Source of the DNA: an uncultured virus (IMG/VR IMGVR_UViG_3300008107_000013)
Taxonomy: Duplodnaviria > Heunggongvirae > Uroviricota > Caudoviricetes
DNA: 64,000 nt
IMG/VR virus record: IMGVR_UViG_3300008107_000013
Strand: one strand, 5' to 3'
The translations under genes and the position numbers were made by a program. Position 1 is the stretch's first letter. Each line of letters begins with the position of its first letter. The notes under the pieces are model-generated. The model did no database searches. It worked only from the letters and a program-made list of their open reading frames with translations, and was not told the DNA's origin. This document shows, piece by piece, positions 1 to 64,000 of this stretch.

Positions 1-188
1 CCATTCAATTCGTACCCATCTGTAGAAATTCCAGTTTGCTCAAAGCGTTGTCGCTGTCTGCGTTCAACCAATGACCGATACAACTTGTCGTCACTTTTCG
101 CCATGTCGCCATAAGTGTCGATGTCATCAATGATGTCCCAGAGTTTTTCCAACGCCTCCAATGCTTGCTTCATTGCTGAGATGCTCAT
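1..188 (-). CDS. hypothetical protein, runs off the window edge (MSISAMKQALEALEKLWDIIDD...)
   Basis: Read by hand: ATG at 188, frame open to position 1, ATGA-coupled to a 32-aa ORF at 185..283. Confidence 0.6.
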   Translation of the reverse strand, partial: MSISAMKQALEALEKLWDIIDDIDTYGDMAKSDDKLYRSLVERRQRQRFEQTGISTDGYELN

Positions 189-279
189 ACCGTAGACCTC
201 ACTCTTTTATCAATTACAACAAGCAACATTCCATTTCGCACTACAAGGCAATGCCGATTCCAACTAGCACCATACCCGT

Positions 280-597
280 TCATTCTGCATTATCCCAATC
301 AGCAACATCAAAACTCATTCGTAACCATAGAAACCCATCTTCATAGAGTTTGGCTTCAAATCTAAATCCACCACTGGCCATGACGTATTGACCACCTTCT
401 TTTTCTCGTTCTAATGCACCACGAACCACTTCTTGTAGATATTTCCTACAATGCTTACGGAGGTCAGTTATCTCTGGCACTCCCTTTACATCGGACCAGG
501 TCCAATTGAGGTATTTCATTACGGTATGGACTTTCTCAAAATCAAACTCATCCAAGCAGTCCATTATCGTATCATAGTGTTTTGCTTCTAGTTCCAT
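280..597 (-). CDS. hypothetical phage protein
   Basis: 105 aa ORF, co-oriented with neighbours, no recognised motif. Confidence 0.65.
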   Translation of the reverse strand: MELEAKHYDTIMDCLDEFDFEKVHTVMKYLNWTWSDVKGVPEITDLRKHCRKYLQEVVRGALEREKEGGQYVMASGGFRFEAKLYEDGFLWLRMSFDVADWDNAE

Positions 598-621
598 TTG
601 CTAACTCTTTAATTCGTTGGT

Positions 622-813
622 TCATTCTACAACCTCTTCCCAATGTCTGCAATAGAAGTGTTCACCCATCTTATCGATCTCTTTTTCTGGATATCCCTCT
701 GAGATGAGCCATGCTTTCTGTTCTTCCCAATCATCAAACTTCTTTGGAACGGCTTTAGGAAATCCATACTTCCACCCACCAGGGGGATCAATCATGTGTA
801 TGACGTTACTCAT
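622..813 (-). CDS. hypothetical phage protein (IDPPGGWKYGFPK motif)
   Basis: 63 aa ORF with GGAG SD upstream. Confidence 0.6.
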   Translation of the reverse strand: MSNVIHMIDPPGGWKYGFPKAVPKKFDDWEEQKAWLISEGYPEKEIDKMGEHFYCRHWEEVVE

Positions 814-855
814 AACTATCTACTCCAATATGATCATTGTACATCAAAATGTATT

Positions 856-1098
856 CTAATAATTCTCAATAAATGTTCTAGACTCAGCATCCCAAAACAA
901 TTCAATAGCAGACTTTGCAAATTGCATAGACACGTATTGACCAAGCATTCTCTCCTGCACCGGTGAAACCCATACCTTGGCCACATATACAATAGAATGG
1001 GCAATAGGATGACATTGACCTAATACCAATCCAGTGGTAATATCGTGGTAGTACTCAACATTGGGTGTAGGATTAAAAAACCATTGACATTTGTTCAA
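856..1098 (-). CDS. hypothetical phage protein
   Basis: 80 aa ORF, TTG start overlapping the stop of the upstream oxygenase. Confidence 0.55.
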   Translation of the reverse strand: MNKCQWFFNPTPNVEYYHDITTGLVLGQCHPIAHSIVYVAKVWVSPVQERMLGQYVSMQFAKSAIELFWDAESRTFIENY

Positions 1099-1715
1099 TC
1101 TCTATTCCCCGGTCCGATCTTTAAAATCTCCAATGAATTTGAAGTGTAGTGCTCACCCAACAACCCCACTGGAAAGGTATTGAATGACAATGATATGCGC
1201 TCATCGGTCTCTACTGTGTTAACACCATGGGTCAAGTTTGATGGAAACAACAACAAATCACCCCCACCCACATCTATCCACCATGAGTAGGAATTGTACT
1301 CATTATATTCTTTAGGGTATACTCTTAATTGGGCATACTCCTCTTTGTAAAAATAAATTTTATCTTTCTCTCTATCGGCCTTAATATAAAACACACCACT
1401 TAGAAAAGAGTTCTGATGGGTGTGAGTATGATGATAGTCACCTTTCTTGGAAAAATTGATCCATGATTGAGTGATATCTAATCTTACCTCACGCTGGGGA
1501 CTATACACAGTCTGAAAGAAATTATTAAGAGCATCATTTACATACTTTCTTACTGAAGATAATTCCTTTATGTCCAGTACGTTGTGATTTATAGTCATAT
1601 GATTACCGGTATTATTCATACGCTCTAATGAATTGATTGCCTTTAGTTCCTTTACAGTAAACTCACGCCCAATCTCATTACGGCCAACGGCGGTGGGAAA
1701 TAGCGGTACTATCAT
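1095..1715 (-). CDS. putative 2OG-Fe(II) oxygenase (phage TIGR02466-like)
   Basis: LFPT N-terminus, SWIN, HTH..NSFLSGVFY, LLLFPSNLTHGV and RISLSFN motifs. Confidence 0.85.
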   Translation of the reverse strand: MIVPLFPTAVGRNEIGREFTVKELKAINSLERMNNTGNHMTINHNVLDIKELSSVRKYVNDALNNFFQTVYSPQREVRLDITQSWINFSKKGDYHHTHTHQNSFLSGVFYIKADREKDKIYFYKEEYAQLRVYPKEYNEYNSYSWWIDVGGGDLLLFPSNLTHGVNTVETDERISLSFNTFPVGLLGEHYTSNSLEILKIGPGNRD

Positions 1716-1755
1716 TTGATCCTTTCAATGTACTCTACTCTAATAAGACTCTGTA

Positions 1756-1784
1756 AGTATACAGTGTCGGAAAAATTAAATCAA
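1756..1784 (-). promoter_or_regulatory. sigma70-type early promoter TTGATT-N17-TATACT
   Basis: Minus strand GTTGATTTAATTTTTCCGACACTGTATACT, upstream of the oxygenase. Confidence 0.7.
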
Positions 1785-1888
1785 CCATGACTTTGTACCG
1801 GGGGAGTTTTAGACCGAAAATTGGCCGGGGAAAAATTTTAGAGGGGGGTTTATACAGGGACAGTGACTGCTTTGGAAAACCCCAGATA

Positions 1889-1923
1889 TGGTGGTCTAGA
1901 TAGAGCCTGAATTTAGACCACCA
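1889..1923. repeat. 12-bp inverted repeat / hairpin
   Basis: TGGTGGTCTAGA-N11-TTTAGACCACCA, one G.T pair. Confidence 0.75.
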
Positions 1924-1946
1924 CTGTTCTCCACTGTACGCGCTCT

Positions 1947-2100
1947 TGGGGGCACCTCACATGGTTGTTTAAGAGTAGGTGCGTTCGGTAATGGTATACC
2001 AACACTCACCACTCCCCCTTTTGAGCTGGGTAAGGGCGCAACTCTATTGTCGTTTATAGGCTAGGACAATCCGGGCATCTCCGTGCGTCCTGCCGCCCCC
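1947..2100 (-). ncRNA. candidate structured ncRNA of unknown family
   Basis: Closing stem GGGGGCG/TGCCCCC plus three internal hairpins and a possible pseudoknot, in a GC-rich intergenic gap. Confidence 0.4.
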
Positions 2101-2109
2101 TTTGATTCT

Positions 2110-2364
2110 TTAGGCCGCCATCTGTTGTTCGGCCTTAGCTACCACATCAATAGCAACCTTGGTAGCCTTTTGCATCGATACTACATTGCCACCTTCAATG
2201 CGCTTGATGGCTTTGGCCACGTACACAGAGGCGTTGTTAGGCGATACGGCCAGCTTTTCGGTGATCGTCTTTAGAAGGGCCAGCTTGTCACTGCGCTGGT
2301 TGAACGGATACACCTCTTTGACCATCTCGGTTACTAGATCTAAGTTTGTGATTTTCTTACTCAT
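2110..2364 (-). CDS. hypothetical early protein
   Basis: 84 aa ORF with AGGAG SD. Confidence 0.7.
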   Translation of the reverse strand: MSKKITNLDLVTEMVKEVYPFNQRSDKLALLKTITEKLAVSPNNASVYVAKAIKRIEGGNVVSMQKATKVAIDVVAKAEQQMAA

Positions 2365-2394
2365 TATATAATACTCCTATCAATGTTAAAAGAT

Positions 2395-2505
2395 TTACTT
2401 CTTATTGGGCACGAATGTTTCGATCAGGAAATAGGCCAGCGCACCCACCGACCAGGCCACACAAAGGTAAAACACAATCTCTAAGATATCATAAAGATGG
2501 TTCAT
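2395..2505 (-). CDS. small single-TM protein (36 aa, not in ORF track)
   Basis: MNHLYDILEIVFYLCVAWSVGALAYFLIETFVPNKK; ATGA overlap with upstream stop. Confidence 0.55.
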   Translation of the reverse strand: MNHLYDILEIVFYLCVAWSVGALAYFLIETFVPNKK

Positions 2506-2726
2506 CTAGATGATACTCCGTCAAAGGATTCAAGGGCCCGGGCCTTGACCAAAGCATCATACCGGGCCAGCTCTCTCCGATCCCGCTCCTGTTGTTGAAA
2601 GGAGATGGCATTGGACAGGCGCTCGGCCAAACACTGATCATACCAGACCAGACCAGTGGCCACCACATCGAGCTCTTTTATAGACAACTCACTAAGGAGT
2701 CTAACGATCTTGGCGGTTCTGGTCAT
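2502..2726 (-). CDS. hypothetical early protein
   Basis: 74 aa ORF, TAATG-coupled to upstream gene. Confidence 0.6.
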   Translation of the reverse strand: MTRTAKIVRLLSELSIKELDVVATGLVWYDQCLAERLSNAISFQQQERDRRELARYDALVKARALESFDGVSSR

Positions 2727-2986
2727 TATACGCGCTCGTCTTTCATCGTCTCAAACAGGCAATACTTGGCAATGTTCAATTGCTTGATCACCGCCTGATC
2801 GATCGTTGCCGGACCACGCATCTCTAACAACTCCTGGCAATCACTCAGAATGCCGGCTACAACCATCTCAATACCTGAGAGTTTAGCGGTCATTGATTCG
2901 AGATACTGTCTACGAACATCTTCATAAGACATACCTAAAGCATTCTTCTCAAATTCAGTCATTTCACTTCCTTTCTTATTTACCAT
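2726..2986 (-). CDS. hypothetical early protein (SD-led start probably at 2962)
   Basis: 86 aa ORF; AAAGGAAG SD precedes the internal Met at 2962. Confidence 0.7.
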   Translation of the reverse strand: MVNKKGSEMTEFEKNALGMSYEDVRRQYLESMTAKLSGIEMVVAGILSDCQELLEMRGPATIDQAVIKQLNIAKYCLFETMKDERV

Positions 2987-2992
2987 ACATTA

Positions 2993-3021
2993 ATTATAAG
3001 AAAAGGCAGTAATTAAGTCAA
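2993..3021 (-). promoter_or_regulatory. sigma70-type early promoter TTGACT-N17-TATAAT
   Basis: Near-consensus boxes with 17-bp spacer. Confidence 0.8.
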
Positions 3022-3030
3022 CTGAAGAAA

Positions 3031-3092
3031 CCACGGCTAGCCGTAGTCGACCCCCACAGCTAGCCGTAAGATAGAACCACATCTAGCTGTGG
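3031..3092. repeat. three degenerate 16-bp palindromes at 23-bp period
   Basis: CCACGGCTAGCCGTAG (3031), CCACAGCTAGCCGTAA (3054), CCACATCTAGCTGTGG (3077). Confidence 0.8.
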
Positions 3093-3189
3093 GTGGAATA
3101 ATACTGTACTATTCAAGTAAAGTACTCATTAACAGGCTATAGCTATAGTAAAGAGCCCTTTAATAGCCCTGACCCGTAGTAAAGTATGA

Positions 3190-3414
3190 TTAAGAATAAT
3201 CACCATATGATTGCCACATAACATAATTAGCTACAATCTCCTTGCCCCCATCCATAAGCCACACCTCATTGGGACTCTTATCTTCAAAAGCTTTGTTCTT
3301 AGAGTCCCACCATTGATCTACCTGATGTTGGGTACCTAATAATGAAAGTAAATGTGTGTTGAGCCATAGCTTTAAATCACTTATCCCCATCGCTCTCCTG
3401 TTGTCTTTATCCAT
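3190..3414 (-). CDS. Xre/MbcA/ParS antitoxin C-terminal (DUF2384)-like protein
   Basis: LLG..QVDQWWDSKNKAFEDKSPNEVW..GG..IVANYV resembles the family pattern G...W...N.A.....P......G...V..Y. Confidence 0.6.
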   Translation of the reverse strand: MDKDNRRAMGISDLKLWLNTHLLSLLGTQHQVDQWWDSKNKAFEDKSPNEVWLMDGGKEIVANYVMWQSYGDYS

Positions 3415-3506
3415 ATACGCTGCCTCGTCTTTCCCTTTTCCCCCGCCTCACGACACCAATACCTATATAAGAATTGATAACTTAATGTTTTTGGGAGTCT
3501 TTTCCT

Positions 3507-4004
3507 ATGGTCTTTATCTATCTCTATCAGAATAATACTATCATCGCTACTGAAGAACCGTTGAAAGGTTCTGAATACGAACAACTTCTTACTGTAAAAG
3601 ACTTACACAATGTTGAAAAGGTATTGGCCAGATATGATGCCAAATACAAAATCGACAATCGTATCAATAAGAAGAAGTTACTTCGCTTTACTGCCGAACA
3701 ACGTGCTTTAGGTGTTGAGCGTATGACTGAGGCCGTTAAAGGTGTTCCTAAGTCTGTCTCCCATCGCCTGGCTATGTCTGAGGCTAAGAAAGGAAAAGCT
3801 TCAAACTTCAAAGGCAAGAACCATACCGACTATGCTAAAGCTCTCATCAAAATAGGACGAGGTACTCGTGATCCTATTATGGGTAAGAAGTGGTGTCATG
3901 ATCCTATGACCGGTAAGGAGAAGAGATGTCATCAACTACCTGAAGGATATCGATGGGGGCGTACTCCAGAATTTAATGACTGGAAGACGGCAACCTCTCT
4001 ATAG
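3507..4004 (+). CDS. NUMOD3-type DNA-binding protein without an evident nuclease domain
   Basis: KSVSHRLAMSEAKKG and KGKNHTDYAK repeats plus KKWCHD...PEGYRWGR tail, as in Seg/Mob endonuclease C-termini. Confidence 0.65.
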   Translation: MVFIYLYQNNTIIATEEPLKGSEYEQLLTVKDLHNVEKVLARYDAKYKIDNRINKKKLLRFTAEQRALGVERMTEAVKGVPKSVSHRLAMSEAKKGKASNFKGKNHTDYAKALIKIGRGTRDPIMGKKWCHDPMTGKEKRCHQLPEGYRWGRTPEFNDWKTATSL

Positions 4005-4167
4005 CCTTACACTTGAATACTGTGTCCTGCTTGTCTTTCATATCGGCATTCGAATTCAAATAAAATTGATGTCTTGCCTTCAATGAGTACGAGCAATCTC
4101 TAACGTTCTCGTACTTGTTTACCGGGATTTCTACTCCATTCAAAGCCATTATCAATAACCAACTCAT
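3973..4167 (-). CDS. small hypothetical protein
   Basis: 64 aa, ATGA-coupled, hydrophobic N-terminus and two Cys. Confidence 0.5.
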   Translation of the reverse strand: MSWLLIMALNGVEIPVNKYENVRDCSYSLKARHQFYLNSNADMKDKQDTVFKCKAIERLPSSSH

Positions 4168-4529
4168 CGTCTCATCCTTGCAATATCTATAGCGTCGTCA
4201 CCCTGGAACACTGGTATTAGATTAGATTTATGAAGGGTGCCAATGCCTATTATCTTAGTACCAGTATACGTATTGGATTCTTTCTTTACCGCGACCGTTA
4301 CAGAGTCGGGCTTAGATGGAATGGAAGTAGTAAGCCGATGAGAATTAAGAGAAAGACGATCCGTCTGAGGTAAAGCGGCCGGGGTTTCAGGCAAGCGCTT
4401 ACCAGTGAAGAAACGTTTAGTATTAGAATAGCTAGCCTCATCCATAGATCGCTGCAAAGACAGCTTCTCTTTTTGCTTTTTCTTTTGCCTGCTTGTCTTC
4501 TTCGACCTTTCGTGCACTATCAGAAACAT
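4164..4529 (-). CDS. conserved T4-like hypothetical protein
   Basis: C-terminal YTGTKIIGIGTLHKSNLIPVF...DIARMRR motif recalled from T4-like phages. Confidence 0.7.
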   Translation of the reverse strand: MFLIVHERSKKTSRQKKKQKEKLSLQRSMDEASYSNTKRFFTGKRLPETPAALPQTDRLSLNSHRLTTSIPSKPDSVTVAVKKESNTYTGTKIIGIGTLHKSNLIPVFQGDDAIDIARMRR

Positions 4530-4758
4530 CTTGCATTATCTCCTCAACTGAAACCATCTTAGAAAGACCCCAGACTACTACCGCGCGCTCGTTCTGCCTA
4601 TCCAACCAACGAATAAGCATCTGAAGGAACGATTGCTTGATAGAGTACATGTCCTTCTGACCTTTCACCGGCCTAACCTCATTCTTAAGAACGCGATTAA
4701 GATTCTGAATACGATCAAAGGTTCGCTTTTCCATCCTGACGTAAGTATATCTGTTCAT
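4438..4758 (-). CDS. hypothetical early protein, probably leaderless
   Basis: 106 aa ORF, ATG 6 nt after a -10 box, no SD. Confidence 0.55.
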   Translation of the reverse strand: MNRYTYVRMEKRTFDRIQNLNRVLKNEVRPVKGQKDMYSIKQSFLQMLIRWLDRQNERAVVVWGLSKMVSVEEIMQDVSDSARKVEEDKQAKEKAKREAVFAAIYG

Positions 4759-4764
4759 AGTTCT

Positions 4765-4793
4765 ATATTACACTTAATAGGAAATTAACTCAA
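4765..4793 (-). promoter_or_regulatory. sigma70-type early promoter TTGAGT-N17-TAATAT
   Basis: Shares the GTTGAnnTAATT extended -35 motif with other early promoters. Confidence 0.65.
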
Positions 4794-4818
4794 CTGTTCT
4801 TTTTCAATGTGTGTCATA

Positions 4819-5088
4819 TTAACCCCAGTCCTTTTTATCACCATACTCTTCGTTGTAGTTGTAACCGGCTGTGTAAGCGGTTATCTCATCGGCAGTCATC
4901 TGTCCAAGCTCTACTCTTTCTGATTGAAAAGAATCACCTTTGAAGTAATGAGGGTTAAACGCTCGCCAGTAATAAGAGTCAGCTGACCCTCGATCATAAG
5001 GGCTTCCATGACGCATGTCATACATTTCTTTGTGCTGCCTGGACAGTTCACTTCCTAGATAAATCTTTGCTGGATATAAACCTACCAT
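4819..5088 (-). CDS. conserved phage hypothetical protein (RHGSPYDRGSADSYY)
   Basis: 89 aa ORF with AAGGAG SD. Confidence 0.7.
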   Translation of the reverse strand: MVGLYPAKIYLGSELSRQHKEMYDMRHGSPYDRGSADSYYWRAFNPHYFKGDSFQSERVELGQMTADEITAYTAGYNYNEEYGDKKDWG

Positions 5089-5101
5089 ATCACTCTCCTT
5101 A

Positions 5102-6016
5102 TTAAGCTACTAATACGTACTTGGCCATCTGCTCCCAATTCTGACGACCGGTAGAACGAATCTTAGTCGTCTGAATCAGAGTACGAAGGCTAATCTCTTT
5201 TGCATCAAACCGATACTTCTTGATGATAGAGAGCGATTCCTCTTTCATCTTGAGATCGATATTAGGCAAAAACTCAGGCTCACGCATGATAGCGTCCATA
5301 CGCTCGAGCTTTTGATCTACAGTCATCGACAGGTCGATACACATCGAACGAGTCTTGAGAGCTTGATCAAGACGATCAGGCGTAAGGTTAGAGATGAACA
5401 CAATCCCACCTTTAAACTCAAACATACGGGGGAGATTAGGGTCTCTCAGTTCGCTATTCCAAGTCACTATCCTCTTATCAAACGAGTCAAGTGCCCCTTT
5501 GAGAATGTTGACTGCATCGGGGTCCTTCTGAATAGAATCACAATCGTCAAACACAATAACCGAGTTACGATTTTCGTAGAGAGTACGATAGAGAGCCTTA
5601 GCAGTAGAAAAGCCCTTGATGACTACAAACATAGTCTTAGACATAACTACCGATCCTAGATCAGTCTCCGATAAGACCGTAGTCATATTCTTAAGACCGG
5701 CAGCCTCTAGAGCCTTGATCACGGTAAACGACTTACCGAGACCACCTTCGCCAGTAATAATCACAGACGGGGTCTGACGCTGGGCGACCATGTCGACAAC
5801 GTTCTTGACAAAGTCAAAGCGCTCGTTGATAGGAAACTCAACGGCTTTCTGCTCTTCCTTCTGGATTTGAACGACTACGTCCTCTTTGTGATTCTTGAGC
5901 TGGCGCTCGACGTAGTACTTAGAGGTTGATTTGACTACTAGGTTACCGTTAACATAGCCATGGTACTTTCCGTTGATCAATTCGATCTTCGTCATTGATA
6001 TCTCCTTATTCATCAT
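5102..6016 (-). CDS. P-loop/AAA-type ATPase
   Basis: Walker A GEGGLGKS, Walker B VIVFDDCD, IVFISN sensor; alternative SD-led start at 5995. Confidence 0.85.
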   Translation of the reverse strand: MMNKEISMTKIELINGKYHGYVNGNLVVKSTSKYYVERQLKNHKEDVVVQIQKEEQKAVEFPINERFDFVKNVVDMVAQRQTPSVIITGEGGLGKSFTVIKALEAAGLKNMTTVLSETDLGSVVMSKTMFVVIKGFSTAKALYRTLYENRNSVIVFDDCDSIQKDPDAVNILKGALDSFDKRIVTWNSELRDPNLPRMFEFKGGIVFISNLTPDRLDQALKTRSMCIDLSMTVDQKLERMDAIMREPEFLPNIDLKMKEESLSIIKKYRFDAKEISLRTLIQTTKIRSTGRQNWEQMAKYVLVA

Positions 6017-6022
6017 ACATTC

Positions 6023-6051
6023 ATTATGTATTCCCTAGGAAATTATCTCAA
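6023..6051 (-). promoter_or_regulatory. sigma70-type early promoter TTGAGA-N17-CATAAT
   Basis: GTTGAGATAATTTCC motif, 17-bp spacer. Confidence 0.7.
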
Positions 6052-6078
6052 CTCTCTCCCTAGAGAAAACCTCAATGA

Positions 6079-6091
6079 AATCAATGAGTTA
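6079..6091 (+). promoter_or_regulatory. IHF-consensus site
   Basis: AATCAATGAGTTA matches WATCAANNNNTTR exactly, ~30 bp upstream of a -35 box. Confidence 0.45.
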
Positions 6092-6234
6092 GAAGTACCT
6101 GACTAAAATGCTTGGGTATTACTGCTTAGAACTCACAGAGCTCCGTGGTTTTGCCGCCTCTCCAATTGCTCTATACGGGGAATATATGGCAAAAAGCCAC
6201 ATATTCACCCAGTAATCAAACCATTGCTCTATCA

Positions 6235-6777
6235 TTACTCGTCACTATCGGGACGAGGAGGGCGGCCAAGTCCTACTGGCGGAGGCGGATCTCCAAAAGA
6301 GGCTCCAGGAGGAGGAGGTAATGGTCCTCTAGGACCAGGAGCAGAAGGAGCTCCGAATGAAGGAGCGGGAGGAGCACCAAAAGCAGGGCTAGCACCAAAA
6401 GACGATACAGGAGAAGGTCTTCCTAGAGGTGACGGACTAGAGGGGGAAGGAGTAGAAGGTCTTGTAGCTGCTTCTATTGCTTTCATCTTTGCTTCTTTAT
6501 CATCCTTACCTGCAAGCATGATACCAGATAATGTTCCAGTTAAAAATGTAGCAATAGGAATGATTAACTCAAAGAACTTCTGATCAATAGGAGAGATAGC
6601 GTTGAGAGGCTGGGTTACGAATATGATAGAATAAAGAACAACAAACACAATACCAGTAAGAGTTAATGCCAGGCAGATTCCGATGAAGAATCTAAGACGA
6701 GCCATGAGTTGGTCTTCGGTATAGATGAAAGGATCCTCTCCTTCTTTCTCTTTAAAAAATTTATGGTTCATTTGCAT
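6235..6777 (-). CDS. two-TM membrane protein with Pro/Ser/Gly-rich C-terminal tail
   Basis: Hydrophobic helices FFIGICLAL...IIFV and LIIPIATFLTGTLSGIML, then a low-complexity tail. Confidence 0.75.
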   Translation of the reverse strand: MQMNHKFFKEKEGEDPFIYTEDQLMARLRFFIGICLALTLTGIVFVVLYSIIFVTQPLNAISPIDQKFFELIIPIATFLTGTLSGIMLAGKDDKEAKMKAIEAATRPSTPSPSSPSPLGRPSPVSSFGASPAFGAPPAPSFGAPSAPGPRGPLPPPPGASFGDPPPPVGLGRPPRPDSDE

Positions 6778-7046
6778 GCTGCCCCCGATTTAGATAATTG
6801 TGAAGTCATAGATGGAGTGGTTGGTGCTTTGTCATCAGGAGGACCTAGTCTAGGATCTCTCCCTCCTTTAAATATATGTTCTGGACACGTTCTAGTTACA
6901 TCGCAGAGAGGCTTTTGGCATTCTTGTTTATCCCAGTTAGCTGGATCTTGACATGAGTATCTAAATCGATCTCCTCCAAATACTGCCAGCAATAATGGAA
7001 CAAATATTAATAGTGCAAGCCACTTAAACAGTCTTCTATCGTTCAC
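6768..7046 (-). CDS. small exported Cys-rich protein
   Basis: N-terminal hydrophobic helix then DRFRYSCQDPANW...C...C....C. Confidence 0.7.
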   Translation of the reverse strand: MNDRRLFKWLALLIFVPLLLAVFGGDRFRYSCQDPANWDKQECQKPLCDVTRTCPEHIFKGGRDPRLGPPDDKAPTTPSMTSQLSKSGAACK

Positions 7047-7065
7047 TCTTCACCTCTCTGTGTAA

Positions 7066-7539
7066 TTACCTTCCAGATAATGGATTATCCATTGCTTTCT
7101 GAATCTTATTATCTATCTCTTTTCGTAATTCTCGAACGTCCTTTTCAGTTTCACGTTGGCTTTGCTTAGCTCCTCGTTCCACTTGCTCAACCACATTTTC
7201 CAACCTTCTGATGTCGTTTTTAAGATCGTTCTTAATGTCGCGGGTGTAGTCTGTAGTTTTAGCAGAATTCTCTTCTATAACAGCCAATCGCTTATCAAAC
7301 TCCGAAAGGTCAGGAGCAACATAGGTTGCTATTTTTTTCTGCATATCCTGATAAGATTTATATACTTCAAATGCTCCATATAGCGAGCCAAGCACAGAAG
7401 AAACTATACCAGCAGCAATCATTAGCTTGGCAGGAGTAAATTCATATCCTCCAATACTAATCACTGTGTCTTTACTAGCATACTTCTTTGCTGCTGCTTC
7501 CAGCTCTTCTACTTTTTTGTCTATATTTTTGTCTGACAT
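7066..7539 (-). CDS. single-TM coiled-coil protein
   Basis: TM LMIAAGIVSSVLGSLYGAF, long heptad region, ends AMDNPL. Confidence 0.75.
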   Translation of the reverse strand: MSDKNIDKKVEELEAAAKKYASKDTVISIGGYEFTPAKLMIAAGIVSSVLGSLYGAFEVYKSYQDMQKKIATYVAPDLSEFDKRLAVIEENSAKTTDYTRDIKNDLKNDIRRLENVVEQVERGAKQSQRETEKDVRELRKEIDNKIQKAMDNPLSGR

Positions 7540-7540
7540 T

Positions 7541-7648
7541 TTACTTCCTTATTTCTTGTTTAGTTATTTGATTATACTGATGTTCCAACCAAAGACCAAA
7601 AAAACTAATAATAAGGCATGTTGCTGCAAACCAGTGGGCAGGTCTCAT
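7541..7648 (-). CDS. small TM peptide (35 aa, not in ORF track)
   Basis: MRPAHWFAATCLIISFFGLWLEHQYNQITKQEIRK; ATGA-coupled, fills the operon gap. Confidence 0.5.
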   Translation of the reverse strand: MRPAHWFAATCLIISFFGLWLEHQYNQITKQEIRK

Positions 7649-8082
7649 ATTTTGTAGACCTTAAACAAATAAATTACTATAGAAACTATTCCTAATATCC
7701 ACCAAAAAAGATCATTGACCTTGTCTTTATCTTTTTGTATGAGTTTCATTTCCTCTTCATTTGATTTATTAATTTCTTGTTTTAGTTGTTGAACTCTTTG
7801 CCAAGCTTCTTTTCCGTATTTGTTAATTACATCTTTCTCCATTTTTTGGAGCATTTCTTTTCGTTCTTGTTCTTCTTGAAACTTTTCAAACGCTTGAATT
7901 TCTGCATTTATATACATTCTTTCTTTTTGTCTCTTTTCATACTCTCTTTTTTTCTGAGCTTGCTTTACCGCTTCGTTGTTATCTGATTGTATATCAGTAA
8001 CAATTTTTGCAGTATCTTTACCAATTTTTTGAGCTTCCTTTAACGTATTTAAATTTTTGGAAACTTCATTTAAATCGCTCAT
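7645..8082 (-). CDS. coiled-coil protein with C-terminal TM anchor
   Basis: Charged helical body, C-terminal LFWWILGIVSIVIYLF. Confidence 0.7.
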   Translation of the reverse strand: MSDLNEVSKNLNTLKEAQKIGKDTAKIVTDIQSDNNEAVKQAQKKREYEKRQKERMYINAEIQAFEKFQEEQERKEMLQKMEKDVINKYGKEAWQRVQQLKQEINKSNEEEMKLIQKDKDKVNDLFWWILGIVSIVIYLFKVYKI

Positions 8083-8288
8083 TTGTTTTGTCTTTCCAAT
8101 TCTTTAGCAACTGCTCTCATTTTAATAAGGTCAGAAGCACTCGGTCCTTTTTTAGATTGAACGTTTCCATCGTCTTCAGAAATATTATCTTGTTTTGCTT
8201 CTCGCAATATGTTGACCGCAATTGCTCCTAGAATTAAAATCTCTATGAGATAAAATACCATAAACGACTCAAACAATGTACTTGTCAT
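8079..8288 (-). CDS. small N-terminal TM protein (start reassigned to 8288)
   Basis: MTSTLFESFMVFYLIEILILGAIAVNIL; ATGA overlap with upstream stop. Confidence 0.6.
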   Translation of the reverse strand: MTSTLFESFMVFYLIEILILGAIAVNILREAKQDNISEDDGNVQSKKGPSASDLIKMRAVAKELERQNK

Positions 8289-8554
8289 CTCTTTGTCATC
8301 CAGGTTGATATTCCAACATATGTACCAACTACCCCACCCAAAGCAATCCAATACAAATCAAGCATGTCTTTAATCTTTTCTAATCTTGATTCAGGTACAA
8401 AGAACATTAAAGCAAACGCTGAAGCAATCATAGCAACTAACGAAAGCCAGGCCATTCTCCTTCGATTAACTGCTTTACGTTCGTATTGCGCTTCTTCTTT
8501 AGAAGATACTTTTCCATCCTTGTTTAGATCTATTTCATTATTTGTATTGTCCAT
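8285..8554 (-). CDS. EF-hand-motif two-TM protein, holin-like
   Basis: DLNKDGKVSSKEE loop, basic RRR, two TM helices. Confidence 0.65.
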   Translation of the reverse strand: MDNTNNEIDLNKDGKVSSKEEAQYERKAVNRRRMAWLSLVAMIASAFALMFFVPESRLEKIKDMLDLYWIALGGVVGTYVGISTWMTKR

Positions 8555-10130
8555 CTACCATCTCCTGATGTAATCTATCTGCTGCTCCAAAAAGTCTTCT
8601 CCCAGCTTGTCTATTATCTATTACATCTTTACCATATTGTTTTTTTATTTGTTTTTCAAGAATGTCCGGGATGTTAGATTGAGCATAGGAAGAAAATCCT
8701 GGCACAAAACTCATTGCACTGATAACATTTGCTTGAACTGCTACTTGTCCTTCAAAAGAAGTGGCTTGTTCAGCTTTTCTCATTTCTTCTTTCGCTTTCT
8801 TTTCACTTGCTAACTTTACTTCGGAACCAAGTTTACCTTCATTAGAACTAGATTTGGATTCTGCTCTTTCACTTCTTTCTGTTCTGGTTGTTCTTTGAGC
8901 TGATTGCTGAGATTGTGATTGGGATGCTGAGGGTTTTGCTTCACTTTTTTCTGTTGTTTGTTGGGGCGAGGCAATTGCTTGGATTCCAGCATTTTGAGTT
9001 CCTGAGGGTGTTAACTTTACCGCAGCAGTTGTATCACTTGGAGAGGCTGAAGTAGTCTTTGTTTCTATTACGCTATCAACGGCACTATCTCCAGTTTTTG
9101 AAACTGTTGTTTGAACTGCACCGTCTGTTTTTATAGATGTTGTCGGCTCTGTTTTTGAAACTACGGTAGAAGATGTTGTGTTAGTGCTAGATGAAGAATT
9201 TAAAATATTTTGTCTAGCATACGCGGAAGAATAGCCTGGACACTCTTGAGAGTAAAGAGGATTATCAGAACATTGTTGAGTTAAAAGTGCTTGATCGTAA
9301 CCTGAGCACGATTTATCATAGAGAGGATTTAAAGAGCACTGTTGAACAAGAAATGCTGCTTGATAGCCTGGACATATCTGAGAAGATAGCGGGTTAATGT
9401 TACATTGAGCTAAAGTATAACCTGGGCAAGAAGGATCAAACAATGGATTTATCGAACATTGTTGGGTTTGATAAGCTGCTGCATAGCCTGGGCACGAGGG
9501 ACTAGATAGAGGATTAGATTGGCAAAGGTCCTGGGTGTATTCTAACATTATAGATGGCATTCTAACTTGAGGGCCATAATACCCTGCCCAGAATTTAGCA
9601 TCTTTTCCTGTAAATTTTAACTCTAAATCTGTTACACTAGACAAAGGATAATCTTGAGGGAACCATTGAGTACCGGAATAGTTAATAAATCCCATTCCTA
9701 TCATCTGAGGATAATTAGAGGTGTAAGACTGTAAGATTGCGCCTGATGTATCTCTTAGAGAAACAGTACTTGATAATGTTCCATATTGACCAGATGATGA
9801 GTCGTTATTAATATTCCATGAATACGAGTACCCTCCAATTTTTAATCCGGTTCCTGCGGTTGCAAGCGCAGCATTAATTCCTATAGTTTGAGTTGCAGAT
9901 GCAACAGTATATCCAAAAATAATAGTATTAGTTCCTGGATTAAAAGCAGGTGTTGTTCCTCCTGCAAATCCTCCATTCTGCCCGGCAACAGTTCCTGTCC
10001 ATGCGTTTACGGTAGGAGATAGGAGGTTTTGAGATTGAGTATACGTAGCGTAAGGGTCTGGCTGAGACCCGACAACCTGGGCATATGATACGTTACTCAA
10101 AAACAAGAGAAACAACAGATACTTTTTCAA
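8538..10130 (-). CDS. secreted protein with five C-x2-NPL-x4-C-[PS]GY repeats and Ser/Thr-rich linker
   Basis: Signal peptide MKKYLLFLLFLSNVSYA; repeats visible in translation; TTG start overlapping upstream TGA. Confidence 0.75.
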   Translation of the reverse strand: MKKYLLFLLFLSNVSYAQVVGSQPDPYATYTQSQNLLSPTVNAWTGTVAGQNGGFAGGTTPAFNPGTNTIIFGYTVASATQTIGINAALATAGTGLKIGGYSYSWNINNDSSSGQYGTLSSTVSLRDTSGAILQSYTSNYPQMIGMGFINYSGTQWFPQDYPLSSVTDLELKFTGKDAKFWAGYYGPQVRMPSIMLEYTQDLCQSNPLSSPSCPGYAAAYQTQQCSINPLFDPSCPGYTLAQCNINPLSSQICPGYQAAFLVQQCSLNPLYDKSCSGYDQALLTQQCSDNPLYSQECPGYSSAYARQNILNSSSSTNTTSSTVVSKTEPTTSIKTDGAVQTTVSKTGDSAVDSVIETKTTSASPSDTTAAVKLTPSGTQNAGIQAIASPQQTTEKSEAKPSASQSQSQQSAQRTTRTERSERAESKSSSNEGKLGSEVKLASEKKAKEEMRKAEQATSFEGQVAVQANVISAMSFVPGFSSYAQSNIPDILEKQIKKQYGKDVIDNRQAGRRLFGAADRLHQEMVDGQYK

Positions 10131-10702
10131 TTGCAGCCCAATCTAGCCTTTACAATTGGATCGTCCCCGGCAAAGTCTTTGCAAAGAAATTCATCTTTCT
10201 TCTCTGCTTGTTTCTTAGACTCTACTCTAGGAGGATTGACACCGTACGCACCAATATTTGCTTTATCAGCTTTGTTTACTACTCCTCGCTTTTCCCACTC
10301 GTCTTTTGCATCCTGTCCAATCTTTCCCTCTACTGGGCAGGGTGTTCCCGCAGCAATCATAGCGGTAAAAATTCTCTCGTCTTGACATAGAGTAGCAACT
10401 GCAGCTACTTTCATGCCCATGTCGTATAAATTTTTAGCTAATTTAATTCTTTCACAATTCATATCTCTCATAGTACCGCCCATAGAGATGCCTAGAATTT
10501 GTGTTTGAACGGCTCCAGAAGCAGCAACAGCACACACATCGTTGTTAATGGTAGTGATGGATGGAGCTACAGCGGTTGGAGGGGGGCTTTCAACTTTTGT
10601 TTCGGATGAACTTCTCGAAGTCGAATCAGTGACAACTGTTTGAGCAGTTGCAGATGATGAAAACATAACAAAAAGCAGCACACTTGCTAGCTTTTTGTAC
10701 AT
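10127..10702 (-). CDS. secreted Cys-containing phage protein of unknown function
   Basis: Signal peptide ending SATA; PPPTAVAP, DMNCERIKL, KVAAVATLCQD and AGTPCP motifs. Confidence 0.8.
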   Translation of the reverse strand: MYKKLASVLLFVMFSSSATAQTVVTDSTSRSSSETKVESPPPTAVAPSITTINNDVCAVAASGAVQTQILGISMGGTMRDMNCERIKLAKNLYDMGMKVAAVATLCQDERIFTAMIAAGTPCPVEGKIGQDAKDEWEKRGVVNKADKANIGAYGVNPPRVESKKQAEKKDEFLCKDFAGDDPIVKARLGCN

Positions 10703-10732
10703 TTTTTTATTTCCTTTTTTTGGTTGTTACAA

Positions 10733-11005
10733 CTACTTCTTATTTATAAGGCGTCTGTCATCAGCCTGTATCCAATAGGTAATAAACATATTGGCATCCA
10801 TCTCAGAACTGAAAAACCCTGTTTGAACTTCTCCGGTCTCGGCATGAGTCATTACTACGAGGATGGAGTCAAATGTTGATGATGAAGCTTTAATGATCCA
10901 ATTTTCAATCTTAATAGGATCAACAGAAAGTATTTCTAGGCCAGGATAACGATCAGATGTTATTGACTTCAAAGAGCGATAAAACTTATCGAAGTCTTCG
11001 TGCAT
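10733..11005 (-). CDS. hypothetical protein
   Basis: 90 aa ORF, TAATG-coupled. Confidence 0.65.
   Translation of the reverse strand: MHEDFDKFYRSLKSITSDRYPGLEILSVDPIKIENWIIKASSSTFDSILVVMTHAETGEVQTGFFSSEMDANMFITYWIQADDRRLINKK
10741..10748 (-). promoter_or_regulatory. T4-type late promoter TATAAATA
   Basis: Exact gp55 consensus ~40 bp upstream of the start at 10702. Confidence 0.7.
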
Positions 11006-11592
11006 TAATCACTTCCAAATGTTTCAACGTAACGGGCATATAAGCCTATTTCTCTCCCGTACGCTTCAATCTCCCAAGGCTGGTCCCAATAATCAACCTT
11101 GTTTTCATCTATGTGAGAGGATTGCCATCTGGCTTTTCTCTTTGATACAAACCCATCATTAAGCTCCCCAAGTGCAAACTGTTTCATATGGACAACTTCA
11201 TGGGCTAAGTATTTTAGTAACTCTTCTTTTGACATCTTCTTATATAATTCTATTTCAAACTCTTTGTACTGGCCATCTCGTTCAACATATGAACAATAAC
11301 CCATTGCGTCATCAGCAAGCTTGGGCATAAGTCTAATGTTAAGAGAGATGTTCTTACAGATTCGTCTTGGGAGCAAAAGGGATGCATAATACTCAGCAGC
11401 AATTGCAAGCTCGTCTTTGAGCTTGGATGAACGATGTCCAACAACCGATACATCCATCAAGTTACCGATAGAGTAACGATAGTTGAACGTCTTAGTAAAT
11501 ACTAATTCACCCTTCTTTCTCATACGCTTTTTTGATCCCCTCCCAGAGATCGTAAGGCCCGTGGAATAAGGCAGATAGTAAGTGAAATGCAT
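11005..11592 (-). CDS. HEXXH zinc metallopeptidase-like protein (start uncertain)
   Basis: LAHEVVHMKQ and YWDQPWEIEAY motifs. Confidence 0.75.
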   Translation of the reverse strand: MHFTYYLPYSTGLTISGRGSKKRMRKKGELVFTKTFNYRYSIGNLMDVSVVGHRSSKLKDELAIAAEYYASLLLPRRICKNISLNIRLMPKLADDAMGYCSYVERDGQYKEFEIELYKKMSKEELLKYLAHEVVHMKQFALGELNDGFVSKRKARWQSSHIDENKVDYWDQPWEIEAYGREIGLYARYVETFGSD

Positions 11593-11646
11593 GTGAGATT
11601 ATTATAGCTGTTATAAAAACTGGTAAAAGTAACGTAAACCTTAAAA

Positions 11647-13035
11647 TCACTTAAATTCCTCGAAAACGCTTTTCTCTATACGTCTTTCATTATTTATTCT
11701 TTCTCCAGCCTGAGAGCTATCAAAAACCGGCTTATCATTAGACACGTCATCTTGAGCAGTCTGCTCTACATTGTAAAGCCGCATTTTTGATCTATCCACA
11801 CCAATCACAAACTTTCTATGAAATGACGGGTCATTGTAGCGATTCTTTAGCTGTTTAACTAAAAACTGATTGAGATCCTGCAATTCGTCTGTAGAAATTA
11901 AAGCGAACATGAAGTCCGCTGTAGCCGGTAGACCAAAGGATTCCGATGTATCTTCAAGTCCTAGGTCGCTATTCGTATAACCCGAACGAGTAGTCTGAGT
12001 AGCCGTTACAATAGGTACGTCAAACTCTACTGCTAACCCTCTAAGTTCCTCGGCAATTGCTTTGATATAAGAATAAGAATTAACATTACTTCCAAACTTA
12101 AGTCTAGATGAAATGCAAATATTTAAGTAATCGATGTAGATAATCTCAGGCTTAAAATTCTTCTTTATCTTGAGTTCATTTAGAAGATGTCTGATGTGTC
12201 CAGATCCAGCTGAGGCAGTGGGATACTCTTTTATAATTAGTTTACCTTTAGTTTTCTCTAGAAGTCTATCTACCTTTCTCTTGTAAGCATCTTCAGTCAG
12301 CATTGATAGCATGTCGATAGTTTCATTTAGAAGATTTGCGTCAATTCGTTCGGCAATCTTCTCCTCTGACATCTCCATCGTTACGTAAAGTACATTACGT
12401 CCTTGAATAAGGTTGGCTGCTGCACAATGACACATAAAGAGAGACTTACCTACACCAGTACCAGCTAGCGCTACATTGAGTGTCTTAGTTGGTAGACCCC
12501 CTTTAGTTATTTTATTAAAGAATTCTAGATCAAACTCAACACGCTTTTCTTTTCTATGATATGAATTATACCGCTCCAAGAAGTCACCTAGAAAGTCGTG
12601 ACCTACTGATGTATCGAACGATACTGCTAATGCATCAGAAAGTATTTGTGGAATAGCTTCTTTTGTATACTTCCCTGTCCTATCATCAAGGATGTGAATT
12701 GATTCCATGATAGCATTTTGAATAGCTTTATCCTGACAATGCTTTTCAGTATTATCCACAAGCCATTCAAGATCACAAGGTTCATCCTTAAGATTGTTAA
12801 GATAGTCTATTGTTTGCTTAACTTCATCATCAGATACTTTTTCTAATTTGTCAGCATCGATGACAAGAGCGGCAGTAGTTGGTTGTTTATTGTACTCTTT
12901 TGAATACGCTTCAATAAGATTGAAAACGTTTTTATGGATTCTGTCGGTAAAGTAATCCGACTTAATAAAGGGTAGTGTCTTTCTTAAAAATTCTTCGTTG
13001 TTGATCAGATTAGTTAGTATTGTATTCTCAATCAA
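11647..13035 (-). CDS. gp41: replicative DNA helicase (DnaB-like)
   Basis: AGTGVGKS, IIKEYPT, IDYL, TATQTTR, SESFGLPATAD and KQLKNRY motifs. Confidence 0.97.
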   Translation of the reverse strand: MIENTILTNLINNEEFLRKTLPFIKSDYFTDRIHKNVFNLIEAYSKEYNKQPTTAALVIDADKLEKVSDDEVKQTIDYLNNLKDEPCDLEWLVDNTEKHCQDKAIQNAIMESIHILDDRTGKYTKEAIPQILSDALAVSFDTSVGHDFLGDFLERYNSYHRKEKRVEFDLEFFNKITKGGLPTKTLNVALAGTGVGKSLFMCHCAAANLIQGRNVLYVTMEMSEEKIAERIDANLLNETIDMLSMLTEDAYKRKVDRLLEKTKGKLIIKEYPTASAGSGHIRHLLNELKIKKNFKPEIIYIDYLNICISSRLKFGSNVNSYSYIKAIAEELRGLAVEFDVPIVTATQTTRSGYTNSDLGLEDTSESFGLPATADFMFALISTDELQDLNQFLVKQLKNRYNDPSFHRKFVIGVDRSKMRLYNVEQTAQDDVSNDKPVFDSSQAGERINNERRIEKSVFEEFK

Positions 13036-13247
13036 TTTTTACCTTTCATAGAACCAGGTTTCTTCATATTTCTTTTTACCCACGTTTTATTAATCATCGT
13101 AACGTGCTCCTCGTCAGTAGAAAAGACTACATCATCTCCTTCCCTCCAGTCTAACTCTTTCATCATTTCTTCATCAAACTGAAGAATCTGTTCTTTAGTT
13201 GCAGGATCTTCTAGTACTTCAGCTTGATATACCTTTGATGAGGTCAA
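13032..13247 (-). CDS. AbrB/MazE/SpoVT-like small protein
   Basis: ILQFDEEMMKELDWREGDDVVF swapped-hairpin pattern. Confidence 0.6.
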   Translation of the reverse strand: MTSSKVYQAEVLEDPATKEQILQFDEEMMKELDWREGDDVVFSTDEEHVTMINKTWVKRNMKKPGSMKGKN

Positions 13248-13545
13248 GTTCTTTCTCCGTCACATTAAAATGTTTGCCAGGGTATTTTGTTTTTATATTC
13301 GCAACGATTTCTTCGTAGTTCTTACCCTGAAGTAAGAATTCTTTTGTATCTCTGCTATAGAAGAAAAATTGTTCGTTATGAACCTCTACTGACGCATCTA
13401 TTATTTTTGACCTTAGATCATCCAAAACGTCTTGCGCAAACGTGGCAAGCATTTTGATTCGTTGATATCTTTTATAAACCAGCCATCCTCGATAGACAGC
13501 TGCTCCGATAACAAATCCAATCATAAGAAAAATAAATTCAATCAT
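13219..13545 (-). CDS. hypothetical protein with N-terminal TM helix
   Basis: MIEFIFLMIGFVIGAAVY. Confidence 0.65.
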   Translation of the reverse strand: MIEFIFLMIGFVIGAAVYRGWLVYKRYQRIKMLATFAQDVLDDLRSKIIDASVEVHNEQFFFYSRDTKEFLLQGKNYEEIVANIKTKYPGKHFNVTEKELDLIKGISS

Positions 13546-13828
13546 TACTATCTCCTACAAGATTAAATCCTACCTCTTTAATTTTGTTATCGCTCCATGT
13601 AGCAAGATAATTATTGTCTTTCCGAAAAAGATCTAGTGCGTCTTGTTCGGTAACAGTGCGGTGACTAAAGATTGTTTCTCCTAAATGCTCCTGTGAGAAT
13701 TCTTTAATTACTTTGTTATTAACATGCCCCTCCACTACACTATCCAAAGCCCATTCGGGATGGTTGTCATTAGTTTCAATAAGATAACGCATACGAAATT
13801 GAGAGATAGTTTCAACGAGTACTAACAT
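13538..13828 (-). CDS. conserved phage hypothetical protein
   Basis: LVETISQFRMRY and EFSQEHLGETI motifs. Confidence 0.7.
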   Translation of the reverse strand: MLVLVETISQFRMRYLIETNDNHPEWALDSVVEGHVNNKVIKEFSQEHLGETIFSHRTVTEQDALDLFRKDNNYLATWSDNKIKEVGFNLVGDSND

Positions 13829-13882
13829 AAGTCACCTTTGCTAACAAGATAATCATATGATAAAATTAAACCTAAATTAAAT

Positions 13883-14953
13883 CTACTCGACTTCGCTAGT
13901 AATCTCTTCGGACGAATTAGGATCTGGAAGCCCGGGGGCACCGTAACTATACTCGTTTTTCGCACATTCTTCAAGCCTTGCCATTACTTCCTCAGTAAAG
14001 TACTTTTCAGGGTTGGTGTTAATTTCCTTCCCAAATACTTTCTGTCCATTTGGAAGCTCATAACGAGTAGATGTCTTCTTGAAGATTTCATACTTCTCAG
14101 CCAAGTCTAGGAGACCGTAGTATCGGTCAAGACCTTTGTCGTAAGTAAGAAGCACTTCGACTTTTGAATGTTCTTTCGATAGTCGAGATTTGTACATTTG
14201 AACCTTGATGATATTTCCGATGATTGCACCGGAAGTGTCTTTTTCTTTCTTTTTTGATAACATTGCAATAGAACTGGCAGCATATTTTAACCCCGTACCT
14301 CCCCCTAACTCTTTCATAGGTATATAAGAACCGACTAAATCATAAACGTGATTAGTTACTAACATTGGCACACTTACCTTGGCAAGTCTAAGTGTAAGCA
14401 CTCTAAACGTTGCTTTAATGACCTGTGCCTTGGTCATATCTCTAGTATCTTTACCTTCCAGACTATCTTCCATCTCCTTAGAGGTAGAGAGTAGTCCTAG
14501 ACTATCTAATACAAACAGCATAGGGGGGCGCTTATCTTTAGGCTGCTTATCGTATGCATCTAACATCTTAAGTGCATGAGTCTTAAACTTCTGAATAGTA
14601 TCAGGCTCGGCAATAATAACACGTTTAGTATCAATACCTCGCTCCTCCATCATTCCTTTGGTGACGGCTGCTTCGGTGTCATAATAGACGACTCCACCTG
14701 TTGGATGCTTTTCGAGGAAAGATCGGACGATCCCAAGAACGAAGTAACTCTTACCAGTAGCGGACTCTCCTGCAAAACCAGTAATTTTATTATCAGGTAC
14801 GCCGCCATAGAGGCTGCCTGAGAGAGCAGCGTTGAGAATGTAGCTGCCAGTATCAATAAAGCTCCCAAACTCAGCACTACCAGCACCGTCAGCGGCAATA
14901 GAAGTATCTTCATCTTTAATAGTCTCCACAAGGTCTCTAAAAAAATCACTCAT
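13883..14953 (-). CDS. uvsX: RecA-like recombinase UvsX
   Basis: DTGSY, AGESATGKS, YDTE, LDSLG, VTNH and GGGTGLKYAAS motifs. Confidence 0.97.
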   Translation of the reverse strand: MSDFFRDLVETIKDEDTSIAADGAGSAEFGSFIDTGSYILNAALSGSLYGGVPDNKITGFAGESATGKSYFVLGIVRSFLEKHPTGGVVYYDTEAAVTKGMMEERGIDTKRVIIAEPDTIQKFKTHALKMLDAYDKQPKDKRPPMLFVLDSLGLLSTSKEMEDSLEGKDTRDMTKAQVIKATFRVLTLRLAKVSVPMLVTNHVYDLVGSYIPMKELGGGTGLKYAASSIAMLSKKKEKDTSGAIIGNIIKVQMYKSRLSKEHSKVEVLLTYDKGLDRYYGLLDLAEKYEIFKKTSTRYELPNGQKVFGKEINTNPEKYFTEEVMARLEECAKNEYSYGAPGLPDPNSSEEITSEVE

Positions 14954-15144
14954 TGTATACCTTCCTCTATTTGTTTTTCATAATACTTTTTAAGCTCTTT
15001 TACTGCTTCAAGCACTGTAGGATGAAGGTGCTCAAAATTTTGATAGTCCATAATATTATTCATAAGATTACGAGACAATCTTATTTCTCTAAAATATCCA
15101 ATAGGATTAACTTCAAAATCATTCATGATGTTAGTATTCTCCAA
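14950..15144 (-). CDS. hypothetical protein
   Basis: 64 aa ORF overlapping both neighbours. Confidence 0.6.
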   Translation of the reverse strand: MENTNIMNDFEVNPIGYFREIRLSRNLMNNIMDYQNFEHLHPTVLEAVKELKKYYEKQIEEGIQ

Positions 15145-16135
15145 CGTCTATAGATTTAGGTTTAACTATTCCAGCTGCCTCTTTCTGTCTTCTAGAAATG
15201 CTTGCGGCATCGTCTGAAATGTCGTCTTCAGGCATTACTTTAATTTTTTTCTTGTCAATCTCTATTTTACCTGCTTTACGTTTTTCGTTCAACTTATGAG
15301 TACGTTTAAGCCATCTAGGGATTACATTGTCTTTATTTTTTAAATCATCCTCTACCTCTATTTTATTTTGAGGAGGTAAAGGAGTTTTTAACTGACTGTT
15401 AGCAGCAATTAAAAGAGCTATAGCGAGGGGATCGAACACTGCAACTATTAAAATTATAACCCATCTTACTGCTTTATCAATAACAGAGTCATCAGCCTCT
15501 CCATAGATAAGCTCTGCTATGTATTTGATAGGCCCTACTTCAGCTGTAATTTTTCTTAACTCGGAAGCTAGAGGTGCTTTTTCTTCGTTAAGCTTTGTAA
15601 TTTCTTTTTGTGCATTTGCAATATCAAGTAAGAGTTTTTCACGCTCTTTTGCTTGCGTTCGACGAACAAGAACTGCTCTTTCTGCCCCCTGACCTTCGGA
15701 GGTTCTTGAAAGAAGCTGATCAACCTGTTCATCCATTTGTTTGATAGCTTTACGAGCAGCATCGATATTGTCTTTCTGAATCTTTATTTTATCTTCAACG
15801 ATAGAAACTTTACTTAGAGCATCTCCTGTAGGAACCGCTTGATCTAAATGTGCTTTAGACAGATAACCAAACGTTCCCATTGAAGTAATAAACATTAAAA
15901 CAACTACCGCCGAAACTAGATAATATTTTAATGTTTTACTAACAACATCCCAGTTTCTATATAGCCACGAGACTGACACTACCTTGGCTAATCCTAACGA
16001 CCCTCCTAAAATAACTATAGGCCAAAATGCAGAAGAAAAAATAGTGGTAAGGCCAATTATAGAGTAAAACTCCGCTACCGCCGAGAGAAGTAACGCAGTT
16101 GCTAAAGCTACGTGATTAATGTTTATTGATTTCAT
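15131..16135 (-). CDS. membrane protein: three TM, long coiled coil, TM (VFDPLA)
   Basis: Hydrophobicity pattern; TSMGTFGYLSKAH and EVGPIKYIAE motifs. Confidence 0.8.
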   Translation of the reverse strand: MKSININHVALATALLLSAVAEFYSIIGLTTIFSSAFWPIVILGGSLGLAKVVSVSWLYRNWDVVSKTLKYYLVSAVVVLMFITSMGTFGYLSKAHLDQAVPTGDALSKVSIVEDKIKIQKDNIDAARKAIKQMDEQVDQLLSRTSEGQGAERAVLVRRTQAKEREKLLLDIANAQKEITKLNEEKAPLASELRKITAEVGPIKYIAELIYGEADDSVIDKAVRWVIILIVAVFDPLAIALLIAANSQLKTPLPPQNKIEVEDDLKNKDNVIPRWLKRTHKLNEKRKAGKIEIDKKKIKVMPEDDISDDAASISRRQKEAAGIVKPKSIDVGEY

Positions 16136-16437
16136 GAATTAACTATTTTTTTAACTTTAGAAATAAAATCATTCATTTTTTGTGATCTATTTGGCCAGTA
16201 AATATATTCTTTTGAATCATCTTTAGCCAAATTAACTAACAATGGCATTACCATTTTATAAAGCTGTTCGAGCTTACCCTTGTATGTCTCTTCTATTTCT
16301 GCTAATGCCTGATCTTTAGATGTTACTTCTTGTTGGAGCTGACGCTCCATTGCTTTAAGTTCATCTTCGCTTACAGCAGAGAATCCAAAATCATTTGAAT
16401 CCATATCGTACATATCATCAATGGTAGTTTTAATCAT
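16132..16437 (-). CDS. conserved T4-like hypothetical protein
   Basis: DFGFSAV and KEYIYWPNR motifs; ATGA-coupled to gp43. Confidence 0.75.
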   Translation of the reverse strand: MIKTTIDDMYDMDSNDFGFSAVSEDELKAMERQLQQEVTSKDQALAEIEETYKGKLEQLYKMVMPLLVNLAKDDSKEYIYWPNRSQKMNDFISKVKKIVNS

Positions 16438-18977
16438 CCGAAAAATCCTTCTAATGTGCTATGCCGCTCTGTCTTCCAACCAATAGTATCTAAAATGGAG
16501 GAGAGGGGCTCAAGGAAAGCTTTCTCAAACTGCTTATCATAATCAATTAATGTATCGAGATTAAGTTCTTTAGGAAGCTTTCCAGGGGTGGAGATAACAT
16601 GCTCACCTAGGTAGTTAGGTGTCTTAAGATAACAAAATTTAATCTTCTCTCCCGAATAGATTAAATCATATTTATTATCTAGGCCTTTCTTTTTTAGCTG
16701 ATTATTATACAGCAGTGCGCCTTTAACGTGAATTGGAGTTCCCAGCTTAAACACCTTAATAGAATTCTTACTGTTATCAGTCCACTTATCTAGATCTTTA
16801 CATCCTCGAGGAAACGAAACATCCTCAAACGGGAGCCTGGCAAACTTGTCTCTCTCCTCGGCAATGTAATCAATCATCTCATCTTCTGTTCTAGTCATGA
16901 TGATGTTAAAGGCTTTTGTAATACTGTTTCTAACTGAAAGCGGCGTTGAACTCCTAACCGCTTCTACACCCATCATCTTAAGCTTAGGTTCTGAGTAGCG
17001 AACTCCTTCGTTATCATACACATTTAAAATGTATCGCTTTTTAGCAATGAATATACCTTTATCAGCAATCGCCTCGCGCTTCATCTTCATCTTTTGTGCA
17101 TAGGCGTTTACATATATTGCAAGCTCATCATAGTACTTGTTAAGTTGCTTTTCAATCACATCGTTACAATATTTGTCAAGAATAGCAACCTTATCGTCGA
17201 TAGGTTTATCTTTCCCTATGAACTTGTTTACAATACCGCTTAAATTAAGATACATTGAGTCGGTATCAACAGCAATAACGTAATCAACGTCCGATGTATT
17301 AAGTTGCTTATTAATAAACTCGTTCATCTTATTTTCAGCCCAGCGAATAGACAGTTGTCCGGACTTAGTAATTGATTCGGCAAAACGAACATCATACCAC
17401 CTAAAGAACTTATTTGCTAAAGCACCATAAGCGGAGTTAAGCTGAATTTTTTTAGCTAACTGCATGTTGTGACATCGAGCAATTTCTTTCTCCAGCTCAT
17501 ATGTCTTTTCTTTTTCAAACTTTTTCTTTGCCTCAATCATCTGATTCTTATACTTAACACGATCATCATACATTTTCTGCATGAGCTCGGAAAGGAATCC
17601 TTGTCTGTCTTTATCGTAGTAACACCCAGAAGCAGCTACCGTATAGTTAGAGGCGTTCATTTCGTTTCTGATACCAAAATCATCTAACGCGCCGTTAATT
17701 ATTTTATCTACTCCATCACTAGAAGCAAGCGAGGAGAATGTTCCTTTAAATGTTTCGGGTGAAATATTATACTGCATAATTAAGTGAGGGTACAAACTAT
17801 TCAAGTCAAACGAGCAAACCCATTCATGCATTCCTATTTGCGGGTCTTTAACGTACGCACCTACAATAGGATTATCTTTCTGCCGCTTGGAAGGATCAAA
17901 CATTGGCACGACTATATTCTTCTGCTTTAGATAATTTGTTATAATAATGTCCCACATCCGTACAGATGTAAATGTATCAAGGTAGTTTACCTTAGCGTCG
18001 TATGCAATAGCAAAGACTTGCTCAATAAACTTAAGCTTATCTTCTAACATATCTACTAGTTCAACGTCTCGAATATTATAGTTTACATAGTTCTGAAAAT
18101 CGTTCTCGTAGAACTGCGTAAGGTTTTCGTACCCTAGTTCGGCATAGTCTAACTTTTTCTCTCCTAGCTCGTGATCGCAAACAAAATCTAGTTTGTAACT
18201 CTCAAGCATCTTAAACGAGAACTTTCTATACAGCTGGAGATAATCGAGAATTGTAATACCGACAATAATAGGAATAATAACTTGTCGACCGGCAAACTCT
18301 ACTTCCCGCTCATCTAGTATACCCCAAGGAGAGAGCTTTTTTGCTGACTCAGGTCCAAGTATGCGCGTGATTCTATTAATCATGTACGGCATATCAAACC
18401 CTTCAACGTTCCATCCTGTTACAATATCGGGTAAGTATTGTTTAGAGCGCCAGATTGTGATAAACTTTGATAAAAGATCTCCCTCGTCTACACATTTAAT
18501 AAAAGTCACAGACTCTTTCTCTGGCTTGTAATCTTTCATTGCAAGCACTACACTCTTTCCATTTTTTCGAACAGTAAGAGATGTTAGAGGTCTGTCAGCT
18601 TTAGTTATGTCCGGGAACCCTCCAGTAGCTTCAATCTCAATATCGATTGTAACTACCGAGATGAGATTAGGATCGTAATCGATCTCTCCAGGGTAATGGT
18701 CGTCAATGAAGTTGTAAAGGTAATTGGTATTGCCGTACATTAACTTACCAGAGACATCCCTGTATTGCTTGACGTAGTCTCTAGCTTCATAAACGTTCTC
18801 AAACTCTCGTTTATAAACAGTCTTACCGTCGATAGTTTTGTATTCTTCTATCGAGGTTTTATCGTTGGTGAAGATGTAAGGTTTGAGAGGGATTGAGCGT
18901 TGGATCTTTTCTCCGTTCTCAAACCCTCTTAACAGAATTTCGCTTCTGTACTGATGTACGCTGGTATAAAAATTCAT
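16434..18977 (-). CDS. gp43: family B DNA polymerase
   Basis: Exo DIE and GWNVEGFD; pol DLNSLYP, KIQLNSAYG, DTDS and KKRY motifs. Confidence 0.98.
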   Translation of the reverse strand: MNFYTSVHQYRSEILLRGFENGEKIQRSIPLKPYIFTNDKTSIEEYKTIDGKTVYKREFENVYEARDYVKQYRDVSGKLMYGNTNYLYNFIDDHYPGEIDYDPNLISVVTIDIEIEATGGFPDITKADRPLTSLTVRKNGKSVVLAMKDYKPEKESVTFIKCVDEGDLLSKFITIWRSKQYLPDIVTGWNVEGFDMPYMINRITRILGPESAKKLSPWGILDEREVEFAGRQVIIPIIVGITILDYLQLYRKFSFKMLESYKLDFVCDHELGEKKLDYAELGYENLTQFYENDFQNYVNYNIRDVELVDMLEDKLKFIEQVFAIAYDAKVNYLDTFTSVRMWDIIITNYLKQKNIVVPMFDPSKRQKDNPIVGAYVKDPQIGMHEWVCSFDLNSLYPHLIMQYNISPETFKGTFSSLASSDGVDKIINGALDDFGIRNEMNASNYTVAASGCYYDKDRQGFLSELMQKMYDDRVKYKNQMIEAKKKFEKEKTYELEKEIARCHNMQLAKKIQLNSAYGALANKFFRWYDVRFAESITKSGQLSIRWAENKMNEFINKQLNTSDVDYVIAVDTDSMYLNLSGIVNKFIGKDKPIDDKVAILDKYCNDVIEKQLNKYYDELAIYVNAYAQKMKMKREAIADKGIFIAKKRYILNVYDNEGVRYSEPKLKMMGVEAVRSSTPLSVRNSITKAFNIIMTRTEDEMIDYIAEERDKFARLPFEDVSFPRGCKDLDKWTDNSKNSIKVFKLGTPIHVKGALLYNNQLKKKGLDNKYDLIYSGEKIKFCYLKTPNYLGEHVISTPGKLPKELNLDTLIDYDKQFEKAFLEPLSSILDTIGWKTERHSTLEGFFG

Positions 18978-18990
18978 TATTATCCTTAAA

Positions 18991-19018
18991 GTACTCCGAG
19001 GCTTTCCTACACGAGTAC
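18991..19018 (-). promoter_or_regulatory. hairpin next to the gp43 SD (putative translational operator)
   Basis: GTACTC-GTGTAGG-AAAG-CCTCG-GAGTAC directly before TAAGGA SD. Confidence 0.45.
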
Positions 19019-19035
19019 AACAATTTTAAACTACT

Positions 19036-19500
19036 TTAGGCAATTAATCCAGGCTTGTAAACAACTTTACCGTTCTCTCTCATTGCTGTGAGAGTCTGAC
19101 ATTTTAGATCAGCCGGGTTGTAAGATACGTGAACCCATCCAGAGTCAGGTACCCCGGGGGTATAGAATTCTAGGATTACTTGAGTATACCAAAAATTCTC
19201 TGAAATGTATTTTGCTAGGTCGTAATTTGCTACTCCGGGAATCTCAATATCAGCTGCTTGACCTCGACAATGATCAGAGGTTCTAGATCCTCCTACGGCA
19301 GCATTAACATTAGGATGTCTAAAGCCAGAATTAACTTTAATTCCTCTTCCGTAAGCTGTTCTTAGCGGCTGGAGAATGTTTTCGCAAAGTATTCTTAAAT
19401 TCTCAATCTCAGCATCTCCTGGAGTATTGTCTAGACCGTTTCTGAGAGCGGTCTCACTTTTAACTAATTCCGCAAGGGAAAAATTTTCTGTTAGTTGCAT
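19036..19500 (-). CDS. peptidase M15A endolysin
   Basis: NFSLAEL, NSGFR, SDHCRGQAADI and WVHVS Zn motifs. Confidence 0.9.
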   Translation of the reverse strand: MQLTENFSLAELVKSETALRNGLDNTPGDAEIENLRILCENILQPLRTAYGRGIKVNSGFRHPNVNAAVGGSRTSDHCRGQAADIEIPGVANYDLAKYISENFWYTQVILEFYTPGVPDSGWVHVSYNPADLKCQTLTAMRENGKVVYKPGLIA

Positions 19501-19509
19501 GTTAACCCT

Positions 19510-19707
19510 TTACTTTGCTGCTGGAGTTTTTTTAGCTCTCGCTTTTTGAGCAGTCTTTTTAACGGTTGTTTTGACTTGCTCAACAGCAACCTTAGCATCT
19601 GCTTGATCTACTTTTCCGTCATTATTTAAATCAAAAATTTTGCTTCTTCTATTAACATAAAAGGCCATTGCGGCTACTATAATTACAAGAACGATTAAAA
19701 TTTCCAT
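19510..19707 (-). CDS. small TM protein with EF-hand-like loop and basic tail
   Basis: N-terminal TM, DLNNDGKVDQAD, Lys-rich end; late-like ACTAAATA at 19727..19734. Confidence 0.7.
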   Translation of the reverse strand: MEILIVLVIIVAAMAFYVNRRSKIFDLNNDGKVDQADAKVAVEQVKTTVKKTAQKARAKKTPAAK

Positions 19708-19734
19708 GGTACCCTCCCTTGTGCTGTATTTAGT

Positions 19735-19763
19735 AAAAAGAAGCCCCGAAGGGCCTCTTTTTT
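19735..19763 (-). terminator. rho-independent terminator
   Basis: AAAAAAGAGGCCC-TTCG-GGGCTTCTTTTT. Confidence 0.85.
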
Positions 19764-19911
19764 ACTTCTTAGGACCGTAAAGATCGTTTAAGATCTGCTC
19801 AACCTCTTCTCTAGTTCTAACGCTAGAGGAGAGAAGAGCTGCGGTTTTGTATCGACTATACTGCTCGGTAATGTCAAATAATTTATCTAAAATCTTATTG
19901 ATAAATTTCAT
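19762..19911 (-). CDS. small hypothetical protein (49 aa, not in ORF track)
   Basis: MKFINKILDKLF...LNDLYGPKK; ATGA overlap with hsp20 stop, ends at the terminator. Confidence 0.6.
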   Translation of the reverse strand: MKFINKILDKLFDITEQYSRYKTAALLSSSVRTREEVEQILNDLYGPKK

Positions 19912-20384
19912 TTTTTAGTCGCTTCTGTTAGCAATTGTTTCTGGCTAACTTCAGCGGCTGATTCATCTACAATATCAATTTTCTTAGCTGGAATTAACTT
20001 AGACATATTTTCCAGCGTTACTTTAAGCATTCCATTAACCAGGGATGCATTCTTAACCTCAACAGAATCAGCTAGTTTAAACGAGCGAGAAAACGATCTC
20101 TCCGCAATACCTTTGTACACATAGTCGCTATCATCAGAATGTGATGCACCGGAGATCTTCAGAGTATCCCCTGATAAATCAATGTCTATATCGGCTTTAC
20201 TGAAACCGGCAACGGCCATCTCAATAGTGTACTTTCCCTCATCAACCTTCTTAATATTGTAAGGAGGCCAGTTAGGGATTGTTTTTGCGACGTTATTTTG
20301 CAAAGTAGCTAGATCATTCCAAAGACGATCAAAACCAATAAAATTACGTTCGAAGTCCTTAAAAAAGGGTACTGTAGCGTTCAT
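19908..20384 (-). CDS. hsp20: small heat-shock protein Hsp20 (IbpA-like)
   Basis: IGFDR, WPPYNI, IEMAVAGF, YKGIAERSFSRSF and NGML motifs. Confidence 0.95.
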   Translation of the reverse strand: MNATVPFFKDFERNFIGFDRLWNDLATLQNNVAKTIPNWPPYNIKKVDEGKYTIEMAVAGFSKADIDIDLSGDTLKISGASHSDDSDYVYKGIAERSFSRSFKLADSVEVKNASLVNGMLKVTLENMSKLIPAKKIDIVDESAAEVSQKQLLTEATKK

Positions 20385-20394
20385 AGTAAACTCC

Positions 20395-20631
20395 TTAAGC
20401 TGCTGCTTTGTAAGGTTTTAGAGCTTTATCGAAAGCACTAAAAAAGTCATATTTAGAAGCAACATCGATAAGATCTTCAACTGCTGCAATTGACTGACGC
20501 GCAAATTGAGCTTGAGCGTTTACAAATTGCTGAAGAGGCTCTCGAACCGTTTCTTCTTTTACAAAGGTGTTAAGGAATTGAGTTTTGGCGTATTGATCAG
20601 AATCAACAGCCGAAGAAAGATATGTGTTCAT
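20395..20631 (-). CDS. phasin-like helical protein
   Basis: 78 aa amphipathic Ala/Gln-rich helices (AKTQFLNTFV, FVNAQAQFARQ); AAGGAG SD; family assignment tentative. Confidence 0.5.
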   Translation of the reverse strand: MNTYLSSAVDSDQYAKTQFLNTFVKEETVREPLQQFVNAQAQFARQSIAAVEDLIDVASKYDFFSAFDKALKPYKAAA

Positions 20632-20687
20632 GTGTTCTCCTTTGAACTAAGCGAGTTAAAAAATACCGACCCTATTGGCATCGGTAT
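20632..20687 (-). promoter_or_regulatory. ROSE-like RNA thermometer
   Basis: 5' hairpin ATACCGAT/GTCGGTAT, then CTC-G-CTT pairing with SD AAG-GAG leaving a bulged G (UYGCU motif). Confidence 0.7.
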
Positions 20688-20718
20688 ATTATATATACCC
20701 TTTTGGGGTAAAAATCAA

Positions 20719-21117
20719 CTATTTTTTACGTCCTATGTTGTACTTAGATACTAGTTCCCAATCGTCCTTTTCTTTGTATGGAAGGACTTTAATCTGGGAT
20801 AAAAGAGCAACAGGCTCTCTAGTTTTAGAAGGGTCTATTAATTGTACCAGGCCCCACTCGGCAACCAGGTTAGCAATAGTATTCCTTCTTCCTTTATCTT
20901 CTTCTGAAAAATTAGATGGTTTTCCATCTAACATAAACAATTCTTTAAAATGCACAATATAATACCTACCCTGCTTATGAAGGATATGGCATGACTGATA
21001 CAATTTTCTGTCTTTTCTAGACGCTACACCAATTCTCGTCAGAGTTTCTCTGATCTTTAAGAAGTCATCCTCGCTTACGAGTCTTACCTCTACCAACGAA
21101 TCTATAATGCTCATCAT
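20719..21117 (-). CDS. regA: translational repressor RegA
   Basis: DDFLKIRETLTRIG and LYQSCHILHKQGRYYIVHFKELF motifs. Confidence 0.97.
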   Translation of the reverse strand: MMSIIDSLVEVRLVSEDDFLKIRETLTRIGVASRKDRKLYQSCHILHKQGRYYIVHFKELFMLDGKPSNFSEEDKGRRNTIANLVAEWGLVQLIDPSKTREPVALLSQIKVLPYKEKDDWELVSKYNIGRKK

Positions 21118-21494
21118 CCACCTTTTTGTAATTTTATTTTTATAGTATGGATTTGTTCGGAGGAGAGAATGTCTAGAGCTTGTGCGGCCTTTGCATTACT
21201 ATAGCCAAAATATTCTTTTACTGCATCTAGATCATTACTATCCTGCTTCTTCACCCATTTTGCAAATCGCTTGGCGGGCCGTATACTATTTAGCATATAG
21301 TAAAATTGCATTTTATTATCTAGATTAGCGTTCATATTCATCTCATTAGCATAAAGAACAGTATCTTTAAAGTACGAGAAGGATCTATTAGAGTACCACG
21401 GACTATAGCCGTCCTCCATAAGCTTTGGATTATCAGGATCTTTCATGATATCTTTACCGCTATTAATGGCGTTAATGTAATCAAATGGGTTCAT
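21114..21494 (-). CDS. gp62: clamp loader small subunit
   Basis: PFDYINAIN, ANEMN and VKEYFGYS motifs; position before regA. Confidence 0.93.
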   Translation of the reverse strand: MNPFDYINAINSGKDIMKDPDNPKLMEDGYSPWYSNRSFSYFKDTVLYANEMNMNANLDNKMQFYYMLNSIRPAKRFAKWVKKQDSNDLDAVKEYFGYSNAKAAQALDILSSEQIHTIKIKLQKGG

Positions 21495-22714
21495 ATAAAT
21501 CCAATCTTACTCTCTCTCGGCTTATGAGTGTTGCGTTGCTGGAAGAATATTTCAGCTAATGAGTAAGTGTCTGTATCCGGAGTTGGTTTAAACTCAATAT
21601 TTAATCGGGTGGCGAGTTTCTCTGCTTGCCCTTTAGTGTAGTTATCAAAGTGAAGGATATCAAAGCATCGTCCTGGGCGAGTTAAGGCAGGGTCAATATC
21701 TTTAATCGACGGGAGGTTAGTAGAAAAAATTAACTTCTTTCCTTTCATAGTAATTAGACCGTCACCTACGTTAAGAAAACGATGCATCATATGATTACCA
21801 TCTTTTCTTGACTTAAGAAAGTTATCAGCATCTTCAATAACCATAACGCCTGAATCGGCCTCAATAAATCTAGCGAAGATGTAATCTTTGTCTAGAATTT
21901 TTTCATCGTAAGTAACCATTGCATTCTTTCCGGAATGAAATAGTAGTCCGCGAATAAAAGTAGTTTTACCGGTTCCAGGAGGGCCGATAAGAAGTAAAAT
22001 AGACGCTGATGATTCTAAAAACCTATCGTAATAGTCTGTAATTTCTTCTCTATCTAAAAAAGGGTACATTTCAGTCACGGGAAGCTTCTCCCCAGTAAGA
22101 GGAATCTCTACCGAGCTTCCATCTCCACCGTATACCCACTCTACAGTACAAGAAGCAATAGTAAACTTCTGCGATAGTAAATCATATTCTCTCTCTACAA
22201 ATTCTTTAGTGCCATATAACTTCACCGTAATGCTGGTGTTACTAATAGCATAGTCAATAAATCCCTCTACATCCTTCTTAATAAGAATGCCTGCTAGATC
22301 ACCAAACTCTACTACCTGCCATTCATCTCCAGAGGCTCGAGTATGCTTTCGCCACTCAACATCAGAGCAAACAAAGTTCTCTTCTTTTTGATATGTACTT
22401 TCTAAAAGTTCACTCGTTCTATAATCTAAAAGTTTTGAGAGGTAATGATCATTAAGAGATGTTCCTGCTAGGAAAAATTCATCTCTACTTTCTACTTTAG
22501 AGAGGGCTTCGCTTTCTGCATTCATATATTTTTTATGTGCTCCATCATAATGTTTTCTTTCATCAAAAAGACACTTTTCTGTAGAAGACATGTCCCATGG
22601 TTGTTTTCTTCTTACAGATTTTCGCCTTACTCTTTTTCTTCTTAAAAGTCGAGATAAAGATTTAGGAGAATATTCTTGTACTTCCTCTATAATACTTTTT
22701 ACAAAATCTCTCAT
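21491..22714 (-). CDS. AAA+ ATPase
   Basis: GPPGTGKT, VIEDAD, FSTN and IDPALTRPGRCFD (SRH) motifs. Confidence 0.88.
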   Translation of the reverse strand: MRDFVKSIIEEVQEYSPKSLSRLLRRKRVRRKSVRRKQPWDMSSTEKCLFDERKHYDGAHKKYMNAESEALSKVESRDEFFLAGTSLNDHYLSKLLDYRTSELLESTYQKEENFVCSDVEWRKHTRASGDEWQVVEFGDLAGILIKKDVEGFIDYAISNTSITVKLYGTKEFVEREYDLLSQKFTIASCTVEWVYGGDGSSVEIPLTGEKLPVTEMYPFLDREEITDYYDRFLESSASILLLIGPPGTGKTTFIRGLLFHSGKNAMVTYDEKILDKDYIFARFIEADSGVMVIEDADNFLKSRKDGNHMMHRFLNVGDGLITMKGKKLIFSTNLPSIKDIDPALTRPGRCFDILHFDNYTKGQAEKLATRLNIEFKPTPDTDTYSLAEIFFQQRNTHKPRESKIGFI

Positions 22715-23649
22715 TTAAACTCACACTCAACCATCAGTTCAGTTAAACAAGCAACAATATTAACTTCTTGATCGGCTACAAACGCAGCTTTATATTGATA
22801 GTCAGCAATGATAAGAACCATCTGCGGGATAGAAGAGGGTTTAAGATATACTGATGCAGTATCGTATAACTTTCTAAAGAACGTTGTGCTATCTATATCT
22901 AGATTTTCTCCAGCCCACTTTCTGATACCTGTAAAGTTTTTATCCTTTAACATCTCGGTTAACTCTTTTAACTTTTCATCTTGAAAGCTAGAAAGAATAC
23001 CTGTATCTATTTTACCCATAGCGCTATAGCGCTGTAGTTCGTTAAGTACTCGTCTGAAATCAGGAAAGTATTTTTTTACTACTTCGGCAACTGCTTTAGG
23101 GTCAGAATCAACTCCCTCTTTTTTTAAAATATCCATTACGCGCTTGTAAAATACAGAAGCGAGCTCGGGCTTATCTTGCTGTGATATTTTAAATTCTACT
23201 ATGCTACATCTAGAGTGTAGTTCAGGAATGATTCGATTTTTATAATTACAAGTTAAAATAAACCCGCAGTTCTTAGAATATTCTTCCATAAAATTTCTAA
23301 GAGCAGGTTGAGTAGAGTTAGGATTGAGGTAATCGGCCTCGTCTAGAATAACATATTTCCTCCCTCCAGTGAGAGACACGGAAGAAGCGAAAGCTACTAT
23401 CTCTGTTCTCAACGTATCAATATTACCATATAATGACCCGTTAATAATCATGTAATTACATCCAAGCTCCTCCATCATCGCTCTAGCAATAGTAGTCTTT
23501 CCCATTCCTGCGCGCCCAGTAAGCAGCAGGTTAGGAATATTTTCTTGCTCGACGAAAGTTTGAAAGGTCTTTTTTAAATCGGCAGGAAGTATAACTTCAC
23601 TGATTGAGCGGGGTCGATATTTTTCAACCCATAGAAAGTCTTCAAGCAT
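22711..23649 (-). CDS. gp44: clamp loader large subunit
   Basis: LWVEKYRP, GRAGMGKT, ILDEAD and SRC motifs. Confidence 0.97.
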   Translation of the reverse strand: MLEDFLWVEKYRPRSISEVILPADLKKTFQTFVEQENIPNLLLTGRAGMGKTTIARAMMEELGCNYMIINGSLYGNIDTLRTEIVAFASSVSLTGGRKYVILDEADYLNPNSTQPALRNFMEEYSKNCGFILTCNYKNRIIPELHSRCSIVEFKISQQDKPELASVFYKRVMDILKKEGVDSDPKAVAEVVKKYFPDFRRVLNELQRYSAMGKIDTGILSSFQDEKLKELTEMLKDKNFTGIRKWAGENLDIDSTTFFRKLYDTASVYLKPSSIPQMVLIIADYQYKAAFVADQEVNIVACLTELMVECEFK

Positions 23650-23656
23650 AATATCC

Positions 23657-24226
23657 TCATGTCAAATATCCAAATACATCTTCACTATCATACCAACAAT
23701 TATAGCCTTTACTTTTTAATATATCAAGCAAAGTAGTCAGATCTATGAACTTATGTTCGATTTTTAATATTTCTGGTTTAACTAACCAATCAAACCCTTC
23801 TAGTACTTCTAATTCGTGACCTTCCACATCTAATTTTAAAATTCCTATTTTTTCTATACTGAATTTTTTTACTAAAGAGTCTAGCTGCCATGTTTTTACT
23901 GTTGTTGTTTTAACATTACCTAAATTATGGCCGAGAGTTTTATTTTTATCAATCAGACGGCTTGAACGGGTTTCAAGGTGACTAATTCCCCTGATCCATC
24001 TAGCATTTTCTGTTCCCGGTTCAACATATTTTAATTGAAGTTCTCCCTCCCTATTCGAAAGGGCGCCTTGAAGAACTACTACATTCTCAAAATCTTTAAA
24101 TGAATCACTAAGTTTGCTAGCATAATATGGAACAGGCTCAACAAAAATAGTTTTATGTTGGGGATTAGGATTAATATTATCGAAATCGCATGCACCGACT
24201 TCGATGTCCCACGTAACATTATTCAA
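23657..24226 (-). CDS. FkbM-family SAM-dependent methyltransferase
   Basis: IEVGA, VEP and LKLDVEGHE motifs. Confidence 0.85.
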   Translation of the reverse strand: MNNVTWDIEVGACDFDNINPNPQHKTIFVEPVPYYASKLSDSFKDFENVVVLQGALSNREGELQLKYVEPGTENARWIRGISHLETRSSRLIDKNKTLGHNLGNVKTTTVKTWQLDSLVKKFSIEKIGILKLDVEGHELEVLEGFDWLVKPEILKIEHKFIDLTTLLDILKSKGYNCWYDSEDVFGYLT

Positions 24227-24872
24227 AGACAGAACTTGCCTCCGTCGCTACCCAATAAGTTACGGTCTTGCCTTGAAGTTCGGCTAGACCCTTCTTAGAG
24301 ATTTTAACTTTATAGGAGTCACTAATAAGTTTAAGATTGTTATCTTTAATAATTACTTTAAACTTAGAGGTTGTAGAGCCTACCTTTACCTTGAACGTAT
24401 CACTGCTAGGATTCTTAGTATTTACAGTTTCAAGATAGATGCTTTCACCTGTACCAGAAATAGCAACCTCACTATACTTTAAAACGGCCATTGCCTTTAA
24501 CAGGCTATTTAATGTTGACTCCGGTAAGTCAAACTCAATATCAAACTCTGGTAGTTTAAGTTCTTTTTGTGGATAGACTATTAATGATTCTTCACCAAAT
24601 GTATAGCTCACAGATTGATCATCTTTCATAATCTCGAGATGATTGTCTTTTACATCTAGTGTAGGAGTATCAAACAATGACATTACACTAAGAAACTTAC
24701 TTAACTCAGCAATAGCAAACTGCTTTGGTATTGTCTCTGTAATGGTAGCCTTAGCGATAATCGTTTGTACAGGTGACATCGTGGTGATACTATTACCCTC
24801 CTTGAATACAATAGAGGGGTTAATAGTAGAAAAGTTTTTCAAAATATTTAAAGTGCGATTCTCAAATTGCAT
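24219..24872 (-). CDS. gp45: sliding clamp
   Basis: TLNILKNFSTINPSI N-terminus, YWVATE C-terminus. Confidence 0.95.
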   Translation of the reverse strand: MQFENRTLNILKNFSTINPSIVFKEGNSITTMSPVQTIIAKATITETIPKQFAIAELSKFLSVMSLFDTPTLDVKDNHLEIMKDDQSVSYTFGEESLIVYPQKELKLPEFDIEFDLPESTLNSLLKAMAVLKYSEVAISGTGESIYLETVNTKNPSSDTFKVKVGSTTSKFKVIIKDNNLKLISDSYKVKISKKGLAELQGKTVTYWVATEASSVFE

Positions 24873-24887
24873 GATATAGACCTTCCT

Positions 24888-25754
24888 TTAGATCTTTTTA
24901 ACTACTTGCTTTTTATCCTTCTTCATAAGCCCTGCATCGGCGGTAGCAGAAGCACCAATCTGCGCTAGATCAAGTAAACTTCCTCCAAATACATAGCTAC
25001 CAACGTGCTGCAACTTCATCCAAGGGCAGAACCATACTTTCATTCCAGCCTTTGCTGCATGGTAACAGAAGTTATAGTCCTCAGACAAGTAGCGCTTTGA
25101 ATCAGGATCAATAATACAATCAAAATAAGCCATAATTTCTCGGCTTCCATCAAAATGCTCAGTACGTATATGATCTGGTTTATAACTTAGTTCAGGATAC
25201 GCTTTAGCATACTGCTCGAACGTCTTTCTACGTGCCATAAAGAACCCCGTACCAATTTCTAATACTTCTACTGGTTCACCTAGAGGAATTTCTCTCTGCG
25301 AATGTTTAGGGTTAAACACATAGTCGCCAACATACTTCTCTAAATCATTAGGATTCTCATCTGCAAAACCTTTGTCTACTGCAACCTTAATTTTCTCCCA
25401 CGAAATACACTTCTTAGGATATGGACCTCCCATAACATCATAAGGTGTATCATCATCCATTAATGCAAGCATTGCAATAACGTCTTGTGGATTAAATCCA
25501 ATATCTGAATCAATAAACATTAAATGTGTGGCGTCCGATCGCATAAACTCATCTACACAATAGTTACGTGCGCGAGTAATAAGCGATTCATTAAACAGGT
25601 AGTATAGTTGAAGAGGGATCTGATATTTTGCACAGAATGCCGATAGGTCAGCAATAGAGCGGGTATACATCCCTGCACACTGCCCACCGTACATTGGCGT
25701 AGCAACGAACAGTTTTTTCTTTTGTAGGTCTTCAATTTTAATTTCAAGTTTCAT
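24888..25754 (-). CDS. GT-A fold glycosyltransferase-like protein
   Basis: VATPMYGG, ESLITRARN, FIDSD (DxD), GTGF and YLSEDY motifs. Confidence 0.75.
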   Translation of the reverse strand: MKLEIKIEDLQKKKLFVATPMYGGQCAGMYTRSIADLSAFCAKYQIPLQLYYLFNESLITRARNYCVDEFMRSDATHLMFIDSDIGFNPQDVIAMLALMDDDTPYDVMGGPYPKKCISWEKIKVAVDKGFADENPNDLEKYVGDYVFNPKHSQREIPLGEPVEVLEIGTGFFMARRKTFEQYAKAYPELSYKPDHIRTEHFDGSREIMAYFDCIIDPDSKRYLSEDYNFCYHAAKAGMKVWFCPWMKLQHVGSYVFGGSLLDLAQIGASATADAGLMKKDKKQVVKKI

Positions 25755-25756
25755 TA

Positions 25757-26251
25757 TTACGCTCCATATTTTTTATCATGTTCTTTTCCAATACCATATG
25801 ACCCATCGTACATTGTAAGTGCTTCGGCGTTAAAGCTCAAGTATTGTCCAATGCGAGTACCTTTCTTAATCTTCGCTGGACCCACCGTAACGTGCATAAC
25901 GCCTGCCATAACACCATGATAGCCAGAGTCGTAAAGGCCTGAAGTAATAAAGCAGCCGTTCCGATTAAGAGTGCTACGAGTAATAACCCAGCCAGCTTCA
26001 CCCTCACCGACGTTGATGATGTTTTCCATGACAACCTCGTAGTGACCAGGGTCCAGGAAATAGAATCCTTCGCTGTCTGGTAATAACTCTTCAGTTCCTC
26101 TATGGGTCTTAGTTTCATTTGTCACCTCAAATACATTAGGTAAAATTTTAAATACCTTTCCAAGCCTCAAATCGACAGCATTAGGCTGGCTGTCTCCATT
26201 ACAAACATTTGATAAAGTACTTTTGGAATTAGGTCCGAGTATGTGCTTCAT
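25757..26251 (-). CDS. dCTP deaminase / trimeric dUTPase family protein
   Basis: QPNAVDLRL, RSTLNRNG, YDSGYHG and RIGQ motifs. Confidence 0.85.
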   Translation of the reverse strand: MKHILGPNSKSTLSNVCNGDSQPNAVDLRLGKVFKILPNVFEVTNETKTHRGTEELLPDSEGFYFLDPGHYEVVMENIINVGEGEAGWVITRSTLNRNGCFITSGLYDSGYHGVMAGVMHVTVGPAKIKKGTRIGQYLSFNAEALTMYDGSYGIGKEHDKKYGA

Positions 26252-26899
26252 TCATTCTCCAAAATAATAAGGATTTTCAACAGTTTCAAATTTAGCTTTT
26301 GCGATCAGTCGGTTTCGATTGAAATCAATCTTACTAACGACGTTAGGTGTGGTTTCTATACTTCCTTCAAACTTAGTAGAGGAAATATTCAACTCATGAT
26401 CTAAGTACATGGGCGAAATTTCGTTACGAAAAAGATTCAGCGAAAGGTCGTCCCGATCATAATACAGGCAGCTAAAAGTACCGTCAAATTCATTCAACTC
26501 ATCAAAACTCGTTCGAACACTTTCTAACATCTGCATTGTGTCCCACGATGTATTATACTTAGCTGCTTTCCCCTTGATAACTTCAGCTTTTATAATACCA
26601 TTGTGCCACAGCGCTTTGTTTGGCCATGTTTGATATTTCTCTGTAATAACGGCAGGATGAATAGATTGCTCCGAGCGCATTTCGGTTGTAGGGGCCTGTA
26701 CATGAACTATACCGTAATTGTTATGAGGTATTATATGCCTAGTTAAATCTATAGTTCCAAGTTTTTTTACTTCAACAGTTAAAATACCTGTTGTAATATT
26801 ATAGAGGGAGAAAGAATAAGAATGAGAACCTCTATAAGAATTAAGAGCTACAAGCTCTCTTAATGTATCAATATTCTTTGATCCGATGATTGCGCACAT
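26252..26899 (-). CDS. stand-alone class II (Ntn) glutamine amidotransferase domain
   Basis: N-terminal M-C-A-I-I-G nucleophile, RG, HP, LWHNGII and DG.FS motifs. Confidence 0.8.
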   Translation of the reverse strand: MCAIIGSKNIDTLRELVALNSYRGSHSYSFSLYNITTGILTVEVKKLGTIDLTRHIIPHNNYGIVHVQAPTTEMRSEQSIHPAVITEKYQTWPNKALWHNGIIKAEVIKGKAAKYNTSWDTMQMLESVRTSFDELNEFDGTFSCLYYDRDDLSLNLFRNEISPMYLDHELNISSTKFEGSIETTPNVVSKIDFNRNRLIAKAKFETVENPYYFGE

Positions 26900-27381
26900 A
26901 ATATACCTTTCTCAAGCATGCAGTTAATTTCTATTATAGTTGATTTTGCATTTTTGTGCAAGATTGCATACCCTCCCGCAGCTTTAAAAGGATCTATACA
27001 TGCTTCAGAATCGTCAATTAGTAAGGTATTTTCAAATGCGTAATTTGCTTTCTCTTTTTTAGTAAGAGTGAAATTATAGTTAAGAGATTCAAACCCTTTA
27101 TTTTCTAGCCAGAGTATTTTTTGAGCTACTACTAGACTAGAGTTAAATTTATCTGATGCACAGGAGAGTATTTCAATGTTAACTTTTAGTCCACTGAGGC
27201 CTTGTACAAGAAGAAGGGCATCGGCACACATTGGTAGATTGGCAAATCCTTTTCTATCCACAAAATCAAACCAATTATTTTTGTTAGGATCATCTCTGCA
27301 ATTACATCCATAAATGCTTGAGTAATGCTTATCGAAGTCAGCAATGACCCCGTCCATATCTAAGTAAATAGTATCAATCAT
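26860..27381 (-). CDS. HAD-family 5'(3')-deoxyribonucleotidase-like protein
   Basis: YLDMDGVIADF and LIDD motifs. Confidence 0.85.
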   Translation of the reverse strand: MIDTIYLDMDGVIADFDKHYSSIYGCNCRDDPNKNNWFDFVDRKGFANLPMCADALLLVQGLSGLKVNIEILSCASDKFNSSLVVAQKILWLENKGFESLNYNFTLTKKEKANYAFENTLLIDDSEACIDPFKAAGGYAILHKNAKSTIIEINCMLEKGILCAQSSDQRILIH

Positions 27382-28075
27382 TTTAATAGTTTATCCCATG
27401 GTATGTCTGTCGAATAAGGTATCGGATCTTTTAGTTTAGCTTTACTAAAGTTAGCAATACGCTCACTGCAAGAAGGACACTTACCGCAACTTCTGCCTGA
27501 AGAATCAGGATTATAGCAAGTAAGAGTAAAATCCAGTCTAACATTTCCAATCTCCTTTGCAATTTCTAACTCTTCGTACCAAACTTCTGCGTTGTATCCC
27601 AGTATCCGTATTCATCGTGTACTTGCAACCCGGTAAAGACATACGGTGCATTATGTGACTCAGCAAACGAAAATGCCAATGCATTTAATATCATATTACG
27701 AAACGGAACATAAGTCTTAGGTTGAGGGTCACCAAGAACTTCTTTTATTGTTGGCATATTAACGTTTGTACCAGATATATTAGCGGAGATAGGCTTGGCA
27801 ATCTCTCCTAAAATACCTAAGTCAAGTACATGATGTTGAATGCAAAGATACTCACAAGTTTTTTTAGCTAATTCTAATTCGCGCTTTTGCTTTTGACCAT
27901 AATCAAACGAGAGAGCAATCACTCGACTATACTTACCATCAGGTCGATGTCCGTACTTTGCATTTAAGATATAGGTCATAATAGTACTATCCAGACCTCC
28001 AGATAGTACCGATACTACATTCTGATTATACTCAATACTTGGTAGATTACTAACAGCCTTGTCCAGGGTCATCAT
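27378..28075 (-). pseudogene. queC: 7-cyano-7-deazaguanine synthase QueC, split by an internal deletion and frameshift near 27578
   Basis: N-part has SGGLDS, FDYGQ and TYVPFRN and stops at 27566; C-part 27378..27578 in the -1 frame has TCY...CGKCPSCSER Zn motif; the linking segment is missing. Confidence 0.85.
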
Positions 28076-28262
28076 GTCTTTCCTTTTGTACTTTATGTAC
28101 ATACACAACAGCATCCATAAGTTCTTCTTTTAGATGCTGTAACCATTGATCGAAGTTTAAATCATTACGCTCCGTAGTAACACCATATTTTTTAAAGCCA
28201 TGTAAAGAGCGATCTACAAACTCTCCACATATTTCATTTACATTGTTATCAGGTGATTTCAT
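28050..28262 (-). CDS. MazG-like nucleotide pyrophosphohydrolase
   Basis: KKYG and HLKEELMDAVVY (EExxD) all-alpha motif. Confidence 0.65.
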   Translation of the reverse strand: MKSPDNNVNEICGEFVDRSLHGFKKYGVTTERNDLNFDQWLQHLKEELMDAVVYVHKVQKERHDDPGQGC

Positions 28263-29188
28263 TGTCTTGGTGTCTTAGTAGAAGGTACTGCTGGGTTAAT
28301 AATAGAATGATCATAAAGTAGGTTCATAGAAGAAGCACGTACGGGGTTAATATCAATACCCCCTCTTCGAGTATATAAACATCCTACTAATAGCTCTTCT
28401 GGTTCAAGTAAGTCCCAGAGTCGTTTGTAGATACATTCGCAAATTTCTTCGTGAAAATGATTCTCTTTTCTCATTGAGATAATATATTGCAGAAGCGACT
28501 CATCTGTAACTCCTTTCTTACCCTTTACATGAATATACACATCACCCCAATCGGGTTGATTAGTAACACGACAGTTCGAACGTAAGGAATGTGAGCGTCG
28601 TTTAACAGCGTATTGCTCTTTTGTTGGAATAACTTCTAGAATATCAGCCGATTCGTTGTAACGATCAAATGAGATGTTTTCTACATCACAATAAAACTCT
28701 AGAGAAATAAAATCACCATTAAAAGGTCTCACTGTATCGCTAGGGTTAATAAACAAGCAAGCTTCCACTGAGGCCGGGCCCCCAATCGCCTTTTGTAAAT
28801 CATCTTCAATCATTCTTTCAATCTTGTATATCTCATCATGCGTATCAATTAAGCGAGCCATATTATAAGAGTTGAGATAAAGCTTAACTGACTTTGATTC
28901 TACAATGTTAGGTGAATGACTATTATAAACAAATTTTAACCAGCCTGAGATAGGATAGCCATTTTTAAGAAGCGTAGAAAACTCATATGAGTTCCAGCTA
29001 TCTCTTCCTACAAACGGCAACTTTTCACCATCTAACCCGTAAGCTGTTCGATTAAGCTGTCTTGGTACGGCTACTAACAGCGTTGGATCTACATTGTCAG
29101 GTGTTACGTATGGTTTAACAACCGTCCCGTCTCCCGCCTTACCCAGGTGTACTGAAACTAGTTTATTAAGTTCTTCTTGATTATCCAT
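28259..29188 (-). CDS. queF: NADPH-dependent preQ0 reductase (bimodular QueF)
   Basis: ESKSVKLYLNS QueF motif, LRSNCRVTNQPDWG catalytic Cys/Asp, FHEEICE and YTRRGGIDINP. Confidence 0.95.
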   Translation of the reverse strand: MDNQEELNKLVSVHLGKAGDGTVVKPYVTPDNVDPTLLVAVPRQLNRTAYGLDGEKLPFVGRDSWNSYEFSTLLKNGYPISGWLKFVYNSHSPNIVESKSVKLYLNSYNMARLIDTHDEIYKIERMIEDDLQKAIGGPASVEACLFINPSDTVRPFNGDFISLEFYCDVENISFDRYNESADILEVIPTKEQYAVKRRSHSLRSNCRVTNQPDWGDVYIHVKGKKGVTDESLLQYIISMRKENHFHEEICECIYKRLWDLLEPEELLVGCLYTRRGGIDINPVRASSMNLLYDHSIINPAVPSTKTPRQ

Positions 29189-29741
29189 TATGATTTGTCC
29201 TCTTTTCTAACTCCGTATTGTAGATGTCTAGAATAAATTGAGTGCGCTGTCTTACCGATCCATTTACAAATAAAAAGTTAATGTTATGCCCACTCATAAC
29301 ATCGTTAAAAATTTGTACGATGTCATCTCTAAATTCTGTATCAGTACTTCTAGTGCCGTCGTCCACAATGTCAAACTCCGGCACAATATAAAATAAAAGA
29401 TCGTACAGTTGTACGGTCTTATTAAAAATTCTATATGCGAGATCTAATATTTCCTGACTTACCTTACCTTTATTTCTCAAATACTTTGTATATACCAGTC
29501 CGTCAAGAGAAGTTCTATCCGTAATCATATTGTCATGCATGAAGAGATTTACTATATGCTCTTGCATGATTAGTCTTTGAGTCACGTCACTCCCGTGCTC
29601 ATTAATTAGTAAGCCATAACTTTTTACTCTACGTGTTACTTCATCACAAATAGAGTAATCTTTAAATATTGGTTCTGATCTTAATGCATTAAGTAAAGTA
29701 GTTTTACCTACAGACTGTGCTCCGCTAATCCCAATTCTCAT
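29181..29741 (-). CDS. P-loop nucleotide-monophosphate-kinase-like protein
   Basis: GAQSVGKTT, DRTSLD and DDGTR motifs. Confidence 0.8.
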   Translation of the reverse strand: MRIGISGAQSVGKTTLLNALRSEPIFKDYSICDEVTRRVKSYGLLINEHGSDVTQRLIMQEHIVNLFMHDNMITDRTSLDGLVYTKYLRNKGKVSQEILDLAYRIFNKTVQLYDLLFYIVPEFDIVDDGTRSTDTEFRDDIVQIFNDVMSGHNINFLFVNGSVRQRTQFILDIYNTELEKRTNHNG

Positions 29742-30285
29742 TTAACATTAACCTTGTATTTAAAAAGTCTACCCATAATTCTATAGACCTTTCCTTCAAT
29801 TTGCCAATCAGACTGTCCAGTGTTTCATTTTCTTCAATCAGGCAAGCATGAAGGCGCATAATTTCTCCCTCATCTACCTCCGGTGTTACTCTGTGTATAA
29901 CCGTACCTGTGGTAGGTAGTTTAAGCTCTAATGCTTTCTTTTGCGGGTCTTTACCCTTAAGTATAGGATAAGTTCTAATGTCTCCTGGATGGCCGTTATA
30001 TACTTCAAACTTCTCGCAGATGTCAGCCGGAAGAATTCTTAGATACCCATGTAGTGTAATAAGCCACTTCCCGTTATACTCCTCTCTTAGGAAGTCCATA
30101 ATTATATCATGCTTCCATTTTACGATGTTAAAATTATTAACCGAGGTATGAAAGGTAGACTCGTTTAAATTGTTAGTAAAAACGATTGAGGGTTGGTATC
30201 CCAGTCGTTCACAAATGCCTACTAACTCGGAGCCAGATTGGCTGAACATAGCAATCCAGCCCTTTTTAACAGGTAAACTATCCAT
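29725..30285 (-). CDS. dpdN: PurN-like formyltransferase, probable preQ1 formyltransferase (start reassigned to 30285)
   Basis: FSQSGSE, LHGYLRIL, NGHPG and TGTVIHRVTPEVDEG motifs; lies between dpdA and queF. Confidence 0.75.
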   Translation of the reverse strand: MDSLPVKKGWIAMFSQSGSELVGICERLGYQPSIVFTNNLNESTFHTSVNNFNIVKWKHDIIMDFLREEYNGKWLITLHGYLRILPADICEKFEVYNGHPGDIRTYPILKGKDPQKKALELKLPTTGTVIHRVTPEVDEGEIMRLHACLIEENETLDSLIGKLKERSIELWVDFLNTRLMLNENWD

Positions 30286-31066
30286 TACAGATAGCTCTGA
30301 AACATTCAATATTGTAGAGGACTTTTTCAAGAGTTCCATCATCCACCTCTTGGTTAATCATAGTAAATAATTTTTGTGAAGGTTTATCTTCCAAACCGTC
30401 TTCACCTTTGTATCGCATTCCCTTTAAGCCCGCAACGACGGGGTTTGAAGTATCGATAGAATCGAGCCAGGTAAAATCACGGTATGAGGAAAATTCTTGC
30501 GGGAGGCCACATCCGAGGAGGTGATGAGGTTTCTGTGTGTTGATAATCCCGGTATGGAGTAGATGGTGTAAAAGTGCGTCCCGTCCGTACATGTAATGAT
30601 GATACACTGTCGGGAGTTTTCCATTTACATTTTCGTCCACAAAGAATGAATAATCAAATGAGAATGCAACCTTATCTACTCGAGGTTCTACTTCCTCATA
30701 ACACCAAATAATATCCTCTAAGCTCTTACCTTGAACTACTCCTATAGTTTTACACCCAGCAACAGGCTCCCAGTTAAGTAAGCGTGCTACTGTTCCTTCT
30801 GCATCTTCCAATACATCAGGAATAATATAATAATCAGGCATTAACTTCTCAATCCAGCCACGATACTTTTCTGAATCAAATGCCTCGCCAAGTTCAAAGA
30901 TAGAGTTATCAAGAATAATCTCTCGACCCTTTTCTTTTGCTCGTTTAAACTTAGCCCAATACTCTTCACTCTCCTCAAACAAATGCACTAAAGCATAATC
31001 GTAATCAGTAACTTCTTGTACGTGATTAAAAATAGAAAGAGGTGCTTCGTGTGCAATTTTAGCCAT
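30278..31066 (-). CDS. dpdA: TGT-fold 7-deazaguanine transglycosylase, DpdA3-like (start reassigned to 31066)
   Basis: ILDNSIFE, IPDV, GVVQG, HHLLG and SIDTSNP motifs inside a que cluster. Confidence 0.8.
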   Translation of the reverse strand: MAKIAHEAPLSIFNHVQEVTDYDYALVHLFEESEEYWAKFKRAKEKGREIILDNSIFELGEAFDSEKYRGWIEKLMPDYYIIPDVLEDAEGTVARLLNWEPVAGCKTIGVVQGKSLEDIIWCYEEVEPRVDKVAFSFDYSFFVDENVNGKLPTVYHHYMYGRDALLHHLLHTGIINTQKPHHLLGCGLPQEFSSYRDFTWLDSIDTSNPVVAGLKGMRYKGEDGLEDKPSQKLFTMINQEVDDGTLEKVLYNIECFRAICNG

Positions 31067-31445
31067 TAAGATTATACTCCTGTTGGGCGTGCGCTCGATC
31101 ACGCTCTCGTTTTTGATAGTACTTCGTCCCTAGAAATTCCATACGCGTAATAATTTCGTTTACTTGAGGTTGTTCTAGCTTTACAATTTCGGTCACACCA
31201 CTAATCTTTTCCTCTAACCAGAAGTTCTTTGGGTAGAAAGCTTTAAATGCTTCTTCTACTCCTTTCATTTCTTCTAGAGGTCCGGCTATCGTTTTCATTA
31301 TTTTAATGTCCCAACTTTCATACTGCTCGGGAGAATGTTTAAAACGATCTAATGCATCCCACGAACCAGTATGTCCGAATTTATAAAAGACCTCTTTGGT
31401 CTTCTTATCTGTAAACCTGGCAAAATACATCTTACCTATGTTCAT
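31059..31445 (-). CDS. GIY-YIG/T5orf172-like putative nuclease
   Basis: MYF...FYKFGHT...RF...E...G.TE pattern. Confidence 0.5.
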   Translation of the reverse strand: MNIGKMYFARFTDKKTKEVFYKFGHTGSWDALDRFKHSPEQYESWDIKIMKTIAGPLEEMKGVEEAFKAFYPKNFWLEEKISGVTEIVKLEQPQVNEIITRMEFLGTKYYQKRERDRAHAQQEYNLNG

Positions 31446-31735
31446 AACACCATCCTTAAAAGTCCTACTGTATCAATTGTGGTAAGTAGTAAATAGTTTG
31501 CTAGAAGGCCAAAAGACCTTCTCGTCCAGGAAGCCCATGCATATAATGCACAACCGGCAATCCAAACAGGATAGAGAGCGAGTAATGGAGGATTGGGTAC
31601 AGTAAGAGCCATAGTGATACTACAGCCAATACTAATAGCCCAGGCCAGGACCTCAATAGCAAAGCGTAACCGATTCGACTTAAAGTCGTCCTTAATCCAG
31701 TCAAAGATTCCACCAATAACCCCTTCATTCATCAA
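31442..31735 (-). CDS. small three-TM membrane protein
   Basis: 97 aa, three hydrophobic helices. Confidence 0.7.
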   Translation of the reverse strand: MMNEGVIGGIFDWIKDDFKSNRLRFAIEVLAWAISIGCSITMALTVPNPPLLALYPVWIAGCALYAWASWTRRSFGLLANYLLLTTIDTVGLLRMVL

Positions 31736-31998
31736 ACCCCCTTACCTTCACCTGCTAAAAAGTAGTTAGTTACTTTTTGCATCATAACAGTTTTACTTTG
31801 AGTGCGACTAAGTTCGTCCTTGAAGCGGAGTTTAGTAGCGTCTTTTCCACTTGACTGATTAATAACATTGATGCATTGCTCTCTAAACGTTTCTACTGAC
31901 GCAATTGGAAAAAGAGCAAAGAGTTGGGTCATCGTCTCACTACCAATTCCATCTTCTTTAACACGATTACGAGAGTTAGTCTGAGTATTAAGTTGCAT
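31732..31998 (-). CDS. hypothetical protein
   Basis: 88 aa, AGGAG SD, own promoter. Confidence 0.7.
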   Translation of the reverse strand: MQLNTQTNSRNRVKEDGIGSETMTQLFALFPIASVETFREQCINVINQSSGKDATKLRFKDELSRTQSKTVMMQKVTNYFLAGEGKGV

Positions 31999-32023
31999 TA
32001 CGGTCTCCTAAGTTAACATCTAT

Positions 32024-32052
32024 ATTATAATATAACTTAGAAATTATATCAA
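32024..32052 (-). promoter_or_regulatory. sigma70-type early promoter TTGATA-N17-TATAAT inside the modification cluster
   Basis: GTTGATATAATTTC motif, 17-bp spacer. Confidence 0.75.
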
Positions 32053-32072
32053 CCCTACAACTTGCTCCGGTA

Positions 32073-32765
32073 TTACAGCTTCTCCCCATACGTCTGCTGT
32101 AGTGCTATGTTATCGAAGAACTCTTTCTTTACTGACGCGTCATGAAACTGTCCGTGTAGAACGGTTGTTTGAGTTAGAGAGGATTGTGCCATAATACCTC
32201 TATTTTCACAACAGCCATGCTTTGCAGCAATATAGACAGCTACGTCCTGTGATTCAGTTGCATCCATAATTGACTTGGCAATCTGATTACACAGTTCCTC
32301 CTGAAGAGTTCCTCTCCTAGCATGCCACTGCGCAATACGGGTGTACTTGGATAACCCAATTACTTTATTACTAGGAATAATTCCAATGTACGCAACCCCT
32401 CTTACCGGCTGATGATGGTGTGAACAAAGAGATTTTAACTCTGACCGTACCACAAGCATGCCCGAGTACCTATCATCACTATCGTTAGGAAATGCGGTAG
32501 AATCGGGTGCAGGGTCATATCGCCCGGCCATAATTTCGTTGTAGTACATTTTAGCTAGTCGACGAGCAGTCCCTTTAGAATTAGGATCAGTCTCTCGATC
32601 AATTAAAAGCGCATCTAATACCTTTTCAAATGCTTCCGTAGCTTCATCTATTAAATGTATCTTAGATGCCTCTACGACATACTCACTAACATTATCTCCG
32701 GCCCAAAAGCGCTTACCATCCGACCTCATTCGTTCTCTAAGTACTTGCGATAAATTTTTTTCCAT
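32073..32765 (-). CDS. folE: GTP cyclohydrolase I
   Basis: SLCSHHHQP, IGLSK, RRGTLQEEL and HGCCENRG motifs. Confidence 0.95.
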   Translation of the reverse strand: MEKNLSQVLRERMRSDGKRFWAGDNVSEYVVEASKIHLIDEATEAFEKVLDALLIDRETDPNSKGTARRLAKMYYNEIMAGRYDPAPDSTAFPNDSDDRYSGMLVVRSELKSLCSHHHQPVRGVAYIGIIPSNKVIGLSKYTRIAQWHARRGTLQEELCNQIAKSIMDATESQDVAVYIAAKHGCCENRGIMAQSSLTQTTVLHGQFHDASVKKEFFDNIALQQTYGEKL

Positions 32766-32767
32766 TA

Positions 32768-32959
32768 TTAAAGTTCCTCAAGCTTTTTTTTGTAATGCTC
32801 AATTTGATCTTTCAATTCTAGTTTTTTCTTTTTTAACATCCTTACATGTATGTCATCATCGTATTGACGGTAGTTAACTTCTATTTGCTTATCAACTGCT
32901 TGATGTAAATCTTCTAGATGCATAATAAACTCTTCCATTTCACGTTTTGTCATAATCAT
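32768..32959 (-). CDS. DUF465/YdcH-like coiled-coil protein
   Basis: H..VDKQI...LKKKKLELKDQI pattern. Confidence 0.65.
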   Translation of the reverse strand: MIMTKREMEEFIMHLEDLHQAVDKQIEVNYRQYDDDIHVRMLKKKKLELKDQIEHYKKKLEEL

Positions 32960-33469
32960 CTACAGCCCCTCAAATAAATTCTCTTCCCACTCTCTATGAC
33001 CTTCTCTAAAAGCCATATTAGCTTGCGTTTCTCTAACTTCTACTCTAAAGCACCAAAGCCGACTTGCTTCTCCCGGGCCCCAGTAATCAGGTACATAAAC
33101 GCCATTAATATACTTGTACAACATATCGGCTAGCCCTTCACACCCTAACCTTGGTAGAACAGTAAGTTTAGCTAACTTAAGTCTTTCAAGTTCGTGAAAT
33201 TTTTCAATTAATGGATCATCTTGAGCAACTAGTAAGGTATGATCGAATTGATCTTGCAACACTTCTTTCAACTCTTTAAACCCGCCATAGTCAGCAACCC
33301 AGTTACGAAAATCTAGATCGTTACTTCCGAACCAAAACTTCATAGAAAAAGCATAACCATGAATGAGGTTGCAATGTGAGTCAGCTCTCCACTGACGATA
33401 TGCAACTGGAAATGCATCAACATACTCTTTAGTTGAAACGTACTTGTATGTTACAGGCTGTAAACTCAT
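32960..33469 (-). CDS. queD: 6-carboxytetrahydropterin synthase (start reassigned to 33469)
   Basis: CNLIHGY, DYG, FDHTLL and VEVRET motifs; ATGA coupling. Confidence 0.9.
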   Translation of the reverse strand: MSLQPVTYKYVSTKEYVDAFPVAYRQWRADSHCNLIHGYAFSMKFWFGSNDLDFRNWVADYGGFKELKEVLQDQFDHTLLVAQDDPLIEKFHELERLKLAKLTVLPRLGCEGLADMLYKYINGVYVPDYWGPGEASRLWCFRVEVRETQANMAFREGHREWEENLFEGL

Positions 33470-33909
33470 TTTTTCTCCCACCAAAAATCTATCCATTGAG
33501 GTACATCTTCTCTACTAAGTTCCCATCCAAAATAGGTAGGGGTAAAATTTCTTGCATTAGTGTTGTTATGGATCAAGGTAGCGGTGTGCACTTCTTTATA
33601 TACCTTAGTAATATCATCTAACGATACTCCTGTATCGCAAATATCGTCAACCACTAAAATTTTCTGTTTTCTTTCAATAGCTAGATGTATGACAGAATTT
33701 TCCTTGTCTCTTATTTTAGAAACGTTGCTAGACCAATTTAATGCTACAAACACTGTATCAAATATATTTGATAGATGAACGGCAGGGGTTAGACCCCCCC
33801 TTACAACTCCTACAATTACATCGTAATGAACGTTTGCTTTTTCAATAGCATAAACTATAGAAGATAGATCATCCATATAGTTCTTAAAATTATAATCTAT
33901 ATTTTTCAT
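33466..33909 (-). CDS. type I purine phosphoribosyltransferase (Gpt-like)
   Basis: GVVRGGL, ILVVDDICDTG PRPP loop and WIDFWWE C-terminus; TAATG coupling to queE. Confidence 0.9.
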   Translation of the reverse strand: MKNIDYNFKNYMDDLSSIVYAIEKANVHYDVIVGVVRGGLTPAVHLSNIFDTVFVALNWSSNVSKIRDKENSVIHLAIERKQKILVVDDICDTGVSLDDITKVYKEVHTATLIHNNTNARNFTPTYFGWELSREDVPQWIDFWWEKK

Positions 33910-34754
33910 TACGTACCCCATGCGTTCTTAAACAGAGGGATTTGTAGTCGGTCGGAATAGCGCCAACCCTTCTTCATTGCAAACTCGGCAACCTGTCTGT
34001 TGTTGAGATGATAAAGCTCTTCAGTTCCTCCACAAGGCATAATGTATACCGGGCCATTGAACCCCGCATCTCGATACTCACTAACTGCCTGCTCGGCTTC
34101 AGCAACGTCGTCTTTGTTTGCTACTACGAACTTGAGGTAGGTAAATCCTACAGCAGAGTATTGAGAGACAACTTGAGGTTTGATAGCCTCTTCCCACTTT
34201 TCACCTGATACTGAAAGTTTAGGAGATACGGAAAAGGTTAATTGGTCGTAGTGACCTTTGGCAAACGTCCACTCATTAAGGTATTTAAAAAAATCATCGG
34301 TAAGAGGCTGAGTGCCGTTAGTTTCAAAGGTAAGCTCTTGAAGGCTATCAAATTCTTTTTGAGAGAGGAGGTCGGGATAAGAACGCTGCCATCCTAGTAA
34401 TGGTTCACCGCCAGTAATTACTAGGTGTTCGTCTTGCCATTTCTTTTGAGGAAGGAGATCAACGATGTCTTTAGCCAGTTGGGCGCATTCAATAACAGGA
34501 CTAAGGTGCCTAAAACGAGGGTCCCAAGAAGCGTAGCTATCACACCCAGTATGGACCAGAGGAAGAGCTTTGTATTCAGAATAAAATTCTGGATTGACAT
34601 TAAGACGTTCTTCACTGGCAACTCCTGATGGCATTCCAAAACCGGAACACGTGAAATTACAACCGAAGGTTCTTAAAAATACTGAAGGTACACCCATATA
34701 GCGACCTTCACCTTGAATACTATAAAACAACTCAGATACTTTTAGCTTAGACAT
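33909..34754 (-). CDS. queE: 7-carboxy-7-deazaguanine synthase (radical SAM)
   Basis: FYSIQGEG, FLRTFGCNFTC...CDS, ITGGEP, ETNG and VSPK motifs. Confidence 0.95.
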   Translation of the reverse strand: MSKLKVSELFYSIQGEGRYMGVPSVFLRTFGCNFTCSGFGMPSGVASEERLNVNPEFYSEYKALPLVHTGCDSYASWDPRFRHLSPVIECAQLAKDIVDLLPQKKWQDEHLVITGGEPLLGWQRSYPDLLSQKEFDSLQELTFETNGTQPLTDDFFKYLNEWTFAKGHYDQLTFSVSPKLSVSGEKWEEAIKPQVVSQYSAVGFTYLKFVVANKDDVAEAEQAVSEYRDAGFNGPVYIMPCGGTEELYHLNNRQVAEFAMKKGWRYSDRLQIPLFKNAWGT

Positions 34755-34758
34755 ATCA

Positions 34759-34788
34759 CTCCTAGTTTACGTGGAAGGGCACGACCAA
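34759..34788 (-). promoter_or_regulatory. preQ1-I-riboswitch-like leader, degenerate
   Basis: TTGGTCGTGCCCTTCCACGTAAACTAGGAG directly before the queE start. Confidence 0.35.
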
Positions 34789-35307
34789 TTATATAGCTAG
34801 ACTTTCTTGCCTTTTTATTTGTCGTGAAATATTTTTTCTTTGACGTACTGCGCGCTCTAAATGAATTCTATTCGCTCTTCGAGTATAATCAATTCCATTT
34901 AAATGATCCAGCTCATGAAGGAAGGCCCGTGCTGTCATTCCAGTATAGGTCTCAGTTACAATTTCTCCATCGAATTTTTGATAACGAACTTTAATTGACT
35001 TCGGTCGTTTAATTTTAACAAATAAATTTTTAAATGACATACATCCTTCATCAAGTAGAACTTGTTCTGATGTTTGTTCTACTAAAGTAGGATTAAATAC
35101 TCCAAACGGCTTTTCAGAAAAAAGAACAAAACATCGATAGGGTAATCCACATTGATTAGCTGATAACCCTAGCCCTTTATTCTCAATCATTGTTTCTATA
35201 AGATTGTTTACTAACTCGCCTGGATTAATTGGAGGGTCACTAAAATTAAAACGCTTAACTTCTTGAAAAAGAGCAGGGTCGTCTTCAGGTACTAAATTAT
35301 AAATCAT
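34789..35307 (-). CDS. def: peptide deformylase
   Basis: GLGLSANQ, EGCMS and HELDHLNG motifs. Confidence 0.95.
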   Translation of the reverse strand: MIYNLVPEDDPALFQEVKRFNFSDPPINPGELVNNLIETMIENKGLGLSANQCGLPYRCFVLFSEKPFGVFNPTLVEQTSEQVLLDEGCMSFKNLFVKIKRPKSIKVRYQKFDGEIVTETYTGMTARAFLHELDHLNGIDYTRRANRIHLERAVRQRKNISRQIKRQESLAI

Positions 35308-35963
35308 ACGCGTTCCTTAGGAATAAAAATATAATTGTGTGAGCTACTATTAAAGCTTTTAACTTCCTCGTAATCTAGTTTAGCAAGTAAATTAAAAATA
35401 TAATCTTTTTCTCCAGGAGATAACTCAAACACAATTGTAGGTCTGTACTTTTTAATAGTATTAATAGAACCTTTTAAAGCGAAGTATTCGTATCCTTCTA
35501 TATCGAGAAACAACAGAGACAGGGAAGAAAGTTTTAAACTATCTAAAGTAATGGAAAAAATACTCATCTGTCCATCACCTATTTTACTCATTCCAACATT
35601 TTTAGGACTTTTGTTTCCTATAGTTAAAAAGGTATTTTTATCTCCTAATGCTGTATTAAATTTTACTATTCTATTTGTCTTACAATTTTTAGAAAGACAA
35701 AAGAAGTTTACAGGGTCAGGTTCAAATGTAAATACTTTATCAAATTCAAAAGCTAACATAAACGGATATAGTCCACAATTACCTCCCGCTTGTACTACCG
35801 ACTTTCGTTCGGGTGTATTACTCATAATTGAATCATACATGCTCTTCCAGTCGCGAGAAATAATATTAAAACACCCTCTATCTTCCGCCGGCCAGGTAAA
35901 ATCATAATCCTGTCCTTTTATTTTTGCCGTTCTTATGTCAAATTTTTTTGTCTCTAGTGTCAC
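35304..35963 (-). CDS. FkbM-family methyltransferase
   Basis: VQAGGNCG, FEP and LDIEGYE motifs. Confidence 0.88.
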   Translation of the reverse strand: MTLETKKFDIRTAKIKGQDYDFTWPAEDRGCFNIISRDWKSMYDSIMSNTPERKSVVQAGGNCGLYPFMLAFEFDKVFTFEPDPVNFFCLSKNCKTNRIVKFNTALGDKNTFLTIGNKSPKNVGMSKIGDGQMSIFSITLDSLKLSSLSLLFLDIEGYEYFALKGSINTIKKYRPTIVFELSPGEKDYIFNLLAKLDYEEVKSFNSSSHNYIFIPKERV

Positions 35964-37675
35964 AATATCATTCTCGAAAAGTTTTTATGTTTTTCAAATT
36001 TTATTACATGCTCAAATTTATCAAACAATTGATCACCTTTATGGCTTATGATAAAGGTATTAGTGTCTGAAGTAAGAGATTGAAGTATTTTAAGAAACTC
36101 ATCTGTGCCAGCATTATCCAATGAGCTATCAAATACTTCATCCATAATGAGTAGATTAGTACTGGCAGAGTTACGTAATTTAGCAATTGCTCGCCAAGTA
36201 AAAAGTAATGCCAGGTCAATACGCATTTTCTCGCCTTCCGAAAAACTCTCATAACTAAACTCATCTCTAAACCTCGACTTAATAACTTCTTCAAAATTTT
36301 CGTTTAACTCAAAGTTAACAAAAAAGTCCATAGACGCAAGGTACTTGTTTATTAACTTATTCATAATAGGAATGTACTGCTTTATAATTTTAGTCTTAAT
36401 TCCAGTATCTTTCAACAAAATAGCTGCCACATCTAGTACTTGTTTATCTTTAACCAATTGTTCGCGCTGATGTAATAGTTCTTTTAAAGTATCTTTCAAC
36501 CCTTTTAGTTCTTCGGAAGTGTCTTCATTACTTGATACGTCTTTTTCTAGATCGGTTATCTCTGCTTTGAGATCAACAATAAATTTATTCCATGTAGATA
36601 TTTGAACGTTGGAATTAGAGATGATGGTGTTTAAGTCAGATATCTTTTGTAGTATCTGGGCGATCTCAGATAGTCTGGCATTAAGTTTATTATATTCTTC
36701 TGCAAGCTTGGCCTTCCCTTCACGAACTTCGTTAATCTGGGTATTGTCTCTTTTAATAATATCTTCTTTGTGTTCGTGTTCAATTCCCTGACGGCAGGTA
36801 GGGCAATCGTTATGATCGGTGAAGAATTCCACTTCTTTTTCAAGCTTACTGATTTTAGAATCGAGTTGAGTAGCCAACGTCTCGAGCGTTCTGAGCTTTG
36901 TCTGCACCTTACTTTGATCTGAAATAGAAGTATTGAGTGTTTTTTGCTCATTCGTATTTGTTTCAATCTCTGCTGAAACTTTCTCGATTTCGGATTCATA
37001 CTCTTTTATTTTAATCTGTTTTTGTTTTATTAATTCGTCATTATTTGTTTTAAGAATATTAATATGCTTTTTGAGCATATCTATTTTTTCACCAGTTAAC
37101 TTAAGATTATAATCAATGTCTACTATGTTTGATTTGTTGCCAGCTATTTTATCTTTTAACAATACGTTCATTGTAGAGAAGATTTGAATGTCGAGCAAGT
37201 CTTCTATAATTTCTCTTCTATTTGCCGCAGACAATTGCATGAATGGTACAAACGAGGCACTACCAAGAATTACTATCTGACTGAAAGACTTGTGATTAAG
37301 TTTAAGAATATTTTTCTCAAACATCTCCTGATAGTCTTTAGATTCAGCATCTTGATTAATAAGCGTACCGTTTTGATACACTTCGAAGATGTTAGGTTTA
37401 ATTCCTCTTCTTACTTTGTAATGCTTACTACCTATAGAGAACTCTAGAACTACCTCTAATCCTTTTTGATTAATAGAATTAATAAGCTGAGGTTTATTAA
37501 TCTTACGAAATGGCTTGCCATAGAGTGCAAATGATAGTGCATCAAGAATAGTAGACTTACCAGATCCATTCTCTCCTACGATGAGAGTAGAACGGTTTCG
37601 TGTAAAGTCTATCTGTGTGAATGAGTTGCCTGTTGATAGGAAATTCTGCCACTTAATATTACGAAAATAGATCAT
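35960..37675 (-). CDS. gp46: SbcC/Rad50-like recombination ATPase
   Basis: NFLSTGN, GENGSGKS, CPTC hook, FSEGE and IMDEVFD motifs. Confidence 0.97.
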   Translation of the reverse strand: MIYFRNIKWQNFLSTGNSFTQIDFTRNRSTLIVGENGSGKSTILDALSFALYGKPFRKINKPQLINSINQKGLEVVLEFSIGSKHYKVRRGIKPNIFEVYQNGTLINQDAESKDYQEMFEKNILKLNHKSFSQIVILGSASFVPFMQLSAANRREIIEDLLDIQIFSTMNVLLKDKIAGNKSNIVDIDYNLKLTGEKIDMLKKHINILKTNNDELIKQKQIKIKEYESEIEKVSAEIETNTNEQKTLNTSISDQSKVQTKLRTLETLATQLDSKISKLEKEVEFFTDHNDCPTCRQGIEHEHKEDIIKRDNTQINEVREGKAKLAEEYNKLNARLSEIAQILQKISDLNTIISNSNVQISTWNKFIVDLKAEITDLEKDVSSNEDTSEELKGLKDTLKELLHQREQLVKDKQVLDVAAILLKDTGIKTKIIKQYIPIMNKLINKYLASMDFFVNFELNENFEEVIKSRFRDEFSYESFSEGEKMRIDLALLFTWRAIAKLRNSASTNLLIMDEVFDSSLDNAGTDEFLKILQSLTSDTNTFIISHKGDQLFDKFEHVIKFEKHKNFSRMIL

Positions 37676-38157
37676 CCATTAAACCATGTAGGTGTTGGTC
37701 GGTTGGTCCATCGCGCAAAAGAAGCTTTAGCACCTTTATAATAATTTCTATACGATTGAACCACATCACTAACTTTATACTCGTCAGGCATTGCCGGAGT
37801 AGGATCCGATAGCCAAGGATTAGCCGGTATGTTTCTGGGAGGATCTTCTAGTACAACAATAAGCCCATCGCGTTCTACTTTATGTACTTTACCATATCTG
37901 TGAGTATACTCTTTGCATAGTTCATAAAGAAGTTTCCATAACCATTTATAATGAGTATAGCTTGACCGTACCCAAACGGCTGATGGATGATTTTTATGTG
38001 TCAGTCGGTAGATAGGTTTAATGACCTGATCACCGTCTAGCATATGATGGGCGTTAGAAAGAAGTTGAGCTGATTCGAGAATCATTTTTACTACATGCTT
38101 ATCACAATGCTGTCGAGCACAATCGCCCGGCTCATTACTAAGATAAAAAATGTTCAT
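37672..38157 (-). CDS. pyrimidine-dimer DNA glycosylase/endonuclease V family protein
   Basis: MNIFYL, DKHVVKMILESAQLL and THKNHPSAVW motifs. Confidence 0.8.
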   Translation of the reverse strand: MNIFYLSNEPGDCARQHCDKHVVKMILESAQLLSNAHHMLDGDQVIKPIYRLTHKNHPSAVWVRSSYTHYKWLWKLLYELCKEYTHRYGKVHKVERDGLIVVLEDPPRNIPANPWLSDPTPAMPDEYKVSDVVQSYRNYYKGAKASFARWTNRPTPTWFNG

Positions 38158-38159
38158 AA

Positions 38160-39218
38160 TTATTCCATTGCAAGTGCTTGATTATAGAGCCCTCTTAGTA
38201 AGCCATCAAGCCTAGGTTTGTCAACTTCAAGCTGTAACTGTTCAACGTATTTGTTAAGTATAGTAAGAGTATCTTCTGCTTCATTCACTATGTCATCGTC
38301 GTCTTCTAAGTTAAGATTAAGATGATCTTCAACTACCTGCATATCTACTACTCCAGCACGCTCTAGTTTTTCAATAAACATTTCAAACCAGTGCGGGTTC
38401 GTTTTATTTTTAATAATAACTTTAACAATTGTATTTTTAAATTGCTCAAAATCGTCAACAATTACATCAGTAATACTTTTGTTGAGGTCATCATACCACA
38501 CCTTCTTAAACATTATAAATGGATTTGGAATAAACTCCAACTCTCTCGTTTCTGTATCAAGAATATGAAATCCTTTTTGGTCATCGTAATCAGACCAGGT
38601 CATTTCGTACGGGGTACCGACGTAAGTAATGTTTCCTTTTGTTGACTTATGATGGAAGTGGCCTGACAGCACCATGTCAAATTTACTAAAGATGTTTCTA
38701 TCAAGCCCGTCTTCATTCAACGCACCTTTGTGCATTTCAAACCCTTGTATTTCAAAATGCCCTATAACTATTTGTGCTTTTGTTTCTTCCATAGCCTGAA
38801 GCACCTCGGCATGATTTTCCGGGCATATCCAAGGAACGGCAAGAATACTTGTACCATTAAATTCTAGCTCAGTTGGTTTGTGAATTTGTTGTACGTTTGT
38901 GTATTCGTTTAATAGAAGACCTAGAGAGTTAACCTCGTTAGTATTTTTATAGTACGTATCATGATTACCAACTAAGAGGAATGTTTTATACGCACAGTTT
39001 GCCTCCCAGAAGAAATAATCTTTGCAGTATTGCAAAGTTTGAAAGTTAACAAACTTTCGCCTATCAAATACATCTCCTAATTGGACAATGTTATCAATAT
39101 TGTGTTCGGCGAGGTAAGGGAAAAAAACTTCTTTGTAGAATTGCTCAAAATGTTTATGAAATACTACGTTATCACCTCTAGCACCAAAATGTGTGTCACC
39201 CAGAATTGCTATCCGCAT
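38160..39218 (-). CDS. gp47: SbcD/Mre11-like recombination nuclease
   Basis: DTHFG, GDVFD, GNHD and SGHFH motifs. Confidence 0.97.
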   Translation of the reverse strand: MRIAILGDTHFGARGDNVVFHKHFEQFYKEVFFPYLAEHNIDNIVQLGDVFDRRKFVNFQTLQYCKDYFFWEANCAYKTFLLVGNHDTYYKNTNEVNSLGLLLNEYTNVQQIHKPTELEFNGTSILAVPWICPENHAEVLQAMEETKAQIVIGHFEIQGFEMHKGALNEDGLDRNIFSKFDMVLSGHFHHKSTKGNITYVGTPYEMTWSDYDDQKGFHILDTETRELEFIPNPFIMFKKVWYDDLNKSITDVIVDDFEQFKNTIVKVIIKNKTNPHWFEMFIEKLERAGVVDMQVVEDHLNLNLEDDDDIVNEAEDTLTILNKYVEQLQLEVDKPRLDGLLRGLYNQALAME

Positions 39219-39765
39219 CTATTTCTTCTTCCATAAAGTTTTCAAGCCCGCGTTTACGTTTAACCTTTTTCTTGTCTAACGTTTCTTCAAATGCTCTAAT
39301 AAATTCACTAATACTATCGTTATCTGTATCCATGTGAGCAGGAACAAAGTCTTGATCATCCATTTCTCCCTGCTCAACTAACGTATTCATAATTAGAGAG
39401 TTTTCCATCGTCTTATGCTTAATGTATAACTGCTTTTTCTCTTTTTGTATACGACGAAGAAAAGCAAAATAAATTATTTGTGTGAAGTAAGCAAAAGGAT
39501 TGTTTGATTTAGCAGGATCAAAGTTATCAATATAACTTATACAGTTTTCTATGCCATCGGAAATCATCTCCTCTCTATAAGAGTAGTTGATGAAGTTTGG
39601 CTTCATAGAGAGTCTATTAGCAATCATGAGCATACACTTACCGATGTATTCGGGTATAGGGGGCTTGTTTGTATTACCTTTTTTAGCCGCCTGTACCTTA
39701 TCACGGTAAATAGTTATCTCTGCTAATAGCTGCTTATTATCAACGTAGTGGTTTGAGTCATTCAT
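39196..39765 (-). CDS. gp55: late-transcription sigma factor
   Basis: HYVDNK, PNFINY, DGIENC and NPFAYFTQI motifs. Confidence 0.97.
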   Translation of the reverse strand: MNDSNHYVDNKQLLAEITIYRDKVQAAKKGNTNKPPIPEYIGKCMLMIANRLSMKPNFINYSYREEMISDGIENCISYIDNFDPAKSNNPFAYFTQIIYFAFLRRIQKEKKQLYIKHKTMENSLIMNTLVEQGEMDDQDFVPAHMDTDNDSISEFIRAFEETLDKKKVKRKRGLENFMEEEIDADSNSG

Positions 39766-39773
39766 AACGATCA

Positions 39774-39802
39774 ATTATAACATAGTTAATACTTTACTTC
39801 AA
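39774..39802 (-). promoter_or_regulatory. sigma70-type promoter TTGAAG-N17-TATAAT for gp55
   Basis: Boxes with 17-bp spacer; ATG 8 nt after the -10. Confidence 0.65.
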
Positions 39803-39804
39803 CT

Positions 39805-40200
39805 TTAGTGCTTGCTAGAAGACACCCCGTGTTCAAAAAGAGCTCTGTATAGTTGATTGTCGCTGTTGGCATCATCCATTAGTTCGGAAGTAATGCTCGC
39901 AAGACTGTCATTAAAGGCTTTATCAACAAATTCTTTTTGATTTTTTAAGGAGTTAATGTAATAAAGATCAACTCCTTTCTTTACTTGATTGTATGTAACA
40001 ACGTGAGCTTTTTTAAATATTACTCTTTCACAATCATCAAAAAAAGAGTAACGGTGCATAGTAATAATAGGGAACCCGCCCGGGCGAGCATAACTAAGAA
40101 TTACCTTTAATGGCTCTTTAACAATTAGACTGATTTCATCATCATTAATAATTTCTCCCAACACTTCAGTCCCGTCAACGAGTTTAATTATTGATATCAA
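39805..40200 (-). CDS. Sm-like-fold hypothetical protein
   Basis: IKLVDGTEVLGEI N-terminus; usual position between uvsW and gp55. Confidence 0.7.
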   Translation of the reverse strand: MISIIKLVDGTEVLGEIINDDEISLIVKEPLKVILSYARPGGFPIITMHRYSFFDDCERVIFKKAHVVTYNQVKKGVDLYYINSLKNQKEFVDKAFNDSLASITSELMDDANSDNQLYRALFEHGVSSSKH

Positions 40201-41665
40201 TATGCTTACCTATGTTTATAGTGTGTATTTTATACTTAAACTTTTCTTCATTGTAATAATTCATTCTTTCGGCAAAATGAAGAAGGGTGTAATTCTTTTT
40301 TGACTTCCAACTTAAATCATCGGCTAAATCGTAAAGGGTGGCAAACGTTTTGAATTCCCCTTTTCTAAGACCGCGCCCTATAGATTGAAGTGTGCGAATT
40401 CTTGACTTAGATGGGCTTGCAAAAATAATGTTGTGTAAATTCTTAATATTTATACCTGTACTAAAAGTACCATAAGAAGCAACTATTATAGCAGTTTTTT
40501 CATCTTCTACTGCATGTCTAATGTCTTCCCTTTCCTCACCTTTTACTAACCCATCAACATAAAAGACTTTATCATGTTCGCACGTAGCTTTAATATCGGA
40601 GAACAAGGTCTCTCCTTGTTCTATTGTCTTAAATAGTATCAGAGTGTTGCCTTTGAGAGATAAGGAGAGATTGCGGATAAATTGGTTCCTATCTATGTTT
40701 TTAGCTAGAAACGCTGCTTCAGATTGATAATCAGCATCTTTCATTAGCTTTCTGCTAGCTTCGTCATAATTAAGAACAATAGCATTAATTTTTAGATCTG
40801 ACACATCTTTGTTTTCAATCAACTCTGCGGTTGATATAACTTTCATTACTGGGCCAAAAAGCCCTTCCAGAACAAGTTTATTAGTTTGTGATCCATCTAA
40901 CGTACCTGTTAATCCAAATTTAAATGGGCAATCAACTAGCTTGGTCATAATAGATGTTAGACTTTTAGCTTTAAATAGGTGCGCTTCATCACCTATAACG
41001 CAGTTAAATTGTTCGAACCATTTTCGCGGTAGCTGATAAATTGATTGCCAAGTAGTAACTACGAAAGGTGCGTCTGTTATTTTTTCTTGACCGGAAAATA
41101 TTTTATGTACAAGACCCTCTTTCAATCCGTATGATTCAAAATCAGAGCACATTTGATGAACAAGTGAGGTAGTTGGTACTACTATTAGTACCTTTCGATT
41201 GTCAGATGCCTGTAGTTTAACAAACCTACAAAGTAAATAGATTATTAATGATTTACCTGAAGCAGTAGGTGATACTAAAAGTGCTCTTTGCTTTCTAACG
41301 GCAAACGTAAAGGCATTTAATTGATAGTCTTTAGGAGTAAGAGTGAGAGTTTTTAACTTCTTTGCAAACTCATCAGACTCTTTCAATGACCAAGGCCAGT
41401 CACTGAAGTCTTCCGGTGTATCATATTTTATTTCGTACCCACGTTCTTTTGCAAACTCAATTGTTTGTTCAATTAAACCTCTATACATTAATCTTGTTGC
41501 AGAAGAAAATAATCTTATCTTACCATCCCACATTCGCCTTTTAAATTGAGGGGAGAAACGAGCTCCAGGAACGTCAAACGTAAACCTATCGGCAAGCTCT
41601 TGAGCTATCGATGGTTCGCAGTATACGCGGTTGTATACGTCGTTGAGTTTCTCAATTGTGATCAT
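40184..41665 (-). CDS. uvsW: SF2 helicase UvsW
   Basis: PTASGKS, DEAH, TGT and QSIGRGLR motifs. Confidence 0.96.
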   Translation of the reverse strand: MITIEKLNDVYNRVYCEPSIAQELADRFTFDVPGARFSPQFKRRMWDGKIRLFSSATRLMYRGLIEQTIEFAKERGYEIKYDTPEDFSDWPWSLKESDEFAKKLKTLTLTPKDYQLNAFTFAVRKQRALLVSPTASGKSLIIYLLCRFVKLQASDNRKVLIVVPTTSLVHQMCSDFESYGLKEGLVHKIFSGQEKITDAPFVVTTWQSIYQLPRKWFEQFNCVIGDEAHLFKAKSLTSIMTKLVDCPFKFGLTGTLDGSQTNKLVLEGLFGPVMKVISTAELIENKDVSDLKINAIVLNYDEASRKLMKDADYQSEAAFLAKNIDRNQFIRNLSLSLKGNTLILFKTIEQGETLFSDIKATCEHDKVFYVDGLVKGEEREDIRHAVEDEKTAIIVASYGTFSTGINIKNLHNIIFASPSKSRIRTLQSIGRGLRKGEFKTFATLYDLADDLSWKSKKNYTLLHFAERMNYYNEEKFKYKIHTINIGKHIDINN

Positions 41666-42096
41666 GCACCAACCTTAAATTTCTCCCACGAAATAGCTGC
41701 ATTAATCTGATAACCTCTTGCAGGAAGATTTTTAATAATTGATTCTAGAAATTCTACCTTTTCTTTCTGCATTTCAATTCTTAGTTCTAATTGATTAAGA
41801 TCATCATCTGATTGCATATACACCCCTATATCAGATCGAAGAATTCTTAGTTGAAAGGGTTCGTAGCCATGCTCTCTTAACTCTTCCTCACTCATAGTAC
41901 CGTTATAGTACTCAAACTTTTGCTTGTATAGTTTTTTATAGCTTGACTCATACTTACGTAGAGCAAGACGTTCGTCAGAAAATATATTGAAATATTTGGA
42001 GTGTAGTTGAGGAATGCGTAAACTAGCTTCACCTAGTTCACTACGATCTATCTCACTATCATTACGCCATAAATTTTGAATGTCTTCCAGCTTCAT
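41662..42096 (-). CDS. uvsY: recombination mediator UvsY
   Basis: DSEID, IPQLHSKY and RGYQINAAI.W.KF motifs. Confidence 0.92.
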   Translation of the reverse strand: MKLEDIQNLWRNDSEIDRSELGEASLRIPQLHSKYFNIFSDERLALRKYESSYKKLYKQKFEYYNGTMSEEELREHGYEPFQLRILRSDIGVYMQSDDDLNQLELRIEMQKEKVEFLESIIKNLPARGYQINAAISWEKFKVGA

Positions 42097-42122
42097 ACGA
42101 CCTCACATATAGTAACGCTAGT

Positions 42123-42151
42123 ATTATACTATATTAACCAGTTAATATCAA
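42123..42151 (-). promoter_or_regulatory. sigma70-type promoter TTGATA-N17-TATAAT for uvsY
   Basis: Boxes overlap the end of gp3. Confidence 0.7.
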
Positions 42152-42659
42152 ATGTCTGAAAGTTAAATGAACAGGTAGTGTCTATGTAATCTACGTCTAC
42201 GTTACGAGCGTCAAATTGAAGGTCGGTTAGTGTAACAGGGTATAGTTTTCTAAAGTTAACTTCAACGATAGGTTTTCTCGCACTGTTAAGAATAAGAAGA
42301 GAAGCGTCAGAATAAATTCCTTGCCCTGACATTTTGTTTTCTTCTTTTGCAGCAATGGACTTATACTCATCAAAGCTGTTAGGAAATCCGGTTTCTCTTA
42401 GCCATGTGAACAGTTCCATGTAATTACGCATTTCTTCATCAACTCTAAACGTAACAACAAGCGCACCATACTGAATATGATCCCCAGCAAACGGCAACTT
42501 TACAAAAGGAGTAGGTACGTTTGTTTCACCAAGCGTGACACTTGGAATGTTGACTGATTGAACGAAATAATTTACGTCTGGGGTTTTCTTAATATCAAAC
42601 TTAAACCCTAGAGGAGAAAGAAAATTTCGATTTTCTGGAATAGATTCTGTGATTGCCAT
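42129..42659 (-). CDS. gp3: tail tube terminator / completion protein
   Basis: NFLSPLGFKF, VDEEMRNY and SDASLLIL motifs; follows gp23. Confidence 0.9.
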   Translation of the reverse strand: MAITESIPENRNFLSPLGFKFDIKKTPDVNYFVQSVNIPSVTLGETNVPTPFVKLPFAGDHIQYGALVVTFRVDEEMRNYMELFTWLRETGFPNSFDEYKSIAAKEENKMSGQGIYSDASLLILNSARKPIVEVNFRKLYPVTLTDLQFDARNVDVDYIDTTCSFNFQTFDINWLI

Positions 42660-42675
42660 AATATTATTTATCCAT

Positions 42676-42707
42676 AAAAAAAGCCCCTAGATTTCTCCAG
42701 GGGCTTT
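42676..42707 (-). terminator. rho-independent terminator after gp23
   Basis: AAAGCCCCTGG-AGAAAT-CTAGGGGCTTTTTTT. Confidence 0.88.
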
Positions 42708-42743
42708 AGGTCTGCGTTTATTGTTATTATTATATACGCAATC

Positions 42744-44078
42744 TTACATCAGGTTGTTAACGAGGAATCTACGATAGTAAACGTTAGAATCTCTGAGAAC
42801 TGTACCGCCACCTGCTGTCTCGCCTTCTGCAAACGGGTTAGCAACCATTCCATAACGGGTTTTGAAACCAATCTTTGGCTGGAATGTGTCTTGATCGACA
42901 GCACGAACCATTTGGAGAGGAACATACGGGCAGTAGAACATACCAGCGTCAAATGCCGAAGAGCCTTTGTAGCCGATTGTTACATAGTTACCTGTTGTAT
43001 ACGGATCGATGTAAACGCGTAAACGTCCATTTAGAACACCGGCAAATGTTGCACCTGTGTCATCGATTTGAAGGTTGTTAGAGTTCAGGGCAGGAGCATA
43101 GTCCAGAACACCGGCCATTTGCAGGGCAGACGCAACGTCCGACGAGCAGAGAACGATGTTACCTTTACCTCTACGAGTTTCTTTTGCAATTTGGTTAGCT
43201 TCGCGCTCAAGTTGGAACATCAAGCCCTTGAACTTCTCAACTGACCAACGACCATTAGAATCTGTATCCAGGTCAAAAATACCTGCTGCAGTTGTATCGG
43301 AAACGCAACCCTGCTTGGCGCAGACGTTGATTGTACGAACAACTTCACGATTGATTTCAGCAAGGATTTCCGAAGACAGGATGTTGGAGAGCTCTTGCTC
43401 GGCATCCAGACCGTGAACTGCTTTCAGGTCTTGTGCTAATTCCATCGTGTACTCAGCTTTCAGAGCACGGGACTTAGCAGTAACGGACACTTTCTCAATT
43501 GAGAAGGCCATTTCCGGGAAAACTAGTGAAGAGTTAGAACCGAGGTACTCAGCTTTAGTTGTGGTCATTCCAGCTGCGTAGTTGTATGTGTTATCCCAAC
43601 CGTTGGAAGGAACTGTACCTTTGTGCTGATTGCCTTGTGTGTTAGCGCCAGACTGTGTTGCAGAGAAGCCTGTGTTAACTTCGTTGTAGAATGTCTCTGT
43701 ACCAGCTTGGTTGCTGTAACGAGCACGCATTGCAAAAATCAAACCGGTAGGACCTGTCATAGGCTGAACACCCAACAGATCATAAGCGATAAGATTTGGC
43801 ATTGCACGGCGAACCAGCGAAATCAATACTGGATCGAAAATATCGATAGCACCGTCAGAAGCGGTAGAGGATGAACCTTGCATTGCATTGACTGGCTGAC
43901 CTGCTTCAAACAGACGCTGGCTGCCATGGGCAATACCCGAGGCCTCGCGCAAAGCACGCTCAGTATTTTCCAATACTGTAGCGGTGACCATACGCTTGTG
44001 AGGATCCGTAATCTTAGCTAGATCTGGATGCTCAAGGATTGGGCCCCATTTTTTTTGAATTTCTTCATTTAAGTACAT
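42744..44078 (-). CDS. gp23: major capsid protein
   Basis: LVRRAMPNLIA, VQPMTGPTG, KSRALKAEYT and FQPKIGFKTRYG motifs. Confidence 0.98.
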   Translation of the reverse strand: MYLNEEIQKKWGPILEHPDLAKITDPHKRMVTATVLENTERALREASGIAHGSQRLFEAGQPVNAMQGSSSTASDGAIDIFDPVLISLVRRAMPNLIAYDLLGVQPMTGPTGLIFAMRARYSNQAGTETFYNEVNTGFSATQSGANTQGNQHKGTVPSNGWDNTYNYAAGMTTTKAEYLGSNSSLVFPEMAFSIEKVSVTAKSRALKAEYTMELAQDLKAVHGLDAEQELSNILSSEILAEINREVVRTINVCAKQGCVSDTTAAGIFDLDTDSNGRWSVEKFKGLMFQLEREANQIAKETRRGKGNIVLCSSDVASALQMAGVLDYAPALNSNNLQIDDTGATFAGVLNGRLRVYIDPYTTGNYVTIGYKGSSAFDAGMFYCPYVPLQMVRAVDQDTFQPKIGFKTRYGMVANPFAEGETAGGGTVLRDSNVYYRRFLVNNLM

Positions 44079-44119
44079 TTGTGAGTCTCCCTTGGTTATT
44101 AAATATTTTGGGCTTTAAG

Positions 44120-44127
44120 TATTTATA
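44120..44127 (-). promoter_or_regulatory. late promoter TATAAATA (gp23)
   Basis: Exact consensus. Confidence 0.85.
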
Positions 44128-44131
44128 AAAA

Positions 44132-45100
44132 TTATTTCTTAACGGTGCGTGCAATAGCATCCATGTATCTTGCAACAACAGGATCAGAGATCTTTGGAGT
44201 TGTGCTTTCAGCAGGCTCTTCAGCAGAAGCAACTTCTTGCTCTACTAAAGCGGCGCCAACTTTCTTATCAGCGAAATAGTTCTCTTTAACGATCTCTAAT
44301 TTACGCTTGTAAGATTGCTCATCTGTATAATCTACGCCATCGGCCAGAGCAGCAAACTTCTCTACCTGTGTCTCAGCAAGACCTTCAGATACTTCAGCGA
44401 AGATGGATTCTTTCGAATACACTTCAACTACTTTTTTCATTTGGATATTATTATCTACTGCTTCGTTAAGCTTGGCTTCCAGCTCTTCTACCTTACCGGC
44501 GAGCTCGCCCAAGACATCCATTTTATCTTCTGGAATGTCGATATAATTTTCTGCGAAAAGTTTCTTCATACCGTCGATAAACTCTTCTGCAATTTCCAAG
44601 CGCAGGGAGTTGTCGATTGCAACTTCGTTTTCAGTCATCCATTCTTGAACGACATAGTCCATATACTCTTCTATACGGGCGTCAACTTCTTCCATAAAGC
44701 TAGTCATTTCTTGAGCAAGTTTTTGCTCGTACTGCTCTTCTAACTGCTTTTCTGTTTCAGAAATACGAGCAGCGACAGCAGCTTCAAAAATTGTTGTAGC
44801 TTTGAGTCTAAAGTCCTCAGAAATTTCCTCTCCTGCGAACATAGCATCAATGTCTTCTTTCATAGAAACTGAAGCTTTGTTCTTGGCAGAATTGTCACCA
44901 GTAGCTTTGGTGTTGTTTTCTGTGTTAGTATCTTCAACGCCAGGATTGTTTGGATCTTCAATCTTTTGCATTGCATCACCTTGATTTTTTGAGTTTGGAA
45001 GAGTAGCTCTTACATTAGTTGGTTCGCAGCCTTGAGAGGTTCCAGTCTCCCCACCACCTGTAACAACTTTCTCTTGTAATTCCTTTTCGTTTTTCAGCAT
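44132..45100 (-). CDS. gp22: prohead core scaffolding protein
   Basis: KATTIFEAAV and YMDYVVQEWM.EN motifs; acidic coiled coil. Confidence 0.93.
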   Translation of the reverse strand: MLKNEKELQEKVVTGGGETGTSQGCEPTNVRATLPNSKNQGDAMQKIEDPNNPGVEDTNTENNTKATGDNSAKNKASVSMKEDIDAMFAGEEISEDFRLKATTIFEAAVAARISETEKQLEEQYEQKLAQEMTSFMEEVDARIEEYMDYVVQEWMTENEVAIDNSLRLEIAEEFIDGMKKLFAENYIDIPEDKMDVLGELAGKVEELEAKLNEAVDNNIQMKKVVEVYSKESIFAEVSEGLAETQVEKFAALADGVDYTDEQSYKRKLEIVKENYFADKKVGAALVEQEVASAEEPAESTTPKISDPVVARYMDAIARTVKK

Positions 45101-45130
45101 TTTTAAAACTCCTTGAATAACTTGTCTAAT

Positions 45131-45138
45131 TATTTATA
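45131..45138 (-). promoter_or_regulatory. late promoter TATAAATA (gp22)
   Basis: Exact consensus. Confidence 0.85.
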
Positions 45139-45141
45139 TTT

Positions 45142-45801
45142 CTATTTTCTCGAAAGGTGGGACATAAAGCTTTCAAAGACCTTTATTTTCACTTCTTCTA
45201 GGTTTCTTCTAGGAGCTTTTTGAACCTCTTGTTTCATCTCTTCAATTTTTTGTGGTTTTATAACACCATTCGTCCAGACCCACTCAACTCCTTCCATAAT
45301 TCCTCTAACAAAAGCATCAGGGGCAGAAGGATCAGCAACAATATCGGCGGCAGTAGAAAGATAGAAGTCATCTTGAACTTCATTTACTCCTTCTTTATTC
45401 ATCTTTAAAGATCCCATACCTCTTGACGAAACGCCAATTTTTGCTTTTTCATCAAGTAAATTTTTTACAATGTTACCGTAGGGAGTGTCGAGAATTTTAG
45501 CTTTACCGTATACATCGTCGCCTTCCATTCTAAGAACTTTGGTAAGATGAGATACTCTTTCTAAATTAATTTGAGGTCCGGAAGGATGTCCAAGTTCTCC
45601 AAAAGCGCGATTCTGCTCAACAAGCTCTTTGTTATAGCGGTCTATTTCTTTTGCCATTACTTCTTTAGGATAAACTCGACCGTTACGATTTTTTCTATTC
45701 GACTGCATAAAAATGCCTTCGATAAAATAATCCTTCTTGCCTGATTCTTTTTGTTCAACAAGAACGTTAACTTCTTCTACTAATTCGGTAAACAGTTTCA
45801 T
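45142..45801 (-). CDS. gp21: prohead protease
   Basis: NRNGRVYP, GELGHP, GVSSRGMGS and DIVADPS motifs. Confidence 0.97.
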   Translation of the reverse strand: MKLFTELVEEVNVLVEQKESGKKDYFIEGIFMQSNRKNRNGRVYPKEVMAKEIDRYNKELVEQNRAFGELGHPSGPQINLERVSHLTKVLRMEGDDVYGKAKILDTPYGNIVKNLLDEKAKIGVSSRGMGSLKMNKEGVNEVQDDFYLSTAADIVADPSAPDAFVRGIMEGVEWVWTNGVIKPQKIEEMKQEVQKAPRRNLEEVKIKVFESFMSHLSRK

Positions 45802-45810
45802 TTCTTATCC

Positions 45811-46092
45811 TTAAAAGTAGCCGATCGATACGGCAAGCACTTTACCAGTTGCTGAGGTGTTTGACTCTAATGTATCGGTAGGATCTTTAATAAGAAAAAC
45901 TTCATCGCCTCCAGTACCTGCCGCATTTAATGTGATTGTTCCAAGCGTGGTAGTATCAGAGTTCTTTTGTGTAATTAGAAATTTTGCAGCACTATCAGTA
46001 TTAATCATTCTAACTAACGAACCTAACGATACCGTGTTAGAAGCAGTATTAACGAGTGAGAGCTCAGACCCTTTTAGCTTAATATCAGCCAT
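45811..46092 (-). CDS. hypothetical head-region protein
   Basis: 93 aa, between gp68-like and gp21. Confidence 0.7.
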   Translation of the reverse strand: MADIKLKGSELSLVNTASNTVSLGSLVRMINTDSAAKFLITQKNSDTTTLGTITLNAAGTGGDEVFLIKDPTDTLESNTSATGKVLAVSIGYF

Positions 46093-46450
46093 TTTCTACT
46101 TCCTTCTGAAGTTCTTCTTCTAGTTCCAAAAGAAATTCTTCTAGTCTATTTTCTTCTATAATTTTAACTAACTCAGCTCTTTCGTCATCGTCGCAGTCAG
46201 CATACATTTCTAAGAGAACTGTAGTTAAATCCTCTTCTACTTCTTCGTAAACTTTTTCATCATCATTGGCATCGTATCCGTGATTTTCTTTTTTACGGTC
46301 AATTTTTTTTACTTTTGATCCGGTAAATACATCGTCACCGTTACCATTAGCGTCTTCCGTTTTTGACACAATGTGTTTGTCGACGAATTTTTGTTCATCG
46401 CCTGACTTTGGACGGTAAACCTCTTTAATTTGTTTCAGCGTTTTCGCCAT
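46085..46450 (-). CDS. prohead core protein, gp68-like (start reassigned to 46450)
   Basis: MAKTLKQIKE after GGAG SD; synteny after gp67. Confidence 0.6.
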   Translation of the reverse strand: MAKTLKQIKEVYRPKSGDEQKFVDKHIVSKTEDANGNGDDVFTGSKVKKIDRKKENHGYDANDDEKVYEEVEEDLTTVLLEMYADCDDDERAELVKIIEENRLEEFLLELEEELQKEVENG

Positions 46451-46667
46451 TTTGTTCTCCCGTTTCAGCTTCTGCAGAGACTTCGTCCCCTTCTTCCGGA
46501 GCTGATTGTGTATTAAAAACGTTTTTTGAAAGCTCAAGCTTCCTGCTTTCAATAGCACTATAAACCCTGTCGGCAATAACGCTATTAAAAGCATCCTTAA
46601 AATTGGATGGCTGCTTTTGAATTGCAGCTGAAATTAAATCTTGTACATCTACTGTTGCTTCTGACAT
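46425..46667 (-). CDS. prohead core protein, gp67-like
   Basis: Small, acidic tail, directly after portal; AATAAATA late-like box at 46691. Confidence 0.7.
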   Translation of the reverse strand: MSEATVDVQDLISAAIQKQPSNFKDAFNSVIADRVYSAIESRKLELSKNVFNTQSAPEEGDEVSAEAETGEQNGENAETN

Positions 46668-46696
46668 GGTTTCTCCTGTATTATATTACATATTTA

Positions 46697-48277
46697 TTAT
46701 TGTTGGCCTTGTGGGGGCAACTCTTCTGGAGGAAGCTCTTGTTGTGCTTCTCCTTCCTCCGGCCGTTGGTATTGCTCAATCTCACCTTCTGATTCTATTT
46801 GTTGATTTAACTCTTCCATCTCTTCGTCTGATTGTCTAAGAATATTTTTTCTTATCCATTCATGGGAATAATATTTGCCAGCAAACATATCTACATCTTT
46901 AAGAACACTCATTCTCTCTCTAATAATTTCTACTTCTTTGAGTTCGGAAAAGAAATTATCTAAGGTATAATCAAAGTTAATATCTTGATTGAAGTCAACC
47001 CAATCTTCTTTTGTAATAATTCCTTTGAGTATTAATTGCTTTTCTAATGTCTTTAAGAAAATGGAAGAAAATTTAGTTCTTAATCTTGTAATAAGTTTAG
47101 CAAATTTAACTTCGTCACGAGAGATTTCTGTTGAACGGCCCATATTGAAAGCTGTCTCAGCGCTCATTCTAGAAGGAGGAACTCCAAGCGCCTCATATAA
47201 AGATTTCTTAAAGTATTCTACTTCATTCATTTCTCCAGAAAGTTGACCAGGGGGTAGTGTAGCAATTTCTGTTCCTCTGTTCCCTTCTCTTCTGGGGAGC
47301 CAATAATCTTCTAACATTGTCATAAACTTACGATCATCTCTAATTTCACCAGTAGAAGAATCATACACAACTCTATTCTTGTGACGGGTCATCATATCTT
47401 TCAAGTACTGCTCGGCCTTCATTTTAGGAAGATTACCAACGTCAATATAAAAAATTCTTCTTTCAGGAGCTCTTGAAACTTTGTAAATGATTGTTGCATC
47501 CTCTAATGTTCTTAACTGGTTTAGAGGTTTTATTGCTTTATGTAAGTAAGAAAGAACTAATGTATTATTTACATCCATTATCCCGGATGTAACATGAAGA
47601 ATACTATCTTTAGCTATCTTTAACCCTGATGTACCGTAAGTGTACTGAGTGTTAATTGCGTTGGGTATTTGAGTGTTTAACCCTTTATCATTGTAAATGT
47701 AATACTCTCGAGAGGTACTAACAAGCGTGGCTTGAGTGGGCTGATCTTTTTTTCTTCTTAACTCTCGTACTTTTCTAATCTTACGGGGGTCAATATATCT
47801 AAGTTCTTTGATACCGGCTCTAACGTCTTTTTCATCTATAATGATATGGTAGTACATTCTACCGTCCACATACCATCTTCTGAATAAATCGTAAGCCTGG
47901 TTATTAAAGTTTAGAAGTTTAAGTACCCCATTAAACTCTTGAGTAATTAGTTTTTTAATTCTATCTGGCTGTTGTAATCTATCCAGATTAATTTTAACAA
48001 TGTCATTATTTGGTTCTATGACTATGGCTTCGTTTACTATATCATCAATAGCTTTATCAACTTCGGGTTGCTGGGCCATTGAACGATATTTGTTAACAAG
48101 CTCGGCTTCATTTTTAGCCGATCCTTCCATATCCACGTAGGTGCCGTAAGCACCCCCTGCAGCAACAACAACAGCTCCGTCGTCGTTAGACTCGGGAGCG
48201 AAAGATCTTTGTCTTTGTTCTTGCTGTTGTTCTTCAGCGGGTTTGCGGCGTATCTCAAAGCCGAAAAGTTCTGCCAT
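46697..48277 (-). CDS. gp20: portal protein
   Basis: WYVDGR, SYLHKAIK, RAPERRIFYIDVG and MLEDYWLPRREG motifs. Confidence 0.98.
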   Translation of the reverse strand: MAELFGFEIRRKPAEEQQQEQRQRSFAPESNDDGAVVVAAGGAYGTYVDMEGSAKNEAELVNKYRSMAQQPEVDKAIDDIVNEAIVIEPNNDIVKINLDRLQQPDRIKKLITQEFNGVLKLLNFNNQAYDLFRRWYVDGRMYYHIIIDEKDVRAGIKELRYIDPRKIRKVRELRRKKDQPTQATLVSTSREYYIYNDKGLNTQIPNAINTQYTYGTSGLKIAKDSILHVTSGIMDVNNTLVLSYLHKAIKPLNQLRTLEDATIIYKVSRAPERRIFYIDVGNLPKMKAEQYLKDMMTRHKNRVVYDSSTGEIRDDRKFMTMLEDYWLPRREGNRGTEIATLPPGQLSGEMNEVEYFKKSLYEALGVPPSRMSAETAFNMGRSTEISRDEVKFAKLITRLRTKFSSIFLKTLEKQLILKGIITKEDWVDFNQDINFDYTLDNFFSELKEVEIIRERMSVLKDVDMFAGKYYSHEWIRKNILRQSDEEMEELNQQIESEGEIEQYQRPEEGEAQQELPPEELPPQGQQ

Positions 48278-48286
48278 AATATCCTC

Positions 48287-48311
48287 AAAGAGGAGCGGGA
48301 CTAGCCCGCTC
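48287..48311 (-). terminator. hairpin after gp19 (weak terminator or processing site)
   Basis: GAGCGGG-CTAGT-CCCGCTC then CTCTTT. Confidence 0.5.
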
Positions 48312-48319
48312 TACTATAA

Positions 48320-48871
48320 TTAAGCTCCACCACCGTTGCCGGTAATTCCTCCAGTAACTTCCCACCAATCGTATGCAAATGTTACTGTAAATTCTTGAAT
48401 AGTATCAGTTGCATTCCAATCAACATCAATTGGAGAAATCTCGGCAGGGTAAATTCCATCAAAAGTATAAGTTCTGATAGGAATTCCTGTTTTCGAAAAT
48501 TGTGTAACCTGTGCGTTAGCTTTGTAAAGAAGTGGTGAAGCAGCTCCAAACGAACGAAGGTTTGTTCTATGAGTCTGAATCTTATTCGACCACTCTTCCA
48601 TTGCGTTACGAATCAAAAAGTCTTCGTCGTTGATAACCGTAACTGTCCAATCAGCAAACACTCTATCTCCTGCTAACTTAATTTTCCTACCGTAGTATGG
48701 TACCTGAATTGTACCAAGGGTAGAAGCAGGGATCTGAGATGCTCGTACCATAAAAGGTACTTTAATGTCGCCTACGCTGTTGCCAGGGTTATTAAACTGA
48801 ACCTGGAACAGGGAGTTACGAGCACCACCAAATGTTAGCTGACTTCTAATTTCATTTACATTAAATGCCAT
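48320..48871 (-). CDS. gp19: tail tube protein
   Basis: GGARNSLF and AGDRVFADWTVTVINDEDF motifs. Confidence 0.96.
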   Translation of the reverse strand: MAFNVNEIRSQLTFGGARNSLFQVQFNNPGNSVGDIKVPFMVRASQIPASTLGTIQVPYYGRKIKLAGDRVFADWTVTVINDEDFLIRNAMEEWSNKIQTHRTNLRSFGAASPLLYKANAQVTQFSKTGIPIRTYTFDGIYPAEISPIDVDWNATDTIQEFTVTFAYDWWEVTGGITGNGGGA

Positions 48872-48899
48872 GTTTAGTTCTCCTTGTCTTTTTTATTTA

Positions 48900-51023
48900 T
48901 TAAAACTGTCCGACGATTTCTGAGAACTCAACACCTGATCTAACGGCTACGAAATTAAGCTGAATGTAGTTAATAGACTTGGCTGGTTTGATGTAAATAT
49001 CACCAACAAACTCGTTACGGTCAATAACTTCAGATGTGTTGTTTGTTTCATCACAAACAACCTTAAAGTCGTAAATACCGCGGCGACCTTGAACATCACG
49101 AAGGAAAGGCTCTACAAGGTTCTTAAACTGTGAACGAGTAAATTCGTCATTAAACTCAAACAGTGTAAATTTAGCTGCTGTAGAGATTGCTTTCTCAAGG
49201 ATGTTGAATAGTCTACGAACATTAATTCTATCAAATGCGCTGGGTTTGGACAATAATGTCTTGTCTCCAAACAGAACCGTACCTTCTCCTGGGAATGTGA
49301 CTACAGGGTTAATACCGTTCTTATACAGTTGATCTCTTTGTGCTCTGTTAGGATTGTAAGCAAGCTTGATAACATTCTTAATGTTACCTCTATTAAATCC
49401 TGCTGGCGAGAACCACGGATCTCTTGTATCATCCGTTCTAACGCATAGACCAGCTACATCACCGTTAAGGGGGATGTATCTGTAGACATCGTTAAATTTA
49501 TCGTATTGATATTTGTATCCTGAATCGAGTACAGCGTAGGAAGTACTTGGAAGATTATTTCTAAATGTGATGGAATTATCTACTTCAGAACCATCTGATT
49601 TAGCAACAACCGCAGCACGACTTGGCGACAAGAAGGCTACGCAATCTTTTCTTGACTCAACAACGTTATTAATGATATATGAACCGAGTTGAGCTCCATC
49701 ATTAGTACCTGTTGCTTTACCTTGAAGTACCAGCGAGATGTCAATATCTTCTGATGATTTAAACATATCGTACCCTGCTGCAACAACGTTAAATGTAACG
49801 TTTGCTTCGGAATGACCATCTGAACCTCCTACAAATGACATTGTCATTGGAGAAGTGTTTGATAGGGTATTGGTAATGTTAATAGCTGTGTTGGTGTAGC
49901 CTGCAGATCTGTTTGTGTTATAGTACACATAGCGTGACTGCGAGTTAATAACTTCCTTAACAAATTTAGAAGCACCGTCGGCAGACTTGGCATCTGAAGC
50001 TCGAGATAATCCCTCATAAACTTCTAGAACAGCACCAGGGATTCCTGTAAACTGACCGTTCTCATCCACTACAACTACGTGGACTTCGTCAATTGCACCT
50101 GGAGTTCCACCGTAGCTAGCTTGATAATCAGATGGACCTGGGGCAGCATCTACTACATTAGCATACTCCCAATATCTCTTAAGATATCCTGCAGTGATAG
50201 AATTAACGTTTGCAGAACCTGTTCCGTCAATGCTCAACAGTGTATATTTTGCTTCTGTATTAACTAGAAGTGTTGCGATTGATGCTGTATTGGTAACGCT
50301 TCCAATAGAAGTAACTTTAACTAGCTGGGTTCCAATTGTTGAATTGCCGAGCTCGACTAAATCTCCTACTGTTAATTTTGCTTTAACGGCGGTTAAGCGA
50401 TCTACAGCTTCCCCAATCACACCTGTACCGCTTGGGCCAACAGTAATTGAAAATTGATTTGCTCCAGAAGAAACACTAATGTTTGTAATTGATCCGTTCG
50501 AGCTTATATTAGCATTGCCGTCTGTAAGTTGAACATTCGCAAAATACGCTTCCGAAGTATCACAAACAGAAATTTTCAACGAGTTGCCCAATGCTCCTGG
50601 GTATCTTGCAATGTATCTTACGTTTGTTTCACCAGCGATATTGCTGAGAACAGTTTCGTTATCAATATCAGCATCGCTTTTAATAATAAGATTTGTGTTT
50701 GTTGTAACAGCACCAACGTTAGCATAAGCGGAAAGTACTCCGTTTACTCCTGTTGCATCTGTTGTATTAGCAGTTCTTACAGTATACAGCTTGTTTCCAT
50801 AAGATAGGAAATTTGCAGCTGTAAAAAATGTCTCTGCGTTTAGGTTGGTAGGCTTGCCGAATCTGGTAACAAGAGTAGACTCTGAATCTACTAGTACTCT
50901 TGTGCTGACCGGTCCCCAACGGAAAATACCAGCTAGCGCACCTTCTGTGGTGGAAACCGCTGGTACTACCGTAGTCAGGTCAATTTCAGATACGTTTACG
51001 CCTGGACTAACTTGAAATGGCAT
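48900..51023 (-). CDS. gp18: tail sheath protein
   Basis: SPGVNVSEIDLT, WFSPAGFNRG and DRINVRRLF motifs. Confidence 0.97.
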   Translation of the reverse strand: MPFQVSPGVNVSEIDLTTVVPAVSTTEGALAGIFRWGPVSTRVLVDSESTLVTRFGKPTNLNAETFFTAANFLSYGNKLYTVRTANTTDATGVNGVLSAYANVGAVTTNTNLIIKSDADIDNETVLSNIAGETNVRYIARYPGALGNSLKISVCDTSEAYFANVQLTDGNANISSNGSITNISVSSGANQFSITVGPSGTGVIGEAVDRLTAVKAKLTVGDLVELGNSTIGTQLVKVTSIGSVTNTASIATLLVNTEAKYTLLSIDGTGSANVNSITAGYLKRYWEYANVVDAAPGPSDYQASYGGTPGAIDEVHVVVVDENGQFTGIPGAVLEVYEGLSRASDAKSADGASKFVKEVINSQSRYVYYNTNRSAGYTNTAINITNTLSNTSPMTMSFVGGSDGHSEANVTFNVVAAGYDMFKSSEDIDISLVLQGKATGTNDGAQLGSYIINNVVESRKDCVAFLSPSRAAVVAKSDGSEVDNSITFRNNLPSTSYAVLDSGYKYQYDKFNDVYRYIPLNGDVAGLCVRTDDTRDPWFSPAGFNRGNIKNVIKLAYNPNRAQRDQLYKNGINPVVTFPGEGTVLFGDKTLLSKPSAFDRINVRRLFNILEKAISTAAKFTLFEFNDEFTRSQFKNLVEPFLRDVQGRRGIYDFKVVCDETNNTSEVIDRNEFVGDIYIKPAKSINYIQLNFVAVRSGVEFSEIVGQF

Positions 51024-51065
51024 GTCACTCTCCCTTAAAAATTATGTACAAAATACTTGTCTCTA

Positions 51066-51073
51066 TATTTATA
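51066..51073 (-). promoter_or_regulatory. late promoter TATAAATA (gp18)
   Basis: Exact consensus. Confidence 0.85.
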
Positions 51074-51083
51074 ATTTCAGGAT

Positions 51084-52721
51084 TTACGTAGACATCCATC
51101 TATTAAACGACATATTTTCTTCAAGTGTAACCTCTTCTATTTCAAGAGCAGGTTGTTGAAGCTCATTTTTATCATCCATAAATCCAAATGGTAAGAGCTC
51201 GGCCTCAATTCTTTTTTCGTTATCTTCCTGAAGTCGTCTTCGAAAGCTTAAATCTGTCAATTCTTTAAAATAGAGCTGATCAGTGAGCCAGGAAAATAAA
51301 ACACAGCACATTACTAAGTCATCGTTTCCTTCTTCCGCTTCATAAGAATTATTTTTATGAATAAATCGATACATTTCTTGAATCGTATCGTAGTCATTTA
51401 TAATGAGTTTGTCGTTTTCAATTAGAGACTTAAAATTACTACATCCAACTTTCTTTACTGATTTTGTAGTTCTAACACCTGCGTGAGAAACCCCACTGTG
51501 TCCTCCAGATAGTCTAACGCCTTCAAAATTTCTATTGGTTGTAAACATCATGTTATCATATTCAAAATCATGCATAAGAATATCAGCAACTTGCTGACCA
51601 ATGTCGTTTGTTTCCACAAGAACAAAGCAATTATTATACTCTTTTGCTAGTCTGTAAACAACTGATGGATAAACTACCGGGTCAATTTCTTTGTTTCTAT
51701 AAGAAACTACGTCACGATATGGAAACTCTGTATTGTCAAAGATCTTAAATGCAGAATAATCTCCTTCTTTCCCTCTCGCTGTATCTACTACCATTGTGTA
51801 GACTCTTGAAGGATCAGGTTCTGTATGAATTTTTAAATGCTCGTCAGACTTAATAGGATCCTGATAAACTAATCTTTTAAGCTTTGGACCGCTAATTAAC
51901 GTAGATGACGATCCTAAAAATTCACACTCATACTCTTGTCTGAATTGATCTTCGGAAGTGTTCCGAATTGTTTCTTCTTTCCATTTCTCATCTCTGCCGG
52001 GAACCTGACTCCAGTGCACATCGATGCGTTTGTAAGAATTTCTTCCATTTTCACTATCAGCCCATAGTTTGTAGAATAAATTTAACCCGTTAGGGGTAGA
52101 TGTGATAATAACTTTAGTTGTGGTACCAGAAGAAATGGTAGGATAGACAGATGAAAAAAATGATTCTTGTATATTATTAGGTACGAATGCAAACTCATCA
52201 AGGTATACTAAATTTTGAGAAGTACCTCGAATAGAAGCAGAGGCGGTTGATGACGCCTTTATTTTAGATCCATTTTCTAATTCTACTGATGTTTTGGACC
52301 ATTCTACTACTCCTTGCTGCATCCACGTTGGAAGGTTTTCATACGCAAGTTGAATTCTAGAAAGAATCTCAATTGCCTGCTCTTCTTTATGAGCTAGGAG
52401 TGCTATAGAATAATTTTCATTGAAAAGAGCGTGATGAAGAATGATTCCTACTACAACAGTAGTTTTTCCGACCTGTCGGGGCATTTTACAAATAACAAAC
52501 CGCTCAGCGAAAGATAATTTTATAATGTCGCGTTGAAAGTCATAAGGAATAAAAGGAATTACTCCATGATCAACATGGACAATCTTAACGTAATTTTCTA
52601 TGAAATATTCAGGGTCGCGAGCACACTTTACAAACTCTTGGATCTGATGGGCTGTCCATTCGTGAGTAATGTAGCTGCGTTTTAGATTTCTATTACCGTG
52701 GTAGAAGTCACTTTTGCTCAT
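51084..52721 (-). CDS. gp17: terminase large subunit
   Basis: PRQVGKTT, YLDEFAF, STPNG, QEYECEF and DDLVM motifs. Confidence 0.97.
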   Translation of the reverse strand: MSKSDFYHGNRNLKRSYITHEWTAHQIQEFVKCARDPEYFIENYVKIVHVDHGVIPFIPYDFQRDIIKLSFAERFVICKMPRQVGKTTVVVGIILHHALFNENYSIALLAHKEEQAIEILSRIQLAYENLPTWMQQGVVEWSKTSVELENGSKIKASSTASASIRGTSQNLVYLDEFAFVPNNIQESFFSSVYPTISSGTTTKVIITSTPNGLNLFYKLWADSENGRNSYKRIDVHWSQVPGRDEKWKEETIRNTSEDQFRQEYECEFLGSSSTLISGPKLKRLVYQDPIKSDEHLKIHTEPDPSRVYTMVVDTARGKEGDYSAFKIFDNTEFPYRDVVSYRNKEIDPVVYPSVVYRLAKEYNNCFVLVETNDIGQQVADILMHDFEYDNMMFTTNRNFEGVRLSGGHSGVSHAGVRTTKSVKKVGCSNFKSLIENDKLIINDYDTIQEMYRFIHKNNSYEAEEGNDDLVMCCVLFSWLTDQLYFKELTDLSFRRRLQEDNEKRIEAELLPFGFMDDKNELQQPALEIEEVTLEENMSFNRWMST

Positions 52722-53106
52722 TCTGTTGTTTAATTAGTTTTGTAAGTTCAGAAGTAGAACCTACAAAGAGATTATTATTAATTGTTTGAGGAGATTTAGC
52801 ATCTGACTCGTCTAGATCTTTTTTACGTTTGGATAATTCTAAAAGATCTTTATTTGTCTCTGCCATAGTCTTAATAAGTTCAGCAACAACTTCAAAACTT
52901 CTCGGATGCTGGGACATTTGAGCAACCTCTAACATTCCATCAAGCGCTTCATTTCCCTTTTCGATAATATTAATTAAGTTGCCACGGGCATATTCAAAAT
53001 CAACATTAACCTTATCCGTAGACTCTACTCTAATAGGGCTGCTTGTGGGATTTAAATTTTTTTCTAGTGGTACTACATCTAGAGCAGTTGCTATCTTATC
53101 GTTCAT
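52708..53106 (-). CDS. gp16: terminase small subunit
   Basis: DFEYARGN, HPRSFEV and NNLFVGSTSEL motifs. Confidence 0.93.
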   Translation of the reverse strand: MNDKIATALDVVPLEKNLNPTSSPIRVESTDKVNVDFEYARGNLINIIEKGNEALDGMLEVAQMSQHPRSFEVVAELIKTMAETNKDLLELSKRKKDLDESDAKSPQTINNNLFVGSTSELTKLIKQQNEQK

Positions 53107-53926
53107 ACAAGTCAGTCTTTGTTATAATGAAATCATAGTTATCTTCTGGATCTATGTCATAAGGTGTAACTGATGCTTGGGCATTTGTTGTTGGAGAACC
53201 GTTAGCAAGCATCCCTGGTTTAGTATTTATGTTGACGATTGCATTTAGATCTGCATCAAAACCTGTTGTAGCATCGAAGAAATTAACGTTAGCAATCTTA
53301 ATAATAGACTGACGTTTAATCGGACCAAACAAATAAGTCTTCATTGTAAAATTAAGAGTCCAAATTATTGTTCTAGACTCTTGCACACTACCCTCGTACG
53401 TGTCTGTAATGCCTACGTTATTAATAATGGTTGGAATATCTAGTGCAATGTCCATCTCGTCTATTAAATTAACCGTAGCAGTCCACTCAGGAGCAAAATA
53501 AGGAAGAATTTGTTCCACTATCCTAGTACCATCTTCAGCGTTTCTTACCATAATGTAGAGAGAAAAGCTTATGTTATAAGGAACGGGGTTGTAGATGTAT
53601 TTCAGTGTATCTTTTTTACCTGCAACTGTTACTTCTTTTGCTTGATGTCTTCTAATGGTGGGAAGTTTTCTTTGATTATCATAGCTCATCCCTGTCATTT
53701 CAAAAGCCATTCTCGGGAGGACAGTTTGAAAAGGTTTATTTAAATCTGGATCTTGATTAACCCTAGCTAAAGTCTTTTCTTTAGGTCCATAGCTAATAGG
53801 GACCTTTAACGTATCAATGGTCACACCACTATTGTTTACTCTGTTAATATAAATGTCGTTGAACAGCGTACCGAAGAGGATAACGTTTTTTCTCAGTGTT
53901 TTATGGTAGAATGTTTGATTAAACAT
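53096..53926 (-). CDS. gp15: tail terminator / sheath stabiliser
   Basis: FGTLFN, VPISYGPKEK, LPRMAFE and EQILPYF motifs. Confidence 0.95.
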   Translation of the reverse strand: MFNQTFYHKTLRKNVILFGTLFNDIYINRVNNSGVTIDTLKVPISYGPKEKTLARVNQDPDLNKPFQTVLPRMAFEMTGMSYDNQRKLPTIRRHQAKEVTVAGKKDTLKYIYNPVPYNISFSLYIMVRNAEDGTRIVEQILPYFAPEWTATVNLIDEMDIALDIPTIINNVGITDTYEGSVQESRTIIWTLNFTMKTYLFGPIKRQSIIKIANVNFFDATTGFDADLNAIVNINTKPGMLANGSPTTNAQASVTPYDIDPEDNYDFIITKTDLYER

Positions 53927-54660
53927 TAAAACCTACCTTCACTGAAAGGATCTATTTCTGTGAAGTCAACAAAGTCTAATGCTTCTGTTTGAATTTCTTC
54001 GTTGTCAGACGCAACATCAGTAACATCTATATCAAATGCCTCTAAAACAAGTTTATATCCATACTCATCAGTAAGGTAGTAAGGCATACCTATAAAATCA
54101 TCCGTGAGAAGGCCTTTTGGCGTAGTACTTGATGCGTATTTTTCGTACATGGTATCAATTTCTTCAATACCAGTATTAAATCTTTCATTGCTGTAAGAAA
54201 ATAGCTCGCAGACAACATCGTATGTTTGCAAAGAGCCAAGCTGGTAAAATATGGCTTCGTGCTCCACAAATTTAATTTCAAATATTTTTTTGTTGAGAGG
54301 AAAGTAAATAAGATCACCCTCTTGTGGTCTATCTAACAGGTGATTAGCTCCTACCTCATCGTTCCATGCTCTTCTTGCAACCGTAAAGGTAACTCTGTCT
54401 TTTATCTCTATGTTAAATTTAGATAGAAAATCTCCGTCTCCTCCAAACCCGTCTACGTTTTTAATGTACATTTCAACGCCGTACTGGTCGTTGAATTCCG
54501 AGAGAGGGTCTTCACCGTAAACGTTATCAAAAGCTATTCTTGTTCTAGGCATATAGACCATATCCATGCCGTAGATTTTAATTGACTCTATAATAAGATT
54601 TTCAATTAAAAGCTGCTCTTGAGAGGCTTGAAAGTTATTAAAATAAAAGTTAGTTGCCAT
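53926..54660 (-). CDS. gp14: neck protein
   Basis: ESIKIYG, RPQEGDLIYFP and FYQLG motifs. Confidence 0.95.
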   Translation of the reverse strand: MATNFYFNNFQASQEQLLIENLIIESIKIYGMDMVYMPRTRIAFDNVYGEDPLSEFNDQYGVEMYIKNVDGFGGDGDFLSKFNIEIKDRVTFTVARRAWNDEVGANHLLDRPQEGDLIYFPLNKKIFEIKFVEHEAIFYQLGSLQTYDVVCELFSYSNERFNTGIEEIDTMYEKYASSTTPKGLLTDDFIGMPYYLTDEYGYKLVLEAFDIDVTDVASDNEEIQTEALDFVDFTEIDPFSEGRF

Positions 54661-55404
54661 TTAACCTATCATGTCCATAGCCGGGAGAGAAAGATTAGTG
54701 ACCATATCACGCTCTAATTCTTTTATTTCGGCATCAGCCTCATCGTAAACTTGTTGTCCATTGAATACAACCCCACCTGGAAGCTGCATATTACCAAATT
54801 TTTTAAGATTATTACCCCATTGCCTTTTAATAAGGGCTGTTGCGTAGAGATAAAGCCATCTGTCTCCCCACACGTCTGTAAATGTGTCCGGATCAACCAC
54901 CTGATAAGCTTCTATTAAAAGAAAACTTCCAGTGTCCATTTTGTTCCAGTCCATATCTACATGAAGTCTGTTTCTATGTCTGTTATAGCGTATGGGTTGT
55001 TGCCCTACTAAAAGTTCGGTAATAAGGGCAAGGTGCTCCATTACCATAAAATACGGAACCATGGAAACTGAAGTGAGAGTGTAGAGATCGTTGAGTGCGA
55101 TCTGGTAGCGGATATTAAAAAGATCTCCACCGCTAACTGCTGGATCGCCTATGGCAAAAATTCTAACAGCACCTATAATGTTATCTGGAAGAGTAATGTA
55201 TTGATTTGCTTTATCAGAATCTGTTATTTGGTGCTTGTAATATATTCGCTCGGTACCATCAAAATGATAGTCCCAATAGTATTTTAAAGCTTGATCAATT
55301 CTATCTTCTACTTGGTCGTCATCCACGTTAATTTCTATAACGGGTTTACCAAGTGATCTAAGGCAATATTCTCTAAATTCTGATCTTGAGGCTGGAACGG
55401 CCAT
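54661..55404 (-). CDS. gp13: neck protein
   Basis: LGKPVIEINV, YHFDG and KRQWGNNLKKF motifs. Confidence 0.95.
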   Translation of the reverse strand: MAVPASRSEFREYCLRSLGKPVIEINVDDDQVEDRIDQALKYYWDYHFDGTERIYYKHQITDSDKANQYITLPDNIIGAVRIFAIGDPAVSGGDLFNIRYQIALNDLYTLTSVSMVPYFMVMEHLALITELLVGQQPIRYNRHRNRLHVDMDWNKMDTGSFLLIEAYQVVDPDTFTDVWGDRWLYLYATALIKRQWGNNLKKFGNMQLPGGVVFNGQQVYDEADAEIKELERDMVTNLSLPAMDMIG

Positions 55405-55422
55405 AATAACTCCTTTATAGAG

Positions 55423-55430
55423 TATTTATA
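55423..55430 (-). promoter_or_regulatory. late promoter TATAAATA (gp13)
   Basis: Exact consensus. Confidence 0.85.
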
Positions 55431-55451
55431 ACTTGCTATAATTAATATTTT

Positions 55452-55823
55452 TTATAAAGGAACCCACGCTTGAGTTTCTTCGTTCCAAATATAGTGCTCT
55501 TCGTCGGAAGGATATGGTACAGGTGGATCCCATAAACAAGTATTTTCGTTAAGAATCCATGAAGCAAACGGCTTGGGGGGAATAAATGCGTCTCGTATAG
55601 AGTCATATGTGTATCCAATACCGGCATAGTTTTTGCGCAAAGCTTTTGTTTGATCCAAAGATGGTTCTCCGGTGTTAGAGTCATAATGAACTCCTCCGCT
55701 AGTGTTGTATGAGGTTTGGATCCATGCCCCGGGCGATGAATCTACGAATGTCTCAAAAAATTCAGACTCTGCTACAATAACCTGAGTAACAGTATTACTA
55801 ACTACTTTCGCAAAATGTGCCAT
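55452..55823 (-). CDS. fibre-associated conserved hypothetical protein
   Basis: MAHFA, WIQTSYN, RKNYAGIGY and FIPPKPF.SW motifs; follows a Gly-rich fibre gene. Confidence 0.8.
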   Translation of the reverse strand: MAHFAKVVSNTVTQVIVAESEFFETFVDSSPGAWIQTSYNTSGGVHYDSNTGEPSLDQTKALRKNYAGIGYTYDSIRDAFIPPKPFASWILNENTCLWDPPVPYPSDEEHYIWNEETQAWVPL

Positions 55824-55834
55824 GTTCTCCCCTG

Positions 55835-56821
55835 TTATGCTGTAAATGTTCCTGAAGAAGTAAATGTATGAATAGTATATCCTCCACTAGATGAAACTGT
55901 TCCGCCTGAGCCGCGCTGTTCACCCAAATAACGAACTATTACTATGCCCGAGCCGCCGGCTGCGCCATTTTGTTCTGCAAATGCCGGATAGTTTTGCCCT
56001 CCACCTCCTCCGCCGCCTCCGGTGTTTACGGTTCCAGCCGTACCTGCACCAGTAGAACCTCCTGCACCGCCACCATCAGTTGCTGACCCTCCTGGGCCGC
56101 CTCCTCCTGATGCTTCACGAGTTCCTCCACCACCTCCACCTGCTCTACCAACCGATGTACCTGTAATTGCTGAAGAAAGCCCGGCACCCCCACTGCCGCC
56201 GTTGTTTCCTGTTGGCGTTTGTCCTACTGCACTAGCTCCTCCGCCACCACCAGCAGGGTAAACTTCACCACCACGGTTAGCTCCTCCGTTATTTCCTTGC
56301 CCAGCAGTTCCAAGTCCTCCAGTATTATTTCCGGAGCCCCGGCCCCCTCCTCCACCAGAACCACCGTTTGACCCAGAAGATCCGCTGTTACCTCCACGAC
56401 CTCCTCCAATAGAGGTAATTTCTCCAAAAACAGAATCTCCTCCGTTTGTCCCGGGAGTTCCACTTGTACCTCCGGAGCCTCCAGCTCCAACTGTAACTGT
56501 GTAAGAGGCCCCATCGTTAACGGAAACTGTTGAGGTACGGTACCCTCCGCCTCCGCCTCCTCCTCCCCCATATCCCCCACCTCCTCCACCAGCAACTACT
56601 AAATAATCCACTGAATATGCTTGAGCAGCTAATTCATACCAGGATGTACCAGTCCACACTTCTAAAACGTTCGTATTAGAATTCCAAATCACTGTACCGC
56701 TAGTTGGAGACTCTGGACGAGAAGCAACCGACTCTATCCCTCCTCCACTACCAGTAGCACCCTTGTCTCCTTTAGCACCAGCATAAAACCCTGAATTTAA
56801 ATTAGAAAGTGAAATTGTCAT
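55835..56821 (-). CDS. glycine-rich fibre/adhesin protein
   Basis: YLVVAGGGGG, poly-Gly tracts, GGSGIVIVRY and IHTFTSSGTF motifs. Confidence 0.85.
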   Translation of the reverse strand: MTISLSNLNSGFYAGAKGDKGATGSGGGIESVASRPESPTSGTVIWNSNTNVLEVWTGTSWYELAAQAYSVDYLVVAGGGGGGYGGGGGGGGGYRTSTVSVNDGASYTVTVGAGGSGGTSGTPGTNGGDSVFGEITSIGGGRGGNSGSSGSNGGSGGGGGRGSGNNTGGLGTAGQGNNGGANRGGEVYPAGGGGGASAVGQTPTGNNGGSGGAGLSSAITGTSVGRAGGGGGGTREASGGGGPGGSATDGGGAGGSTGAGTAGTVNTGGGGGGGGQNYPAFAEQNGAAGGSGIVIVRYLGEQRGSGGTVSSSGGYTIHTFTSSGTFTA

Positions 56822-56832
56822 AGTTATTTCCG

Positions 56833-59800
56833 TTAAAGTAGAGCAGTTGCTGCATTAAATGGAGATGTAGAGGGGGTAAAATTAGATGCATATCTTCCGT
56901 GTCCTCTTGTAATTCTTAAATCATCGATGTATCCGTTTAAATGTTCCGAGGTAACTATTGCTCCTGCATTTATATAAGAACCGATTGTAAGAGGCGCTGT
57001 TGTCCCGTAATCATTAGCATCAGTATAATTAGCTCCGGTCTGAGTGCCGTCAATAAATAATCTTGTTGTACCGGAAACTCGTGAAAGAGCAATATGATAC
57101 CACATCCCAGCAACAAGCGTTGAACCTGTAATTCTATCAGAATTGTTAGTAAAGTATCTAATTGATCCCCCTGATGCAATGTACAAATGAGGTAGAATAG
57201 CTGAAACAGAAGTTAAATGACTTAATACAGATTGTAAGTTGGTATTGTTTAAATATAACCAAAATTCAATTGTAAAATCTCCAGTACCGTATCCATACAG
57301 CTCGCTTGTTGAACTCGTAATATAATCACTAGTGCCGTCAAAGGCGAAAGAGCCTGTTCCTAGTTTTTTTATATTATGATTTATTTTTGCATCATTTTGA
57401 AACTCTAAAAACCCTTGTTGTGAGTAATCTATTGCAGCTGCATTATTAAAGTTTAAGAGCGCAACGGTATTTTCAACACCTGTAGGGAATGTAGTCGGTG
57501 TAGTAAAGGTACCAGAATATAGCGCTGTTCCTTTCACGATTCGTAATCCTGTTAAATGTCCAACGGCATAGTATGGTGTTGCCCCGGTTACTCTTCCAAC
57601 GTATAGTACGTTGGTGCCTGTGCTAGGGGCCGACGCAGAAGTTCCTATAGAAGTTGCTACACCGTTTACAAAACCTGTGTAAGTATTACCACTTCTCGTC
57701 ACAGCCACGTGTTGCCATTGATAGGGCTTTACAGAGCCAAAAATAGCATTAAAGAAGTAGGTAGAGGAATTGTTGCTGGAAACTGCAATATACCAAGAAC
57801 CGGAACTTTGATAAATTTGTATTCCCGAACCTTTTGAAATCCACTCTACAAGGGCAGTTGTTTGGGGGAAAACCCAAAATTCAATAGTAAAGTCACCAGG
57901 TAAAGCTAGATAAATGGAGTCAGGTAAATATAGATCATCACTTCCGTCTAAATAAAGCGATCCCCCATGAATAGAAGTAGATAAAGCATTTGAAATAGGA
58001 TATGGAGACAGTGAGGTTACTTTAGCACTATTATAAGATGTGATAGCTGCATTAGTGGAAGAATTATCTTTAAAAATATTGTTCTGACAAGTTAATAGTG
58101 TAGTACCGGAAATAGCTGTGAGAGGTTGGGTGGGAGGTGAGAAATTAGAGGTATAGTATGCAGTACCGTTGACAATTCTTAAATCAGAAATGTACCCGGG
58201 AAAAGAAGAATATGCAACGTTAGCTCCTTCAACCCCCACATATAGGTTATTTCCTCCGCCAGCTGAAGCCCAGTTAATATTAGTAAAGGTTGAGGTATTG
58301 GCAAGTGATCCATTTACATACATCTTTAAATTGTTAGATCCAGATCCACTCCACACATACGCAATATGGCTCCACCGATTGAGAGATATTGCCGTATTAC
58401 TTACAACGGAATTAGGAGCTCCCGTCCAATAATACAGTTTAGGATACCCGTTATTAATTCCAATATTTAAGTAAGTTGAACCAAGTCCAAGTATACAGGG
58501 ATGGGTATATCCTACTTGTGCACCTCCAGCATCTGATCTAAACGCTGTAGGGTACACCCATGCTTCTATCGTACCCACTCCTCCAGAAGATGTAAGAAAC
58601 GCTATGGGAGTATATGTTGATCCTATTAATAAATAATCACCGGCTCCATCGAAATGATTACTCCAACTCCCTCTTGAAAAGGGTGAGAAAGAACTTAACG
58701 TAGCATTTCCTTCTCTTGTAATTAAGCTATTAACTGAAGACTCATCAATAAATCCGTGATTATTAAATCCTGTTCGTCCTTGAAGTAATAATAATTGTGT
58801 TCCTGATACTGCAGTTAGTTCCGAGGTGGGAGGGGTAAATTCAGTAGTGTAAAGTGCAGTACCTTTTACGTAACGAAAATTACTAATATAGCCGTTCATA
58901 GAATAATTAGTAGTATCCGCTCCTGTTCCATTATGTGCCGATCCTATTCTCCAAACTGCATGATCATAGTTATTAGAATCAGTGTATGTGGACCCGGCCT
59001 GAACACCGTTAATAAACATTTTTGTACTTCCGCTACTTCTTGAAACTGCTATATGATGCCAGCCTCCAGCGGAAACAGCAGATGATGTAATTCTGTTTGC
59101 ATTATTAACATAATAGTAAATAAGTCCTGCTGAGTCAGAATAAAGTACCGGTCTAGTCGAATTAGCAGTTCCTCCTCGCCCATCAAGAAGCTCAATGTAA
59201 TTTTTATGAGTAATAATATTAGCCCAGAATTCAATTGTAAAATCAGCTGTTCCAAGCGCAAGCGCTGTATTACTAGCAATATCAATATAGTCTCCACTAC
59301 CATCAAAATATACTGATCCTGACGTTATGTCAGTTTCTACAAAAGGCCCAAAAGAAGATAGAGTTGTACCAGAATTTGTTATAGAAGTATTTACACTTGA
59401 ACTATCTTTAGTTAGACTATTTGTAGAAAGTGCTAGAAGAACAGTATTGGCTTGAGCTTCAAGAGGTCCGGAAGGTACAGTAAAGGAACTCGTGTAAAGT
59501 GCATTTCCTTTAGTAACTCTCAAATTAGAAATATGACCAGCATATTGTGTGGGGTAGCTTGGATGCATTGAACGACCGATTCTAGGATTATAAACCATAG
59601 TATCTACGTTTACCGTTCTGCTAACAGTACCTAATAAAGCGCCATCACAAAAAAATCTCATTGATCCTGCTCCATTATAAGATACTGCAAGATGCTGCCA
59701 TTTATTAGTAACAATTGCGGTATTAGTAACTCCGACGGCTCCAGTGTCTGATTGCCACTGATCGGTACCGTTAGCAATCCAGTTAAAATACATTTGATTA

Positions 59801-60255
59801 GTACCAGTACCAAATGAAAATGACCCTCCAGAGTTGCTTGGTCCAGTATAGCTTGCAAGAAATATGCCGTGTGTGATTGTATATGCAAACAATTCAATGG
59901 TCCATGCTCCTCCGCCTTCTAAAGCTAAAGACGCACTTTTAGTTATTTCTAAATAATCTGAACTATCAAAGTATCCGCTACCATTTCTATTATTTTCAAA
60001 AGGAGAATACGCAGCAGGTCTTACATTACCGGCGATTGTTGCTCCAAGGTTGTTGGTTGATCTGTCTCGTATAATAGTATTAGCGTCAGCGTTAATTAAA
60101 ACTGTAACATAATTAAAATATTGATCCCCAGTATTAAAATTTAATGGATACTCATTTGAATATTTGTAGAGAAATACTTCATCACGGGTAAAGATACCGG
60201 ATGCTACAGCTTGAGAAACTGTTATAGTTTTTCCTCTTAAATTACCGTTTATCAA
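56833..60255 (-). CDS. virion protein with five tandem LamG/concanavalin-A-like modules
   Basis: Five repeats of [F/L]DG..DY, FTIE.W, W.H.A, G.I...R..G.A.Y...F; TTG start. Confidence 0.88.
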   Translation of the reverse strand: MINGNLRGKTITVSQAVASGIFTRDEVFLYKYSNEYPLNFNTGDQYFNYVTVLINADANTIIRDRSTNNLGATIAGNVRPAAYSPFENNRNGSGYFDSSDYLEITKSASLALEGGGAWTIELFAYTITHGIFLASYTGPSNSGGSFSFGTGTNQMYFNWIANGTDQWQSDTGAVGVTNTAIVTNKWQHLAVSYNGAGSMRFFCDGALLGTVSRTVNVDTMVYNPRIGRSMHPSYPTQYAGHISNLRVTKGNALYTSSFTVPSGPLEAQANTVLLALSTNSLTKDSSSVNTSITNSGTTLSSFGPFVETDITSGSVYFDGSGDYIDIASNTALALGTADFTIEFWANIITHKNYIELLDGRGGTANSTRPVLYSDSAGLIYYYVNNANRITSSAVSAGGWHHIAVSRSSGSTKMFINGVQAGSTYTDSNNYDHAVWRIGSAHNGTGADTTNYSMNGYISNFRYVKGTALYTTEFTPPTSELTAVSGTQLLLLQGRTGFNNHGFIDESSVNSLITREGNATLSSFSPFSRGSWSNHFDGAGDYLLIGSTYTPIAFLTSSGGVGTIEAWVYPTAFRSDAGGAQVGYTHPCILGLGSTYLNIGINNGYPKLYYWTGAPNSVVSNTAISLNRWSHIAYVWSGSGSNNLKMYVNGSLANTSTFTNINWASAGGGNNLYVGVEGANVAYSSFPGYISDLRIVNGTAYYTSNFSPPTQPLTAISGTTLLTCQNNIFKDNSSTNAAITSYNSAKVTSLSPYPISNALSTSIHGGSLYLDGSDDLYLPDSIYLALPGDFTIEFWVFPQTTALVEWISKGSGIQIYQSSGSWYIAVSSNNSSTYFFNAIFGSVKPYQWQHVAVTRSGNTYTGFVNGVATSIGTSASAPSTGTNVLYVGRVTGATPYYAVGHLTGLRIVKGTALYSGTFTTPTTFPTGVENTVALLNFNNAAAIDYSQQGFLEFQNDAKINHNIKKLGTGSFAFDGTSDYITSSTSELYGYGTGDFTIEFWLYLNNTNLQSVLSHLTSVSAILPHLYIASGGSIRYFTNNSDRITGSTLVAGMWYHIALSRVSGTTRLFIDGTQTGANYTDANDYGTTAPLTIGSYINAGAIVTSEHLNGYIDDLRITRGHGRYASNFTPSTSPFNAATALL

Positions 60256-60611
60256 GATATATCCTCATATGAGCACACTGCCTGTAAATCACTATTAGCA
60301 CTTGCCGTTACTCTTAATGCATCTCCTTCTTCTAGGTAAATAGGAGCGTTTTTATCTATTGCAACAAAAGATGCATCGGCTGGGACTGCAACGGTTGAAA
60401 CAAGATTATAAGCAATTGAGCTTCTATACAGATCAACAGTAATATCTGCAGCATTAGTTCCATCTATGTTAGATACCACTAAAGAATTAATCTTATAGAT
60501 TGAGCCGCTGTTGGCTGAGTTAGTAACTATTGCAGCTGCACTAGTAGAAACGTTGGCTACAGAAGTCTTTCCGTAGATGGTAGATACGTTTACTATGTTA
60601 GGGTTTGCCAT
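60252..60611 (-). CDS. small virion structural protein
   Basis: MANPNIVNV, SNIDG.NAAD and IYLEEGD motifs. Confidence 0.75.
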   Translation of the reverse strand: MANPNIVNVSTIYGKTSVANVSTSAAAIVTNSANSGSIYKINSLVVSNIDGTNAADITVDLYRSSIAYNLVSTVAVPADASFVAIDKNAPIYLEEGDALRVTASANSDLQAVCSYEDIS

Positions 60612-60616
60612 TTAAA

Positions 60617-63856
<3,240 letters not shown>

Positions 63857-63889
63857 GGGATACCTTTAAGTTATTATACTTTATAATAT

Positions 63890-64000
63890 TTATTGAGGTG
63901 AATCAGGCCAATTAACGTCCCAAGGAAAGCCTTCTTGAAGTGGAATGTCCCTTAGTTGCTGTCTATAATTAGCCCATAAAACTGAATTAGCAGAGGTGTC
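63890..64000 (-). CDS. tail fibre assembly chaperone, 3' fragment
   Basis: Read by hand: ...WANYRQQLRDIPLQEGFPWDVNWPDSPQ*. Confidence 0.8.
   Translation of the reverse strand, partial: DTSANSVLWANYRQQLRDIPLQEGFPWDVNWPDSPQ

Follow-up and report, generated by a model that had tools for sequence, protein, structure and literature searches.

A widespread three-gene envelope module within a putative late operon of a freshwater T4-like phage

A freshwater T4-like phage carries a nine-gene operon that, in our reading, supplies late envelope and lysis-stage machinery, with a holin-like ninth product and a trio of proteins that would span the periplasm. We assign this reading a probability of roughly 45%. 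The window, i.e., the whole 64,000-nt stretch of DNA that was analyzed (IMG/VR record IMGVR_UViG_3300008107_000013), contains the nine ORFs on its minus strand, at 6235–10702. Hydropathy and composition agree that all nine encode exported or membrane proteins. We number the genes g1 to g9 from the promoter-proximal end, and refer to g1, g2 and g7 as A, B and C. The original prediction treated the nine products as subunits of a single complex. This is not what comparison with related loci indicates: only A, B and C are invariably linked, g8 and g9 form a separate pair, and g3–g6 are sporadic. Judged by linkage, the operon is a mosaic rather than a single machine of nine parts.

The genes are tightly packed and mostly overlapping, as had been predicted. 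All lie on the minus strand: g1 (10127–10702, 191 aa); g2 (8538–10130, 530 aa), with a TTG start that overlaps the g1 stop; g3 (8285–8554, 89 aa); g4 (8079–8288, 69 aa); g5 (7645–8082, 145 aa); g6 (7541–7648), a hydrophobic peptide of 35 aa; g7 (7066–7539, 157 aa); g8 (6768–7046, 92 aa), with a GTG start; and g9 (6235–6777, 180 aa). From g1 onward, overlaps of 4, 17, 4, 4 and 4 nt are followed by the only two gaps, of 1 and 19 nt, and by an overlap of 10 nt. The g4 coordinates reflect a revised ATG start; the longest ORF (8079–8351) would overlap g3 by 67 nt. The start at 8288 is more likely, because it creates a 4-nt ATGA overlap with g3 and because homologues are 64–76 aa long. A possible tenth small ORF (6119–6235, minus strand, 38 aa) is weak; its ATG overlaps the stop of g9 by one base, and a similar ORF, also 38 aa and positioned after g9, occurs in one other locus only (L007). 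The variable zone that contains the operon is bounded by the replication genes on one side and by the end of the window on the other.

As proposed originally, an exact T4-type late promoter motif, TATAAATA, occupies minus-strand positions 10741–10748; the ATG of g1 lies 38 nt downstream. Its identification as a late promoter is due to position, not copy number. The window has six copies, against 6.8 expected by chance with both strands counted; all six are on the coding strand, and five are placed 18–42 nt upstream of gene starts, namely those of g1, the Gp23 capsid, scaffold and tail-sheath genes, and an unassigned 247-aa gene (54661–55404). This last gene adjoins a neck gene. Among 70 distinct related loci, 15 have an exact copy of the motif between −160 and +90 of the g1-homologue start, with a background of 0.0086 per 250 nt. 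One late transcription unit would be the best explanation for the nine genes.

The prediction that the products belong to no recognizable family was borne out: none of the nine passes a Pfam, NCBIfam or PADLOC threshold, and a PHROGs search matched only families of unknown function. In related viral loci, B follows A in 57 of 57 cases and C follows in 41 of 41, with strand and order constant. The genes flanking the trio vary from locus to locus, and the trio therefore moves as a cassette. The co-occurrence expected for the whole operon thus holds for A, B and C but not for g3, g4, g5 and g6, which are present in 1, 6, 5 and 2 of the 41 loci, respectively. Profile comparison connects the families of g2 and g7 with their counterparts next to g1 in isolated Pelagibacter phages (myo- and podo-type, plus HTVC202P, which has siphovirus-type tail genes); in two roseophages, too, g1 is followed by a g7-like gene. 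Since A is carried by only six named Pelagibacter phages in the GenBank collection, the module is accessory. Named hosts are all Gram-negative Proteobacteria. SegE-type homing endonuclease genes often adjoin the module, and its insertion sites are variable.

A is the hallmark of the module. It consists of a signal peptide, a Ser/Thr-rich spacer, a PPPTAxAP stretch, a four-Cys domain and a C-terminal DPIV-x-x-RLG motif. The signal-peptide, Cys-rich character foreseen for A and B is evident in both, each with an N-terminal signal-like segment and with 6 and 10 Cys, respectively; A has no lipobox. Of 7571 candidate clusters, 7243 are related to A at E ≤ 0.001, and none is named, nor is any of the 1392 representatives at 50% identity. 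An AlphaFold2 model (pLDDT 78.8, from a 97-sequence alignment) depicts the four-Cys domain as a Cys-clamped β-hairpin with helices. Foldseek found no match to this model in the PDB at E ≤ 0.001, the best VIA match had a Z of 4.0, and BFVD returned only uncharacterized relatives. As modeled, the fold matches nothing solved. The hairpin is amphipathic and Gly/Ser/Ala-rich; column by column, its polar face is rich in Gly and Ser, and Lys frequently occupies one “lipid-facing” position.

B begins with a signal peptide and a β-rich, lectin-like N-domain that ends in W-A-G-Y-Y-G-P. A stalk of five C..NPL....CPGY repeats, a Ser/Thr-rich linker, a short coiled coil and a conserved C-terminal domain of ~70 aa complete the protein. 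At least 1270 clusters are homologous, none of them named. The family profile hits the sugar-binding (FBA) domains of FBXO6, FBXO44 and FBXO2 in their C-terminal strand region (E 3.6e-5 to 3.5e-3), and the nearest named Atlas clusters are DUF642/CBM β-sandwiches (score 0.80), a lead only. The FBA match covers just ~34 residues, however, and 0 of 41 family members reach a Pfam lectin family. B is a putative secreted, lectin-like protein with a Cys-repeat stalk. In hhalign, the family aligned with B of six Pelagibacter phage isolates (podo-type phages, HTVC202P and the myophage Mosig) at 95.5% (E 1.4e-8).

In C, a conserved cytoplasmic N-terminus of ~37 aa leads through one transmembrane (TM) segment to a periplasmic coiled-coil rod, and the motif D-N-P-L is found at the C-terminus; the TM-proximal portion is the best conserved. 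Its rod falls into length classes of 84–146 aa, in steps fitting 7 and 11 residues, equivalent to 12–22 nm by our conversion at ~0.15 nm per residue. Relatives number at least 8000 clusters, and the window protein is 40% identical to HTVC115P gp49. The family aligned in hhalign with C-type proteins of five Pelagibacter isolates (podo-type, HTVC202P and Mosig) and two roseophages at 93.9% (E 1.5e-7). As predicted, C and g5 are membrane-anchored with opposite topology: the hydrophobic segment is N-terminal in C and C-terminal in g5.

The last two genes, g8 and g9, are always paired, and the pair is present in 18 of 40 loci. Both fit their earlier descriptions, as a small Cys-rich exported protein (g8, five Cys) and a two-TM protein with a Pro-rich tail (g9). 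An alignment of 19 distinct homologues shows that an N-terminal hydrophobic signal or anchor in g8 precedes a conserved Cys-rich core, RY-x-CQ-x-P-x-NW ... TCPE; the tail is Pro-rich and its final residue is Cys. No lipobox is present in the window g8. The two-TM core of g9 is nearly invariant, its Pro-rich C-terminal tail is variable, and its match is to phrog_25359 (1e-15). In six related loci the pair abuts a GH19 endolysin gene (phrog_181, 3e-78), and in other contigs it travels with an endolysin instead of the trio. From its layout and neighbors, g9 is a holin-like candidate.

The remaining genes encode small membrane proteins. The EF-hand described for g3 holds as a canonical, N-terminal 12-residue loop, but not as a family assignment, since EF-hand_5 scores below the Pfam cut-off (17.2 versus 25.9 bits; E 0.0034). 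g3 matches phrog_27150 (7.7e-13) and is homologous to roseophage CRP-207 gp72 (E 5e-8), which is placed after a C-like gene. g4 is a single-TM peptide. g5 is a coiled coil with a C-terminal TM anchor, i.e., of the tail-anchored type; its counterpart sometimes lies between A and B in relatives, and its similarity to a Mosig DUF7201 protein is not significant (E 0.71).

We infer a lysis association for the trio from gene neighborhood alone. In four of nine aquatic phage records examined, a holin or cell-wall hydrolase is encoded no more than three genes from the trio; in the other five, no lysis gene is that close. In Mosig, a PF11351 3TM holin, a type found in gene transfer agents, is immediately upstream of A. 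ctXG6705 has a homologue of this holin (E 1e-22) near the trio, as well as a Phage_lysozyme gene two to three genes after B. A Peptidase_M15 endolysin directly follows C in HTVC023P (phrog_894, 4.8e-42), and an Amidase_2 endolysin lies four genes upstream of A in HTVC033P (phrog_822, 8.8e-55). Four IMG/VR loci have a signal-peptide Peptidase_S11 gene after C, either adjacent to it or within two genes; in a fifth locus the gene is six genes downstream. The trio of HTVC202P and of Baldr immediately precedes the large terminase gene, the position in which lambdoid and T7-like phages keep their lysis genes. Among 74 proteins scanned from trio-carrying aquatic phages (including 48 of the 61 HTVC202P CDS), 3 were endolysins or amidases and none matched a holin or spanin PHROG. 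In the window, no endolysin adjoins the operon, the sole candidate being a Peptidase_M15_3 ~8 kb away, and the ORFs scanned include no PF11351 homologue. The envelope or lysis role suggested by the original prediction is therefore supported in outline, as neighborhoods point to functions among the options it listed.

Two-component spanins (λ Rz/Rz1, T7 gp18.5/18.7 and T4 PseT.3/PseT.2) offer the closest layout for comparison. C is laid out like an i-spanin, N-terminally anchored in the inner membrane and with its coiled coil in the periplasm, and is followed by the small, Cys- and Pro-containing exported g8; proximity of the module to holin and endolysin genes in relatives, and to the terminase gene in two phages, is a further likeness. 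Unlike spanins, however, the nine products have no sequence match to any spanin family, neither A nor the window g8 is a lipoprotein, the N-terminus of C is long and highly conserved, and the large secreted A and B have no spanin counterpart. Rz1/LysC-like lipoprotein genes also adjoin g8–g9 in two of the six endolysin loci (L045 and L074); they share a contig with the trio, for example, in these two and, farther away, in L018, L035, L058 and L068. The trio is therefore not simply a spanin substitute. Similarly, g9 resembles class II holins in having two TM segments, a cytoplasmic charged or Pro-rich tail and, in six related loci, an adjoining endolysin gene, but it matches no holin family, is 180 aa long, and has an unusually conserved membrane core.

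Other explanations fit parts of these data. The trio could act in superinfection exclusion or receptor masking, with A and a glycan-binding B, held by C, modifying or blocking an envelope component, such that injection by other phages is prevented or progeny are not lost on cell debris. Solitary A-type genes suit host-takeover or exclusion genes. In the N4-like Achromobacter phage JWAlpha, A occurs in an early-type region without B or C, flanked by N4 gp22-like and gp24-like genes, and it is likewise solitary in early-type regions of Ralstonia phages RSL1 and RSP15 and Agrobacterium phage JP1. A can thus function in the absence of B and C, and its action is probably not confined to lysis. Also consistent with exclusion are the lectin-type domain of B and the moron-like character of the module, which is accessory, inserts at varying sites and has a promoter motif of its own. 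Expression of known exclusion genes, T4 imm and sp among them, is early, however, whereas a late motif precedes the module here and in 15 of 70 relatives; there is no match to PADLOC or any exclusion family, and exclusion would leave unexplained why the module repeatedly adjoins holin and endolysin genes. PMC7029224 and PMC9599517 propose surface-remodeling roles, speculatively, for other pelagiphage envelope genes, which lends this explanation some support, and we consider it unlikely overall. It is more doubtful that the trio controls lysis timing, with C as a T4 T-like class III holin and A and B as a periplasmic antiholin or sensor that delays or triggers lysis. T4 holin T has the topology of C, and its periplasmic domain binds the secreted antiholin RI. 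Late expression, secreted partners and a T4-like phage add to the likeness, as do the conservation of the TM-proximal part of C and the lack of a T4 t or rI homologue among the window ORFs. Against this, what C has in the periplasm is not a globular domain but a ruler-like coiled coil of variable length, nothing in the sequence resembles T or RI, A is found in phages without C, and g9, or cluster 41 in relatives, is a better holin candidate beside endolysins.

We regard as quite improbable a reading without a common function, in which unrelated small accessory genes happen to be strung together in a hypervariable region. The sporadic g3–g6 and the variable zone are what it would predict, but the invariant linkage and order of A, B and C, the strict pairing of g8 and g9, the export or membrane location of all nine products, and the tight overlap behind one promoter motif all argue against it. 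We give still less credence to curli-like surface display or adhesion, in which A would be an outer-membrane portal exposing B to aggregate cells or capture hosts. The amphipathic hairpin of A and the adhesin-like build of B (globular head, repeat stalk, low-complexity linker) are compatible with display, and PMC7029224 and PMC9599517 provide precedent for phage-borne secretion modules, describing a curli (type VIII secretion) cluster in pelagimyophages and HTVC023P-type podophages. That cluster is likewise an exported-protein operon in a variable region of SAR11-type phages, common to myo- and podophages and of debated envelope function. In contrast to it, neither the nine genes nor the rest of the window include CsgG, CsgF or a curlin repeat. 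Nor is there similarity to any secretin or portal; the hairpin of A has the Gly/Ser-rich face and frequent Lys noted above, A occurs without B in other phages, and a surface phenotype would have little time to develop after late expression.

A role at lysis is favored by the late motif enriched upstream of A and by the i-spanin-like topology predicted for C and by its rod, whose length changes in steps that keep the coiled coil intact. In this late envelope and lysis-stage reading, the nine genes would prepare the envelope of the infected cell for the final stage of infection. A would be secreted to the periplasm as a small disulfide-clamped domain, and B as a glycan-binding-type β-sandwich on a disulfide-repeat stalk, with a flexible linker and a conserved C-terminal domain. 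C would be anchored in the inner membrane, its rod projecting into the periplasm. The three may form a joint complex across the periplasm, with peptidoglycan or the outer membrane as its target during lysis, and act there either like a spanin or as a lysis controller. The g8–g9 pair, part of an endolysin cassette in sister phages, would contribute the likely hole-former, g9, and its periplasmic partner, g8, while g3–g6 would be four exchangeable small membrane proteins. The cluster is undescribed and distinct from curli, and its three-gene envelope module, as yet unstudied, is very widespread.

Nine genes, g1 to g9, are arranged in tandem on the minus strand between 6235 and 10702, and all nine ORFs were found where the original prediction had placed them. 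The genes are tightly packed: the junctions from g1 to g9 consist of overlaps of 4, 17, 4, 4 and 4 nt, gaps of 1 and 19 nt, and an overlap of 10 nt, figures that assume that g4 starts at the internal ATG at 8288. With this start, g4 shares an ATGA overlap with g3 and encodes 69 aa, compared with 64–76 aa for its homologues. The TTG start of g2 overlaps the g1 stop codon and gives an N-terminus that resembles those of g2 homologues. Hydropathy, charge and cysteine counts concur with the earlier descriptions of the nine proteins, and the exact T4-type late promoter motif reported for the operon, TATAAATA, is present at 10741–10748 (−), 38 nt ahead of g1. The window contains six copies of this motif, no excess over the 6.8 expected by chance. 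Every one of the six lies on the coding strand, five of them 18–42 nt ahead of start codons; besides g1, these starts belong to four genes of the late region, of which three have structural assignments (capsid, scaffold and sheath) and one, at 54661–55404 beside a neck gene, is unassigned. The sixth copy (40447–40454, −) is within the UvsW helicase gene, not in an intergenic spacer. A copy is found near the start of the g1 homologue in 15 of 70 distinct related loci, against a background of 0.0086 per 250 nt. Judged from sequence, the operon thus has the features of a T4-type late transcription unit, i.e., an exact motif on the coding strand a short distance from g1.

All window ORFs of substantial size are on the minus strand, and their content marks the virus as a T4-like myophage. 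Pfam matches comprise a DnaB-type helicase, UvsX/RecA, family B polymerase, clamp, clamp loader, RegA, UvsW and UvsY, together with Gp23 capsid and Gp20 portal proteins, scaffold, prohead protease, sheath, tube, neck and terminase proteins. A 7-deazaguanine pathway set at 27566–33496 (−), with QueC-like, QueF-like, GTP cyclohydrolase I and PTPS/QueD-like genes, suggests modified DNA bases; a phosphoribosyltransferase gene and FkbM-type methyltransferase genes are nearby. Two giant late proteins encoded at 56833–63856 (−), one of 1140 aa with five Laminin_G_3 domains and one of 1079 aa with long collagen triple-helix repeats, are probably fibres. Up to 0.96 of the words sampled from the operon DNA are present in freshwater- or lake-labelled metagenome runs, with no RNA run among those listed, and reads from four DNA runs place the operon and its conserved cores in lake metagenomes. 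Summed contig depth over four lake-metagenome runs peaks at 6434–6600 (the membrane core of g9) and 10275–10608 (the core of g1); it is precisely these conserved stretches of g9 and g1 that numerous other phage populations in those samples also carry.

Three of the nine genes form a module: g1 (10127–10702), g2 (8538–10130) and g7 (7066–7539). Clustering at 90% identity gives 7243 clusters of g1 homologues (among 7571 candidates, with 1392 representatives at 50% identity), at least 1270 clusters for g2 and at least 8000 for g7. Nearly all of these homologues lack a name, and such names as exist are generic; PF26990 is listed for some g7 homologues. Gene order was compared in 80 viral-contig loci, the best of at least 600 that match g1; 78 of the 80 are distinct. 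These loci are the nearest relatives (53–99% identity in g1) and hence mostly T4-like. Wherever 1.5 kb or more lies downstream (57 loci), g2 is found after g1; wherever 4.5 kb or more lies downstream (41 loci), g7 is found after them; order and strand are constant in every one. Co-occurrence in other phages is therefore strict for this trio and partial for g8 and g9, each found in 18 of 40 loci, but sporadic for g3, g4, g5 and g6 (1, 6, 5 and 2 of 41 loci, respectively). The single multi-subunit complex originally proposed for the nine is not borne out; what the operon brings together is a strictly linked trio, a pair of lysis-cassette genes and a set of small membrane genes that are exchangeable.

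The surroundings of the trio vary. The two genes upstream of the window operon are kept in only 5 and 2 of 73 loci, and the trio's upstream neighbours range from a primase-like gene with a SegE-type endonuclease gene, to polymerase with a 100-aa gene, to helicase with a SprT-like gene. Since the gene-order maps place the trio after differing neighbours, it behaves as a mobile cassette. In many T4-like loci (L012, L014, L016, L018–L020 and others), a SegE-type GIY-YIG homing endonuclease gene (PF19835, 2.3e-32) is located one gene upstream of the module, which fits the module's variable insertion sites. Just upstream of the window operon, at 11005–11592 (−), is a gene for a SprT-like metalloprotease-type protein with an HExxH motif (Pfam SprT-like, E 0.0078; phrog_10499, 1.5e-26); 5 of 73 related loci have a homologue ahead of g1, and the phage record ctXG6705 has a SprT-like gene (Pfam 5.2e-8) between its g2-like gene and its holin gene. 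Eight loci (L011, L013, L016, L059, L060, L062, L065 and L068) carry tandem g7 paralogues, one with a long and one with a short rod (about 124–135 and 84–85 periplasmic residues where measured). In a prokaryote genome collection, 22 contigs match, all of them from metagenome bins of inconsistent taxa by title, and we read these as phage contigs.

Homologues of g1 were also found by tblastn in the Pelagibacter phages Mosig (a myophage), HTVC115P, HTVC023P, HTVC033P, Baldr and HTVC202P, the last siphovirus-like given its tape measure and tail protein L. Further homologues occur in the roseophages CRP-810 and CRP-207, two uncultured phages, an environmental fosmid and Ralstonia phage RSP15. Among nine aquatic records examined, the g1 homologue is followed by a large exported protein in the six Pelagibacter isolates and ctXG6705; in CRP-810 and CRP-207 the following protein is large, without a clear signal peptide as annotated. 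The g2-family profile matches that of the six Pelagibacter-isolate proteins (95.5%, E 1.4e-8), the match running through the beta-rich domain at the N-terminus. Eight of the nine records, all but ctXG6705, also have a g7-like gene no more than four genes away, whose product combines an N-terminal TM segment with a coiled coil and ends in NPL. HTVC115P gp49 is 40% identical to g7; the other Pelagibacter isolates and the roseophages have a shorter type, which a profile comparison links to g7 (93.9%, E 1.5e-7). BLAST of g7 against Mosig_00200 gives no match (E 97), although the families are joined by profile; g5 likewise has no pairwise match to the Mosig DUF7201 protein (E 0.71). The labels “lysozyme” and “putative lysozyme” are attached to CRP-810 gp51 (L005, 6210–6632) and CRP-207 gp73 (L087, 3292–3873). 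Both are g7-like membrane-anchored coiled coils ending in NPL, Pfam shows no lysozyme domain in them, and the annotation is probably wrong.

A search with the RSP15 domain adds g1-type proteins from Ralstonia phages RSL1 and RsoM2USA, the N4-like Achromobacter phages JWAlpha and JWDelta, and Agrobacterium phage JP1. In the four examined (RSP15, RSL1, JWAlpha and JP1), the gene is located amid small early-type genes without g2- or g7-like neighbours, in JWAlpha between N4 gp22-like and gp24-like genes; their proteins have the g1 architecture, including the C-terminal motif.

This architecture consists of a signal peptide, a Ser/Thr-rich spacer, a conserved Pro-rich stretch, four near-invariant cysteines and a C-terminal DPIV-x-x-RLG. 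An AlphaFold2 model of g1 from a 97-sequence alignment has a pLDDT of 78.8, with core blocks up to 94 (47.8 with a shallower 56-sequence alignment). It predicts a beta-hairpin at 58–79, its hydrophobic positions interleaved with Gly, Ser and Ala, and then four or five helices. Foldseek found no PDB relative at E ≤ 0.001, the best VIA Z-score against 48,161 chains was 4.0, and a PDB profile search with g1 alignment A3 gave no match; these empty searches of a predicted model are compatible with a new fold rather than proof of one. Relatives in BFVD are uncharacterised family members only, among them a marginally matching Achromobacter phage protein (E 3.4e-3). In the g2 protein, a signal peptide and a beta-rich domain are followed by 4–12 disulfide-type repeats, each about 20 aa long; a low-complexity linker then leads to a C-terminal domain that is conserved. 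Over a stretch of only about 34 residues, the end of the beta-rich domain gives a profile match to the FBXO6, FBXO44 and FBXO2 sugar-binding domains (E 3.6e-5 for FBXO6, up to 3.5e-3 for the set). None of 41 g2-family members has a Pfam lectin family, and the nearest named Atlas clusters to the N-domain (DUF642/CBM) score 0.80. In g7, a hydrophobic segment (residues 39–59) precedes a coiled-coil-like remainder. The juxtamembrane N-terminus, which would be cytoplasmic, and the C-terminal DNPL are near-invariant. The rod varies: across 49 loci its length falls into classes of 84–85, 91–92, 95–96, 102–103, 109, 113–114, 120, 124, 131–132, 135–136, 143 and 146 residues. The steps between these classes are built from 7 and 11 residues, which we take to indicate a register-preserving coiled coil. 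Length compensation between g2 and g7 was rejected (rod versus g2 length, Spearman rho 0.07, n = 20).

No family of known function is represented among the nine proteins, in agreement with the original statement that none has a recognised enzyme or virion motif. None exceeded threshold in Pfam (E ≤ 0.1), NCBIfam, PADLOC or the ESM Atlas, the last returning unnamed viral clusters only; PHROGs gave just function-unknown families (phrog_20531 for g1, phrog_27150 for g3 and phrog_25359 for g9). Calcium-binding EF-hand loops have 12 residues in the pattern D-x-[DN]-x-[DG]-G-x-[ILV]-x-x-x-E. The g3 loop, judged by eye to fit, matches Pfam EF-hand_5 at E 0.0034 and 17.2 bits, under the 25.9 cut-off, and also occurs in CRP-207 gp72 and HTVC023P gp53. 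Small membrane proteins with such an N-terminal loop are thus encoded near the module in a freshwater myophage (window 8285–8554), a roseophage (L087, 3870–4226) and HTVC023P (L111, 10692–11057); a calcium-sensing membrane protein beside lysis genes would be a puzzling feature. We found no description of the module in the literature on pelagiphage curli, spanins, and holins or endolysins, where supplements may list its genes as hypothetical cluster members.

Lysis genes are neighbours of the trio in several phages. In Mosig, a PF11351 3TM holin gene is directly upstream of the g1 homologue (E 1.6e-5, above cut-off). In ctXG6705, a homologue of this holin (E 1e-22) and a Phage_lysozyme (3.3e-34) are encoded two and three genes, respectively, after the g2-like gene. 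HTVC023P has a Peptidase_M15 endolysin gene directly 3′ of the g7-like gene. In HTVC033P, the four genes before the g1 homologue encode an Amidase_2 endolysin, a phrog_2524 membrane protein, a 78-aa coiled-coil protein and a small exported Cys protein, with a tail-anchored peptide encoded immediately upstream of the amidase; HTVC033P gp49 does not match the Mosig holin pairwise (E 2). Thus, in four of the nine aquatic records the trio has a holin or wall-hydrolase gene no more than three genes away, and none was found at that distance in HTVC115P, HTVC202P, Baldr, CRP-810 or CRP-207. Four IMG/VR loci have a signal-peptide Peptidase_S11 gene directly or within two genes after g7; in a fifth it is six genes downstream. 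In six related loci g8–g9 adjoin a GH19 endolysin gene (phrog_181, 3e-78), which in two of them also has Rz1/LysC-like lipoprotein genes next to it. Because g8–g9 remain with the endolysin where parted from the trio, we treat them as a separate lysis-cassette pair. Holins are small proteins that cross the membrane one to three times and carry charge at a cytoplasmic C-terminus; g9 fits this layout, its two hydrophobic segments being flanked by positive charge on the N- and C-sides, and at 180 aa it is longer than usual. Its membrane core is almost invariant over 21 sequences. A second holin candidate is g3, and none of g3, g4, g6 and g9 matches a described holin family such as PF11351 in Pfam, NCBIfam or PHROGs. 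Cluster 34, a protein family of the related loci, matches LysC/Rz1 (PF23793, 8e-6; phrog_456, 2.4e-9), and some trio-bearing contigs also have Rz1-like genes. A PHROG scan of 74 proteins of these phages (including 48 of the 61 HTVC202P CDS) picked out three endolysins or amidases and matched no family of holins or spanins. The sole wall-hydrolase candidate in the window, a Peptidase_M15_3 at 19036–19500 (−; 7.9e-19), is about 8 kb from the operon; its family is that of the endolysin beside the module in HTVC023P and also occurs in HTVC202P. No window homologue was found for lysis-neighbour clusters 34, 40, 35, 41, 80, 18, 26, 58, 107, 32 and 105. PF11351 is absent from the nearest record, G001, but this is a 34-kb fragment and so uninformative.

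The trio resembles known systems in part. Like the inner-membrane subunit of a two-component spanin, g7 would have an N-in anchor and a periplasmic coiled coil, a topology predicted from its sequence. The outer-membrane subunit of a spanin pair is a small lipoprotein with a lipobox Cys; here, g1 and g2 lack a lipobox Cys in their signal peptides, window g8 has no Cys after its hydrophobic segment, and g1, g7 and g8 match no spanin family in Pfam or PHROGs. Homologues of g8 share a conserved Cys-rich core; among 19, L-T-G-C is found in two and A-[MT]-C in four, and the lipobox is canonical in only two. An embedded o-spanin (lipobox ORF 4298–4441 within the 4164–4529 ORF) was rejected, the host ORF being neither membrane- nor coiled-coil-like. 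The curli cluster described for pelagimyophages and HTVC023P-type podophages (PMC7029224, PMC9599517) is a different cluster, absent from the window. A curli hypothesis was rejected: CsgG and CsgF are absent from the nine genes (Pfam E ≤ 0.1) and from 81 other window ORFs (E ≤ 1e-5). Regulation of lysis by curli pores is offered only as speculation in a pelagiphage paper (PMC9004378).

We favour, at a probability of roughly 0.45, the reading that the operon is late envelope and lysis-stage machinery. Several observations argue against a pure lysis role: the solitary early-region g1-type genes, the presence of trio and Rz1-like genes together in some contigs, the distant window hydrolase, and the missing lysis-neighbour families of relatives. 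A function in exclusion or surface remodelling is considerably less likely; among PADLOC defence and exclusion proteins, g7 gave weak coiled-coil noise (E about 1e-3) and the other eight nothing. Control of lysis timing we consider unlikely. That the nine genes have no common function at all is slightly less probable again: the sporadic g3–g6 would suit it, the invariant trio would not. Least probable is surface display.

Within the envelope and lysis-stage reading, a more specific proposal, which we regard as doubtful but worth stating, is that the trio is an unrecognised class of lysis-stage envelope-breaching machine in many of the most abundant aquatic phages. It would stand beside the spanins and disruptin, a single-peptide lysis-stage envelope-breaching agent. 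In such a machine, g7 would be an inner-membrane rod and g2 a peptidoglycan-binding tether, both holding the new-fold hairpin protein g1. Once the wall was degraded, g1 would be freed and would insert into or destabilise the outer membrane. On this view, the g1-type proteins that stand alone in other phages would represent this weapon pared down to its minimum.

Phages of the SAR11 type and their freshwater relatives are a major cause of bacterial mortality in oceans and lakes, and their lysis genes are largely unidentified. The analysis defines three always-linked families without annotation that span myo-type, podo-type and siphovirus-type (HTVC202P) phages, one of them without a detectable solved fold. 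Of these, g1 represents a new secreted phage domain that extends to Ralstonia, Achromobacter and Agrobacterium phages. Together, the three are a specific and testable candidate for the means by which these phages deal with the cell envelope as infection ends.
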